Assembly (NCBI GenBank): GCA_977030845.1
Contig: OZ365109.1
Coordinates: 54,498,001 to 54,562,000, forward strand
DNA length: 64,000 nt
From: Fimbriosthenelais zetlandica
Lineage: Eukaryota
Direction: 5' to 3'
The position numbers were made by a program, and so were the translations under genes. The notes below the pieces were generated by a model. The model had not been told where the DNA came from and ran no database searches. It saw nothing but the letters and a program-made list of their open reading frames with translations. This document shows positions 1-64,000 of this stretch, piece by piece; the first letter of the stretch is position 1, and each line of letters opens with the position of its first letter.

Positions 1-789
1 TTGGAAGCGAGCTGATCTGGTTTAGAAGACCTGCCCGGGCACTGGGACACCACGCGTGGGGCTAGTTCAGGGACGTTCTGGATCCAGCGACCCTTGCGGT
101 GAATGGTGGCAGTAGAAGGCAGGGCGACCTGAGAGAAACGCGGTGTCCTCTTCCGACCCTTGTTCCGCCTGTTTCTAAACCAGCTCTACAAGAGGAAAAA
201 CAGAAAAATGGATTATATTGCATTGAGACACCAATTCGTTAATGGGAAACTATATCTTTGGTATCATGGAAATCTTTAGTAGGCCTATGTACACGGAATG
301 AAAAATGAATATGTAGGCCTATATGACAGTATTATTTATGGTAAATTTCTCATACAAGTTAACCTAGGCTAGATCGGTAGTAGTTAGGCCTATAATGTAA
401 CTGGGTTTTGAACCTTTGAGTCGTTAATCAAACTTCTACGCTTACCGAGACTCGTTGCACAGAAACTCTGCACTTCTCCGCCAGGATTTCGCGCTCGTAG
501 ATATCTGGGTACGGGTAGAGGGAAAAGGCCTGCTCCAGGATGGTCAAGCTCCAATCGGGGAGGACAGGCGACCTAGCAGGCTCAGCAGACCGGGTGGCTG
601 CAGAGAGTAAGGTCACGGCTGAAATAGTGAATACAGTTACGATTATTTTGGCAAAATGATATTAATCATAGAATGAAGTCACAAACTGTAAAAATAAAGT
701 TACAAAATCAATGAATTTGGTAATTGGGAAATACGAGACATACCATTTTCTGAGATGGTGGGTGGGGTGTAGGTGAAGATTTCGGCCAT
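1..789 (-). CDS. Divergent PRD-class-like homeobox protein (3' end runs off the left edge of the window)
   Basis: Exons 789-744, 618-446 and 185-<1 join in phase across GT-AG introns. They encode MAEIFTYTPPTISENAVTLLSAATRSAEPARSPVLPDWSLTILEQAFSLYPYPDIYEREILAEKCRVSVQRVS|SWFRNRRNKGRKR..., open to base 1. Homeodomain core residues L16, F20, Y25, P26, R31, L34, W48, F49, N51 and R53 are present. The intron lies between homeodomain codons 46 and 47. Confidence 0.85.
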
Positions 790-3700
790 CTTGGTTTTCA
801 ATTAGCTTTTGGGGTCGGAGTTGGGGACTTCTAGCGTCGCTGAAAGTGGTTCGAGCGAAAGTGGCTCAACTTTTTGCTGTTGAGTGTGGTTGGTGCGCTC
901 TTCTCGAAGTCTGGGACTCGAATGACCTTAAACCTCTCAGGGTCAGGTTTATACCCCCTGATGAAGTCACTTTACTCCCCCACCCCCGGCGTTTGATGGC
1001 CGCGACCAGGGACATGCGTTTCCTTTATCAAAGCCGAAGCCCTGCCACAAAGCCTTGCACGTAGGAGAAGCGCGACCGTCGCATATTCTGTAGCGGTCGG
1101 GCGGGAAACCCTGTCAAAGGACACTTTCAGCGCTACAACCTTCAAAGTTCCTTTTATTACATATCAACGCTAATAGATGACAAGCTAGAGCTTCATTCTA
1201 ACTTCACAAATAGTCGCTTAAAGTGTCACTTATGGTGAACAAATAAAATTGGTCGCGAGAGTGTTAGTCGTCTGTATAGGCCTACTAAAAATGTTAAGCG
1301 CGAAAGTCAAATGAAAATTCAATCTCAGATATATAAGATTATGTCTCCAAAACTAAGATATTCCCCATTTTCAGATATTTTTGGCGTTAAATGCCTAAGT
1401 ATGGTTAGATCAATGGCGTCCAAATTAATAAATTATAGTCTACTATAGATCTATAATAGTCAACACTTTAAATAAGAAACGTTTTAAGAAATGTTTACAC
1501 CTCATTATGAGCAAACGTCCTCGGGAGTTTAGTTAGTTAGACTTCTATTTCCATTTGAATGGTTAATCGGCATGATGTAAACGGGCCTGTCATTCACGGC
1601 TTAACTAAATGGGTACAAGATTGACAGAGAAAATAAGATAGCCCTACCTAAACATGGACTATTTACCACCAAGGGAACATACTACTGTCCATCCTACACA
1701 AGTAGAGGGTACTCCATTCAATAGATCTGAGTGCAAACACATCAACGTGTGGGTTTGACGATGGCTGAGTTTGGGTTTAGGGTTTGGTACACGAGGCTAC
1801 ATCAAAGGATGCATGGAGTGTCTTTACTTTATACAGGGTGAATCGGATTTGGGCTGGTTGAAAAGAATAATAGTGGAATATTACAATCTCTATATTTATT
1901 GATTACATCATGCTATAGTATAATATCAATGCAGATTTACAAATATATTATCAGTAGAAAATATTTAGATTACTAGCTATACTTTAGTATAATTGTATTG
2001 CGTTGGCGGCCCCTTGACTCTCTAAATCTCTAAATAACAATCTTTTACATGGATTTGATTCTTTCATCGGCTCTAAATTACTTCGTCCCACTTATTTTGT
2101 GGCATGTGCCCCAATACATTAAATGCCCCTTTGAATCCCGTACCCTCTGTCCCCATATATTAAGCCCTGTATACAGCAGGACCCTTTACTACATTTCTGT
2201 GGATTGTGGTTTCTCTTTTATTGAATGATGCGCGATCTGTACGATTCAACATTTATTTGAAGGTGTTCGGAAATATAGGAGCTGTAGCAGGAGCTTACTC
2301 ATTTCCTTTCTCAAGTTCTGCCAGTGAAATGTATTTATATACCATAGCTCATTTGATCCCTTTGAAATTCCCAGATGTAGATCATGTTCCCACAGACAGT
2401 TTACCGGCAGTTTATAGTCAACGCCTATAGAAATATAGACCAAGGGCAAGGTGACTGAGCCAATGTCTTCAATCATTTATCATCGTGCTTTTGCCCCCAT
2501 TCAGTTACATTATAAAGAATGAATAACTTCAAAATATTTTATCCTTTTCACAACGTTCAATCAAAGGTGCAACTGTAAAAGTTGAAACCTTTTTAAAGAT
2601 AGCATCGAACACCTTACAAAAAAGTCTGGCCAAATTTACAGGCATAAGCAGTGTAGGACCAGTATACGTGTGTATAAGAAATTCAAGGCACCAAATTTAA
2701 TGTTGTAAAACAGTACAAAGACAATATGATGTCCTTATATTATTTAAATATATTAATATATCTCCATCGATATTTGTTTTATACATACCTGTAACGATCA
2801 AGGTTAGGTTATGGGTCAGGTGTTGTTTGGCAACTGAAACGCACGCACCATGCAAGCCTGCCCATTCAGGCACAATCCCACCTCAGCCACAGTGAGGCGT
2901 TCCACCCCTTGTTGTTTTTTTGCATTTTCCTCGACCACAAGTCAACATAATCTGTATATCTGTTCTCGGAACGAGACAGAAACGCCAAGCTGTTTTATAT
3001 AATGTGTATTCAAGAAATAAACTTGTATTACCTGCAAAAATTTGTTATGTAATTGTGGTTATGGTGGAACGTTTAACCAGGTCATTGATACCAAAATATC
3101 TTCTGCTAATTTGATTGGCACATAAACATAGCATCAGTTGATATATATATCATTCTCTCTCTGGTGGATCACGCCCCAGTGATTACCTGAGCCATAACTG
3201 AGATCTTGGTGAGAGTCTATGCTTGCACAATCGTTCCAACAAAAACTGTGACCTATCCAGTCTGACTCCTATCTTGTGATCTGCCCATCAATTATGTCTG
3301 GTGTGCATGGATTGGCAGCTAGAGTTGTCTGGAGACTGGAATAATTTGTATGGTATAATCCCTGAAAGTGAAAGAGACATTATGAAATTTTCGTCTAGCT
3401 GTATGGGGTAAGTATGATAGATATAGGTCTAGTTTTAAGATCCTGTAGGCAATCCATACAAATACACGTTTACTAGTATTAGATTGATATCATGATCGTG
3501 TATTTTAGTGGAATAACGTGATTCTACTTCGTGTTGTAAATAACCATGACTCGCAATGGCAGCCGGGGGCAGAGGGATTGTATTTTAAACGTCCTCAACT
3601 GTTAATGAACTAATAACATGAACTCGGATTTCCTTGACATAGGAAGTAATTACGTCCAAGATTACGTTCTATCTGAAAATATGAACCTACACCGAATCTT

Positions 3701-6430
3701 GTGAGTATGCCAAACCTCAAGAATTATCCCTGGGGGAAAGGATATTTTCAATTCTATACATGTGCCAAATAACCGCAAGGAAGACAGAATATATCATATT
3801 CCCGATGTAACCCTTGGGAAGTAATGCATTCCTCGAATGTTGTTTTACGACTCGGATCCTTTGTGTAGAAGCACTATGCATTAATTCAAGCGCGGGTTCC
3901 ATATTATATTATTCAACTTCAAACCTATTAAAACGTACTCGGCCAATAATATAGAGTATAATAAGTACCTTTATATCACTATACAGATGTACAGCAATGA
4001 AGAGCCATAGATAGTTTGGGATAAGAGGAAAAAACAGAAATTTAGGGCATGATAAGATCTTATTTTATGTGCCTTCTCAGTCATGGTAGATACTGGTTCA
4101 GCAATTAGAACATTACAAAAATGGAATGGCTCTATCATCATTAAGTATAGAATGCAGCAGGTTATAACACGTCACGGCGAAGTTAATTACTTGATTAGAG
4201 AAAAATATAAAGATGTAATAATTATCCACTTTTGTTATAAATCAAGGTTGTAATCACAAAAAAACTTTAGTGAAGTATAATTTCAGATTAATTCATGGTT
4301 TCAGGTCATAAATGATATCCGACCTGGTTCTTTTGAGATGGTATGTATAGAATCAGGAAAATGATCCCATATCGTGAACACCCGTTAGTAAATCACCCTT
4401 CGCATGTAACGTAATTGCCAGGTTAAACTAGTTATTTTTATTGGGAAAGTAAAGCAAAATAGCCTGGTTCTGGTTCGTTCCATCAGGTGTAGTAGATACT
4501 TAAAGCCATTCTGCATGTCTTTTGTTAGTGCTTGTTGGATGACTCATGTTCTACACTCTTTTCCCATTACATGCAGCGGTCATGCCATTGTATATATCAT
4601 ACATAGATATCTCTGCTTTGTCGTAAGGTCTCTTGTAACCAGGTTCTGAAGAGAGTAAATATTATTTTTGCTATAAAAAGTGCAGCTCCCCTAAGTGAGC
4701 GCTGACCTTACTTATTTGTGCATGACTGTAGAGGCAGGAAAAAGTTTGTGGAGAATAGTAATTAGAAGGTGGGACAATATGCTTCTGTTTAAGTAACTGT
4801 AGAATATTTGAATATGAAGGCAGCACTTTTCTGTGAAAGCAGTCAAAAGACAAGATGAAAGATCTATAATTATTCAAGTCAAATTACCAACAGTAAATAG
4901 AAAATAGCAAAACGTCTGTTATGAAAGATTGCGAGAGAGAGGAAAAAAGTCGAAGGTAGTCCATATTAAGCGCAGTTCTTAATTTAGAATTTAGAAAAAT
5001 CTATGCAATGATTCTCCAATTTAAACGGACCACATAGCGTTAACGGACTGAGACCCATTATGATGAGTTCACACTGAGCAGGCTGTAGTACCGAGCTAGC
5101 AATATAATAATCTCCTACTCTGTCCATACTAGACGTGTCCTATGTTTAGTCTGTCTTTAGTCGTACGAGCAATTGCATGGCTTGATGTGGACACCCCATA
5201 TAACACAAAGGTCCGTTACAAATGCCTCTTTCTATAGACAGGAAGCATTAGCTGCAGGCTGGAAAAAACATTTAGAAAGACTCCCTTGTTCATAACGTGA
5301 CTGAGACCGGTTTTAAATCTAACAAAGCAAGCTCTCAGTGCTTTCCTCCTTTAAAGAAATACGATATTATAATTAAGTACGATAATCGCAGGTACACAGT
5401 GATTCATTTGGTTATAGTTTAGTACATAAAATATACCATAATTTATTAATTATTGGATGATAAATAGAGCTTTTATCCAATGCGGGCTATTTTGGGGTGC
5501 TTCTTCTTGGCCCAAGGAGACTAAGTAAATATTCTAACAAAAATATTTTTCAAAATCCGGCTTTTACCACAGAAAAACTTGAAGAAGCAAGTTTCCTTGG
5601 TGGCATGCATTGGTAGGCGTTGCCAACTAATGGCATCATGACATCGCGTGTCATGTGTAATATATTATAATACACATTCCAACACCTGCTCCAACACTAA
5701 GTTCCAATTGAAAATAACTTGTATACATACAAGTTTAACTCCTTTGGCAATGAGCACCTGTATGAGCCTGATGTTGTCCAATGCATTTCTATAGCAATTG
5801 AAAACATGAATATATCCAGGGTAAAAAATGAAGTTAAAAGGCTCAGTAGCCGAATACCCCCGGCAATGATCACCTGCGGTAGATTGGTGGAAGCACATGT
5901 ATGTAAGGATGAGAGAGGTGATACCACTCATGTGGTAGACAGGTGAAAAACACTGACGCCTCTAGGCTATAGGGAACTACTATTTATTCGTCTCAGTCGG
6001 GCATAGAAATGATATATTTTTTCGTCTCAAGTTATAACTATATGTGAGTGAGGTGAGATTGTGCATGGCACTTCGGTTGGCATCAGCAAGCAGGAGAAGA
6101 ACTGAGGTTCGCATGTTAGTGTTACATAGGATTACCAGCAGCCGTGGATGCAGGTGACTGCCTCCTCCACACAGGCAGATATATGTCTGGTAGTTTAAGC
6201 TACTTACTATACAGTTATATCCAGTGGAACATATCGGGACTTCATGAACTAGTAAGCCTTTATCTATTGAAAAAGTGTCAATTTAAGCTGAAGCACTCGA
6301 ATGGAATTGGCTCAGAGAATTGGCATTCGTCACAGAAGAACCAGCGACTTGGGATTCCGATGCCAGACAAACAGAATTACCATTCTAACCAAAGTTTGGA
6401 AATTGATTTTGACATGATAATTCCACTGAG

Positions 6431-9400
6431 ATGGGTTACAGAGGAGCGAATGAGGATGATGAATCATGGAGTATTTCCAATTCATCTGATTCATGGAAAT
6501 CAAAGCATGGACACTCAAGAGCATCTAAAAGGATAGAACGTTGCAGCGGCCATCACCACCTGAGGAATGGTCTCTTGCTGGGCCTCGTTCTTCCCCTTAT
6601 AACATGCTTGACAACCTTGATATTCTTCCGATTATCCAACAATAATTCCACTGGCACTGGGCACACCTCCCTTAACCCCTTTGTATATACTGAATATTTC
6701 TACGGAAGCCCTGACTCGGGTAATAAGAAGAAACATGGCGGGGGTTTGTACGCTGTTGTCATGGCAACCAACATGGATGAAATATCAGCTGTGAGATCTA
6801 CCTGGGGTTCGAGAGTAAATTTATTGAAGTTTTTCGGTCAGAAGAAGATGCTGGGAGATAGTGAGGAGTTGCGGCATGCTGCAGATATTGTGATACTTCC
6901 GGGTAAGATCTTTCATCCTTAAAATTCTAATAACGACAGCCACATGCGTAGAGGCAATAAAGACAATGAAGCGGGGTGAATAAGTAGGACAATGGATGGG
7001 TAATTATTATGTAATGGGACAATATATTATTATTGTCCCAGATATATTCAGTTGGTATAACATGCAACCGAAGTGCAGGCGATCCGGGTTAGATTTCCAT
7101 TCGGGATATCCTTTAAGCTAAGCTCCCTCCACTGCCTGCTATAATTGATCTAAGGTAGTGGATATTTTCCTCTATTCCAACCCAAGTATTGTACATCCCT
7201 GGGGCTTCGGGTGGAGGGATGTCCCTTGGGTTTCGACCTTGGGACATCCCTCCACCGGAAGCCAAGGGACATGCCACCACCCAGACTTGCCCTCGGTCAT
7301 CTCTATATCTATATCTCCCTCAACTACCTGTTATAATTGATCTAAGGTAGTGGATATTTTATTTTCTCACTTGGTGACAGGTCGATTAGGGGCTGATCTC
7401 CCTCCACTACCTATTATTTTTTATCTGTAAGTTTATGGATATATTACTTTCACAATTGGTCGATTAAGGGCTATTTCCCTCCACTTGATCTATTTGAGGC
7501 TCCCTCCACTATATCTATCATAAATGATCTAAGGCAGTGGATATTTTACTGTCTCGCTTGGTCGGTTAGGGGCTATCTCCCTCCACTACCTGTTATAAAT
7601 GATCTTAGGTATAGTGGATATTTTACCTTCTCACTTGGTCGATTAGAGGCGATCTCCCTCCACTACCTTTTACAATTGATCTAAGTCAGTGGATATTTTA
7701 CTTGCTCACTTGGTCAATGAGGGATTATCTCCCTCCACTACCTATATAATTTATCTATCTAGCCTGAACCCCAAACTGAGCCCGAGGGTGGGTGGTTGGA
7801 AGAGGTACCATTAATTCTTTTATTCCCTGTCCACATTCTAGTATGTCATACATATGTTAAAAGATAAATGTGCATCAATGTAGGAATTATAACTACGCAT
7901 AAAATAGTGTCAATTTACTAAGGAGAAATCACTGTTGATATAGAACGACAACAATCCGAATGATAACTCTCATTACCTCTATACAGGTAATTTACCTGGC
8001 ATAATTACAGGTATAAATCTTGTCAGGAGAGTTACATTTAACTCTATATGAAACATTGGTCTGCCTTCTTCAAGGCATTATTCAAAATCATACAAACTAA
8101 CATTCATGTAATTATATAGATTGGATCCTGCTCGTTAATTATAACGATTAGCCTAAAACAACTTTATCGTAGTTTATATTAGTTATCTTTTATATACAAT
8201 GTATGCCGATTCCATCCCGTGTTACTCTCCCAGTGATTAAATATTATACGGAGATATTATTAAATTAAATTGATAATATGGATGATTTATATTTAGCTAC
8301 ACTAAATAAAGGGTTTCAGGTTGTACATGGGTTGTTTTGCATGATATATATCCCCAGGGTAGGCAATTACATGTACGTATAGGTTATCCATAATAAGTAG
8401 GAATTATATTAGACGTATTATACTATAATGTAGATTGCACAGGAATCCTAAAATTAAACAAGTTTTATAATCATCATACAGTGTAGAGAAGTTGAATCAT
8501 ATATAGGTGAGTGTCTAGACATTGCTTTAATCATTATAATCACTCATTTATTATACCCTTGTGAAGTGCACATGTTCATGGTAAAGTCTAAAGATATTTT
8601 TCTTCCGATGATGAGAACCGGTTTGTTCACAATTAGTCTACGCTTAGAAATGATTCCCCAATTAAAGCTAATGAATAAAATTACCGGGAAAACATATATA
8701 TGGGTCTACCAGGTTATCAATTATTTATTTCTTATGTAACAAGATATCTTATAAAAACGATATTCGGGGCATCATATATAAAGAAGCTTCAGTGTCTAAA
8801 AGGCAGATAACAAAATTGATTCATTACTGCAAAACCATCCATATGGCAAACAGGAGTATACATCATTCCAATTAGGCCTATAAACTGGAAAATATTTTGT
8901 CATTAATTACTCTTAATTCACTAACAAAAAAAACATATCATCTCATCTAAGTATGTCATTCGTTTTATCGCCAATATAGAAGCCCACTTCCATGTGTCAA
9001 TATTTGAGATCGTATAAGGGCTTTCTATGTGTCTCTGGCATCCAAAGTCGAGGGTGGACAAACATAAAACTCTCAGGGAATAAAAAAAAATCTAAGAGTC
9101 CAAACAACAGGAGCTGGGTCTCTACTTGTATAATAAGTCTACTTAGTAGAGTCTAGATCTTTAATATCATGCAGTATAAAGCTATTGAATCCCGGGAAAG
9201 CCCCTTTGTGTGCCATGAAAAAATTTAACTGGTCAAAATTAATGTTTTGCAGGGGATGTTCTACCTCGGGGTATTTCTTCTTTGACCATCCAAAATCTAT
9301 GTGAGGATGAAGATGCAGGACTTTATCCCTGGTACTTGTTTACTTCACAAACCATGTACATCGACATACAGGCACTGCAGCGCCACCTTAACTCTATTCA

Positions 9401-11881
9401 GCAAAACAAGGTCAGATCCCAACTTTACAGAAATTCACGGAACGTTTTGAGTTTAACTGACCGTCTGTGTCATCTGACATTATGTGACATGGTTATTTGT
9501 TCACCTTATGAATCTTATTAAGTATTATTTTCATGATCATTTTGCATAAAATTCTTTTCCTTTATTTTCTTTTATAGTTCGTGGTCCATCAATTTTTGAA
9601 GCAAATGAAAGAGGACTGCATGGGACCACCGGGCTTTGTCATCTCTGGCTCATTGCTGAAAGGTATACTAATTAGCAAGTGGTCCTCACGAATACACTGA
9701 AATTAATAAGTTATTTCAACCTAACGAAACATAGTATTTATTAATATTAATCATAAGCAGACTACCATTCCTTATCGTAGGGGGGCGGTCCAGATTTTAA
9801 ATTAAAATACTGTAGGTCTAGTTACGGCCATCCCGTTTCAAGAGCATATATATATATAGTATTACGTAATTTATCATTTTTTTCTCACAGATATTTGTAG
9901 CCAAGAGATCGTCTGCAACTATCGAAACACCATCTCGTGCCTCCGAAAAAAAGTCGGTCTGACATGTTCAACTTTGCCCGAGGTCAGTCTCCTTGATTTC
10001 TCCCTGATTTCATTTTGAGCATTTGTAATTTAGAAGCATATATATATGCATTTTGTAAGTACATGTATGAATTTTCCAGGCTCTAGTCCATAGCTTCAAG
10101 TATGAGAATGAGTCAATATTGGTGAAAACGATAGAAAAAATAAAGTTTGGTAGGCAACAGGCGTTGTTTGTCGGGGATGGATTAGCACCGCGTCATCTTT
10201 ACTCCTTCCATGCAAAACTGTTATCAGAGGCAATGACGGAGAGAAATAAAGTAGGTCTAATCACGAATGAGATTCTTTGCACTGTAACATTTAATTATGT
10301 GGAAAAGATTAATTTTGGAAGGTGTGGATTCAGTTAATTTACTGTTTTCTTGAGATAATGTGGTCATTTCAATCATTATTAGAACAGTTAGGCCTATATT
10401 ATAGTATTGAGTATTGAATAGCCTATAATTTGGGTATTAAATTCTCCTAAATTATTTCTCATTGAATATTTTATATTTACCCATATCTAATATTCCTTCT
10501 TCCTAGAAAATTAGCGACTTAGAAAGAATAATGGCAGAAACAGAGGCCGACATGGACATTGTCATGACAATTGGTGGACCATCACAAACTGTTCACTCTC
10601 TGGCCTCCGAAGCCTACTTCTCCTCTTCTTCGTGTGATGGCGCCACTCGCATTACTAGAGATCGTATTCACCATCAAAACAAGGTAAAAGATTGTAACAT
10701 GTTAGGGACCTATAGCTATAATATAGATAGGCACCCCAATTTCATGCAAAACGATACCCATCTTCTTGAAACATTACTTTCGCCTTTTTTAGATAGGCAC
10801 CCCAATTTCATGCAAAACGATACCCATCTTCTTGAAACATTACTTTCGCCTTTTTTCAAGGAAAACCTATAGTCTTGAGGTGCAGGTCAAATACCCCCCT
10901 GCTCTCAAAATAAGAAAACAAATCTATCACATGGAATAATCCAATCTCCAATCTAATGAAACTTACTGACCAACATTTTCTTTGCAGACTTTATCCTTCA
11001 TTCATTCATACCTCACCGCATCAGAGGATCTGACTTCACCCGACTTAGAATGGTACAAACAATATCAAGTATACACAGGACAAAACAGATACAAACAATT
11101 CAACATCCATGGGATGAAACTGTTGCGAAATAAAACACACTTTAGTGTGGCGCGATTGGAAACAGCACTTCATTTACAACCACAGCGCATTTCACACAGC
11201 AGGAGCTACCTACTACCGGAAACAGTTTGGATTTTACTTCCGGTCAGCTCAAAGCAAGATCTCCAAAACTTTTCACGAGTATGGAATGAATTAAAACACA
11301 GACAGCTAAATATGTCTATTAAGGTGTTATTGTTGCGTGTTTCGAGAGCAGATATAAACGTGAACCTATCTTCATTACCTTCCGAATTTCAAGACAAAAG
11401 TATTTATAATCTGAATGGAGAATTGAGGCAACTCATTCCACATACCTCCAACTCACATTCCAAATGGGAAGCCTATATTCATGGTATTAACTACATAAAC
11501 GGAATATACAAGAATCATCGACGGAACGACGTCATTATATTCTTTGTACATCCTTCATATTCATTTCAAATGAACCTTTTGAGACGGTGCGTTAGTTTGG
11601 TTGCAGCTGGCTTAGATTTCACACCACGCGGAAGACGTGACGTCAGACGAGCTCGCAATATTGGTGACGTAAACGTCAATGTTCAGATTGGGTTCGCAGA
11701 TGAACTGTTAGAGAATGAGGAATATATCTTTGGCCTTTGGCGGCGCGTTCCTTCGCATTTAAGGTGCATTGGATTGCAACACTTGCCTCAAAATGTTACA
11801 TCCGAAAACATTAATCAACCATCAATGAACGAGCTCAGTCATTTAGTCGCAAACGATCCTGATCTCTTTTATAATTTGTGA
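6431..11881 (+). CDS. Chondroitin sulfate synthase/chondroitin polymerizing factor-like type II membrane glycosyltransferase (~682 aa), DxD motifs degenerate
   Basis: Exons 6431-6902, 9253-9410, 9578-9662, 9891-9982, 10080-10250, 10507-10683 and 10988-11881 splice in frame (2049 nt). There is an N-terminal TM segment (GLLLGLVLPLITCLTTLIFF). CHSY1/CHPF-like blocks: LYAVVMAT..RSTW, CMGPPGFVISGSLLK, SCLRKKVGLTC, PRHLYSFHAKLLSE, KISDL, VWILLPVS and IIFFVHPSYSFQMNLLRRC. Confidence 0.8.
7124..7750. repeat. Degenerate ~77-bp minisatellite in intron 1 of the CHSY/CHPF-like gene
   Basis: TCCCTCCACT recurs at about 7124, 7399, 7476, 7501, 7578, 7655 and 7730, with a 75-77 bp period in the right half. 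The unit contains TCCACTACCT...AGGTAGTGGA. Confidence 0.85.
7196..7269. other. GC-rich near-perfect inverted repeat (hairpin) inserted in the minisatellite
   Basis: GGCTTCGGGTGGAGGGATGTCCC (7203-7225) pairs with GGGACATCCCTCCACCGGAAGCC (7241-7263) with one mismatch and a 15-nt loop. Confidence 0.85.
10724..10856. repeat. Two-copy 66-bp tandem duplication in an intron
   Basis: TAGATAGGCACCCCAATTTCATGCAAAACGATACCCATCTTCTTGAAACATTACTTTCGCCTTTTT starts at 10724 and again at 10790. Confidence 0.95.
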
Positions 11882-14410
11882 TAGGATAATTAAATTATTT
11901 ATGAGTTTCGTTAACTATATCCACATCTACATTCATGATTTTCGCATGCAGCTTTTTTCATTGTAACGTTAGGCCTATTTATGTATAGAATGAATTGTGT
12001 GAGTCTACGGAGAGGCCTAGATTAGGCCTATGCCAAGATCAGTTCTATAATTTTAGATTTTTATTTGAAATAAAATACTTTTTACTATAAACCCTGTAGT
12101 TTTTTTTCATGACTGAAGGGTAAATGACTACATGTACATAATTCTGGCGTGTATTATTTATAGGCCCTAATGATGAAAATATTATATGGAATTCAGCTTA
12201 GATTCTGGATCCAGAACATCATATGATCAGGATTGCAAGCAGCTCATTGCATAGGCCTAAGTGCAAGGCTTGTACGTAGCCCCTGTAGACCTATATATCA
12301 TCAATCATACATATTATGTATCCAAACAACGAGTATACATACTCGTTGATCCAAATCAATGCACGTTCTTATCGGTCACCACCCAGAACCCATGTTTACA
12401 ACCCATTCAGCCCAGATACCTATAAATAGCCTCATTTCCAAGGTTAATCCCTAAATAAAAACAAGGTCATGCTGCCTCCATTACATTTATTGGCCTACAT
12501 GTTTGGTGATTGACATGACCTATATATATATATGTTATTGAGCCTCCACTATGAAGCGAGTCTCAGAAAAGAATTAGTCCCTATCAATGTAGGTCTACGC
12601 TAAGATATCATGAAGTGTTTTTCTCGAGAAGTAGGCTAGTTTAATTATAAGGCTAATTATATTCTAATTAGGTCAATTTTAAATTTCTATGGTACACTAA
12701 ACAAAAAAATGTACTAATCAAGTATAAAACTATTGCACATTCACCTTTCTGCACTTAGTTAACACCCATACTGTCCCACTCCCCCAGATTTCCCCCACCC
12801 TCTTGTCTTCCTGAATCGGGGTTAATGGTACCATCAGCTTAGATCTACTACACACCTCTCTCTTCTACCTCCTCCCCTCCCGCCTCCGCCAGGGGAAGAC
12901 CTAACCATTCAGTCATCAGACAGGGGTGGCCGCTTCACAAATCACTCACCCATTTAACAAAAAAACATATTTTACCAGAAACTGGCCCAATAATATCATA
13001 TCCTATACAATATTGCTTTTAGTGTTAGAGTTACCAATCTTAGATATTTTGTAGAAGAATGTATGGGAACTGTGCAATTCCCCACAGCCCCCAGTCTGAA
13101 AGGATGGCTTGGCCCAGAAAGGATCAATTAGTGTTCAGGGAGAGAGCAACGGGAAAAACTGGTGTTCCCCCTCGTAAAGCTTTAGATATTCCCTGCGGAT
13201 CGGTTATTGTGATACAGAGCCTTTGGTGTGAGCATTTGTTGTGTTATCTGCATTGCAATTTTCCGTTTTTATAGTTAAAATGTGAAGAATGTCTTAAGAA
13301 ACTTGTCTGGAACGAGTATAAAAAAAAATCAGTTGCGTGGATTATTACGGCAATGTGCTCAGCGAACCGTAATAAATGGAGTTCTAAACGAGGTGGTCAG
13401 AATCTTCCATTCTTATCCTGTGTAGGAAGATTCACATGTAAAGCACACATTATGTAAAGGTCTATATTGCAAAAACATTTTATTTTAAATATATGCATAA
13501 TAATTATAGGCCTATATAATTATATATATATGCATGAGGGTTGACGTAATTAAAATTTGAACTAATGAAGGTCAGATCAACATAATGTTATAATCATTAT
13601 TCCATTTTTTCCCATATAGGCTACTTCTTCCTCTTTTCTTTTTTTATAACCCACTTCCTCGGGGAAAGAAAGCGCGCACTCATGGCACTCCAAACAAAAT
13701 CTTGCCCGCGGGAATGTTTAAGTGGGAGAGAGCGGGGACCCGGACAGAAGTCGGTTAATGTATGAAGGAGTAAACACCTGCGAGCCGGTACCCGGTCTGT
13801 CTCGACGCGTCCTCGTCATGAAACCACCGCCCAAAACAAACAGGTAGGCCTACATGTACCCGGACACCATGAGGCCAGTCCATTCTCTGAGGTTCAGAGG
13901 GGTGGCAGGTATGAGGTGAGAAATTGATACTCATTGGCCCAGATGTCAAAAATGAGTGATATCCTCAGAAGTGCATCATTTTGAGGTCAATGGCATGAAG
14001 GTCATTGTACGACCTTTATGGTTTGACCTGATAACCGTTACCGTTATGGAAAAGAGGTCAGGTCCTTAACTGAACAATAAAATGAATGAGTAGGCCTACA
14101 TATAGTTTTCACCTGCAATTCACCCCTCTATTTGTAGTAGGCATAGCCATAATGTCAAAATCAACTACAGATAGGCCGAAAAAGCGGAACATTCCTAGAA
14201 AATTGATAATACTATTATCACTGGGTATGTTCATTGTCGATGGGAAATGATACGTTTCCACTGGCGTCAATTAAAAGTGTTACTGTTAGTAGTACATGAA
14301 AAGTTGCATTGCTCGCCTCATTCAAAGTGCTGAATGGAAAAATAAATTTCCCTTTTATGCCGGGCCCCCATATAGGCGATTCTCCTTGCGCTAAACTATT
14401 TCTGGACACG

Positions 14411-14483
14411 CCCAATGCTTGTAATTTTAACAGTCCTTTACACCTAGCTAAGGCTAACCACTGACAAAATTACAAGCATTGGG
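14411..14483. other. Inverted repeat/hairpin with an 18-bp perfect stem
   Basis: CCCAATGCTTGTAATTTT (14411-14428) is the reverse complement of AAAATTACAAGCATTGGG (14466-14483). An inner CAGT/ACTG pair extends the stem. Confidence 0.85.
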
Positions 14484-17400
14484 TCTGACTAGAAATATGA
14501 TATCGCACATCAATCGCTTGGATAATCGCCTATATTAGTACTGTACGGATTCTTCAGAAACGACTTCAGTCATACATTCACGATCCTGTGCTGATGGTAT
14601 TCAAGGAGCGTGACACATATATGCCTATAGATATATAGGCTATGCCTGGGATTTCATCAAATTAGGATGTTGACATCCACCCCCTCTCTTTGGCCGAATA
14701 ACCCACACTTTCAGACAGAAATAGCCATCCTATTTAGGGAGCACCACCATGCAGCGCCAGTAGGCCTCCACAGTATCTGGGTTGGTTTATTGGTTTATAG
14801 CCTAATTAGACCTAGTACCTGTTTTTCCCTCACACAGGCGCTGACGTTCAAGGGTAGAAGCAAGAGGAAGAAGACGGTCGCTACAAATATAATCCAGTCT
14901 TGCACAATTCCCTGTTTGAAAATTTAAATTCAGAAAAATAAGAAAAACATGATGAAGCAATCTTCAAGACATTGTCTAAGAAGGGGTAGCCTAATTTATA
15001 ATGAAAGCAGAACGTTAAGTTAAACTAGTCATAATGTTACCAGTAATCATTAATAATCCCATTTCCCCTGCCAGACTAACCTTTAAAAATCCACTAAGCC
15101 ATTATAATATCATCATGGTATACCCGGGAAAGTTTTACAAGACAGTCTCACAACTCAATGATTAACCTCGTTAAATCAGGCAGCGTTTATCTTTAGAGAT
15201 CAAGTATTCAATTGCATTACCAAGAATTCTGATGATTCATATAGAATATAACTATAGAATTAATTTATAGGAATAGACTGAAGGCAATTATCTACCTCCT
15301 GTCCAGGTCGCCAATTACAATCAGCCTAAAACCTGTGTACATAACAAATACCCTCTGTGAGAGAAAGATGTGTATTGAGAGGCAGACTAAAAATCATAGA
15401 TGAGTACCAAAAAACACACTTCAAACCTTAATATTTACTTAAAAACTTAATATATAAATGTATCTAATGCCTGTTACTCTGTTAAAATAAACTTTGAAAT
15501 TTAAATATTTCAAAAATTCACTTTTTGACATAATTCCTCATGCAAGGACTAAGTGCTTTCCAAACATAGAAAAAGTAAAATCTTTTGTTCTAGGCCCACA
15601 TAAAGCAACTCCACACCTAAATCCATCTATTTGTAATTCCTATTCCACTATGTGTAAAGTGAACATTTTCAAACTTCTGTCTAGACTCTTGTCTCTAAGC
15701 AAAGTACTGGTACTTAACTGCAGTAACAACACAGCCTCCAAGCCCTCTATTCTAATCCTCCACTCTTGCACCCACCCACCCACCATTCTGACCTGTTGCC
15801 ATGGCTACGAGAGAGTTTCCTCCTAGACTTGACCACAACTTCTTGGTCATACCTCTAAGCATACACACCAGTCAGGGTCTCCCCCTAGACTTGACCACAA
15901 ACCCCTTGGCTGTATATAATTCTTTTGGATAATCACTTATTGTGTCAAAGTAATCAATTTCAGGCTAATGTTTTTAAATATGAGAGAACAGAAACTAAAC
16001 TCTGGATAGGTATTACAAATTGTAGATGCAGATATTCTCTACCTTATACTTAACCTAATTCTCTCAGTGCCAGGAGAGGCATATAAGTTTCACTGTTACA
16101 TGTGGACTCAAATGCTTCAATTACCAGAGATGTTTCATGGCTTTCATTCAAAAGAAGCTGAACATTTCATTTTGCAATCAATCTTCTCATTAAATAGAGG
16201 CCATTGTTATGATTGACCAGCAGAGTTATTCACTGAACAGTTCAAATAAAAAATAGGATTAATGAAAGAAAGACTTAGGCAAGTCTCTGTCCAATAATCC
16301 TGACCCCCCTGCAAGTGGCCAGTGGAGGGCGGGGGGCTGCTGCAGGTGCTACCTTGATCCCCTAGCTCCAAGTGACCTTTGTCTTAAATTTTGTGTATTG
16401 AATTGTATATATAGAAAAAATTACTGGACTGCATAATGCAATACATGTATGCAAAGGTCTATTTTTGTGCTTTTTTTGTCTGGTACATACTAAGCTCTAT
16501 CTTTAAAAATAAACTTGCCAGAGTGAAAAAAACATGAAAATATTGACCAAAATGGAAAATATTAAAAAAATCATAACAAATCAACTTATCAGTGTAATAC
16601 ATAATGCAATATAGGTATCAACAGGTCTTTTTATGTAGTTTAATTCATCTAATTCATTTTAAGCTTTATCTTTAATAATAAACTTGCTGGATTGAATAAA
16701 CTGAAAATATTGGGTTAATTAGATTTTACATCAATGTGACGTCATTTACGTCACATGGGTCTTCACCAAAAACTATTTTTCAGATACGCCCCACCCAAAG
16801 GATTCTTATTAACCAAGTGTAATCAATTTCTAACATTTTTTAATTGGGAAGAAATGGCATTTGAGAGATTTCATACCCCTGACCTAATTACACATAACTA
16901 ATTAGGTCAAAGGTCAAATATGTAGGTCAACTTATAGTCCATCATGTATCTTTACACTACATACCATTCATCTTATTCTAGATCCGCATGGGTCCAAAAA
17001 AATTACAATCAAATTTTACCAATTTGGCTGGTTTGGTGACGTCATATGACGTCATGTGATGACGTATGACATCCATTCATCACATGTGACCACTCCTTAC
17101 TATGGTCTACAATATGTGTGAAAACCAGATTCCTAGCTCTAATATAAACCCGTTTTTCATCAAAAGTCTAACTACAACATTAATAAAAAAAAAAAAAAAA
17201 AAAAAAAATAATAGTGTAGAACAACGAGCACAAAATCTAAAACCCCATTTTCCCCATAAAGGGGAAATGGGATTAATTCTCTTTTTAGTCCTTGTCACCA
17301 CCAACAATCTGCAAGAAAATATAATGAACCTTAACATATCGATTGGGCTATGAACCATTAAGAATTCAGTCCACATCTTGGCAAGTCTATGTCCTTTCCA

Positions 17401-19882
17401 TCTCCTGTCTCATTCAGAAAGGTCAAGGCCAAACAGACGCTGTACTCGCCGCTCCCTTGACCCAATGGCTTTTTCCATTCATCCCTGATCCTCACCACTT
17501 CAACCCACTCCCACCTCTCTCAGGTGGTGACCTCGTCAGGACGTCGACTCCCACTCGCGACCTCGCGATCTCCATGAGGTCAGACGTCTGGTGACGTCAC
17601 ACTGCTGCGTCGGTCTCGGTCACGTGAGCCTCGATGTGGCTGCAATGAAAGCGAGGCAGCGTTACAAAACTGGGATACTCAGGTCAAAACTGACACGTGC
17701 CAATTCTCGTGCTGACTTGCTCGAGACGAGATCACGAGAGCTGATTGACACCTGCCAGTGGGGCGGGCGAGAGCCTCGCTTTGGCTGAAGGCAGTGTTGG
17801 CAAACCTCGTTTTGGGAAAGGGGGACTGAATCCGGGGACTGAATGGGCTGAGTCTGAAGGGGAGGAAGGTAGGAGGTGCGCTGCTTGATGTATAGTAGCC
17901 TACACCTACTTAGTAGAGGCAGGATGCAGCAGTTACAGGAGCTCCTTAGGTAAAAGTGGCCTTTAAAAGCTTAAGTAGGCCTAGGTGCCATCCCATTGAT
18001 CCAATAATTATCACAGAATGAACTTTTCAATAGGGCCTATAATTATTATTATGTCAAATATCCCCATGTGTCTACAAACATTAAATATATGAGTATCCTA
18101 GGCCTGTAGGCCTATAGGCCTAATGCATTTGTTCAATGGTCGCGCCCCAATACCTTCAATACGGGGAATCCCATAAAAAGAATACGTATTGGCTATGACA
18201 TTATTTACCTTTGCCTGAATTATTAATGTATGCAACAGTAGGCAAAATCTTGGAAGTGAGCAAGGGGCAGGGGGAAAAGCTGGGCCTCTACCTATATTAT
18301 TAGTACATGGCCTGACCCGGTTCAGGCAAGTGTAGGTATATAATAGTGGCATGGATTTCAAAACAAGCGTGTTTAGTTGGAACTGGATATCTATATATAA
18401 TATCTTCCCTACTTTTAATACAAAACAGTTCCGATTTAGAACACAGGTCGATAAGTAGGCTGAAGCTTGCGACGTGTTGGGTGTCCATACAGTAGGGGGC
18501 CTATATATGCTAACATGACGTCATGCATTTATCAATTTCCTGTTGGCTGCAGTCATATTGGCCGCGATACACACATATGTGCATAATGTAGGCTATATGG
18601 ATGATAGTGCTTATAGGCATATAAGTTATAGGGGCCTTTATACACGAGCTTTTATACATTTTGTAGGCCTACATACAAATTAAAGTACCTGCATGATTGT
18701 CTATCAATCAATGGATAGATCCATGTAAATATAATTTTGCGTCTTCCCCACGTTTCTTTCTTTTCGTTTTTATTTTCTTGTTGCTGGGACAACAAACTAA
18801 AGTTCTAGCCGACGCGGAAAGCATCCAGTGTCTGAAAAGAAAGGACAGTTCCAGGAAGGCAAAAAGCCATCCCCAGTACAATACATTCCCCTTGATAGTG
18901 TTCATTGGGGCATCCATAGTAAAAAGAACCATCAGACAAGAAAAATGTGATTAATTTGTTGTTGGCATCTTGGTATGGGCCTATTTAATCAATGTGTCTG
19001 AGTGTGTATCGAGTACTAGGGGGCCGTGACCCCAGAGTACCAGAGCCTGGCGAGACTGTTCAAAAGCACCTGAACGCGTACTGAATGCCGGAATCCCCTG
19101 CATAACCCACTCTGCTGGATCCTCCAGGTCATAGATCATAGTAACATGCCGCACCAAGCGACAACGGTTTGACAGTTGACGTACTAGACTTGTCTCCGTC
19201 CTATAATTCAATATCACATATTAAATATAAATAGATAGAAATGACCGGGCTTTGGGTAATAAGTTTTGTTTAGAAAATTGTTAACAGATGTTGTTTTCAA
19301 CATTTAGGCAATAATGTACATCTGAGTTTGTGACAAGGTAAAACAAATCGTTCAAGGTTCTTAGCCTTTGGCACGTCATAGTACTCCTTGTCGGAATGTA
19401 TTGGCAAGAGTCCGACTAGGGACGAGCCCAATATGCTCTAAACAATGGGTAGGAGAGGTTGGACCTGACCTACACAGATGAAGTGTTAGACTTGGTGCAG
19501 GAGGTTCGGATACCCCTCCTACTCTCGAAAAGTAGACTGATCCCCATTTCACTTAAGGCCAAGAGAATTTTAGTTATTGCAAACATGTTTATAAGTGATG
19601 GTGAGTGTTTTACTTTGTCCTCCTATATTGCTGCCAGTTGAACTTTGCCTGGTCGTTAGCTATTTCCAATTATTAATTAAAATGTTCATAATTATAATAG
19701 CTTTGACTCCTGCATAGACAGGAATTCCTTTTTGCATCCGAGTGGGGACTGGTACTCACAATTCTCGTCATACATATCCAACATTTTCCTTGCCCTTAAT
19801 TCAGTTTAAAGCCCTGCTATCAATCAACCCAATTAACAAGCTAATTTTCCACTAATTTTCACCCATGTTGACCGAAGTCAGG

Positions 19883-20776
19883 AGGTCATGTTGACGTCCC
19901 TGGACGGTGGCCGCCGCCAGAGGTCATCCAATGTCCCGTGCACAGAGATGACCTTCTCCCCAACGACCTTAATTCTACAAGAAGGTCAATTGGACTCATG
20001 GGTCAAACCGCCAAACCCCTTGATACATGGTACCAATCAAGGTCACGAGGTAATAAGGTCGTATCCTCAGGTGACCTCGGAGCTTGTCATGTGACAGGTG
20101 ACCCCGCGACCTTCTGGCACCGTTTTTCCACTCACAGACAAAGCCCTGCGTGCGCCGACATGCACTGCTGCTCCCTATCCGACCTTGACATTGATGCTTT
20201 CTCAAGAGTGCTTCCTGGAATCTAAAGAAGTGTGCCACCTGTACTAAGCTAAAGATACCGAGACAATTGGAGTTTTTAATCAAATGTTTGGTCTCGTTAA
20301 ATTTTTTATTAAAGACCCTGCCAAAGAAGGGAAATATATATTATTCAGGCGGCGTTTTGTTTGAGAATTATGCACGCCTTTCCTTGTGTTTGAAGGGCTT
20401 CTCATTCCAATAATTAGGCTTATATTATGATGATAAGTATAAATGTTTTTCAGTGTAACATCCTTGGATGTTTGGAAGAGTCACGGGTTCGGAGGGTTCA
20501 CATTGAGTTCAGGACCGCGAGCTGGCCAGAGCTCGAACCGAGTGCATATTGTCTAAAAATAGTTCCAAATCGGACTGACATTTTGATTAATGCGCCATCA
20601 TCGCCGACCGAGGTCACTGTCCTAGCAGAACCCAGAACTGGTGACCTTGAACCCTGAAAGAAGGCCCTGACCATTGCCCACCACTGACCCCTCGGTGACC
20701 CATCAATGTGCTTCTCTCACTAATATATCATAGCCGGGTCATCCAATTTATGTCATGAACCCATCAAAGTTGACCC
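19883..20776. promoter_or_regulatory. Clusters of nuclear-receptor half-sites (RGGTCA), candidate enhancers
   Basis: Seven RGGTCA/TGACCY sites fall in 19883-20104 and six in 20611-20776, in GC-richer non-coding islands. Confidence 0.45.
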
Positions 20777-23025
20777 CGACCTTCTATCAACCTTAGTATC
20801 AACTCTCCTCAAGGCCTACCCTCTCCTATATATCACAACCGGATAGGTAAATGATAGTTCCATTATCGTAGAGTAAATTTACTTTAAGATATCATGCAGT
20901 GAATGGTTGGGAAATGTCACTGGAAGTCCAGGAATACTTATATCGTTATTATTTCCATGGTGCACTTGCATAAGGTGAATGTCGAATTTATTTATTAATT
21001 GTATTGGAAATGTAGGCAGTCATATACAATCTTATAAGTTCTAATTCTGACAAAAAATCTATATACACATGTATAGGAACATCATTAGCCTAAGTTTCTT
21101 CTGGGAATTCTTGCCTCAAATCAATCGTTTGTCAACACAAGACAGTGGAAAAAAGAAGGATATTGTCCTTGAACCCCATAGGCTATAGTAGGCTATAATA
21201 GAAGGGTTTATATTTCTGCCGGACACCCCAGATCACTTGTAGATCACTTCTCGATGTGTCCTTATAGGGGCATTATGGTCAGGTGCAATCCCTTCACCCT
21301 GATCTCCTGGTTTTTAGCTTTCTTCTACTAGACTTGCTCTTTTTTGAATGCTGATTCTCGATAATATTATATATATGGAGAGTGATCCCACTTTCTTGGG
21401 AGGGGGTCAAGTTATAAATTGAAATTGATATAAATTCAGATTGATCCTTCAGAGGAAAACAAATTGCAAATCAATTAATGTCCTGTTATGGCCTATACTA
21501 TCATGGGAGCCCTGAATCCGTCTATTAGTCTGTTGAGTTTCTCTTGCTGCACCTCGTGAGGATATAGTCAGGTTGGTGAACCTCCACAGCCTACTTCCCC
21601 ACTCCGCACTAATGGGGCCACCTGGAGGACATATCACGAGTCACCAAGGTCAGTCAGCCTCGCTCCCTTTCCTGAAACGCCCAATGAGGCCATGTCAGGT
21701 CACCAGCCTCGTTTACGTTCACTCAAGGTCAGGTGGGGACACGGGGGGCAGTCAGGGAGTGGACAATAAATGTCTTCCAGTCACTCTTTGATTTAAGGCC
21801 AGGAAATGGCTGCCTACTAGCTTGGAAATTGATCTATTGGAAACAGAATGATTTATTTCACGATGCCCTGATCAAACATTCAAACCAGGTTTCTCGATGA
21901 GACCAGAGAGTTACGTACTTTAAGATTAGACCTTGCTATGTAACCTCAGATGCTGCAACGACGACAAACACGTGGCCAATAGTGCAGAAGTGTGGAGATC
22001 AAGGTTGGGTACATTTGTGGGGACAAATGTGTGTACAATGGAGGGATAAGTGCACACACGTGGACCAATGCGGCAATATTGAACGCGAGTGACTGAGTGA
22101 TACCATTAAAGCCAGGGAACGGTCTCATGCCCATCCACGGTTCTGCAATATTGCAATTAACCCACTAATTATCTCAAATTAATGCATCCTCCCACTTTTA
22201 ATCATCTACCGTAAACGCTACGATTAGCTGCCATACTAGAAGATAACGTGTCTTTAATTGAATATTGATACTACTGCAATTTTAGTGACTGGGAAACAAA
22301 TTCTTTTAAAATGGTAAAATCCATTCAAACGATAGCCTAGAGAAACAGGATAATTATTTAAATGAAACAATATCCAAATCTGCATATCTGCCATTGGGGT
22401 GACAAGCGGGGTCTTTCATCGCCAACTACCCTCTCCAAACACATTATGGTACAGTCCAAATATTATGTCCTCGCGATGGATATGTACATGTCTCGCCCCT
22501 GCGACAAATAGGGACGAATCCACTACTCCCAGACAGGGGATGAAGGTTGACTCTGTGGAGGCCAAAATAAAGCATCTGTCAAGGCCATGTCTGTGGCTTA
22601 TCAGCACTAGTCAAGGACAGAGAGTCTATATTTCTTCACCTGGTTGACCCTTTCACCAGCCACATATATCCATCCCCATAAATAAACCCTTGTCATTTTC
22701 TCTCCTTTCCAGAAATAATTCCAGGGAGGCTGGAGTGAGGGAAACAATCTAACTGTTGCTTTTCATGGCCTAGCCCGGTCTGGAGAATAGAGGTCGGTGT
22801 CTGGGTTGAGCTGTGTTAGTTCCCTTCCAGGGAAAACAAGAAAAACAAATAAAAACAAAAATGAGGGCGATCTGGCTAAGGAAGACCTTGTTATTGACCT
22901 GCGTCTCCACCCTGAGTAGCCTAGGCGTAAATAGAATATAGGTCTAATTCATTCTTCATTATTTCTCTAAATATTTTCTTGTTTTTCTTGATTTTAGGCA
23001 TATACTCCTGTCACTCCAGGCGTTG

Positions 23026-23182
23026 TACAATAAAATCGTCGATGGCGAGGGATCGGCGAGGGTGCCCTCGTCGAGCGATGAAGTGCTGCATTTTGGAAAA
23101 GAAGTGCTGTTTTCTCAAAGACATTGCAATTTCTCCACGAGGGTACCCTCGCCGATCCCTCGCCATCGGCGATTTTCTTGTA
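23026..23182. mobile_element. MITE-like foldback element with putative TA target-site duplication (Tc1/mariner-type)
   Basis: Imperfect terminal inverted repeats of ~50 bp (CAATAAAATCGTCGATGGCGAGGGATCGGCGAGGGTGCCCTCG / CGAGGGTACCCTCGCCGATCCCTCGCCATCGGCGATTTTCTTG) are flanked by TA at 23026-27 and 23181-82. There is no coding capacity. Confidence 0.6.
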
Positions 23183-23670
23183 CAACAGGGGGTAAGTTCT
23201 TTCGTAACAAAAAAGTCTAGTGTGGGTGGAGGATATAGAGGCAATGGTTATATAAGGACTGCATGCCCTACCATTTTGAAAGGACGCCCACTTAGCAACC
23301 TGTAGGTGGCGCGTTTTTTTGTTGGGCTTGTGCCCTCAGGGCACTTCCAGGTCAGAACCTCTTTTCACTCTTTTCCATCCGCATCCTCTTTATTGACCAT
23401 TGCCACCAATCCACTGTCCAGAGGGGTGGGAGACTATGTTCTCCATTTTCTATCGACATCCGCACTGTTTAACTTTGGAAAAATGAATAGGCCTACTTAA
23501 AATTTTATAGGCCTACTGGTAGGCCTACATAACTAACTTATCTAGTAGGCTACTGAGGTAGTCAATCTTTGGAGATAACTTGGTAAATGTGGACTCATCC
23601 AACAACCCACCACCCCTCGAAAGTTGACCTCATTCGGTAGTAATCCATGCCCATTCATTCACCGACTTAC

Positions 23671-23760
23671 TGCGACCCTGGCGGTGGTGTGTGTAAATAC
23701 CAGCAGTCGCCTAAAAAAGAAGTAGTTCACATACTTCCGGCAGACGACCGCCATTCTCCT
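23671..23760 (-). promoter_or_regulatory. Putative orphan promoter/first exon
   Basis: ETS-type ACTTCCGG at 23733-23740 and a YY1-like AATGGCGG on the minus strand. An ATG at 23754 opens 28 codons that end exactly at a consensus GTAAGT donor (23670). Confidence 0.35.
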
Positions 23761-26010
23761 TTACTATTTTTACTGGTGGATTAATTTGTGGGTACTATGT
23801 TTGGCGGAGTCTGGAACCGAGACCTGGAAGGAGTGACAGGTTCTGGATGCTGGAAATAAGGTGCTAATATAATTAGAGGCCTTAATATGAATCTGTTACA
23901 AATTAGTTTCTCCCATTCCAAATGAGAATCTCCGGTTATTCTTTGCAAATCTCGAGGGGATGGGATGAACTTTTAATTATATATAGCCTATAATGTTATA
24001 GCATATAGCCAGGTCGGAATATTATTTTCCAATAATTATTTACATAGACGTAAAAGAGGAGGGCTCATTTAATTAATATAGTAATATATATATAGGGATT
24101 AGGCCTAAGCGAATTGATACAGTAACAATTGATACCGCGTTCAATTGTCTGTTAAAAAATCTTTTTTCATTGAAGCAAGTAAATTTGTAGCAAATAATCA
24201 TACAATCGACCCTCATCATCGTTCACTCCCAATGTCGTCATGCCTTATAAATCATCCAGGCACGCCCGGGAGGAACGTGATCATGTGCCCTGATTGAGGC
24301 TGGGAGGTCGCTGGAGGACGGTAGAGGGTGAGAGGCGCAGGGAAATGGGTTGCTAGGAGACACACAGACACTCTGGAGAAAGCTGGTAGAGGGTGGTAGG
24401 TCAGGTGGTGTCTAGGTGGGAGGTGTCTGGTAAGAGGGTATCATGACGTGACATGACGTCAGGGGGCCTCCTCCAGGGTGGGCGGGACGTGCAGGTAACT
24501 GGTGGTAGGCTATAAGGGGCGGTGGGAGTGGTCACTGTATTATGTGTGGAGGGATGGTATCAGCGACTGCCTTATCTCAATATTGGATCCTCCTCCCATG
24601 TCTATCTCATGTTGGTATGTTGTGCCTTGGTATCCAAGGGGTAGAACACACCGTGCAAGCAATGTGAGCCAAGTATATCGGCATACTTTCCCTTTGCCAG
24701 TAGCCTACACGCCACAAGTACGCCTAGTCTTGCCTACAATCATTGACGTTGGCATTTATTCCTTCAACAGTTAGGCCCCACTCTGAACTGAGAAACATAA
24801 TTATGGGTGTACATAACACTTCTGTGTTATATAACTTATATAGGCCTAAGGACCAATTATATGTAGGCTACTCGTGAAAGCATCCAATGACCCGGAGAAT
24901 GATGCACGACACGTGCTTCTATACTATTATAGGTCGTACTGTATGTAAGTAGTAGCCTATAGTGCTTAGAAATATGAACCAGGCACTGGAAGTGCAACGT
25001 CAAGCGTCTGAGTCTCGACAGCTGTCGGCTATTCATTTATGATATTTTCAATGCATCAAAATACTAGTTAAGCCCTCTAAAAAGCAATCAGGATGACGAG
25101 ATATATGTGCAGTTAATGCACCAACGTTTCAAACTTATAGGCATTTCCCTTTTAAAACTATTCTGACTTTTATTTGAAGTCGAGGGCTGAAGAACCCTCA
25201 AATCGAAAAATTTAGCTCCTCGCCTTAATTGCTTAAAGTGCCAGGGCTTGAGATACTGTCTGAGATACCTCTCACCCTGAGAGGTAGCATATGTGAACCC
25301 CTAGGAGCCCAGGTAAGTAATAACCCTGTCCCTCCGGACCATGTGAATGGTCTAATGGTGGGTAAGGGAATGTATGTCCCAAAATCCTCTGGAGAAACCA
25401 CCCATAGAATTCATGCCGTTTGAAACCAAGGTGTCACCGACATCATGCATAAGAAGTTATCGTTAGCTATTGAACTTTAAGAGTAAAAAAAGATGTTGTC
25501 TTCGAAAGTAGGGTTTAGCCTTAATTTTCTTATACTATTTTGAAGTATCGAATTTATGGAAATATAACGTTTTGCTAGATAATTCAATGTTATAATAAGA
25601 ACTTTCTAAACGTCTTCTGTACGTTAGCTAATCACAATCCTGCTTTAGAGGAGGGGTTACGACACTACACAGTCAAGATATCACCAAGTACTGATTTAAA
25701 GGAGAGATGAGTTAAAACTTTCATGGGGACAAATTATGTTTTAATGGCAATAACTAACTTTACTTTTCATACAGGATTGTAGAGACATGTATTGCACAAT
25801 CGAGGCGAAGGAAATGCATTGCACCTTCGGCCAATACCATGTGCTGCCACCTACTGTTTACTCTGTCAAACAGTAGCTGGTTCCACTGATTGACTGTGGA
25901 AATGACTTATAATAGAAAACAACCCACAGTCTCTGACTATATGCCTACTCTATGCGAGCCATTGTCATTCGCTGCCATATTTTATTAAATGTGAGTCTAA
26001 GAATAGAAAT

Positions 26011-28535
26011 TTACAGATGAACTTTAGCTGCAGCCCTTCTAAGAATATCTCTCGAGCTCATCCTTTTGAAGACCTTGGGTTCGAGATGCCTCCCTCGAGC
26101 CAAGTCCAGCTCGGAGGGTTTCTTGGACAGGAAAACAGCATCAAAAACAGTGTTTTCAATGATTTTGTTGTCTATGAAGCCTACATTTTTTATCATTTTT
26201 GGGAGTTTGGTTCTATCCTGGAATTCTTCGGTGAAGGGTTCTGGGCCTTTAGGACCATCTGAGTCCCATTCATATCCCCAGGTCTGAGACGCAACAAGCA
26301 TGGCGCGGAGAATGGGGTCATTCAGGTACGGAACTGGAAATGAGTAAAAATTGATAGCTTCATGGAATTCTTATATTATCGCCTTTATAGAATAGTCATA
26401 GACGGATCCATATCTCAATTTGTGGACATAGGACCTATGCCTAAATCTTGGGCCACAATGCTGGACACCCCATCCCCTTCCACGTTTCACAGAACTTACC
26501 CGCCCATATAAAAATTATATGAATTCATACCTTCAAAACCGCTCATGAAACCTCCTGGTTTGAGAAGGCGCATGATTTCATCGAGCACCATTTCCGCCTG
26601 CTCCTTTGGCATCTCGTGAAGGACATAGGTGTATTGGACAAGGTCAAAAGTCCCTGCTTCAAAAGACGTGTTCTCTCCATTGTCTTGGTAGAACTTAACA
26701 TTCTTCAGACCGCGGGCTTCTTTCCACAAATTGCAGAAACTAGAATAGATTTTAATTCAAAATAATTAGAAATAGTCGTAGACATAATACCCGTAGGTTA
26801 TGAGGTTCTTGGCTGAATTAAATATTCCTAAGCTAATCCTATTTTAAATCAATATAAAAGTATTAGGTCTGATTGATAGGCTATACTAGCTTTGCTATAC
26901 TAGCTTGATAAAAAACAACGTTATTTTCTGGTTTTCTAGTAAATATTGTTTTCGATATCATACCGGATGTATGGTGCTGCAAGGTCAATGCCAATGACCT
27001 CAGCGTCCGGGAAAAGCTCTGCATAAACGAGGGCTGAGAAGCAGTTTCCGGTTCCAATATCCAAAATGCGTTTAAATTTCTGGTCACCATGGATGCGTTT
27101 TATCCAATCCTGGAAGGTAAACAAAATATCTCCGAGTCATTTATATTCTATTTATGAATAATTAAACTTCATGATTGAAAATGCAAATTTAAGATGCCTT
27201 TAGCTCACCCTGAGAATATCTTCTTTAAGGAAGTTGAATTTGGTATAGCCACAATATGAGACTCGGACTGTCTGACCGTTGAGGTAACCACCAGGAAGAA
27301 AGTGAACGTACGCCCTGGTATAGTGGTAGGGGATCTTTAATGGGGTCTGGTTGTTGGGTGGGCGTACATCAAGATCGTTCTCCTCCCCTTCAAACTTTGG
27401 GGTCAACTTAGTGTAGTTGGTGAAAAACTCGACGTAGTTATCGATATCTGAGAAACCCTCTTTGAAAGCCTGCATAAAATGTTAGTTTTTTTTAGTATAG
27501 AAATCAGACGAGATCGAATACTATAATACAAAATGTTGAAATCCATTTGAAATGTTGATTTGATATAAAAATGTGCTTACCCTGAGATAAACATATTTCT
27601 CAAATGGAACCTCTGGGTGGAGAACATCGGCTTCGCTGTCTATAACGGGAGGTTCAGGAGCGAATTCAGGAACTCTGGCCACCATGATCATATGCATAAA
27701 TGAGTCAAGGTCTTTGAACCACTCAATGCCCTGTTCAGAAATAAAATAATTATGATAGTTAAAAACATAAGTTAATGACAGAAAAAAGCAAATGGGGTGG
27801 GGTGCAACCTCAACGATCCCCGCTGACCCTGGAAAGGAATGAGAAAGGGCTAGAGATGAAGGGGTGGGTGGGAGACATTAATTACCTGACCATTCCAATT
27901 AATACCAAGAAAATCCTCCCAGAGGCTGGTGTCTCTAGCCTTGTCATTCTTCATGATGTCCTGCACCATTTTGTCCAGGGAGTCCACATTGACTGCTGAG
28001 CCTTCTGGCAGGGTCCATGTCCAGTCATCTAACTTTACCTCCTCCTGAAGGCGTTCATTCAGCTGGCTAAATTCATCATAGTGACGGTGAATGGAACCAG
28101 ATGCTGAATTATTGTCTTCCTTCTCAACCTATAACATTGATTCAAAAGTAATAATTTTGATTAAACTGGAAATTCATTAACAAATGTATAATGTCGTAAA
28201 TTTATATTTATGTCCACTGTCTGCCGCCTGCTAGTGGCAGTTTTCACGACCTATGCCGTGAACAATAAATTATGAGGATTTTCCATTTGACTTTTGTCTT
28301 GAAGTCAGATTTGCGATGTTTCTGGAAAATCAGAAGACAAATAAAATTTTCTCTAAATTCAAATAATTACAGTGAAGTCAATGAAGTAGACAGGTATCCC
28401 TCTGTAGTCAGCTTCCTTCAGTGACTGTACTTTGGCTGAGGTTGGTTTTCCCTCAATGTAATCAGGGAAATACGAAGAATGAACAAGACAGGCAAAGCCT
28501 AGAAGTAACAACGATATAATCTTAACGGTATTCAT
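26011..28535 (-). CDS. Signal-peptide-bearing PX-like domain + class I SAM-dependent methyltransferase (~498 aa)
   Basis: Exons 28535-28371, 28128-27886, 27730-27581, 27469-27209, 27109-26964, 26739-26531 and 26333-26011 join in phase (1497 nt). SAM motif I is RILDIGTGNC, followed by EVIGIDLA, FDLV..TYVLHEMP and LLKPGG. The N-terminus is MNTVKIISLLLLGFACLVHS, with an in-frame upstream stop. Confidence 0.85.
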
Positions 28536-28576
28536 TGTAGCCCCATGTATGACAGCGCAAAATTGATGGACAGTAC

Positions 28577-28584
28577 TTTATATA
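28577..28584 (-). promoter_or_regulatory. TATA box of the methyltransferase gene
   Basis: TATATAAA on the minus strand, ~42 nt upstream of the ATG at 28535. Confidence 0.55.
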
Positions 28585-29334
28585 AGCTTGAGCTTAATAC
28601 TGTCATGGGAGGGGGATGAAATAGCCTAGATGGGATGGGGGTGGTCTCTGGAAACGTTGTATAACAAGACAGATTTGGGGACAAAAATGGCGTTGAATGG
28701 GTACATTTCATCAGGACTTTTCAGTCATAAAGCTCTTTACTTCAGGCACTACAAACGATGCATAAATTAAGGATATTTCTAAGTGAATTTCAGGTTATTT
28801 ATTATATTGCTACACTTTTGCAACTTAGAAATAGTTAAATATTTAAGATTTAGACCCAATTTCAGGTTTCAACTTCCTCTTATCATTTTCTTATCATATC
28901 ACGTGGAATGGAATCTATGCTAGTTATGAAACCTCCTTTTCATCGTCCGTACCCAAGATAACCGAATTACTTTACATTAATTAATCAACGGCCCTATCTT
29001 AGGTTTGACACCCAGTTTATGACTTCACTGAATAAAAAAAAAATTATGTAAAGTTTGAAAATTATTTTATTCATCATCACCACAAGTATATTTGATAAAG
29101 TAATGATCTACATTTATTTCTTACGAATATATTAGCTTGATAGATAAACGAATCAAATAATTTTCGGTAAATATCTTAGTCAATAATTCTGTAAATCGCC
29201 TTCTTGGGATTTCAATTCATTATCTATTTAATGAGCACCTATATTAATGGCACCGATTGTTGCTTTATCTCACTTACTGTTAAATGGATCAGGCAGGCAG
29301 CAGTGATTAATTAGTACAAATTTTCTACAAATGT

Positions 29335-32300
29335 CTATTGTAGGAGGTCGGTATAGAGTGTGGTGGCGTTGTGGGTTGTATAAGATGCTTGAAGGTCTAG
29401 TTGATTCTGGGTCGGTATCACTCCATCTGTTACCACGTGGAAGGGTATGAACGCTATCTTCCCATTTGACCAAACCTGAAAGACAAAATCAACACCGTAA
29501 AATTACAATTAAATTACATCGAAAACTTTGAATTATCACGAAATCCGGTCATTTAAAAATGGCATTTAAGACAGTATAAGTGTATATGAATTATTATTAC
29601 AGTACTTGTTGGTATAAATTCCTATATTCGGAGATATAGCCTAGGGTAAAATCAGATTTATTCTTCTTTAATATAACATCTTGAGTGAAATAAGACTTAC
29701 CACAGTGAGCTGGGCGCCATGTTTATAGTTTGGTTGGAAGGCGATCAGAAAAGGCACTGTGTCAGGTTCACCTTGAACAAAGCCACTGAAATAAAGGGAA
29801 GTAGACAGTCTGAATATACGATCAAACATTGACATTTATATTTCCACAGTGTTTATATCTATAACAACTAGGCCTATAACCCTGGGTGTATATCCTGACC
29901 CATAGAAGAGCCTATTGCTGCAGTAGATAATATATGTTAAAACATTACTCAAATTACTCAGAATTCGCCATCAGAATTTAACATCTATTTATTTTTAGTT
30001 AAAACGTTTATACAGATTACTGAAATGTAATCCAAACCAGTTACTCACCAAGGAATGATTTCTAGCGAGGGGTTGAGCTGGGTCTGGAAGATGGCTATTT
30101 GAGGAGTGTTTGTGAACTGTACAGCTAGTCGGGTACCAGTAGCGTCCCATTCCATGGCCTGTACATTACCACCCACCTTCACAGTCCGCTCACAGTCCTC
30201 TAACTCTACAGCTGACACGTCTATACTAGTAACTGCTACCTTAGATCCACCTGTAATTAAAGGCTAAACTCAAGGCATTGGCACAATGATTTCTTTAAGT
30301 TAAAGCATTCTAAATCAAAGATACTTTATTTTCGAAATATGAAAAGTCTAAATATTTAAAGGTTAGTTCGAATGCATAATTTAAAAAGATTTGTTTCTCA
30401 CTGAAATTTGGCTCACTTTTAAATTCTGACTAAAATACAGATTGATGAACTAAAATTACAAACCGATTGATGGCTCGGTCTCACTGAATGTCTTCGCGAA
30501 TGATAGAGAGTAGATGGTGGGTTCCTCGGCCTGGGAAAAAAGAAGAACGCTACCATCTGGTGACCAGCACGCACACTGAAAATAAAAAAAAATAAACTCA
30601 TCATGCTGCTAATAAGAGCAGGGATGTAACTCAGGAAATCAAGAAAGCTTCAAGAACCATGTTTCACTGACATTAATTAAATGAAAGAATTATTTATTTG
30701 GTGTGGAATTTCCATCGTTTTCTCCTTGTTGTTTGGACCATCTTCTCTAATAGAGGCAATTCTGTGATATATCATATCTGTAATTGCCTCTGAGACTAAA
30801 ATAAAATCTCCCATAAGAAGTTTCAAAATGCAAGTATATTTTCCTCATTTCCAAGGTTAAAATCCGTTAATTGAATCAAAGATATTGTATCCTTGCATAA
30901 GACAAGAATCTGTTTGAGAAAATGGAAATTGCATTCACGAATATGAGAAAATGAAGGAACTTGAACACAAACCTGACATCTAGTGAGTAAATGGGTCCAC
31001 TTCTCACAGGTCCAATTACGAGACTCCCAAACCCTGAACACTCTGGAGGGACACGTGGCCAATAATTTACTCCCGTCTAGAGTCCACTTCAATGACGTCA
31101 CTCCCCCTCCGCCAACACGACGTACCGGTACACAAGTTTCTGTGGCTACATTCCACACCTGAATAAGAGAAATTCTGAGTTGTAAACCTAAACATGTGAT
31201 CTGGCTTCAATACGTGGGGATATGCTTCTATCCATTATCCGGCGACCTTCCACATGAGAATGAGGGAGAGGGGAAGGTTGGTTAGTTAGATAGTTAGTTA
31301 GTCTTATTTTAATAGTTATTTTACACCCTGTCTCCACGCGTCCCTGTCCAGCGGGTCGATGCTGATCAGGTCGCATAGCATAGATATAACAAATCAAATA
31401 CATGTACTGTACTCGCCATCATGGCTGTATCTGCAGGAGAGGCTGAGATGAGTATGCCACCCTGTGGGCTCCAGGCCAGGCTTGTGATGGGAGCATGACT
31501 ACATTTACTTAAGATCTGTACCGAACTCGTAGACGGTCTGTAATAACATGAATTAGTCATTTTAAAAATTTAAAGAAGATTATTCAGTGGAACGTACTCT
31601 ATTGCTCAATTAATGTTCTGATAAATTTATATTTGTAATTAAACAAAATGCCGGATTTCTAGCAAAATTCAATTGAAGAAAAAAAGGAGATTTACCTGGT
31701 GGCCAGGGAGTTGGGATCCACGTGCCATACTAAGATACAGGACTGGCAGGCTACAGCCAACACTGAGGCAGAGAATGGTCTAGATAAAATCAAAATTAAA
31801 TTTTATGAAATCAATGCTCACAAAACTGCCAGTAAATGCCAGTATGGTCACATTTTTTTTTAGTTAGAATTTTCATAAAGCCTGCTGGGTGAATACCAGC
31901 TCACACTCTTGATTACTCAAGTTTACGTATGATTTTCAGCTGGAGGTTCTTTCTAAGTGCATTAATACATTGCCTTCAGCTCGGGGGATTGAACCGCCGA
32001 CCCTTCGATCATTGGTGAACCACCCTGTGTGAGCTGGCGTTCTAACCAACTGAGCTAACTCCCCTCCATGGATTTTTGAATGAATTCATTAATGTAGTTG
32101 AAACAAATAATTTCCTTTACCTCCAGGCGAGGTCAGCCACTGACTTTTGTAGTTTATGTTTGAGGATGGGAATTATGTCTGTCTTGCCTTCTGTGTGTAC
32201 ACGGATAGAATCATCTTTGAGAGCTACAGCGTACTTGGTGGTGTGTGGGTGCCAGGCAAAGCAGCGAATAACACTCTCATTCCTAAAATATGATAAAAGG

Positions 32301-33457
32301 GAAATAGAATATGTCAAAAATAAATTGAAGTCGATGCAGTGGTAGGCCTACAGGTCAATGAATTAACAAAGTGTAATTTGAACGACAATACTTACCAATT
32401 AGGATTAGGAGAAAATTCTGCTATAAGCTGTTCAGCTGACATCTAAAAATAATAATCAACTCGATAATTATCTCGCTTGGCAAGAATAATCTGCTATACA
32501 TTCTCGAATCCAGATCATCTGTGCTAAATAAATTCCCTAAAATAAAGACTCACTTTAAGGTGTGGGAAGAGCGAGCCATGGAGTGTATTTCCCCATCTAA
32601 CCGCACCTAGCATTTGTCTTGCAGCGGTTGATATCCATGCATTACCTGGAGAAAATAGGGAATATTTAAAATATTTGACAAATTATGTGTTAGTTCAATG
32701 GACGGCGCCTAAAACGGTAGCCTACTAGGCCAACTGGGAAAAATAGGAATAGAAATTAATAACTTACCACCATCTTTATCTGACTCAGCCACAGCGATCT
32801 CATGTAGAGCACCTGTCAATCCATGTTCGTACCTGAAGAAAAAAATTAAGAAAACTGTTCACCTTTATTTGAGAACGTGTTATCGCCCTTTCAATATTTT
32901 TAATGCCTATGGTCTGAATAAAGATTTAGACCTGTAGGCCTAGAGATTAGCAAGCCAAATCTGAAATCAAGTAGAATGATTAAATACAGTTAATACATAC
33001 CATGCTCTTTGAACTTTTTGTCGAAGGGTATCTTCATGTTCAAGAAAAGCAGATCTGGCACTCTCTTTTGGATACGAAGGTCTGGTATCAAGTATCTATG
33101 AAAATAGATTGTATTAACTACCGTAGTACGGTACGGGTATTCACAAATTAATTGTCAATATTTTAGAAATATTTAGTCTATACATGCAACTGACACTGCC
33201 ACTGTACAGTGACAGTACAGTGAAACACTCACATTCACAGGGACACCCCTTTCAGTGTCAGTGAGTGAGTGGCAGTGCGGCTGAGTGAGTGTCGTGGGCA
33301 GGATTCAAATTTTGTGGCGGGCTAGGGCTAAATTTACCTTCATATAAGTGTCCAGTGTTCTTGGCCCTGTTCGGGATGCTATCAGCTCACCATTCTGTTC
33401 ACAAACAGTGATGAAACCATCTTCAGGAGGTGGTTGAAATGTCCCTAACGAGCACAT
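29335..33457 (-). CDS. AAAS: Aladin, WD-repeat nucleoporin
   Basis: About 13 exons. The start [25 protein letters not shown] matches the Aladin N-terminus (MCSLGLFPPPP). Conserved blocks: [76 protein letters not shown] and [12 protein letters not shown]. Stop codon at 29337-29335. Confidence 0.95.
31971..32064 (-). pseudogene. tRNA-derived sequence (pseudo-tRNA or SINE head) in an AAAS intron
   Basis: GGGGAGTTAGCTCAGTTGGTTAGAACG...GGTCGGCGGTTCAATCCCCCGA has A-box, B-box and D/T arms. It has no pairing acceptor stem and carries an ~19-nt insert in the anticodon arm. Confidence 0.65.
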
Positions 33458-33811
33458 ATCTGAAAAAAATATCCTTCAAACTAGATATCGGAGTGTCCTG
33501 TCAGCCATACAACAGCCCCGCAGCAAATGACTGAGACAGTGACCTAGTTTCCAAAATAATCTCAAACCGATAGTGATTGACTTTCATATCAGAACTTTAA
33601 ACATCTCAGTTATCAGTAACAGTTACATACTAGAAAGTTACACGTAATAAGAATATAATTCTTATGGGGTTGTGGTTCTGTTTCGATCTATTTATAAACA
33701 AAACTGAGACCGCTAATTTGCTTTGAGGTTAGGTTACATTCCTGCGTATCTACCGACGCCAACCTGCAAAACACGACGTCAGAAAACTCAATTTAGGGAA
33801 TAAAATCAAGG
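33458..33811. promoter_or_regulatory. Shared bidirectional promoter region of AAAS and BBS4
   Basis: The two start codons (33457 on -, 33812 on +) diverge with only 354 bp between them. Confidence 0.75.
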
Positions 33812-36800
33812 ATGGACGGAGCGGATGAGGTAATGACACCATAACTAATACTTTCCTTGTCATATACTTTGTTGTTGTCTACTATTTTTAAGTTGTGTTA
33901 GTTGTAGCCCAGTCTTTATACCTGCTGAGACTGGACCTGGGGCTGGGCCCCGACCTGGGCCTGGCCGGCCCGGCCTGTGGCCTGGCAGGCTCCCGGCCCT
34001 GTCTCAGGGTCAGGCGCGGTACATAGTGCGAGAGGTCCCGGGTTCAATTCCTCAAGCAGTCCTCAGTTCTCTACCCAAAGCTGCTAAATTGGTTTTATAT
34101 ATGGATAATATGCTGTAACAATACAGGCCACCTTTAACAGAGAAATACGGTACAGGCTACTTTGAAATGCCAAGGCAAAGGCAAATCATAGATAATATGG
34201 GCAAATGAACCCTTGGCGACCCCAAATATTCAACCTGTGTGAATAAATTAAACATATAACTATGCCTAGTCATTGACATTAATTATTGCTCCCAGGTCTC
34301 TAGACTAGTCTAGTGTACGGGTAAACATATAGTAATATTAATAAAGTTATACTGATATTAGTTGTTTTTGCATAATTTTTCATGATCTCTTTGCCTTTGG
34401 ACTTTGCAGACGAAACAGGTCCCAGAAGATCTGCAAGAGAAAGATCAGCTGGCAGAGAATCTCAATCATGCCCCTCCTGCCATTCCATCAGCTCCAAAAC
34501 CAAAGCCCAAGAAAGGCCAGTTTTTGTTTTGTATTACACATGTAGTACTATTACTTTCTATTTAATTATTCTTCCTTCATAAAAAAAATTAAGTATTTAC
34601 CCATAACTTACAACAGGTATTTTTTGCTGAAATTAATTAGGCTATAGGTAAAGTCAAATTTCTAGATTTTCTCTATGCAAACAATTATTATTAATTTTTA
34701 GATTGAATTTATTTGGTATGGTAGACCTAAATGTAGGCATATGTATTTTTTTTAACGATTCTCTATTCATTTCAGTTTAAAGAATTCCAGTTCGTATGAA
34801 TTATTTTGCAGCTCCTGAATTACCAGTGTTTGAGCGGAGAAACTGGATGATCCATTTACATTACATACGAAAGGAATTCGACACATGCAAAGTACTAATT
34901 CAGGAACAGCTGGCCGAAACTAATGGCTTGTGCGAGTATGCCGTTTATGTTCAAGGTGGGTATAAATTAATATTATTATTTGAACTTAAGAATTACAAAC
35001 AATGGATATATACAGTACTGTATTTACGAAATAACTTAGAACTTTACTTCTGACTTCAGCCTTGATATTCAGACAAGAAGGTCGCATACAGGAGTCACTA
35101 GAACTTTTCCAGACGTGCACACTTCTAAATCCGCAAAGTGCAGAGAACTTAAAGCAGGTGGCCAGATCTCTGTAAGTATAGGCCCTAGAATAAGAAAGAA
35201 TAGTTGGTTCATCTTCTAAGGTTCAAATAACGTAAGAATTTGTTTAATAATAAGTAATTTTGGAATCTGTCATCACCCCAGATCCAGTTCATTGTTTACT
35301 GAAGTTTAAACTTCTATTTCAGATTTTTACTAGCCAGGCATAAAGCGGCAATTGACGTTTACAATGAAGCAGCAAAAATGACAGAGAGAGACTGGGTAAG
35401 CTCAAAGAAACACGAACAAAATATATTTGTTATTATGTGTATAATAATTAATATTTACATAATATAATTATGCTTGTCTTATTTCATGGTTGTAGATGAA
35501 GGTTTTTTCTTCATTTTCAGGAAATTTCACACAATCAAGGCGTTTGTTATATGTATTTAAAAGATTACGACAAGGCAAAAGAATCGCTGAAGCAGGCCAT
35601 AGGATTCAATAGAAATGACATTTCTTATGTTATGCTTGGGAAAATCTATCTTGTGGAGGGTGATGTCCATATGGCCATCGACATTTACAAAAGAGCTATC
35701 GAGTAAGTAAAATCACTGGGCCCTCCTTCTTATTTACCTGGCAATATTCTTTTCCGTAAAATTTTGAATGCAAGTATTATGCCTATCCAGTGCTTAACGC
35801 GAACCTCAAGATTCTGTATTCGGATGTGTATTCTACATCGCTACCAGTAGATGAATTTTTTTCCCAAACAGATTTTCACCTGAAAATGCAGAATTACTGA
35901 CTACATTGGGCCTTCTATATATGCAGGTATGTCCTGGGAAATCAATGTGAATTGGTTCTTAATCTTTATATTTCAAAAAGAAATCCGAGAACATCTGAGA
36001 ATCTACATCATGTATTTTAACCTAGACATACATGTAGATTGTTAAATGCAACTTCATCCACACTAGTATTCCAAATGTTAATTTTTTTCTAGGTTGGACA
36101 GTATCAGAAAGGTTTTGAGCACCTGGGTAATGCCCTTACCTATGAACCTACCAACGTCCGTGCGATCCTGGCGGCCGGCAGTATGATGCAGGCTCATGGT
36201 GATTTTGATGTTGCCCTGACCAAGTATAGAGTGGCCGCTGTAGAAACGCCCGAGTCCGCTCCATTATGGAATAACATAGCCATGTGCTTCTTTGGTAGAA
36301 CGAAATTTGTTGCTGTGAGTATTTAAGTGACAATATAATTTAAGATATAGTAAGATAGGCCTACTAAATGGAATTTTAGAATTTGAATTCTTGGTTCGTT
36401 AATATCGCCTAGTTACTTTATTTCGCCAGATTTTATCATAATTTACCAATAAGGCAAAATTGTGTATATAATAAATTTAACTAGAAATGTTCCTTACAAA
36501 GTTCTCTACTTCAATCAATCAATAAATGGCATTAGAACTTCCCGTCTTCCATGCAACCTCTTCCATTACATCCAAGTTACTAAAATCTGTCTTCTTCACC
36601 TTTACCAGGCTATAAGTTGCTTAAAGAGGGCTGTCTACCTGGCACCATTTGACTGGAAGATCTTGTACAACCTTGGTCTGGTACACTTAACTATGCACCA
36701 GTACGCTTCAGCCTTCCATTTCCTATCAGCAGCCATTAATCTCCGACCCAAAATGGGACAGCTATTTATGCTCTTAGCTGGTGAGGACTTATTAACGACT

Positions 36801-38351
36801 TCTTTAATTTATGCATATAATTATAATTATTTATTTTCTACTTTATATATAAAGTAATACAAACAATTAGTTAATGTATATTTATGGAATTAGACAGAAA
36901 AAATATTGATTGTACCTGGTTTTGCATATTAATTTTTCTCAAGCAATTACTTTACTATAATAGCTTATATCTAGCTGAGCTCATTTTGTTTCTAGCATTA
37001 CCATTATAACATTCTTGATTAAGTTGGCATTTCCATGTCCATTAATTTCACTTTTGTTTTCTTATTTAAAATGCCTAATATACTACATTCATTTCAGTGG
37101 CACTCACACATCTCGAGGATCCGGATAATGCCAAACAGGCGTATGAACAAGCTGCTACCTTAGAATCGTAAGTTTTGTCTGTTAATCTTTGGCTACGTCA
37201 GTGAGCTTGGATGCGCTCAAAATATAAGGACATGTATTTACAGAACATGTAAAAGATAATTTTGAATATATATTTCTGGGCGAGAATTTCCTCTTCCATT
37301 TCACAAAAAAATATGCTTATATATACGCATTTTGTTTGTATGGTCGTAAACATCTCTGGTGTATTTTATATTTGATCTTTTTCAGCCGTGATCCACTAGT
37401 GAGCCTGAATTATGCCATATTCCTGTACAACGCAGGAGAGAGGAAAGCAGCGGCGAAGCAATTTAACCATTTTGAACAGAAGTTCCAAACACAAAAACTC
37501 GCTAATCCTAACGATATTGATCAAGAGGTAGGCCTTTAAATAAAGGGGTTTCTCCTTTATGATTCAACATTTCCACAATTTTTGTTTAGTAAAAACGAAA
37601 ATTCCGTTGACAGCATTGAGCTTTTTTTCATAAACCATGAAGAGAAAAACTAGAAACTTATAGATTCTGTACTATCTTACATGTACTTAGGCGAACATAA
37701 TTAAACAAATCGACCAGTAATCTAAGAAAATGCAATTTAATTTATGGAAATATTGTTGTCTTTACAGATAGTAGATATGGCTGCGAAGTTGGGTCCTGCC
37801 CTCCAGGTCGGGGAGAGTTTGGTATGGAAGGATCAGCAACCTCCAAAACACACTCAACATCAAGACATGCCTCAGAAACCTTCAGCGCAAAGGTATGATT
37901 CATCGATCATTCATCTAAATTGCAATTTCTTAGTATTAAAATTTAAGAATTGTCTTTCCTTCTACACTCCCCTGGAGTTTTTGTAATGCCACTGTTTTTG
38001 TAGAAACCTCCTGTCAATTTAAATTTAAATTTAAGTGCGTGTAGTCGGGTGGGGGATTAGAAATTAAAAAACATTTCTAGTGACTCCCGTCCAGGGAATT
38101 CATATATAAGGTTCCAATTTTCAGCTAGGTTCTCTTCCTCACGCATTAAGCTAAGTTTTGCAACTATAGTAGGCGTAGGCTGTAATGTATATACTATATA
38201 CCTAACATTGGACTTTTTCTGTAACAGGGGAGGGCCAGTTCTTGCTGGAGCCAAACCATCTGGATTTAATGATGACCGTAAGAATGGCGCCCTACCATCA
38301 TCTCAAACAGGCGGAAAAGTATCGGAAAGTGCAGCTCAACCCTCATCTTAG
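33812..38351 (+). CDS. BBS4: Bardet-Biedl syndrome 4 protein (BBSome TPR subunit)
   Basis: Spliced exons encode [105 protein letters not shown] and [17 protein letters not shown], closely matching BBS4. First exon is 33812-33829; stop is 38349-38351. Confidence 0.97.
34026..34051 (+). pseudogene. 3' fragment of a tRNA-Pro-like sequence in BBS4 intron 1
   Basis: GTGCGAGAGGTCCCGGGTTCAATTCC matches the 3' anticodon stem, variable loop and T arm of eukaryotic tRNA-Pro. The 5' half is absent. Confidence 0.5.
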
Positions 38352-39032
38352 ATTATGATATATATACCTTCTACATAATTATATAGACCTAGATGTATGA
38401 TTAGTTTTGCTTTGTCAGGAATTTGAACCCGTCCATGTGCTTGTGATAATGATAAACTATTAAAAATTGAATTTGAAGATTTGAAAATGAAGGTTTCATT
38501 TACTGGGGATTCAGATATGAATTAATTATTAATGATTAGGGCATAGAGCTGTTCTCCCAGAGAGGAACAATTCTGTGATTAGGGCTTACAGTTTGTCAGT
38601 GGGGTGAGTGCGCTGGGCGGGATTTGCAACCTCTGTATGCTTACGCCACCACCGGAAAACTGGAAAACTAATGGCCAAAAGGTTTTTTTTATGAATATAG
38701 TTCTTTGATACTTTCTCCGGGATTGAAGCAGTATTGGTAGAAACATGAAAATAAATCACGAAGATAGTTTTAACGGGTTGAAAAGTTTAACGGCTTTGAG
38801 CAAAATTCTCTGAAGTTACCATGAAGTCCATACCCTCTTGCCGAATTTCCACGAAGTACACAACTACTTCCGGGTGATAATAAGGGTTATCTTCACTTCC
38901 CGAAGCTTGTGGCTTGCACGGTGGAAATACATTTTAATATTTTGTTCATTTCTCTGATGTTAGCCATGGAGATGCTTTCCTGACACATTCGGATGGACCT
39001 GTTAGTAAGTAGAGGTCCCTTTTGACCTGAAA

Positions 39033-42000
39033 ATGGCGTCCCCATTGTCAACAGGACCTATTTTCCAACGATCTTTGGTTCCTGGAACAGGTGGAAAATG
39101 TTGGCGGGCCGAGCGGCTCTTGGGCACCGGGACGTGTTGTACGGTCTGGCGGGCTGAGCTCCACGACAGGCCTGACATACAGGTAGGCCTATGTTTACCA
39201 CATCACTTTGTTATAATGAACTGTCACGGGTGATTTGTGCCATTGGCATTGACAATTCCTTTATAATAGACCTATTAATAAACCTAAAAACACCAAAATG
39301 TGTGCACCTCCACTGGACCACTCCAGTCCAAAGGCTAAGTTATGCTTAATTATTAATGTCTTCTGTCATGGTGTGACCCTTGGGGAAAGTTGGGCTTGGC
39401 CTTCAATACCTTGACTTATCCCTGAATTTTGCCACCTTCCATCATTCTTTATTAACAGGCAGCACTAAAGATCTATAAGTCGGGGAATGCCTACACTGCT
39501 GCTTGTGAACGCGAAATTATGCTGCTGGATATCGTCAAGAATGTCCAAGGAAAATCTAACTTTCTCGGTAATATATATGGTATAATTATTAATTGATTTA
39601 GTGTAAAATAGATCCAGTGTCTTCAACTGCAGTCATGGAAGTCGTGTATGTGACTGTAATTCAAATTTGTGACCCACGATTTAGGAATGACTGAATGTAA
39701 TCAAAGTACTCCACATCCCAGAGAATTTGCTAAAACCTCTTAAACCCGAAGTGATACTATTAGACCTAACAGAGCTTTGAACCTTTTGTGAAAGTAATTA
39801 CAATGATTACCCGGTACCCCGGTACTTTTTTGAATCATTCTCCATTATAGTTTATTATACAATAATAGCCTACTATGATTAGTCTTAATAGAATGCCGGT
39901 AAGTGTCTTTTTTGTTTATTAATCTGAAATATATCTGTCCTTCATTCCTAGTGGAAGTGTTAGACAGTTTTCAGTATAAAGGACACGCATGTGTGGTTGA
40001 AACTTTACTTGAGGCCAGCTTGAGGCACATCATCACTAAAAATCTTCAGCAACCACTCTCTATTGCCCTAATCAAAGTTCTGCTCAAACAACTGCTCAGG
40101 TTGGTATAAATTTGTTCTTTTCCATTATTAGATCGGTACCGGTAATCGATTTGTTTTAAATAAGGACTTTATAATTTGTTTGATTATACATGTAGTACGG
40201 TAGGCCCGGTACCTTACAAAATAGTCAAGCTGAATTTCGTGATCCAAAGCAATTAACATTTTATTAAAAATCCCGTTCCCATTCTGTAGTGGTCTGTCAA
40301 TTCTACACCATTGCGGATTCGTTCACGGAGACTTAAAGCCGTCGAACTTACTGTGGAATCCTCAGGAGGGCAAATTAACGATCATAGATTTCGGTCTCAG
40401 CTTCCATATCAAGGACAAGGTAATGTCACGAGTTGCCATGAATAGGATTAGTGATAGGCCAAATTATCATAACTTCTCTGTGTGGAAATAATGTTTTATC
40501 AATATCATTCATGACCATTATAATATAATTTCTGTACATTTAACAGTTAAAATTATAATATAGGAATAATATTGTTGAAGTTATAAAAAGCTAAACTAAA
40601 CGTGAATAAAATCCATGTCACTGTCCCTCTTGGAAGAGAAATAATCAGAATCTTTAGATAATCTTCCTGAATTGCATATAAAATATGTAGAGTGCTATAA
40701 TATCTCATACAAACAAAATAAACAATGACCGAGCCGTGAGAATTTGAACAAAATTTGCTTCAGCTTGAACTGTACATTATTGCATTGTTTTATTTCCAGA
40801 AAATTGGGCAGGTGCAGACGCCCAATTACCGAGCCCCAGAATGCCATATCTGGAACTCCTACAAACGAGAGCGCCATGCCCCGCAATCAAACCCACCGGG
40901 AGAAACAACTACCGGGAGCCTTACAAATCAGACCTCGATCCAGCCACTACCTCAACAAGCCTTCCCTAGCAGTCCAGGCTCGGCTTTCATAACCCCAACA
41001 GCGGAGTATGTCCCCATCTTAACTCAAACTCCCCTTCCTTCTCACGTTTTTGGGAATGGGAACTTGATACATCCAACCGAAGCCATTCCTCTAAGTGGGG
41101 TACCTGTTGTTGGTTACCAGGAAAGATTGAATACTATGGTTGAAAAGCCCTTGTATTCTCTCGTCTCTAAGTCCACCCCGTCACATGTAGAGAGACCTGG
41201 GCTGCCAGCTGATGTCTGGAGTGTGGGTGTAGTCATTATGGATATGGCCATCGGTGGGAGATTTGTCCCCAGTAAGCACCAAGTCCCTACTCCTGAGATT
41301 CGAGACAGGGTAAGAGATATACTCTTGCAACGAAGAGATGAATGCCAGGATACACTTGAAAGGAAAGAATGGATGTTACTTCTTGACCTGTGCCAAAGGT
41401 ATAACCCAGTTCCCAACTATTTTCTGTTTGGTAGGGGGAAAAATGATTTATCTTGATGGAAACGTCATAGTAACTTTAAGGTTTTGCAACATCGATGATG
41501 ATCGCTCTGTTCAATTTCCCAAACTATGAATAATAGCCAAGTTATGATATGTATTAAACTGTGCCTTCTGTTTCCTAGGATTTTCTTTGATGAGCCTGAA
41601 TACCGTTTGACTACTGAGCAAATGAGTCAACATGAATTTTTCGATATTAGCTTGAGTGAGAATTCTTTACCTTTCCTTGTGACTTTGCCTTTACGCTGGA
41701 AGCTTTGTTTGTGATTGGTATACTAGACTGGACGTGACTGGTGATGTTTTCATGGTATTTCATTTCTGGTTCCATTTCCTTGTTTAGATTTGAGTCATCG
41801 TGACCTCTGGTTGCTACCTACACCTGTGCTGAGATTAGGAAATGTATTTCAGGACAAACCTTATGCTCCAGTGGAGGAACAGGGTATGTAAAAATGGACC
41901 CATAACTTTTCTTATTATAAGGTATCTAAGGTGGCCTTGAAATAATAAAAATAATTATCTAAATCCATATTGATGGCAATGTTAACCGCAGGTATCGTAA

Positions 42001-42423
42001 AGATATATTTCTCATCTTACTTCATTTCACATTGCAGAGATTTTAGACGATGTGCTTGAAGAATGCTTAAGGCATGGACCAATCGAGTCCATCACACTGG
42101 CCAAAGACACACAGAGAAAGGTAATTTGTCGTTACATAGATCGCTAAGTTTTTCTCTGGTGTTGGGTTCCATACTTCTCTTGTATAATATTGAAATTGGG
42201 CGCATTCTCTTTGATAATCTCTCCTGCTGGAGAGCTATAATAATAAGTCTGAAAATTTATTTTGCTACTGATACATTTCTATTTTTAGATTTTCGTAGAG
42301 TATAGGTCGTGGAGATCGGCTGTAGCTTCTTGGGAAGCTGCGTTCAAAATAACTTTTGACGGCCGGAAACTTCAGGCCACTTTCTTCCTAAATGACGATT
42401 TCTACAAAGGAAATCACTATTAG
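39033..42423 (+). CDS. UHMK1: Serine/threonine kinase KIS (kinase + U2AF homology motif), ~508 aa
   Basis: Exons 39033-39182, 39459-39567, 39952-40099, 40290-40419, 40800-41398, 41579-41655, 41788-41883, 42038-42120 and 42289-42423 are in frame. Kinase motifs: ALK, HGDLKPSNLLW, IDFGLSF, QTPNYRAPE and DVWSVG. UHM motifs: DLWLLPTPVLRLGNV, EECLRHGPIES, IFVEY and FDGRKLQATF. Confidence 0.92.
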
Positions 42424-43864
42424 CGTTCGCCATGCAGGAACTGTTAAAGTTTGACGAGCACGCAGAGTTAAAATTTATATTTTTGTTGAAAGCTAGTTGT
42501 ATTTTTTCGTTTGTTGCTTCCAAAAGGTAGATCTGGTTATCGTAATTGAAGCTTTTGAGTAGGAAAGTTTTTTTTACTTTCAAAAACTTATATAGATACC
42601 AGATATTACCCAATGTACCGGTATTAAGAACATGATGAGCCGAAATGAGCCAGAATTATTGTTTTGGGTTACCGTTAATTTTGTTTGTTGCATTTTCTCA
42701 ATAAGGCTCACTGCTAATTGGTCTGTTTCAAGAATTCTTTTGTCTGCCTGACTTGCCTCCTGCTATATAGCTGATTGATAGAACGTAAACTTTAAGGATT
42801 TACAAACCAGTCATATTTTTAATACTTGTAGTTAAAAATACAGTGTGAAACACATCTACCAAATTAAGGCCTTGGATAATTTTGGGTGGTGATATTAAGT
42901 CAATTAATATATAGTTCTAATGTACGTGTCAAAGATGCTTGTTGAAAAATAGGGTCTTCGAAAATTCCAGGATTACTAACTTGCATTTCTGAATTATAAG
43001 AAAGCGGTAGCATATGTTGAACCTTGACAAACTGTATTTATGGTAAATGTGCTTATAAATATTGTATTCCCTGCAGTCATCTGTGATTCACGAAAATGCC
43101 CGGCTTTGATAGATTGCCTCAAACAATGTAAAGTACACGCTAACATTTTGGGGTAAATATTGACCCGATTAGACAGTCTTGATGCTTGGAAATAATTGTT
43201 GTCATCAGACTGTTGCAGGCATGGGCTCCTACTAAAAGTGGAAGAACCAGAACAATGCATTCCGAGTATTTAATCTCAGCCACAGCCCCATACATGTAGA
43301 TATAAACAAGCTTTCATTTCTTGAGTATTTTTCTATTGAAAATAAGACTACCAATATGTTATTTGTATTCAATTTATTGGAGAACTTATCCCTTTGTTAT
43401 TTTCAAAAGGTCATTGTAATATTACTGAAACGAAAAGTTCTTTATGAAAATTAAAACACTAGTAAGCCTACCGTTACTTGAAAAATAGTAGTAGGCCTAC
43501 CTTATCTTTGCTTACCGGTATAGATCTATGATCTTATAACGCATAAAAGTTGTCATTGACGGTTGACTTTTTGCACCTTGTTCCCGCCTTTTTTCCCAAT
43601 GTGTATGTTCAATATCAATAAAATAATAAATAAAAGGGAATGGTGTGAAATTATCTTTTAATGTTTTATTGAACTATATTATGTGTATAGATAGGCCGAA
43701 AACTGCAGAAATGCTATCGCTTCTGAGTCTGGGAAACAGATCTGCCACCTGGTGGTTTCCCGCTGAAGTAAAGCAAAGACATAAAGTCGCGACGATGCAC
43801 CGCCTAGTGAGGCTAGGGCGAACCGTGCAGGGGAATTCTAAGCCTCGTTTTGGATTCACCTATT

Positions 43865-43870
43865 TATAAA
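43865..43870 (+). promoter_or_regulatory. Candidate TATA box upstream of GTF2B
   Basis: TATAAA lies ~38 nt upstream of the ATG at 43908. Confidence 0.4.
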
Positions 43871-43907
43871 CGGGAGGGTCTTTCCCAATCTCATTTCAAC
43901 TTGCACA

Positions 43908-46900
43908 ATGGCGGCCAGAAGGTAGGTTGTATATTTGCTTCTGAATTATTTCTCGAAGAAAAAGGTTCACATCGCTCTATGAGTTACCAAATTGCTGATT
44001 GTGTTTATTTACCGATCAGTCATCCCTAGAAATACCAAATTATGTTGTGGCTCAGCCTCAGTGCGGGGCTGAGAGCTGAGTCAATGAGACTATGTCTATG
44101 ACTATAAGTATAATGAGTGTAGCCTGCTGCAGTGTAGAACTAGAAGTGTAGGCTGTACTACTGAGTACTGTAGAGTGTGTAGTGTGGACTTGTGAGTTTG
44201 TGTATTGATTAATTATCATTATGTGACTCCTCTGTGACTGTATGGTAAGTTTAAGAAGATATGATTGCCTATGCTGTTGTCTCTTGAAATACACTGCAGT
44301 CCCTTTCCGGATCCGATATAGTCAACGATAGTCCGATATTACTCGGCAACCTGAGTTAATGAGTAGGCTGTATTTTAATCAACTAAAAATATTTTCTTTT
44401 TGTTTATCAGAGGAGCAGGTGTTTCATGTCCATCTCACCCCGATACACCTTTGGTGGAGGACTACCACGCTGGTGACATGGTCTGTCCTGAGTGTGGCCT
44501 TGTAGTTGGTGACAGGTGCGTGTAAAATAATACAGTACATCGGGTATCAATGTCTACCTAGTTAGAACTGAGTAGAAAAGTACTGTCATAAAGAAAAGTA
44601 CTCACTGCAGTATTTTAGTGAAAAAAAATAAAATATTCACAATCTCAAATTTATTGAAAATTCATTAATTAATTAGCCTCATTTCGTAAACATATATCTA
44701 GACTAATAAACTAAAAACAGAGACCTAGGTGGAAAAAATGTAAATTTATATGTGACATTTTGCTGCTATGTTCTAGTTTTACAGTAGGCCGAGACCTACA
44801 TATCCTTGTCACAGGTGGTTTTTATGTTGTGGAAACTGACGTATCGGATTTCATTTCAGAGTTATAGACGTGGGGTCGGAATGGAGAACCTTTAGTAATG
44901 ATAAAAATGCCAAGGACATGTCTCGTGTTGGATCATCAGAGGTAGGTCTTTGAAAATATTTTATTTCTTTATTTCACACTCAGTTTATTCTACAGGGTCC
45001 ACGTTATGACGGAAAAAATAATTAATCTCCCCATCTTTTCAGAATCCATTGTTGGAAGGAAGTGATCTGTCTACAGTGATAGGGGCTGCTACAGGTTCCG
45101 CCAGCTTTGATGATAGTGGAAAACCTATGTACAGGAACCGGCGACAGGTAAATGAAATTACTGGGTTTTTTTTTTAATAATTATGGTTTCAAAACCTTGA
45201 ATGAATGCAGTTCCTAAAATGTTATTCATGCATTTCATACACTTTCTATGTAGCCTATCGATTTTCACCACTTTTCCTATAAATGTATGTCATAATTGAA
45301 AATTAAACGTAATGTAGATTAATTCTTGGAATAATTATAAACAAACAAGTTTAAAAGTTGGGAACAATTTACTAGCAATCATTAATTGTTTTCTTCTCTT
45401 CTAAAGATGAACAGTTCCGACCGATCCTTACTCACTGCATTCCGCGAGATCGCCCAGATGGCTGATCGTCTAAATCTACCGAGAATGATTGTCGTAAGTT
45501 TAAAAAGATTTTATTATGCTTTTGAATATTATATGCAGGTGGGTTGGATTTAAATGGGAGTGGCCCCGAGTTGAATTCTCGTATATCCTCCGAATTTATC
45601 AAAGCCATTCCCCATAAAATGTTAAATTTTTCTGGTGAGATGCATGAGCACTGCTAGGCAAGAAGAGCAGGACATAAGACCCCACAGCTCAATACCAATA
45701 GACAAATATTTATATTTTTATTTCTCTTTATTTTCTATAGGACCGAGCAAATACGTTATTCAAACAAGTACACGAAGGTAAAAATCTGAAGGGACGAAGT
45801 AATGATGCCATTGCTTCAGCGTGTCTCTACATCGCCTGCAGACAAGAAGGTGTTCCTCGAACGCTAAAAGGTTAGTTTTATTGACAATTCTGATTTCAGA
45901 TTGGGTATGAAGTTATTAACATTTATATAAATTCCAGTAAGGTGGAAGTAAGTGTAAGCGTATGTAACTTTGGATTTTATTGCATCCAACCCCTCAATTT
46001 ACTTATAAAAAACTGAAAATGAGGAAAGGTTATGCCGAAGGGAACTTAACTAAGAAATGTGTATCCTTTTCTTCATGATAGAGATCTGTGCTGTGTCCAA
46101 AGTATCTAAGAAGGAGATAGGTCGTGTTTTCAAACTGATTCTGAAGACACTGGAAACGAGCGTGGAACTGATCACGACAGGCGACTTCATGGTGAGTGGT
46201 AGAAAATAATCACTTATGAAATAGTTGATAAAACACAAATGTATGTCATTAAATCGGAAATGCGAAAGTATATTAAGGTGGATCGGTTAGAATGAATTAG
46301 ATTTGGTTGAATGTTAGGTTAACTCATTCTTTATATTTTTTGTGAATATTGCATGCACTATTTTATCTCTATTTTCCAGTCCCGTTTCTGTTCTAACCTG
46401 GGCTTGCCGAACTCAGTACAGAAGGCTGCTACACATATAGCTCGGAAGGCGGTGGAGATGGATCTAGTCGCAGGGTAAAATTCACTTAGAAAATTATTTA
46501 TAAAAAAAAAAATGAATTTAAAAATATTAGAATATTATGTAGGTTGATAGTAGGCCTAAGTAATATTGTTCTATTATTCACTTTTTAAACCCTACTATTT
46601 TTCAGACGAAGCCCGGTATCTGTGGCTGCAGCTGCAATCTACATGGCATCACAAGCTTCAGAGGACAAAAAATCACAAAAAGGTGATTATTATGTTCTCT
46701 ATAGTTAATTTTAATCAGATATATAGTTTTGCAACGTAAGGAGAATAGATATTCCAGTTATAGAAAGTAACTCTTTTCCTCAATCCCAGAATATAATGGT
46801 GATTTTCTTCTATTAATTCTATTTCATAAATCAAATTTATACATGTATATAGGGGAAAAAATTCAGAGATAAACTAAATACCGTATCTAATTTCCTATGT

Positions 46901-47127
46901 ATTTTTTCCCACCTGGTTACAAACTTTGGGGGAATGAGCCACGCATAACCACCGAATTTCCCATATGAACTAATGACTTTATTGTCCTTGTAGATATTGG
47001 AGATATTGCAGGCGTGGCAGAAGTCACCATCCGACAGTCGTATAAATTGATGTACCCCAAAGCTCATGCGTTATTCCCGGAAGATTTCAAATTCTTTACA
47101 TCCATTGAACATTTACCCACGCAATAA
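43908..47127 (+). CDS. GTF2B: General transcription factor IIB (~312 aa)
   Basis: Ten exons (43908-43921, 44411-44515, 44860-44941, 45043-45147, 45407-45493, 45741-45870, 46082-46191, 46380-46474, 46606-46682, 46994-47127; 939 nt). Zinc ribbon [19 protein letters not shown]-reader [14 protein letters not shown], and cyclin folds [18 protein letters not shown] and [19 protein letters not shown]. Confidence 0.98.
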
Positions 47128-47981
47128 TAATTGACATTAAGATCAACGATATTATGATAATTTTTGAGGGACAGTTGAACCCAGTTTCATACCTCTTGAT
47201 GTGGAAATTATTGAATACCCGTACTTTTTCTTTTAATATTAAATATCTGTTTACGTAAAATTTACCTCCTAATAATTATGTGGATAGAAGTTGTCCAAGT
47301 TGTGTATACTCCAGCTAGGGTTCCCACAGTCATTGGAATGGTGAAATAATGAATAAACTTAAAAGGCGGCTCCCCAAGTTAATAGTTGCCAGGCATTGAC
47401 TCACATCGTGCATTCTTTTTTCTACATTTGTTTAAATCACTTATGCCGAGGCCTGCGTTTTCCGTTTTAAAATTGTGCTTAGATACCGGTACATGTATTA
47501 GTAATAGGACTACTGCAATGATATTAGGCTTAATTATTTCAGTATAATTATATACATTATTCATTAATTATATTTCCATGTGTTAAACCCTATTACTTAG
47601 CTACCCAATTGTATAATTTCATGACCATGTGCATTATAAAAAGGCGAGATATTGCTTATCGCATAATTTTGTTCAATGTTGGGGAAGTAGACATAATGGT
47701 TAAGTAACAAGTTGAATATTATATAACAGCAGAGCTCTAGCAGACGATATATGTTTTTTGACCAAATAAAAATAAGATTAAATGCTATTTCTGCTCCTTT
47801 CTTCATGATATCATATACCGGGTACCGGTATATATTTTAAGACTCTAGAGTCGACTGTCACGCTTCACTGAAAAGGCCTTTAGCATTGGGCCTCGTTTTG
47901 AGCGACATGATGTAAGATGCAGATAGCAAGGAAGGAGAGGTGGAGGGCGGGGCGTGATTAGTCTTGAGTCTAATCTGATGA

Positions 47982-48185
47982 AACACCTCTAGGATGTGTT
48001 GCTCAGAGGTACAGGTTTAAAGGCAACGCCTCCAAAATGTGTCGCTCAGATGTAGGAGAAAAAAGGCAACACCTCTAGAATGTGTCGCTCAGAGGTACAG
48101 GTTTAAAGGCAACGCCTCCAAAATGTGTCGCTCAGATCTAGGTGAAGAAAGGCAACACCTCTAGAACGTGTCGCTTAGATGTATA
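47982..48185. repeat. 43-bp tandem repeat, five units alternating between two variants
   Basis: Units start at 47982, 48025, 48068, 48111 and 48154, alternating AACACCTCTAG.. and AACGCCTCCAA.., with a shared ATGTGTCGCTCAGA core. Confidence 0.9.
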
Positions 48186-51100
48186 GGTATTAAGAAAAAC
48201 ACCTAAACAATGTGTAGCTTAGATTTTCTGAAATAGATATTTTTTTATTAGGCCTATAAATGTATTTGAAATGTCTGTGTGTGTGTATTCGTGTGTATGT
48301 AACTTGTGTGTATTTATCGCCTATGTGTAACCTGTGTGTATTCATTGTGTATGTGTATTCATCTTGTGAGTGTGTATTCACTTATGCATATAGGCCTAAG
48401 CCTACGGTATCCCCATACGGTATCCCCATACATAGATACATTATAGATACATAGGATGTGATGAATAATAGAATAGATCTAATTCAATTTATCAAATTAG
48501 AATCCGGCGTTTTCTACTTTAATAATTATTAAATAATTTGATTTTATTACTATTGACGTACATTATCATTTCTTAAAAGAATGGTTTAAAATTACTAATT
48601 TGATAAGTTTAGGCCTAATGATAAGTTTTACGACTGTTGAGGGTCTGAGCAGTGTAATAGGCCTATAGCCAGAACAGGAGTCCATGACTTTGAGATTGCT
48701 TTGAGCTCGTTTCTGACGTTGTGACTTCGTACCAAATCAGTGTCCAGAAAACATGTGGTTTCATATCATTCAGACATGTTAGGTGTCATTGTGGTTTCTT
48801 AACCCCCCTTGCCACTCAACCAATGATTAGGAATTATTTTTTATCTGTTTCTATAAAATGTTTTATCTGGAAATGAATACTAACCTACATAGTTCTGGGA
48901 CTGATTTTGTCAATGTTTTGACTTTTGACCAGTTCTGACCATTGTGGGTGGTAAATACCTAGGCCTATGCCCACCCAACATATTTTTTAGCATCTAGGCC
49001 TTATAAGAAACAGCTATAAATAGTTGGTATTAGATTAATATTGGGAAATATTTCCCAATGCATCACATAAATTGTGGAGCTATTGGCGTGCCAAAGTAAA
49101 ACAGTAATATTTATCGGTAACGTAAAAATACCTCACACTCACTGTTATGTACAGGAGAAACCGCAACCTCACCACAGAACACCAAATCACCCACACCAGA
49201 ACCACCCCCACCCCCCAGCACCACACACAGCTTCCCACAAATCTAACCTCCGTCCAACCCTTATCATTATAAATAATCTTTTGTCTGTTCGATATAAATT
49301 GTTGATTTTTTCAGTAGCACTAGACAAATTATAGCCTTTCTTCTCTTCTTTGATATTAATTATTATTAACTAGTAGCGTTAGACACAGCCCAGAGCTGGG
49401 GCACCATGAACATCCCGGGGCACCATAAACATTTGCCATTTTTACAGTACCGGTAACTTTTATAGATATAGCAATCAGAATTTTACATGACTTACATAAT
49501 ACCCAGACCTATCATCATGCAAAATTAGGACAGAATATGTTCAATAGACTGACAGAAAATTGCAAATGAATTTTTTGTGACCGTGGTGCCCTGATCTCCC
49601 CTACATGCATCAGCGGATGTTCCGTGAACCTATATTTCTTTTTATATCTCTTTTTGGTAGTTGTGTAGCTTCTTACTTTCTTTCTTCTATAATAATGCTG
49701 TATAAACATCTTGAATAAAAAAAAACAAGAACGTACTTATAGGTAACTGACCTAGGCCTATAGGTAGGCCTATTGTCTTAACTCCTTTAGATTTTTGTCT
49801 TTGTTAAAAAATCCGCGATGTCGGATTAACTTTAAAAAATCCGCGATGTCAGCAATTTTATGGGGTCTTTTTTATGGGAGTCGGTCGGGAAACCTCAAAC
49901 AAATGTATTAAATAATTCTGGCGAGTGTGCTCATTTGATTTATTCCTATACTTTTCACCACGGACGCTTCAACTTTTATTGCGGATGCTTTAACTTTTAT
50001 AGCGAACGCTTTGACATGTGTCCGGACACATTAGCAGTCGGACACTTTACCAATCGGATGCTTTGACCAACCCCCATCTGATGTGGTTGAGATGGTCGGC
50101 GTGGAGGACAATGAACGATATTTGTCAAATACGACAATTTGTATTAACATTGACCAAACAGACATGACCATGCCACCCTCTTCTTCTATTCCCGTAATTT
50201 TGGGAACTCAAAACATCCTTGCGGCTAAGTAGTTCCACTTTTTACGAAAGTTAAAGTCTCGAAATGCTCATTTAGTCCGCCATCTTGAATGTTTTGCCCT
50301 TTTTACGGTTAAACTTCCGGTATGTGTAGCAGTGAACGGTGCGCGTAGGTACTCCAAACAAACTGGTTGCCATCCTGTGGCATCCAGAAGGAACTGAGCT
50401 GAGAAATCTTAAATATGTAAGTTAATCCCATTTACAAATTATCTATAAATCTAGATGACTTTTCCGATCACGCGACTTTGTTTACTGTTGTACCGGTACC
50501 TTCACCCTGCTACGTCTGGTAACTGGTTGCTGGTAGGCTGTGTGTCGCCGTCGGGGTGTCCGGGAAGGGAAGGGAAGGGAAGGCCGCCGAGTCCGAGAGT
50601 ATCCGCTGAGACTGAGTGAGGGGCTATATATATGCCATGTACTGTGGCTCCGGATCTACTACCGTACACATCTATGGACAGACTGTAGGTGATATCGAGT
50701 GTATAGTGACGACTGATGACAGTGACGTACCGGGGTACCGGTAGCTAAATTTAATACGGTAGGCCCTACTACCGTAGGCTACTATTTAATTTAGCGTAGG
50801 CCTAAATTATAGGAATAGGCCTACCGGTAGTACCATAGACATAGAAATGGTAGTACCTACCGTACACGTGTACGGTGTACCGGTAGTATGAGTCTGTAAC
50901 GTTAGTCTTTAGTTCAGAAATTTATCACGTTTTAAATTTGGATCACGTCTTTAAGCCGAATCGCGGACCGTGTAGGCTAAGTGTTACGGGAATAGAAATC
51001 ATTGGTTCAAGTGCCCGCAGTATATTGCCTGGCTATTATTTAATGAAATAATGGAACCCATGTATATAACTATATAGGTCTCTCGTATTCCTGAAACGGG

Positions 51101-51809
51101 CCCCTGGAAACGTCAAACGGTACCGGTATCTAATATTTATGGCCTCATAAAATTGCACAAAGCCATCTAGCCTAGGCCTACCTCGCTGACGCCTGCAAAC
51201 TTTATTGATCATAGACTTACATAGAATCGACAAATAAGGCAGGCATAAAGGCTTTGAGACATAGCATTGGCTGTGTCTGGACTCTTGGTTAAAGTGGACT
51301 TAATTGTGGTTATTACACCTGTATATTATTACCGGTATCTTAACTGTGTACCGGTAGGCCTATAGTACGGTACCGGTATACATAGGTTCTCTCTTTATAG
51401 GCCTAGGCTACCCTAGGAGCTAGGTATCCATATTAAATACCGATTATCGGATACCGGTAATACGGGTAATTGATTACCCGGTAATTACTGTTTGGTCCGA
51501 TATAGGCCTACATAATAATATATATTATGTTTATAAAAGTGCCATTTATAAACTACGGTAAAATCTTTTAAGTCTATCCCATTAGATATTCTTTTTCTAA
51601 AAGCTAGTAGGTAGTACCGGGAGTAGGCCTAGCGGTAGGCCTTCTAGATCTAGATATTTTTCCGTAGGCCTACTATAAAACGTCGTTAGGCCCAACATTC
51701 TTTTTGAATTAACGTTAGTGTGTAGTTTAAGGCATGATTGATATTCCCTTTGCAGTGGTCTGTGTCCACGGTGTAAAAGGCCAGCGATGATAGTAGGCCT
51801 ACCCTCATC

Positions 51810-54800
51810 ATGGCAGGTGACTTTGGTAACTTTGGCCAAGGGTTGGGAAACCTATTTGGATCCATGGTTGGTGGAATGGCCCAGGGACTTGCCACAGCTG
51901 GTAAGTATAATTTGAGCCAAGAATCGTATAGAATTAATAATCAGTATGAGAAGCCGGTATCTGACACGTAGGCTATATGCAAATTCTGAAAGGGTGCAAA
52001 CTCCAATCATACATCCCTATAGAAAAAAGACTGGGGTGCTATGGGGTTTCAATGATTGAAACAATAAGTATATTAGTACCGGGTATATGATATAAATTTA
52101 CTACACAAGTTGGTGTTTTTAATCTCAGGGAGATATTTTAATAAAGTTATAGCCAAACTGTCCTTTCTGATCGATTTCATAACTTTTATACCGGTATGTA
52201 TTAACAATGGTCTGACTCTGACACTGTCTGTAGGTGGTGCAGATGCGCAAAATCCGCTAGCGCAGCTCTTTTCACAAGCCAATGCCCAAGGTAGGCCTAA
52301 TAGTCCCATGAATTATTTGATCAGAAATTCATTTAGTGAAAAGAATTTTTTTCTCTGGACTGCATATTACATATTAGATATTGTATAGGCTACATGTATA
52401 TAATTAATTCCTGATCTTAACTTTTCATTTTCATTTTCTTGGCTGCAGGTTTGAATCAACCATTGTCTAAAGTCGATGTCCCTGCTAAGTCTGGTAAAAT
52501 TCTATACATGCATTGTTATAAATATAAATTATTTATTAATTGTTGTGGCTTATTTTACAAAAAAATAGTTTTTCATCAATTCGTATAAAATAATTGCAAT
52601 TCTACATAATATTACTTCAGAGACCCAAGAGCGGAGAAAGGATTTCAAACCTGAAGGTAAATTATATCTCTTTAGCAGGCTAAATAAATGTATCACATTT
52701 CATAGCTCAATACTACTGTATCTTTTCAAATTGTGAAGAGCTATCATGGCGTTACTGTAATCATAATATAAATGATTTTTACTGATTATTTTCTGCTCTC
52801 TAGAGATCCTTGATGCCGCGAAGTTGAATCGCAGCGCGGTGGCGAAATTTGATTGTTATTCCGAAGAATGCTTGGTGAGAAAATTCTGATATTTTTCTTT
52901 ATTACTGATTGTAAAAATTAATAATAAATTAATGACATCACACTTAATTGGGAACTTACGTTAATCGCCGAAGAAAGTATTTCTGGAACGGGTATTTGAC
53001 ATGTGTTTATTTATTCAAAATACCTTCTTTCACCAGATCTTAGACGAAGGGAAAATGTCGGTGGCAAAGATATCTTTCCGTGGAGATGGAAATGTGAGCG
53101 ACAACTTCATTAGAATATGGAGGACCAGTGCGTTATTGGTGAGCAGTAATATTCTACTACGTCTCTATGTCTCTTTTTTCCTACTCTTTTTTTAAAAAGA
53201 TTTTGCAGGGATACAACGTTCGAAGCAGTTGTCTGATGTCAGGCTTTTTGAAATTTCAGGACTTGTTGATTTTAACCCTCTTTCAAATTAAAGGGCATTC
53301 TCCATAGCTAGGGCTCCAAATCTTTTTCAAAACTCATAAATATTTATAAATCATGACTTGTGTTACCTCGCTAGGATTTTTCCAATACGGAAGTGGTGGA
53401 CTTAAGTGGATGTGTTAACTTGACTGATAAAGGTATAGAATGGCTGGCTGAGCTACTAGATGCCTCCTCCTCCCTCTACAAGGTAAGCTAGACTCCTGAA
53501 TGAGATATTACCAAGTTAAAAATCTGTATGATACAGTGAAATCTCTCCTATGGAAAGCCGCAATGATCGATATTCACACTTTGCGACCATTGGATTATTT
53601 GAACCAATGTTTTAAAAAAACATTAAGATGTACCAGCACACGTACTCAAATATCTCCTTACACCACAGTAAAATCCTGGACATAATTGCATTAATTAGTA
53701 ACTTTATATAAATGAGATGTTGGTTCTTTAGATCTCCATTGATGGCTGTGTAAAGGTGAGCCAGCATGGTGTCTCCATACTACAGTCACTGAGATTAGAT
53801 CCAGAAGTGTCCTACCATGGTACAGCAGCTAGCATACTCTCACAAGGCATGGATAAACACGAACAAATTACAAAATCACATGGACGTGCAACAATCAAAG
53901 GTTGAGATGCAAAATCAATCCATTTTTCATGTTTCATAAATTATAAATACAGTGGACACTAGTTCTGAACCATAAATTATGTGTCTTGAAACATAGAACC
54001 ATACAAATTAATAAATTTATGTAACGTGAAAGGGGGGAAGGTTCAGACTAGGTATGACGCATCGTGTAATGCAGCGTTACGTGATTTTACTCGCTTAAGC
54101 CTCCCATAAGATCCTTTAATTAAGCCTCCCATAATCATTCAATGGTCGCAGTAGTGGGCCCTAACAGTAATATGAGGGTAAACTACCGTCCTGTCTTGAT
54201 AGTATTTTATTATTGTTTTCAGATAATAACAGAATCCATGTAAGTAAGGTTCTTGTCCATCAACCACCTCAGCCCAAGTACAAACTGACTTCATTCTTGA
54301 TGGACAAACAGATGGAGCCTGCCGAGGACCTGACTTTTACACCTGAGTGGAACCTTGCTGGTACTCACTTCACTATCAGTGAATCAGTCATAAATAACGT
54401 GAGTTCATAATGTATTCCGCCTCCCTCTCCTCTGATCATCGATTTATCCCTCCCTCCCTCCCTCCCTTCTTACATGTCCTGTATTCCGTGGTTAATGAAT
54501 TCTTTTCTTCTTTCTTATTCCAATCCCCTTACCATCGTTTTTCTTCATTTTTGATTGTATTATGTTTCCTGGGTGTCATCTAAATTCTGCTTTCTTTCCA
54601 TAGCCTTTGAACAGCGCCCTCCAAAACACCATGGGGTCCCATGTTGTGATACCAGTAGACTTGGATGGTGACAAGGACAAAGAAATCGACCATATTATGA
54701 ATACCATAGAGTATAACACCAGCAAGGTTAGATCTGTTAAGATATCTTCATTTAGCATTGATTTCCTTTTGTAGTTTTTGTATGACCCGGGCTCGGTTTG

Positions 54801-57800
54801 TACCGACAACCTTCCAGACACGGGGCAGACACTGTAACCACTTCACCGCCGTGGTTGTGCTGTTTTCCTTTTGCTGATAGCAATATTATACCAGTAACTG
54901 GCCGTTTCCTTTATTTACTATCATACATTTTCAGGGAATGCCCACCTCAGAACTTGGGTCAAACTTGGACAAGTTGATCTACCCACTCAAGGTCTTGAAC
55001 GGTCTATGGGAAGAGCATACAGGGCGGATAACGTGAGGAAATTGAATTTCTCTTCCTTGAATTTAAAAAAAAAATGTTGATTTTATTAACAGACAGTATA
55101 TTAGTCTTATTATATTGTATGTTAAGCTCTTTTTAATTTTGTTATACCAGGTTTGTCAATCATATAGTGGCCCTGCAAAAAGGCATAGAGCAGATGGGAG
55201 CTCTTGTAGGTGAAAGAAACCTGATCAATGAGGAAGATAGCTACGACCTGACTGCGATACTGCTATCATGGGTTCCCACCAAGACAAGACCCCACCTGGA
55301 GTTTCTTGTTGAGGAAACTTCTAGCAAACAAAAAGTGCCGGTCTCGTTTGCCTTTGGAAATGCTGATTTGGAATCGAGCCGAGTCGTTTCTATGTACGTA
55401 CATGTATACTAATATTCTCAATGTTTTTGGAAATATTTTTTTCAAAATTATCATTTTTCAAATTACAAATTTCATCCATATATATTGCATGCATGTGTCC
55501 TATAAATTATTATCATTCAGGTCGGTAGAAGCATCAAAAGGCGACGTCCTGCGGATTGGCCTTGAGGACCCTGGGTCTATGGACCATATGCATGTCTTGG
55601 ACAATTGTGAGGAAGTCTCTTTGTGGATCAATGGTGAAAAAGTGAGTATACATCGTTTACCCTAATACAGTCTTTAGAAGAGTGATACTAAAATACATGT
55701 ATTACCTTGTTCATATGGTGGATAAAAAGAAAATTAGCAGGGTCAAAATGTATTATATGATTTACTCTTTTTTATTATCATTTGCGACGGCGAATCAGGA
55801 ACTTCTGCTCCTTTTAAAATATTCAAATTTTCAAATAATTTATTTAGTTCGACTCCGCTGTTGCCATGACCTTAGATTGTGTATTCTATGTTTTGATCTA
55901 GGTTGATACTGGCACTGTCTCTGGTAATGACACCGGTCTACATGTCAATGCTGTTAGTGACGTCATCAGCCTGCGTCTACTCGATCATTATCCTCTCTCA
56001 GTATGTGCATTCCATTCCAACCAAATATGCTTTTAATCACTAACTACATCTTTTTATTATTTTTATAAAAAAGATGAATATAACAAAGATGTTAAATATG
56101 CTTCTTCAGGGTTCCAGGGGAAATAGTGAAAAAATGTTCCTTCTTTCCAGTCAGTGAGAAATCAATTAATAAATTTCAGTAAAAGATATTTTATTTCAAA
56201 TTCCCTAATACACGTACTGATGATACTGGAACAAAATTCTGTCAAGTTGTTACATATTGTTTATAATGATATGTCTCTTTTTTTCTGTACAGAAACATGT
56301 TGCGAGGGGTAAATGCATGCCTACTATTGAGATTGCCGCGGATGTAGGTATATTCGATGAGCCAAGCGGAACAATAATGTTAGTTAAAGAAATATATTGA
56401 ATCTCATTGAAGAGTGTTGGTGCCAGTTTTTCCCGGTTTCTGGATTTATCAATAATTCTATTGGTGATATTTTATTTTTCAGAAGTGAAGAACATTCTGT
56501 TCTAGGTATATTCTTTCAACCCATCAGTCGAGATTTCCACGTGCTTGAGTACCAGATCCTCAGCGAGAGTTCAGACGACGTTGAAGATTTTTCCTGCGGC
56601 TTGGTAAATGAAGTAGATCTGGACGAAGTGTCGGGCAATATCAAAGATCCTACCAAATTTGCATTCTTCCCATTAATCGCAAAGTGAGTCCATTTTTGCC
56701 TGCTCACTGATTGCTAATCCTGTTTTCTTTTTCTGACGGGAATTTGTAGAGATGGTCAATAAATTGGTTGAAAATTTAAGAGAATTGGTGGTAATTTAAG
56801 AGAATTATGAGCATAAATTAAGTTGAAGTTAATGCGATTTCTTAAGGTATGCTCTTTGATTTTTCCAGAATCACCGGTCAGGATTTTACCACCCATTCTG
56901 AGCCCACCTGTAAACAATGGGACCGAGTAAAAATCATCGTCCATGTTGGCTCTGATCTGATGATAATGCATCAAAAGAAGTACAAAATCGAAGTCTTCAA
57001 AAACGACAACTTGGTATGCCTAATTTTACTTTAAATCTCGTATAGAGTTACTCAAACGGAATATAAGTAACTGCATTGGCTTGTTTTACCTATTGGGAGA
57101 CTGACATGACTAGACAAATGATTACGCGCAATGTGAAAAAAATCTTTTCTTTTACTCTACCATTTTTAAAGATAGTATCTGGCTCCTGTGAACGAAACCT
57201 TAATACGAATGACCTAGAAGAAGATTTGGGACTGCATGCTCCATATTTCTACATTGAGATTCCGGGCCATACTAAGATTCAGTTGCTGAATATGGGGCCC
57301 TCGCCAGGCTATATCCAAAAGGTAAGTAAGTTTAGCATCTCTTTATACATTGTACTTAACTATTTACTTCAAAGTGAGTGGATAAATTATGTATGAGCAT
57401 TTTTTTTATTGCAGTCACATGTATCGTCAGTCTTGCCCAATACCTGCTTTCTGCGCCCACTTGGTGAATGTCGGGAACTTCAGAGCAGTGAAAATGTTAT
57501 CTGGTAAACCATGTTTCTTATGTACCTGTATAAAAACTCACATGCATCAACTCCTGTACATAACAAAAACAAATTAAAAAGTGCAAATTTATGCGTCTGG
57601 GTTATGGAACCTTGAACTAAATGGAACCCCAATTCAGCTCCTGTTCAGGTCATATGTGATCCTTGTATTTAAACCCAAAAATATTCTTGCATTTAACCTA
57701 AAACGTCTGTCTTAATATCGTTTCACAGGCTAAGGGATGGTGATCCATTCATTGGAGAAGCATCATTGTCAGTCATACACCCTAGTGTTACGTTTTCCAT

Positions 57801-60449
57801 CATATCGTTCACGAAGGATGCCAACCTCTCTTTTGGTCTTTCACCGTCAAATTTTGGTGGTGATTATGAACAAATGTAAGTGAATATGAAATTTTGCTTC
57901 TCAGTGAACACGAAATTCTGTCAATCCTGTCCCAGGACAGTTTTCTCTGATAATGGCGTGCCTTGTGTCAGACCTATGGCTTGTTTCTTTTTCTGTGAAG
58001 TGTAACCGAATTCAAGGAAGGCGATTCATTTGAGTGTATTTTGGACACCAGTGGTCTGAAATGTGATTGGTATGGCGTCCCTGTTCTCGATCAAGATATT
58101 AAAGTCATCTTCAAACAAAACAATGAAGTGGTAAGTATCGCTTAAGCATGTACCAGTTCACATGAAACGAGTGTCCTATTCCGCCCCCACTATTCTTCAT
58201 CATTCTTTGCGGAAAATACGGCCCCATCAGTTCTTACATGGATTTCAGACTTTAGCCAATTGTTACAGATTTCTAGGGGTTGTGCACTAGATATATAACG
58301 ATGTGGACCAGCGTTCTCCACCAAGTGATGGAGACAGATAACAGAATCATGGTTGGACGAAAGGGGTAAATTCTTTCTGATTTTTGACAGGTGAATGAGT
58401 GTTTGGACTACTACAAGGGTGGCGGTCTGTCACCGTACATAAGGGGCTGTAACATGGAATTACGTCTACATGAAATGAACACAGATGAAGCTCAAAGAAT
58501 TCTCTCGCAGGTAATGCCATTCTTCACCAAGTAAATATCAAGTAAATCGTAGCTATAAACTTTAATCCAATGGCCGCGATGTTTTTTTTTAAATCACGCC
58601 AGGAAGCGACGTTTTATGCGTTGCTGACAAATCAGAGGTCAAAAATCCCTTCTTGCTAGGTCTGCTTTGTACAAATGCTTAGCGCAAACGTCTAACAAGT
58701 CTCGTATAAGTTGTTTAAAACATGGTGCTCTCCATGATATTCTTATTCCGGGGAAAATCGTCAAATTTAGCATTTGAGTAATCTTTACGTCTGAATTTTT
58801 TGTTTCTGAGAAATCAGGTATTTAAGATCAGAACTACCTCGGGAAATAACTTACCTGGTGTATCATATCCTTTTAACCATTTCCTTCTTCAGTCCATTTC
58901 CACAAAGAAAAGGTACATTGTGGCTGGCATGACTACCAGTAAGAAAAAGAAGGACTGTAAGAAGATTCTACAGGAGGTGAAGACAGATCTAATATCCCGC
59001 CTAGAGAACCACCTGGAGGAGTCCAAAGCCATCATAGATGATGCTCAAACCCATGTGGAGAAGAGGTGGGTTCTTCATATTGAAATATTTATATTTTCAC
59101 TCTGTTCGACACAAAACGATCCAGTAGTTTTAAAAGGTTATTGTTATACTCTTCACACTTATATTTCTGATACATGTAAACCCTTTTTGGTTTGGAATAG
59201 GACAACAGCAACCAAATGAGCCATGTGGCCCATTGCACAACTGTCGCCCGGCCATTGAAATTACAAAGCTGACAGTTGAATCTCTAATTAATTAGGATAT
59301 CTGTACATATTTGGATTCTTCTATAATTATTAAGCTTTTCCGGAGGTGTTGTAGCAGCCCAGCTTGAGGTTTACCGACGAAATCTGCAGCTGTTAGTGAC
59401 GAACCTCCCCTCATCATGGGCCTTCATTCCCATCAACCTAACCACAAATGAGGTAAGTTATCTGCCCTTAAATTGGTCAAGATTTCCTATATCTTCTACT
59501 TTTCTACTTATTTTTTTTACGTATAAAATCAAAATTGTAAATCTTGGATTGATTTGAAAATAGGTGAAAGGCGACTTTGTAAGCTCTTTCTAACTGTAAG
59601 TCTCTCTGTCTGCCTCTCTAATTGTCTGTCTGCCTGTCTCTTTCTCATCATCTCTGACCTCTCCCTCATAATCTCTATCTACCTCTGTCAGACATCTCTG
59701 TGCCTCCCTCTGCATCTTTCCCTCTCCCCTCTATCTGCCTCTCGAACATCTGTGCCTCTGTCTACCTCTCCCCTCTCTCTCCCTCTGTCTTTCGTTCCCC
59801 ATGCACGATCTCAAAGAAAAGATGTACTGTGATAATCACTGCATTAATATTGCTATGAGGTAATCTAAAATAGACTTACTCCTCTGTCATTTAGGGACAC
59901 GGTAAGCTCTGCTCCACGCTACATCTCAACCAGAATCAAAGTCTGGCCTTCGGAGACGGTTCTGGCTCCTCTCAACTTGTCTCTGATATCTTGAAGAAAC
60001 TCCAGGAAAAGGAAAGCAAAGAAAAGTTACCTAAAATACTCTCCAGATCCAATTACCGCGATTTCCTGGACGTCAATGAAGGTCAACTTGCTGCTGCTCT
60101 CAAGCTCATTTCCTACTGGGTAAATAGTCACTTTTGGTTAGAATGCATTTGAAGAATACAATATCCGAAATATTTGGGACGAGAGAAAGGCGATAGGCTT
60201 AGACTTTTCCCTGTGGACAATTGAAAATTGTATTTTATTTGGCAGGGGCTGGTCTTATTTGTGCCAGACATGGACCCGTGGGTTGCCATATTAGATGTGC
60301 CTTGGTTCGTCAACATGCTGAAAAAGCTGGAGAAAGTTCCCGACTCCCGAGCAGGACTCAATGTGAGGGGACTGGCGCCTGACACTCCCGTGTGGTCGGA
60401 CAAAGAACTGGGAAAATTATGTGCTGAAAATTCCATGGAACAGACCAAG
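51810..60449 (+). CDS. Large ROCO-like protein: Cys-type LRRs, degenerate Roc-like GTPase fold interrupted by SPRY-like modules, start of a COR-like domain (5' partial, 1091 aa seen; continues beyond the last exon found)
   Basis: 26 exons splice in frame (3273 nt, no stop). LRR: EVVDLSGCVNLTDKGIEWLAE and KISIDGCVKVSQHGV. Roc-like: KVLVH..., EWNLAGTHF, HVVIPVDL, RYIVAGMT and FIPINLTTNEGHGKL. COR-like: LAAALKLISYWGLVLFV and VAILDVPWFVNMLKKL. The gene model is solid; the domain identity rests on by-eye similarity. Confidence 0.65.
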
Positions 60450-60509
60450 GTAGGAGTACTGTCATACCTTACTACTGGAGAGCCTCACATAGTACCTAAT
60501 TACATTGTT

Positions 60510-61331
60510 TTTGTATGACAGACTGGCAACAGAGAGGTTATTGGGTTTTTAATAAATTTTATTAAATGAATAAAGATTGATAAGGTAGCACCAGTGGCAA
60601 CTACCCTAAATGTATGAGAATGGAGTTTTAAACATATTTGTGAAACGTAAGTTTAACATAGTTTGGAAAATGAAATCGAACAATAAAGGTAAGTTTTAAA
60701 GTTACACATCGAGATGTAAAACGTTTAACATGAAATGTTATAGAATTGACCTTACAGTGGTAGAGCTATATGGGATGACCTGGAAAAGGCGAGGAGGATG
60801 CGAGATGGGAAGATTAGGAAGAGGAGAAAAGAAAATGGGGAGGGTTGGGTGGGAAAGAAAATTGATGTGTGTCGGAGCCTGAGCGAGATAGGTGTTGACC
60901 CTGTGGTGGTCAGTTGTGAAAGAGGTGGAGTATAGAGGTGCTCTCTAGGAGGAACCGGAAGAGGAGGTACCGGAAGGAGAGGATGGGAAAGGCAAAGATG
61001 ATGGTTGCGTCTTCATACAAATTTCATCTCGCGGGCTAGAGATGAGAGCTTTGTATGACAGACTGGCAACAGAGAGGTTATTGGGTTTTTAATAAATTTT
61101 ATTAAATGAATAAAGATTGATAAGGTAGCACCAGTGGCAACTACCCTAAATGTATGAGAATGGAGTTTTAAACATATTTGTGAAACGTAAGTTTAACATA
61201 GTTTGGAAAATGAAATCGAACAATAAAGGTAAGTTTTAAAGTTACACATCGAGATGTAAAACGTTTAACATGAAATGTTATAGAATTGACCTTACAGTGG
61301 TAGAGCTATATGGGATGACCTGGAAAAGGCG
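60510..61331. repeat. Apparently identical ~282-bp direct repeats (60510-60791 and 61050-61331) around a purine-rich ~260-bp spacer
   Basis: TTGTATGACAGACTGGCAACAGAGAGG...GACCTGGAAAAGGCG occurs twice with a 540-bp offset. Confidence 0.95.
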
Positions 61332-61385
61332 CCATAACGAGGCCCTGTTAACAGGACGAGTGTCAGCCCATAGAGAGAAAACACA

Positions 61386-63460
61386 GGCCTAGTCAGCACA
61401 CGCTGATCCTAGGTGATGAGATTGTCACAGATTATATGAACACTGATGTGGGAGGCCTAGTCAGCACACGCTGATCCTAGGTGATGAGATTGTCACAGAT
61501 TATATGAACACTGATGTGGGAGGCCTAGTCAGCACACGCTGATCCTAGGTGATGAGATTGTCACAGATTTATATGAGCACTGATGTGGGAAGCCTAGTCA
61601 GCACACGCTGATCCTAGGTGATGAGATTGTCACTGATATATATGAGCACTGATGTGGGAGGCCTAGTCAGCACACGCTGATGCTAGGTGAAGAGATTGTC
61701 ACAGATTTATATGAGCACTGATGTGGGAAGCCTAGTCAGCACACGCTGATCCTAGGTGATGAGATTGTCACAGATTTATATGAGCACTGATGTGGGAAGC
61801 CTAGTCAGCACACGCTGATCCTAGGTGATGAGATTGTCACAGATTTATATGAACAGTGATGTGGGAAGCCTAATCAGCACACGCTGATCCTAGGTGATGA
61901 GATTGTCACAGATTTATATGAGCACTGATGTGGGAAGCCTAGTCAGCACACGCTGATACTAGGTGATGAGATTGTCATTGATATATATGAGCACTGATGT
62001 GGGAGGCCTAGTCAGCAGACGCTGATCCTAGGTGAAGAGATTGTCACAGATTATATGAACAGTGATGTGGGAAGCCTAGTCAGCACACGCTGATCCTAGG
62101 TGATGAGATTGTCACTGATATATATGAGCACTGATGTGGGAGGCCTAGTCAGCACACGCTGATCCTAGGTGATGAGATTGTCACAGATTATATGAACACT
62201 GATGTGGGAGGCCTATTCAGCACACGCTGATCCTAGGTGATGAGATTGTCACTGATATATATGAGCACTGATGTGGGAAGCCTAGTCAGCACCCGCTGGT
62301 CGTAGGTGATGAGATTGTCACTGATATATATGAACACTGATGTGGGAAGCCTAGTCAGCACACGCTGATCCTAGGTGATGAGATTGTCACTGATATATAT
62401 GAGCACTGATGTGGGAGGCCTAGTCAGCACCCACTGGTCGTAGGTGATGAGATTGTCACTGATATATATGAGCACTGATGTGGGAAGCCTAGTCAGCACA
62501 CGCTGATCCTAGGTGATGAGATTGTCACTGATATATATGAGCACTGATGTGGGAAGCCTAGTCAGCACACGCTGATCCTAGGTGAAGAGATTGTCACTGA
62601 TATATATGAGCACTGATGTGGGAAGCCTAGTCAGCACACGCTGATCCTAGGTGATTAGATTGTCACTGATATATATATGAGCACTGATGTGGGAGGCCTA
62701 GTCAGCACACGCTGATCCTAGGTGAAGAGATTGTCACTGATATATATGAGCACTGATGTGGGAAGCCTAGTCAGCACCCGCTGGTCGTAGGTGATGAGAT
62801 TGTCACTGATATATATGAGCACTGATGTGGGAGGCGCTGATCCTAGGTGAAGAGATTGTCACAGATTATATGAGCACTGATGTGGGAAGCCTAGTCAGCA
62901 CCCGCTGGTCGTAGGTGATGAGATTATCACTGATATATATGAGCACTGATGTGGGAAGCCTAGTCAGCACACGCTGATCCTAGGTGATGACATTGTCACT
63001 GATATATATATGAGCACTGATGTGGGAGGCCTAGTCAGCACACGCTGATCCTAGGTGATGAGATTGTCACTGATATATATGAACACTGATGTGGGAGGCG
63101 CTGATCCTAGGTGAAGAGATTGTCACAGATTATATGAGCACTGATGTGGGAAGCCTAGTCAGCACACGCTGATCCTAGGTGATGAGATTGTCACTGATAT
63201 ATATGAGCACTGATGTGGGAAGCCTAGTCAGCACCCGCTGGTCGTAGGTGATGAGATTGTCACTGATATATATGAGCACTGATGTGGGAAGCCTAGTCAG
63301 CACACGCTGATCCTAGGTGATGAGATTGACATTGTTTTATATGCACACTGATGTGGGAGGCCTAGTCAGCACCCGCTGATCCTAGGTGATGAGATTGTCA
63401 TTGTTTTATATGAACACTGATGTAGAAGGCCTAGTCAGCACACGCTGATCCTAGGTGATG
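61386..63460. repeat. ~62-66-bp minisatellite, roughly 33 copies
   Basis: Unit GGCCTAGTCAGCACACGCTGATCCTAGGTGATGAGATTGTCACTGATATATATGAGCACTGATGTGGGA, with recurrent variants (ATAT number, CCGCTGGTCGTAGG, and a 14-bp deletion form). Confidence 0.98.
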
Positions 63461-63547
63461 ATAGTGTTATGAATTTTTTGCACAGATTTTTTGATGAGTA
63501 TGGTCATTGTTGATTCGTTGTCGGATTGCAAGCAGAAAACAATAGAA

Positions 63548-64000
63548 ATCGAAGCATTGTGGATATATTGGATAGAAAGGGATTATGACACTGCGAGCAG
63601 AGTACCTTTCGTATAGATGTAAGTGAATTATTCAGACCTGGAGAGGGATTATGACACTGCAAGCAGAGAACCTTCCAATAGTTATCGAAGCATTGTGGAT
63701 ATATTGGATAGAAAGGGATTATGACACTGCGAGCAGAGTACCTTTCGAATAAATGTAAGTGAATTATTTAGACCTGGAGAGGGATTATGACACTGCAAGC
63801 AGAGAACCTTCCAATAGTTAATCGAAGCATTGTGGATATATTGGATAGAAAGGGATTATGACACTGCGAGCAGAGTACCTTTCGTATAGATGTAAGTGAA
63901 TTATTCAGACCTGGAGAGGGATTATGACACTGCAAGCAGAGAACCTTCCAATAGTTAATCGAAGCATTGTGGATATATTGTATAGAAAGGGATTATGACA
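63548..64000. repeat. 136-137-bp satellite running off the right edge
   Basis: ATCGAAGCATTGTGGATATATTG starts at 63548, 63684, 63821 and 63958. Each unit holds two AGGGATTATGACACTGCRAGCAGAG subunits. Confidence 0.95.

Follow-up and report, generated by a model that had tools for sequence, protein, structure and literature searches.

A gene of Fimbriosthenelais zetlandica appears to combine a signal peptide, a PX-like domain and a SAM methyltransferase in one protein, and it raises the question of whether such a combination is real, how it arose and what it might methylate. The gene lies in a stretch of 64,000 nt (contig OZ365109.1, 54,498,001-54,562,000 of the forward strand, assembly GCA_977030845.1), hereafter the window, to which all positions refer. 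It occupies the minus strand from 28535 to 26011, with an ATG at 28535 and a stop codon at 26013-26011, and its 7 exons, all bordered by GT-AG, join into a single frame of 1497 nt encoding 498 aa (Table 1); homology is the only basis for how the exons are joined and for the 5' end. Exons of aladin and BBS4 flank the gene, and paralogues were not found within the 64-kb window. Contamination or a bacterial gene is ruled out by the introns, by these animal neighbours and by the existence of an animal family. The locus is a real seven-exon animal gene.

Table 1. Features of the gene, with positions in the window
Feature	Position	Strand	Content and basis
TATA-like box TATATAAAG	28576..28584	-	Sequence reading; about 45 nt 5' of the ATG; putative promoter element
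Exon 1, aa 1-55	28371..28535	-	Leader, mature N-terminus SYFPDYIEGKP, PX-like strands 1-2; GT donor at 28370
Leader, aa 1-20	28476-28535	-	Top hydropathy of the whole protein at aa 3-18
Exon 2, aa 56-136	27886..28128	-	PX-like strand 3 and helices; IHRHYDEF ... TLPE ... DFLGINWNG
Exon 3, aa 137-186	27581..27730	-	Conserved linker helices RVPEFAPEPP; family conservation
Start of bacteria-shared module (exon 3), VPFEKYVYL, about aa 176	within 27581..27730	-	Bacterial homology from T177/F179/E180
Exon 4, aa 187-273	27209..27469	-	Methyltransferase N-terminal cap IPYHY..VHFLPGGYLNG; helical in full-length model
Exon 5, aa 274-322	26964..27109	-	Rossmann strands 1-2, motif I ILDIGTGNC, motif II acidic residue GIDLAAPYIR
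Exon 6, aa 322-391	26531..26739	-	Rossmann core FYQDNGEN, YTYVLHEMP, LLKPGG; Methyltransf_25/Methyltransf_11 matches
Exon 7, aa 392-498 and stop	26011..26333	-	Final methyltransferase strands, animal-specific insert TWGYEWDSDGPKGPEP, basic tail
35-aa basic tail, aa 464-498	26118-26014	-	Present in this protein only; no counterpart in 81 relatives
AATAAA polyadenylation signal	25981..25986	-	25 nt past the stop; sequence reading; putative function

A representative search with exon 2 gave six weak matches, which led to metagenomic contigs and from these to the family; single-exon searches of the PDB and the Atlas returned nothing useful. The family comprises 149-251 relatives of about 455-500 aa, 40-61% identical to the Fimbriosthenelais protein in alignments that span aa 1-466, and it is abundant in marine metatranscriptomes. 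Its taxonomic distribution, a point that the sequence-only reading had left to be established, takes in the annelid Owenia, the crustaceans Meganyctiphanes (krill) and Tigriopus (copepod), the sea urchin Diadema, the acorn worm Ptychodera and the amphioxus Branchiostoma. Database names of the members are only "uncharacterized" or "UbiE-like", and literature searches returned no paper on an architecture of signal peptide, PX and methyltransferase. The same reading had called the architecture unrecognised; this stands in that the literature searches gave no characterized counterpart, but the architecture is not unique to this genome, being that of a whole uncharacterised family. Of the 112 positions with at least 95% conservation across 81 relatives, the Fimbriosthenelais protein retains 105, a proportion far beyond chance, and its seven departures are conservative changes. 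A transcript contig without interruption exists for the closest relative. We consider, with a probability of roughly 0.6, that the gene encodes a soluble methyltransferase of the secretory pathway, intact and belonging to a family conserved among bilaterians.

The N-terminus consists of MNTVK, in which K5 provides a basic n-region, a 13-residue hydrophobic run and then VHS|SY. Judged heuristically, this fits the pattern expected of a signal peptide, namely a short basic n-region, an h-region of 7-15 hydrophobic residues, small residues at -1/-3 and no further membrane span; a hydropathy scan of the protein found no second hydrophobic stretch. What had been noticed as a signal-peptide-like start is a family-wide feature: 78 of the 81 complete members begin with a hydrophobic leader, about 18 aa long, S, A or G stands at -1 in 62 of 81, the -1/-3 rule is mostly followed, and a conserved SYIPPYxEGxP comes after the leader in the relatives. 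The start itself, earlier judged to be probably real, is upheld by an in-frame stop at codon -15, the first one upstream (TAA, 28580-28578), which lies within the TATA-like TATATAAAG box, by the leader of the relatives and by an in-frame stop 5 codons ahead of the leader Met in one relative's transcript contig. The leader is predicted to be a cleavable signal peptide that would direct entry of the protein to the ER; the mature chain would begin at the conserved SY(I/F)PxY, with a lumenal or secreted location as the predicted outcome. Neither a membrane anchor nor a retention signal was seen, and the six C-termini inspected have no common KDEL-type end.

Some points count against a secretory methyltransferase. 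The mature proteins of the family have no conserved cysteines, which is unusual for extracellular proteins, and the supply of SAM is limited in the lumen and outside cells. In addition, the Fimbriosthenelais protein has four N-x-S/T sites (N61, N204, N226, N345) but none of the three sequons that the family conserves. Those sequons were considered as evidence of a lumenal location and dropped, since besides their absence here they sit in motifs that may be conserved for other reasons.

The PX-like segment of the Fimbriosthenelais protein is marked by the motifs IHRHYDEF, TLPE and DFLGINW. Compared with Pfam PX (PF00787), exon 2 alone scores 17.8 bits (E=0.0049), under the gathering cut-off of 21.6 bits; relatives score 15.8-24.7 bits, two of ten above that cut-off, and the Pfam model matches 28 of 31 members at E<=1, the best at 4.6e-6. 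When a profile of the family's N-domain was compared with the PDB, 24 of the 27 matches were PX domains, with SNX14 as the best (E=7.7e-4). For the structural work, P0116, which is 61% identical to the Fimbriosthenelais protein, and its family alignment served as proxy. The AlphaFold model of its N-domain (pLDDT 91.9) has the topology E-E-E-H-loop-H-H; the top 50 PDB and the top 30 Swiss-Prot matches found with it by Foldseek are all PX, VIA-align superposes it on PX structures with Z of 8 to 9.6 and an rmsd of 2.3-3.0 A over about 95 residues, and the Atlas comparison likewise favours this fold. Profile, Pfam, Foldseek, VIA-align and Atlas therefore concur, and the PX pattern read in the letters is confirmed as a PX fold, the structural part on this relative. 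With the PX domains of the SNX14, SNX19, SNX25, SNX16 and SNX10/11 type the family shares the three strands, helix 1, the Pro-containing loop and helices 2-3, and it also keeps the Tyr/Trp that follows strand 3, as well as the loop's first Pro. It differs in having invariant motifs of its own (SYIPPY, LDPPDFRG, DFLGINW), in standing behind a signal peptide and so, by prediction, on the lumenal or outer side, and in its partner, a methyltransferase in place of BAR, RGS, kinase or SH3 modules.

Elsewhere, PX domains read membranes from the cytosol, and those that are without any one of four ligand residues do not bind PtdIns3P; SNX14, whose ligand set is incomplete, binds no lipid (PMC6449406). 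The N-domain of the family resembles SNX14 in this respect, three of the four PtdIns3P-binding residues being absent in an alignment to SNX14 and SNX16. The Arg-Tyr pair at the junction of strand 3 and helix 1 is replaced by H-R-(S/T/H)-(Y/W), which is HRHY in Fimbriosthenelais; of the PsiPxxPxK loop only Leu-Pro is kept (TLPEGSA in Fimbriosthenelais), its Lys falling in a deletion of 9-13 residues; and the Arg of helix 2 faces a gap against SNX16 and Val/Ser against SNX14. The earlier suggestion that the lipid ligands had been lost (RHY and a deleted distal Arg) agrees with this pattern when it is set against PMC6449406. The protein might still be cytosolic, with an N-terminus that is not a working signal peptide and a PX domain that brings the methyltransferase to endosomal or other membranes, as the usual behaviour of PX domains and a Ptychodera record, in which annotation places about 20 further residues ahead of the leader, would suggest. 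We regard this as very improbable: three of the four ligands are missing, 78 of 81 members have a leader that matches a cleaved signal peptide in length, hydropathy and -1/-3 pattern, and in-frame stops precede the Met in both the Fimbriosthenelais gene and one relative's transcript. As for the role of the PX-derived domain in a secretory enzyme, we can only conjecture: minus the Arg, Lys and Arg it would pack rigidly on the methyltransferase (the full-length model has a pTM of 0.84, which concerns domain packing) and would be a built-in structural or acceptor-recognition module and not a cytosolic membrane reader. PX domains have been treated as readers of endosomal lipids in the cytosol, so that a conserved, ligand-less one behind a signal peptide would show reuse of the fold across the membrane.

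The remainder of the protein is an intact class I SAM methyltransferase, as had been proposed. Exon 6 alone scores 41.8 bits with Methyltransf_25 (cut-off 27) and 40.5 bits with Methyltransf_11 (cut-off 21.2), exon 5 matches Methyltransf_31 and Methyltransf_25, and the Gly-rich motif I (LDIGTGNC) and the acidic residue after strand 2 (GIDL) are present, as is IPYHY..VHFLPGGYL. D290, G292, G294 and D315 in exon 5 are conserved, and in the full-length model the methyltransferase part has a core of alternating strands and helices. By both PDB sequence searches and Foldseek, the closest solved structures are small-molecule methyltransferases (YcgJ 1xxl, Rv2258c, PigF, Coq5, SgvM, RebM/AtmM), with Foldseek E of 1e-11 to 1e-9 and a sequence E of 1.2e-9 to YcgJ; they share the Rossmann-type core with a helical cap, but they are only 13-20% identical in structural alignments and have no leader and no PX, and no substrate-binding residues common to them and the family were established. 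SAM binding and methyl transfer by the Fimbriosthenelais protein are accordingly predictions from its motifs.

A catalytically dead binding protein, or a decaying copy in this genome, seems most unlikely. It is true that motif I reads GTGNC in place of GTGPG, a change found in this protein and its closest relative, and that the C-terminal tail is unique; nevertheless the family-invariant positions are retained as given above, motifs I and II have their acidic residues, none of the residues shared with bacteria is missing, the frame is open and the splice sites are clean.

UbiE/MenG (COQ5) was considered as an identity for the enzyme and ruled out. Pfam Ubie_methyltran covers a portion of the core, the NCBIfam equivalogs for UbiE/MenG reach about 20-24 bits where their cut-offs demand 158-420 bits, and exon-level NCBIfam matches are generic only. 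Animals are not known to make menaquinone, so that a UbiE function is unlikely for an animal protein that carries a signal peptide. The UbiE name looks like a carry-over, and the present result corrects the misleading "UbiE/demethylmenaquinone methyltransferase-like" names.

The nearest kin of the methyltransferase module are enzymes of about 300 aa from Chloroflexota and Nostocales, themselves uncharacterised, with 37-40% identity (e.g. L006, P0142-P0155). Identity spans the whole catalytic module, including the N-terminal cap, where V241, H242, P245, G247, N250 and R255 are conserved in the animals and in the bacterial sister clade; these enzymes have neither leader nor PX-like domain and are without the animal insert at aa 408-421. 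In all, 54 positions are conserved in both groups. In the tree, support is 100 for the animals, 94 for the bacteria and 88 for both together, as sister clades, which give no direction of transfer. The resemblance to microbial enzymes that had been noted in the letters thus rests on a bacterial sister clade. We infer that the module probably passed from bacteria to animals: it would have entered an early bilaterian and later been fused to the leader and PX exons, and the family would then be a likely example of how an ancient bacterial gene became part of a secretory protein of animals. The fuller history, in which a PX domain moved to the lumenal or extracellular side in early bilaterians, lost its phosphoinositide site and was welded to the horizontally acquired methyltransferase, is offered as a tentative scenario, more doubtful than not.

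Animals have very few secreted or lumenal methyltransferases. METTL9, reported in a 2025 preprint as a secreted, N-glycosylated histidine methyltransferase that acts on plasma proteins, is there called the first secreted methyltransferase of animals (bioRxiv 10.64898/2025.12.23.696137). Like the family, it is a SAM methyltransferase with a signal peptide, and it uses the ER-Golgi route; no sequence relation between them was detected, and METTL9 dimerises through disulfides, whereas members of the family share no conserved cysteine and carry a PX-like domain. An extracellular protein methyltransferase with a similar logic, modifying secreted or matrix proteins, would fit the conserved leader and the lack of any visible retention signal, the more so as the reported secretion of METTL9 makes extracellular methylation feasible and SNX5-type PX domains bind peptides (PDB titles). 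It is nonetheless unlikely: among the PDB sequence matches of the methyltransferase part at E<=0.01 there is no METTL9 chain, the closest structures are small-molecule enzymes and the bacterial sister enzymes are without any partner domain.

A different substrate would be expected of a Golgi or ER-lumenal O-methyltransferase behind the O-methylated glycans of invertebrates, whose PX-like domain would serve to bind the glycan or to retain the enzyme on the lumenal membrane. Molluscs and nematodes are the classic makers of such glycans, and the best 120 rows of either family search contain no named mollusc or nematode. The absence of a membrane anchor and of a retention signal also speaks against this role, and so do the putative pocket residues shared with cytosolic bacterial enzymes, which suggest a simple common acceptor. 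On the other side stand the conserved signal peptide, the sugar O-methyltransferases RebM and AtmM among the structural neighbours, and the fact that the enzymes methylating invertebrate glycans are still unidentified (PMC7614267); SAM import into the Golgi is known in plants (bioRxiv 2021.07.06.451061). A role in glycan O-methylation is possible, if rather doubtful.

The best reading is in our opinion a soluble secretory-pathway methyltransferase that would act on a small, probably anionic, acceptor, its location, activity and substrate class being predicted. Such an acceptor is the most likely because the putative pocket residues (H242, R255, R322, R325, R331, H363 and E364) are common to the stand-alone enzymes of Chloroflexota and Nostocales. 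The C-terminal module, class I and of small-molecule type, would then methylate a metabolite, a xenobiotic or a sugar-like group, either in the lumen or extracellularly. The interpretation given in the sequence-only reading is supported to the extent that computation can test it. If the fuller history set out above is true, it would have given animals another family of secreted or lumenal methyltransferases, an ancient one and the second of its kind, and the compound formed could be a metabolite of marine invertebrates, a methylated sugar or a dietary compound that is thereby detoxified. The family offers a concrete candidate for methylation chemistry of marine animals that has so far gone unexplained.

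The gene neighbourhood was also considered as a clue to the substrate, and none is conserved among the bacterial genes examined. One Nostoc gene has MerR and a metal ATPase nearby, an ArsR-like regulator lies near the Dehalococcoidia gene, DinB and a luciferase-like oxygenase accompany another gene, and an SDR is found beside a third.

The protein is best read as a soluble enzyme of the secretory pathway, predicted to methylate a small, probably anionic acceptor. Its gene was read from the minus-strand sequence as seven exons, all with GT-AG borders, which join into one open frame of 1497 nt encoding 498 amino acids. The nearest upstream in-frame stop lies 15 codons before the ATG, within a TATATAAAG box, an AATAAA is located 25 nt past the stop codon, and no second copy is present in the 64-kb window. 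Each of introns 1-4 has phase 0, a pattern compatible with exon shuffling but no proof of it. Contamination as the source was ruled out because exons of aladin and BBS4 lie nearby, as expected of ordinary animal DNA. GC skew reaches about +0.25 at 60001-64000 and ranges from -0.15 to +0.10 elsewhere in the window.

Features of the methyltransferase locus in the window
Feature	Position	Strand	Remark
Methyltransferase gene, exon 1	28535-28371	-	GT-AG
Exon 2	28128-27886	-	GT-AG
Exon 3	27730-27581	-	GT-AG
Exon 4	27469-27209	-	GT-AG
Exon 5	27109-26964	-	GT-AG
Exon 6	26739-26531	-	GT-AG
Exon 7	26333-26011	-	GT-AG
Basic C-terminal tail (aa 464-498)	26014-26118	-	35 aa
Aladin (AAAS) WD repeats, exon-sized ORF, upstream neighbour	30823-31158	-	E=6e-23 against frog chain
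BBS4 (Bardet-Biedl syndrome 4) TPR exon in ORF	36462-36857	+	E=4e-38

The family was reached through single-exon searches, which led to fragments, then to metagenomic contigs and finally to a piece of one of these, L004, used as query. On its own, exon 2 matched Pfam PX below threshold (E=0.0049, 17.8 bits), whereas for exons 5 and 6 the matches to class I methyltransferases were clear. An exhaustive search with exon 2 returned four fragments carrying its motifs, on metagenomic contigs that are eukaryotic and have tiny introns. With a 293-aa stretch of L004 free of interruptions as query, 251 matches were found, mostly of 455-470 aa. Residues 1-466 of the window protein align with family members at 40-61% identity; P0116, a marine metatranscriptome protein, ranks first, and two proteins of Owenia fusiformis (52%) come next. 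Named members among the matches listed come from Owenia (annelid), Meganyctiphanes (krill), Tigriopus (copepod), Diadema (sea urchin), Ptychodera (acorn worm) and Branchiostoma (amphioxus), and the best 120 rows of either family search include no named member from a mollusc, nematode, insect or vertebrate. All bear automatic names only ("uncharacterized", "methyltransferase domain-containing", "UbiE", "demethylmenaquinone methyltransferase-like"), and the window protein itself is absent from the protein collection searched. It retains 105 of the 112 positions conserved in at least 95% of 81 relatives. Its basic tail is found in none of the 81 and could be either a genuine addition in this lineage or the product of reading through where an ancestral stop was lost; the Ptychodera protein has a shorter and different C-terminal extension.

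Some side observations were made on the way. Positions 1-4317 of L004 belong to an animal whose genome is very compact, with only about 60-170 nt separating the genes. Its family member, interrupted by just one tiny intron or frame break, is flanked by a C-terminus resembling histidyl-tRNA synthetase and by a long C2H2 zinc-finger gene. On the metagenomic contigs L002 (541-2208) and L003 the homologue is split by several very short introns, with all called ORF pieces in one frame. The long proteins P0002 (2965 aa) and P0006 (1054 aa) also matched residues 13-47 of exon 2, the former in nine separate stretches and the latter in four; these matches are probably repetitive or coiled-coil.

The sequence-only reading had proposed a signal-peptide-like N-terminus with a probably real start, and the family bears this out. 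The window protein begins with MNTVK, 13 hydrophobic residues and VHS|SY, and contains no further hydrophobic segment; a hydrophobic leader (median 18 residues) is present in 78 of 81 complete members, with S, A or G at -1 in 62/81 and A, V or S at -3 in 61/81, and the conserved SYIPPYxEGxP comes straight after it. The h-regions are not long enough to anchor the protein in a membrane. The P0019 transcript contig has an in-frame TGA five codons ahead of the leader Met, and P0116 is encoded on an intron-free transcript contig. The start codon is therefore very likely as called and entry into the secretory pathway is predicted with it; a cytosolic protein is less likely. The family has no conserved cysteines, six C-termini compared have no KDEL-type end in common, and three sequons conserved in the family are missing from the window protein.

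The PX fold had been proposed from motifs, and structure searches recovered it, so that the refuting outcome named beforehand, a lack of PX-fold matches, did not arise. A profile of 31 family N-domains (A1) gave 27 matches at E of 10 or below against all PDB sequences, 24 of them PX domains, led by SNX14 (7.7e-4), SNX16 and SNX25. The AlphaFold2 model built from A1 (pLDDT 91.9, pTM 0.88) has three strands followed by helices; PX proteins make up all of its best 50 PDB and best 30 Swiss-Prot matches in Foldseek, VIA-align reaches Z of 9.6 with rmsd of 2.3-3.0 A across about 95 residues (102 chains with Z of at least 8), and the best five Atlas clusters are PX. The Pfam PX entry is matched by 28 of the 31 members (best 4.6e-6), and 2 of 10 tested pass the gathering cut-off. 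Pfam mostly misses this part of the family.

PtdIns3P binding by PX domains depends on four side chains, namely an Arg-Tyr pair after strand 3, the PsiPxxPxK-loop Lys and a helix-2 Arg, and no human PX domain that lacks any one of them binds this lipid (Chandra et al., PMC6449406). At the strand 3 site, profile alignments to PDB PX domains place H-R-(S/T/H)-(Y/W) in the family and HRHY in the window protein, and therefore the Arg beside Tyr has been lost. After Leu-Pro the loop is shortened by 9-13 residues and has no Lys, and the helix-2 Arg falls in a gap or is replaced, so that the aromatic residue alone is left. The loss of lipid ligands noticed earlier is borne out in these alignments, and since all three basic residues are missing, the prediction of a "lipid-blind" domain is well-founded. 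Both domains are of known kinds and the relatives' sequences are already public; our literature search found no paper describing the combination of leader, PX and methyltransferase, and a lumenal PX fold would be new.

In the catalytic part, methyltransferase motifs I and II and the YVLHEMP after strand 4 are intact, and the full-length model of P0116 (pLDDT 88.8, pTM 0.84) suggests that it may form a single rigid body with the PX-like part. When prokaryotes were scanned with each species represented by one genome, a Dehalococcoidia protein showed 37% identity throughout the module, cap included; unlike the animal proteins, it has 298 aa and neither leader nor PX. Used as query, it retrieved a small clade of Chloroflexota and Nostocales, then the animal family, then a big drop in score. 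The tree groups the animals (support 100) and the bacteria (94) as sisters (88), a relation that carries no direction, with long-branched outgroups. Moreover, 54 positions conserved to at least 90% are identical in both groups, including H242, R255, R322, R325, R331, H363 and E364. A single old transfer between bacteria and an early bilaterian, after which the methyltransferase would have been fused with leader and PX exons, fits these sequence comparisons.

Among solved structures, the closest are those of small-molecule enzymes (YcgJ, Rv2258c, PigF, Coq5, SgvM, RebM/AtmM, PfPMT); a METTL9-like protein methyltransferase is less likely. A dedicated glycan O-methyltransferase is possible, as the animal enzymes of this kind have not yet been identified (PMC7614267), but the family is apparently absent from molluscs and nematodes within those best 120 rows, and the putative pocket is shared with the bacterial enzymes. 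A small, probably anionic acceptor is preferred because pocket-like residues are common to cytosolic bacterial enzymes, the module has several conserved arginines and its structural kin act on small molecules.

The neighbourhoods of the bacterial sister genes differ from locus to locus, and a metal or metalloid context is not conserved in four other bacterial loci. In one Nostoc genome (L008, 7110-13474) a MerR regulator precedes the sister gene, which also lies close to an HMA-domain P-type ATPase, and an ArsR-like regulator ORF, read by eye, lies near the Dehalococcoidia copy (contig L006, 4995-5471); there are thus hints of a possible metal or metalloid link.

What the first reader, a model, noticed from the sequence alone, without database searches (positions are those of the whole stretch)
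54223..60449. ROCO-like protein whose Roc fold is split by about three SPRY-like modules and lacks a P-loop
Seen: after two Cys-type LRRs comes KVLVHQPPQPKYKLTSFL (P-loop position, but no GxxxxGKS/T), then EWNLAGTHF (cf. Roc WDFAGQ) and HVVIPVDL..EIDHIMNTI. Twelve exons (54935-58510, 525 aa) follow, carrying three repeats of a SPRY-like pattern: GDVLRIGLE..LWINGEKV..GLHVNAV; FQPISRDFHVLEYQI..FSCGLV..WDRVKIIV..EVFKNDNL; and VTFSII..LSFGLS..GDSFECILD..IFKQNNEVV..LSPYI. The Roc-like strands then resume (RYIVAGMT, FIPINLTTNEGHGKL), followed by COR-like ALKLISYWGLVLF..ILDVPWFVNML. Established: ROCO proteins (LRRK, MFHAS1, DAPK) have a contiguous Roc-COR, and SPRY domains are ligand/protein-recognition modules common in innate immunity. 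Inference: a nucleotide-dead ROCO scaffold with a recognition cassette inserted in the G domain, a candidate invertebrate immune sensor or adaptor.
Basis: partly seen in the sequence, partly recalled or inferred. Interest (0 to 1): 0.8.

Follow-up and report, generated by a model that had tools for sequence, protein, structure and literature searches.

The report
Split ROCO-like pseudo-GTPase, triple insert
An intact, conserved but unannotated animal gene looks like a LRRK-type (ROCO) scaffold whose GTPase domain has lost its nucleotide motifs and is split by three copies of a 160-190-residue module, but neither fold could be tested here.

Summary
A GT-AG chain of 24 exons on the + strand (ATG at 51810, open to the donor at 60450) gives 1055 codons without a stop. 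It reads: Gly-rich N-terminus, four Cys-type LRR-like repeats, a Roc-like half without a P-loop, a 543-aa insert of 12 exons, a second Roc-like half, then a COR-A-like stretch.

The insert is real coding sequence. A distant relative's contig carries exons E8-E13 and A-D in the same order with the same intron phases; spliced modules score z=13 and z=28.

The insert is three copies of one four-exon unit. All three share intron phases 0|2|2|0|0. M1 resembles M2 (z=4.7 and 2.4). A third-exon profile from M2+M3 ranks M1's exon first of 914.

No LRR, Roc, COR or SPRY call passed a statistical test. Single exons and exon profiles hit nothing meaningful in Pfam, the PDB or the ESM Atlas. The spliced protein has no reference, so it could not be folded or scanned.

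Verdict: real gene, real triplicated insert. ROCO descent is likely (about 0.65), a SPRY/B30.2 fold is plausible (about 0.45), and an immune role is speculation.

The parts
51810..52290 (+). Exons 1-2 (51810-51900, 52234-52290): start codon in an ATCATGG context and a Gly/Ala/Gln-rich N-terminus, aa 1-49.
   Evidence: Three-frame reading and phase-matched GT-AG junctions.
52804..53819 (+). Four exons (52804-52874, 53037-53138, 53375-53482, 53732-53819), each encoding one Cys-containing LRR-like repeat, e.g. VDLSGCVNLTDKGIEWL and ISIDGCVKVSQHGVSIL; aa 50-172.
   Evidence: Reading and splice phases. No Pfam LRR hit on single exons, so this is a pattern-level call.
54223..54726 (+). E1 and E2 (54223-54398, 54604-54726): the N-terminal 'Roc-like' half, aa 173-272. 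Proposed elements are strand 1 without a P-loop, WNLAG at the G3 position, strand HVVIPVDL and helix EIDHIMNTI.
   Evidence: No Pfam hit. Not found in the relatives' contigs.
54935..56000 (+). Module M1, 187 aa: exons 54935-55032, 55151-55393, 55521-55641, 55902-56000. Intron phases 0|2|2|0|0.
   Evidence: Resembles M2 in exon 1 (z=4.7) and exon 2 (z=2.4). Its third exon ranks 1 of 914 with a profile built from M2+M3.
56293..57321 (+). Module M2, 194 aa: exons 56293-56378, 56483-56683, 56869-57013, 57172-57321. Same phases 0|2|2|0|0.
   Evidence: Orthologous exons with the same phases sit in the distant relative L005; the spliced comparison gives z=13.
57415..58510 (+). Module M3, 162 aa: exons 57415-57503, 57729-57875, 58001-58130, 58391-58510. 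Same phases 0|2|2|0|0.
   Evidence: Orthologous exons are in L005, two with identical lengths (130 and 120 nt); the spliced comparison gives z=28.
58893..59452 (+). Exons A and B (58893-59065, 59335-59452): the C-terminal 'Roc-like' half. It holds strand RYIVAGMT (G4 lost), long helices, and strand FIPINL that continues as TTNEGHGKL across the B/C junction.
   Evidence: Orthologues are in L001 (40-44% identity) and L005. The VG[MT] remnant is conserved; the G4 Asp is absent in all three species.
59895..60449 (+). Exons C and D (59895-60119, 60246-60449): end of the Roc-like part and a COR-A-like stretch (ALKLISYW|GLVLF..ILDVPWFVNML). The reading frame stays open at the donor at 60450.
   Evidence: Exon D found five single-exon relatives among 1.84 billion representatives, best 66% identity. 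The exon D profile has no PDB hit. An AlphaFold2 model of exon D with its 6-sequence alignment reached only pLDDT 62.
60450..64000 (+). Intron after exon D, expanded by a 69-bp satellite (61387-63461), a 137-bp tandem array (63540 to the window end) and a duplicated element of about 150 bp. The next exons lie beyond the window.
   Evidence: The downstream exons of the closer relative (L001) find no match in the window.

Best explanation
This is an intact, conserved, lineage-restricted gene for a ROCO-derived pseudo-GTPase scaffold. The order of parts is a short Gly-rich N-terminus, four Cys-type LRRs, a Roc-like domain, and a COR-like region that continues past the window. The Roc-like domain has lost the P-loop, the G3 aspartate and the G4 guanine-specificity motif, so it most likely cannot bind or hydrolyse GTP. 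It is split, between the predicted helix 3 and strand 5, by a 543-aa cassette. The cassette consists of three tandem copies of one four-exon unit of about 160-190 residues. Each unit starts and ends in intron phase 0, so it can be inserted, duplicated or skipped without a frameshift. The modules are poor in helix-forming stretches and carry colinear motifs that recall PRY-SPRY/B30.2 domains: an MPT-like start, a short hydrophobic FG-type strand (SFAFG, KFAFF, LSFGL), K.GD..r, v.f.kN.e.v, and GL.P....L.l. My inferred mechanism is as follows. The LRRs and the three modules are binding surfaces. The dead Roc-COR core serves as a dimerising structural frame rather than a nucleotide switch. Shown here: the gene model, conservation, loss of motifs, the insertion site relative to those motifs, and triplication of a unit. 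Inferred: the Roc and COR folds, the SPRY-like fold, and any binding or immune role.
For: The 24-exon GT-AG chain gives 1055 codons with no stop and a start codon. Exons A-D, plus three further downstream exons, recur in L001 at 37-62% identity. In a second species, exons E8-E13 and A-D recur in the same order with the same intron phases; three of these exons have identical lengths, and the spliced modules score z=13 and z=28. The three modules share the phase pattern 0|2|2|0|0. Using typical intron-phase frequencies (from my knowledge), my estimate of that arising by chance is about 1e-4. M1 resembles M2 in corresponding exons, z=4.7 and 2.4. A leave-one-out third-exon profile ranks M1 first of 914. 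Third and fourth exons align with invariant D, G, N and G residues. The G1, G3 and G4 positions are read directly, and the G4 Asp is also missing in both relatives. The downstream exons of the relatives continue a COR-like pattern. This last point compares them with LRRK2 COR as I remember it, so it is only a lead. Helix-prone windows number 2-4 per 100 aa in the modules against 9-15 in the flanks (a crude measure).
Against: No statistical test links any part to LRR, Roc, COR, SPRY, PRY or NHR. Pfam on exons returned nothing relevant. PDB searches with exon profiles returned nothing relevant. The ESM Atlas returned nothing above noise. Whole-module Smith-Waterman and hhalign comparisons are not significant, and M3 has no sequence-level link to M1 or M2 beyond the third exon. 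The stretch between the P-loop position and WNLAG is only about 20 aa, too short for a full helix 1, switch I and strand 2. AlphaFold2 on the largest insert exon alone gave pLDDT 54 and a 20-residue helix, which is uninformative. M1 and the N-terminal Roc-like half were not found in the second species within 12 kb upstream. There is no transcript evidence: no sequencing run was listed.
Confidence: 0.5

Rival explanations
1. The flanks are not Roc-COR. The protein belongs to a lineage-specific family (LRR-like repeats, triplicated module, helical region) whose resemblance to ROCO is a coincidence of short motifs.
For: No Pfam, PDB or Atlas support for Roc or COR on any exon or exon profile. Exon D has only five relatives among 1.84 billion representatives, and none is an annotated ROCO protein. 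All diagnostic G motifs are absent.
Against: At least seven motif positions fall in the right order and spacing over about 450 aa outside the insert: strand 1, G3, strand 4/helix 3, strand 5, strand 6/G5, the COR-A hairpin-helix, and COR-like continuation in the relatives. LRRs lie directly upstream, as in ROCO proteins. Exons are too short for Pfam models, so the negative searches carry little weight.
Confidence: 0.3
2. The flanks are ROCO-like, but the three modules have another fold: a different beta-sandwich such as a lectin, MATH or Ig-like domain, or a mixed alpha/beta fold, rather than SPRY/B30.2/NHR.
For: No SPRY, PRY or NHR hit for any insert exon or for profiles of corresponding exons. 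AlphaFold2 of exon 55151-55393 predicts a 20-residue N-terminal helix, at low confidence.
Against: Module length (162-194 aa) and the order of motifs fit PRY-SPRY (pattern-level only). Helix-prone windows are rare in the modules.
Confidence: 0.4
3. The cassette is optional. Because exons E2 and A, and every module, begin and end in phase 0, the main transcript may skip some or all of the 12 exons and encode a contiguous Roc-like domain, with module inclusion regulated.
For: Phase-0 symmetry of the whole cassette and of each module. The second species shows only two modules in the region searched.
Against: All 12 exons keep strong splice sites and an open frame. M2 and M3 are conserved across species as well as the flanks are, so they are translated in at least one isoform. 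No RNA data are available either way.
Confidence: 0.15
4. The locus is a decaying pseudogene, or a chance chain of open exons.
For: No transcript evidence. The 3' end lies outside the window, behind satellite arrays.
Against: 1055 codons without a stop across 23 canonical introns. Exon boundaries and phases are conserved in other species.
Confidence: 0.03

Closest known systems
ROCO proteins (LRRK1/2, MFHAS1/MASL1, DAPK1, bacterial and Dictyostelium Roco): LRR-Roc-COR
   Same: LRRs lie directly before a Ras-like module that is followed by a COR-like region. A VGT/VGM remnant sits where LRRK-type Roc has VGTHxD. There is a hairpin-helix motif like COR-A. These comparisons are at pattern level. 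ROCO reviews: PMC6337361, PMC6320773.
   Different: There is no P-loop, no G3 Asp and no G4 motif. The domain is interrupted by 543 aa. No kinase, death or TIR domain is seen next to COR in the relatives. No Pfam Roc or COR match was obtained.
DDX1, a DEAD-box helicase with a SPRY domain inserted in its first RecA-like domain (PMC4555926)
   Same: It is a precedent for a SPRY-type interaction platform grafted into the core of a P-loop NTPase fold.
   Different: DDX1 has one SPRY domain, keeps its nucleotide motifs, and is a helicase rather than a Ras-like GTPase. Here there are three modules in a motif-dead domain, and their SPRY fold is unproven.
SPRY/B30.2-bearing immune proteins (TRIMs, pyrin, some NACHT NLRs) and LRR-fused AP-GTPase/COR conflict systems (PMC8195603)
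   Same: A candidate recognition module (SPRY-like, LRR) is combined with an NTPase-type scaffold.
   Different: In those proteins SPRY is terminal, not embedded in the NTPase. PMC8195603 lists SPRY partners (RING, HECT, NACHT, Death-like) but no ROCO partner. No immune evidence exists for this gene.
Pseudo-GTPases: Ras-fold domains that have lost nucleotide motifs and act as scaffolds
   Same: G1, G3 and G4 are lost, yet the protein is conserved. This comparison rests on my knowledge of the class.
   Different: I know of no described pseudo-GTPase that is a ROCO-type Roc with an internal multi-domain insert, and my literature searches found none.

Membership tests
ROCO (Roc-COR tandem) | Roc G domain with G1 GxxxxGK[ST], G3 DxxG and G4 [NT]KxD or THxD | tested here: not met
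   Direct reading gives VHQPPQPKYKLTS, WNLAG and VAGMTTSK. The relatives read VVGMTEKK and VVGTSQKT.
ROCO (Roc-COR tandem) | Profile match to Pfam Roc/Ras and COR models | tested here: inconclusive
   Only single exons of 23-138 aa could be scanned, and none matched. The spliced product has no reference and could not be scanned.
ROCO (Roc-COR tandem) | Ras-like fold immediately followed by the COR fold | not testable with these tools
Exon D alone gave pLDDT 62.
ROCO (Roc-COR tandem) | Colinear secondary-structure and motif order (strand 1 to G5, then the COR-A hairpin-helix), with LRRs upstream | tested here: met
   Met by reading only. This is a pattern-level comparison with consensus recalled from memory, not a statistic.
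SPRY / B30.2 / NHR | Profile match to Pfam SPRY, PRY or Neuralized models, or to solved SPRY chains | tested here: inconclusive
   No hit for insert exons or for profiles of corresponding exons against the PDB. The pieces are only 30-80 aa long.
SPRY / B30.2 / NHR | Bent beta-sandwich fold of about 120-200 aa | not testable with these tools
   Each module is split over four exons. Exon 55151-55393 alone gave pLDDT 54. Module lengths of 162-194 aa are compatible.
Tandem domain repeat (three copies of one unit) | Shared exon structure and detectable similarity between copies | tested here: met
   All three modules, and the relative's M2 and M3, have identical phases 0|2|2|0|0. M1 against M2 gives z=4.7 and 2.4. 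The third-exon profile ranks M1 first of 914. Whole-module hhalign is not significant.
Cys-containing (RNI/FBXL-type) LRR | Repeats of about 24-28 aa with an LxxLxLxxCxxItDxG pattern, or a Pfam LRR match | tested here: inconclusive
   The pattern is seen in four consecutive exons. Single exons gave no Pfam LRR hit.

The most novel reading that the evidence does not exclude
A new class of ROCO-derived receptor, in which ligand binding by three B30.2-like modules grafted into a nucleotide-dead Roc domain replaces GTP as the trigger of the Roc-COR conformational and dimerisation switch. This would form an LRR-plus-SPRY dual-sensor scaffold restricted to one invertebrate lineage.
Probability: 0.1. 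Interest if true: 0.8.

Novelty: new variant of a known kind. Interest (0 to 1): 0.5.

Why it matters
If the fold assignments hold, this is a natural experiment on the Roc-COR core that underlies LRRK2. It would show that the core can survive loss of every nucleotide motif. It would also show that the core tolerates a 540-residue insert between helix 3 and strand 5 while staying conserved across species. That would mark a permissive site and a GTP-independent, purely structural use of Roc-COR. It would also add a domain combination (ROCO with SPRY-like modules) that surveys of SPRY and AP-GTPase architectures do not list (PMC8195603). Separately, the clean 0|2|2|0|0 four-exon unit repeated three times is a textbook case of domain amplification by exon duplication. 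If the assignments fail, what remains is an ordinary lineage-specific orphan gene with an internal triplication.

Tried and rejected
- RNA evidence: two run searches listed nothing, so read laying was never used.
- Search for a full-length relative: exon D against 1.84 billion representatives gave only five single-exon fragments. The largest insert exon found nothing in the word-indexed search.
- Pfam on 30 exon or open-stretch pieces from the window and the relatives gave only sub-threshold chance hits such as DUF4982, PTS_EIIA and SAP.
- PDB sequence and profile searches (exon D family; second, third and fourth module exons; the relative's Cys-rich exon) gave nothing meaningful.
- Three ESM Atlas searches all scored below 0.85.
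- AlphaFold2 on exon 55151-55393 alone gave pLDDT 54, and on exon D with a 6-sequence alignment pLDDT 62. Both are too poor for a fold search, so I ran none.
- Whole-module Smith-Waterman and hhalign comparisons were not significant.
- The search for M1 and the N-terminal Roc-like half in the second species (12 kb upstream, tblastn and exon HMMs) found nothing.
- Rfam and tRNA scans of 51-64 kb were empty.
- The literature gave nothing for ROCO+SPRY, or for the relatives' accession numbers.
- Step left out: handing the spliced 1055-aa product, or a spliced module, to Pfam, structure or Foldseek tools. It has no reference, and typing long sequences is barred.
- Considered and rejected: that RYIVAGMT is strand 1 plus P-loop of a Roc domain starting after the insert. 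Only about 125 aa, with two strands, lie between it and the COR-like part, too little for a whole G domain.
Full report
**What is there**

The window is AT-rich animal DNA with short exons. I printed the + strand in three frames from 51.6 to 60.6 kb. Reading these, I could chain 24 exons through canonical AG/GT sites so that the frame is kept at every junction.

- The chain starts at an ATG in a good context (51810).
- It encodes 1055 residues without a stop.
- It is still open at the donor after 60449.

Three corrections apply: the insert is 543 aa rather than 525, the product inside the window is 1055 aa rather than 1091, and there are four LRR-like exons rather than two.

The minus strand has only short ORFs, typical of the antisense of coding exons. 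There are no Rfam or tRNA matches. The intron after the last exon is filled with a 69-bp satellite and a 137-bp array. The relatives' downstream exons find no match in the rest of the window, so the 3' end of the gene lies outside it.

**Is it a real gene?**

No sequencing run was listed for this stretch, so there is no transcript evidence. Conservation answers the question instead.

Exon D (60246-60449), searched against 1.84 billion representative proteins, found only five hits. All are 65-104 aa single-exon fragments from unannotated assemblies, the best 66% identical.

- **L001.** The contig behind the best hit (3.5 kb) carries exons A, B, C and D in order at 37-62% identity, plus three further exons downstream.
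- **Second species.** The contig behind a 39% hit is a 2-Mb scaffold of a second species. I fetched 34 kb of it in three overlapping loci (L004-L006). It carries, in the same order, exons matching E8, E9, E10, E11, E12, E13, A, B, C and D, then the same three downstream exons.
- **Shared structure.** Their splice boundaries fall at the same codon positions with the same phases. Three exons have identical lengths: 201, 130 and 120 nt.
- **Spliced comparison.** The second species' M2 and M3 modules align to the window's with z=13 and z=28 against shuffles.

The insert is therefore translated sequence of the same gene and is older than the split of these species. A pseudogene or a chance chain is excluded for practical purposes.

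**The insert is a triplicated four-exon unit**

Each third of the insert has four exons. In all three the intron phases read 0|2|2|0|0, counting the boundaries. The second species' M2 and M3 show the same pattern.

Outside the modules, only one of the gene's 12 other introns is phase 2. With typical phase frequencies (from my knowledge), my estimate of two further modules repeating that pattern by chance is about 1e-4.

The sequence signal is weak but present:

- Whole-module Smith-Waterman and hhalign comparisons are not significant.
- Corresponding exons of M1 and M2 score z=4.7 and z=2.4.
- A profile of the third exons of M2 and M3 from both species ranks M1's third exon first among 914 background open stretches, E=0.08.
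- Third exons align on K.GD..r...G...v.f.kN.e, and fourth exons on GL.P....L.l.

Because the cassette and each module are bounded by phase-0 introns, any of them could be skipped without a frameshift. Whether that happens is unknown. No further module copy was found within 12 kb upstream in the second species. M1 may therefore be a later duplicate, too diverged to detect, or further away.

**What the flanks look like**

Read without the insert, the sequence follows the order of a Ras-like domain:

1. A strand (KVLVHQ).
2. A helix-like stretch (KLTSFLMDK).
3. WNLAG where ROCO proteins have WDFAGQ.
4. A strand and helix (HVVIPVDL, EIDHIMNTI).
5. The insert.
6. A strand (RYIVAGMT) where LRRK-type Roc has VGTHxD.
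7. Long helices.
8. A strand and turn (FIPINLTTNEGHGKL) like the G5 region.
9. A stretch (ALKLISYW|GLVLF..ILDVPWFVNML) that follows the helix-hairpin-helix pattern of COR-A.

The relatives' next exons continue with patterns that recall the end of COR-A and COR-B. Four Cys-containing LRR-like repeats sit 15 residues upstream.

The nucleotide motifs are gone. There is no GxxxxGK[ST], the G3 Asp is Asn, and there is no [NT]KxD. The last of these is missing in all three species.

I considered whether RYIVAGMT could instead be strand 1 of a Roc domain that starts after the insert. Only about 125 aa, with two strands, lie between it and the COR-like part, so a split domain fits better.

**What could not be shown**

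None of these domain names passed a statistical test here.

- Pfam scans of 30 exon-sized pieces from the window and the relatives found nothing relevant.
- PDB searches with the exon D family profile, and with profiles of corresponding module exons, found nothing relevant.
- ESM Atlas look-ups stayed in the noise.
- AlphaFold2 on the largest insert exon alone gave pLDDT 54. On exon D with its small alignment it gave pLDDT 62. Both were too poor to search with.

The decisive step is folding or profile-scanning the spliced product. It could not be run, because the product has no reference in the tools and long sequences may not be typed.

A crude propensity count shows few helix-prone windows in the modules (2-4 per 100 aa) against 9-15 in the flanks. 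That fits beta-rich modules in an alpha/beta frame, but it is weak evidence. The Roc-COR and SPRY/B30.2 readings thus rest on colinear motifs compared with consensus from my own knowledge. I put them at about 0.65 and 0.45.

**Function**

I commit to the following reading. This is a ROCO-derived pseudo-GTPase in which the Roc-COR core is a structural, probably dimerising, frame. The LRRs and the three inserted modules are the binding surfaces.

The immune-sensor idea is only an analogy, to SPRY in TRIMs and NLRs and to LRR-AP-GTPase-COR conflict systems (PMC8195603). Nothing here supports it specifically. The insert exons are no less conserved than the flanks.

In the second species the exon after the COR-like part is a phase-compatible Cys/His-rich exon of unknown type, not a kinase, death or TIR domain.

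**Comparison and novelty**

The closest known kind is the LRR-Roc-COR family. The closest precedent for the graft is DDX1, whose SPRY domain sits inside a RecA-like P-loop domain (PMC4555926). I found no paper describing a ROCO protein with SPRY-like modules or with an interrupted Roc domain.

The scan's earlier notes mention other Roco genes in this genome. I did not examine them, and exon D did not find them.

I rate this a new variant of a known kind, conditional on the fold test. Interest is moderate. The gene and its triplicated insert are solid and unusual, but the two claims that would make it striking remain untested.

Noticed in passing
window 60450-64000: The intron after exon D holds a 69-bp satellite (61387-63461, about 30 copies), a 137-bp tandem array (63540 to the window end), and an element of about 150 bp that occurs twice (60700-60880, 61240-61390).
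   Followed up: partly
window 59553-59860: A CT-rich low-complexity stretch fills most of the intron between exons B and C.
   Followed up: no
L007 1-3141 (NCBI GCA_022702835.1, JAKGBL010067876.1): A short contig joins bacterial pilus-assembly genes (Pfam SAF/RcpC and Secretin) to an exon-D-like ORF, with a drop in GC from about 50% to about 35%. It looks like a chimeric assembly of host and bacterial DNA.
   Followed up: partly
L005 about 10100-10890: In the second species, the 3' end of the E13-like exon together with its donor site is amplified as a minisatellite. The ORFs read AYHDITGRVSLTECIIG many times, which gives many tandem copies of a splice donor.
   Followed up: no
L004 16771-16986: A phase-compatible Cys/His-rich exon (72 aa, about 17 Cys/His) follows the COR-like exons in the second species. 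It has no meaningful Pfam, PDB or Atlas match. It may be the family's C-terminal module.
   Followed up: partly
window 34700-47150, + strand: Three other genes lie upstream on the same strand: a TPR-repeat protein (about 34.7-37.5 kb), a protein kinase with a 238-aa exon (about 39-42 kb), and TFIIB (about 44.4-47.1 kb).
   Followed up: no
window 54727-58892: Exon E2 ends and exon A begins in phase 0, as does each module. Skipping the whole cassette or any single module would keep the reading frame.
   Followed up: partly
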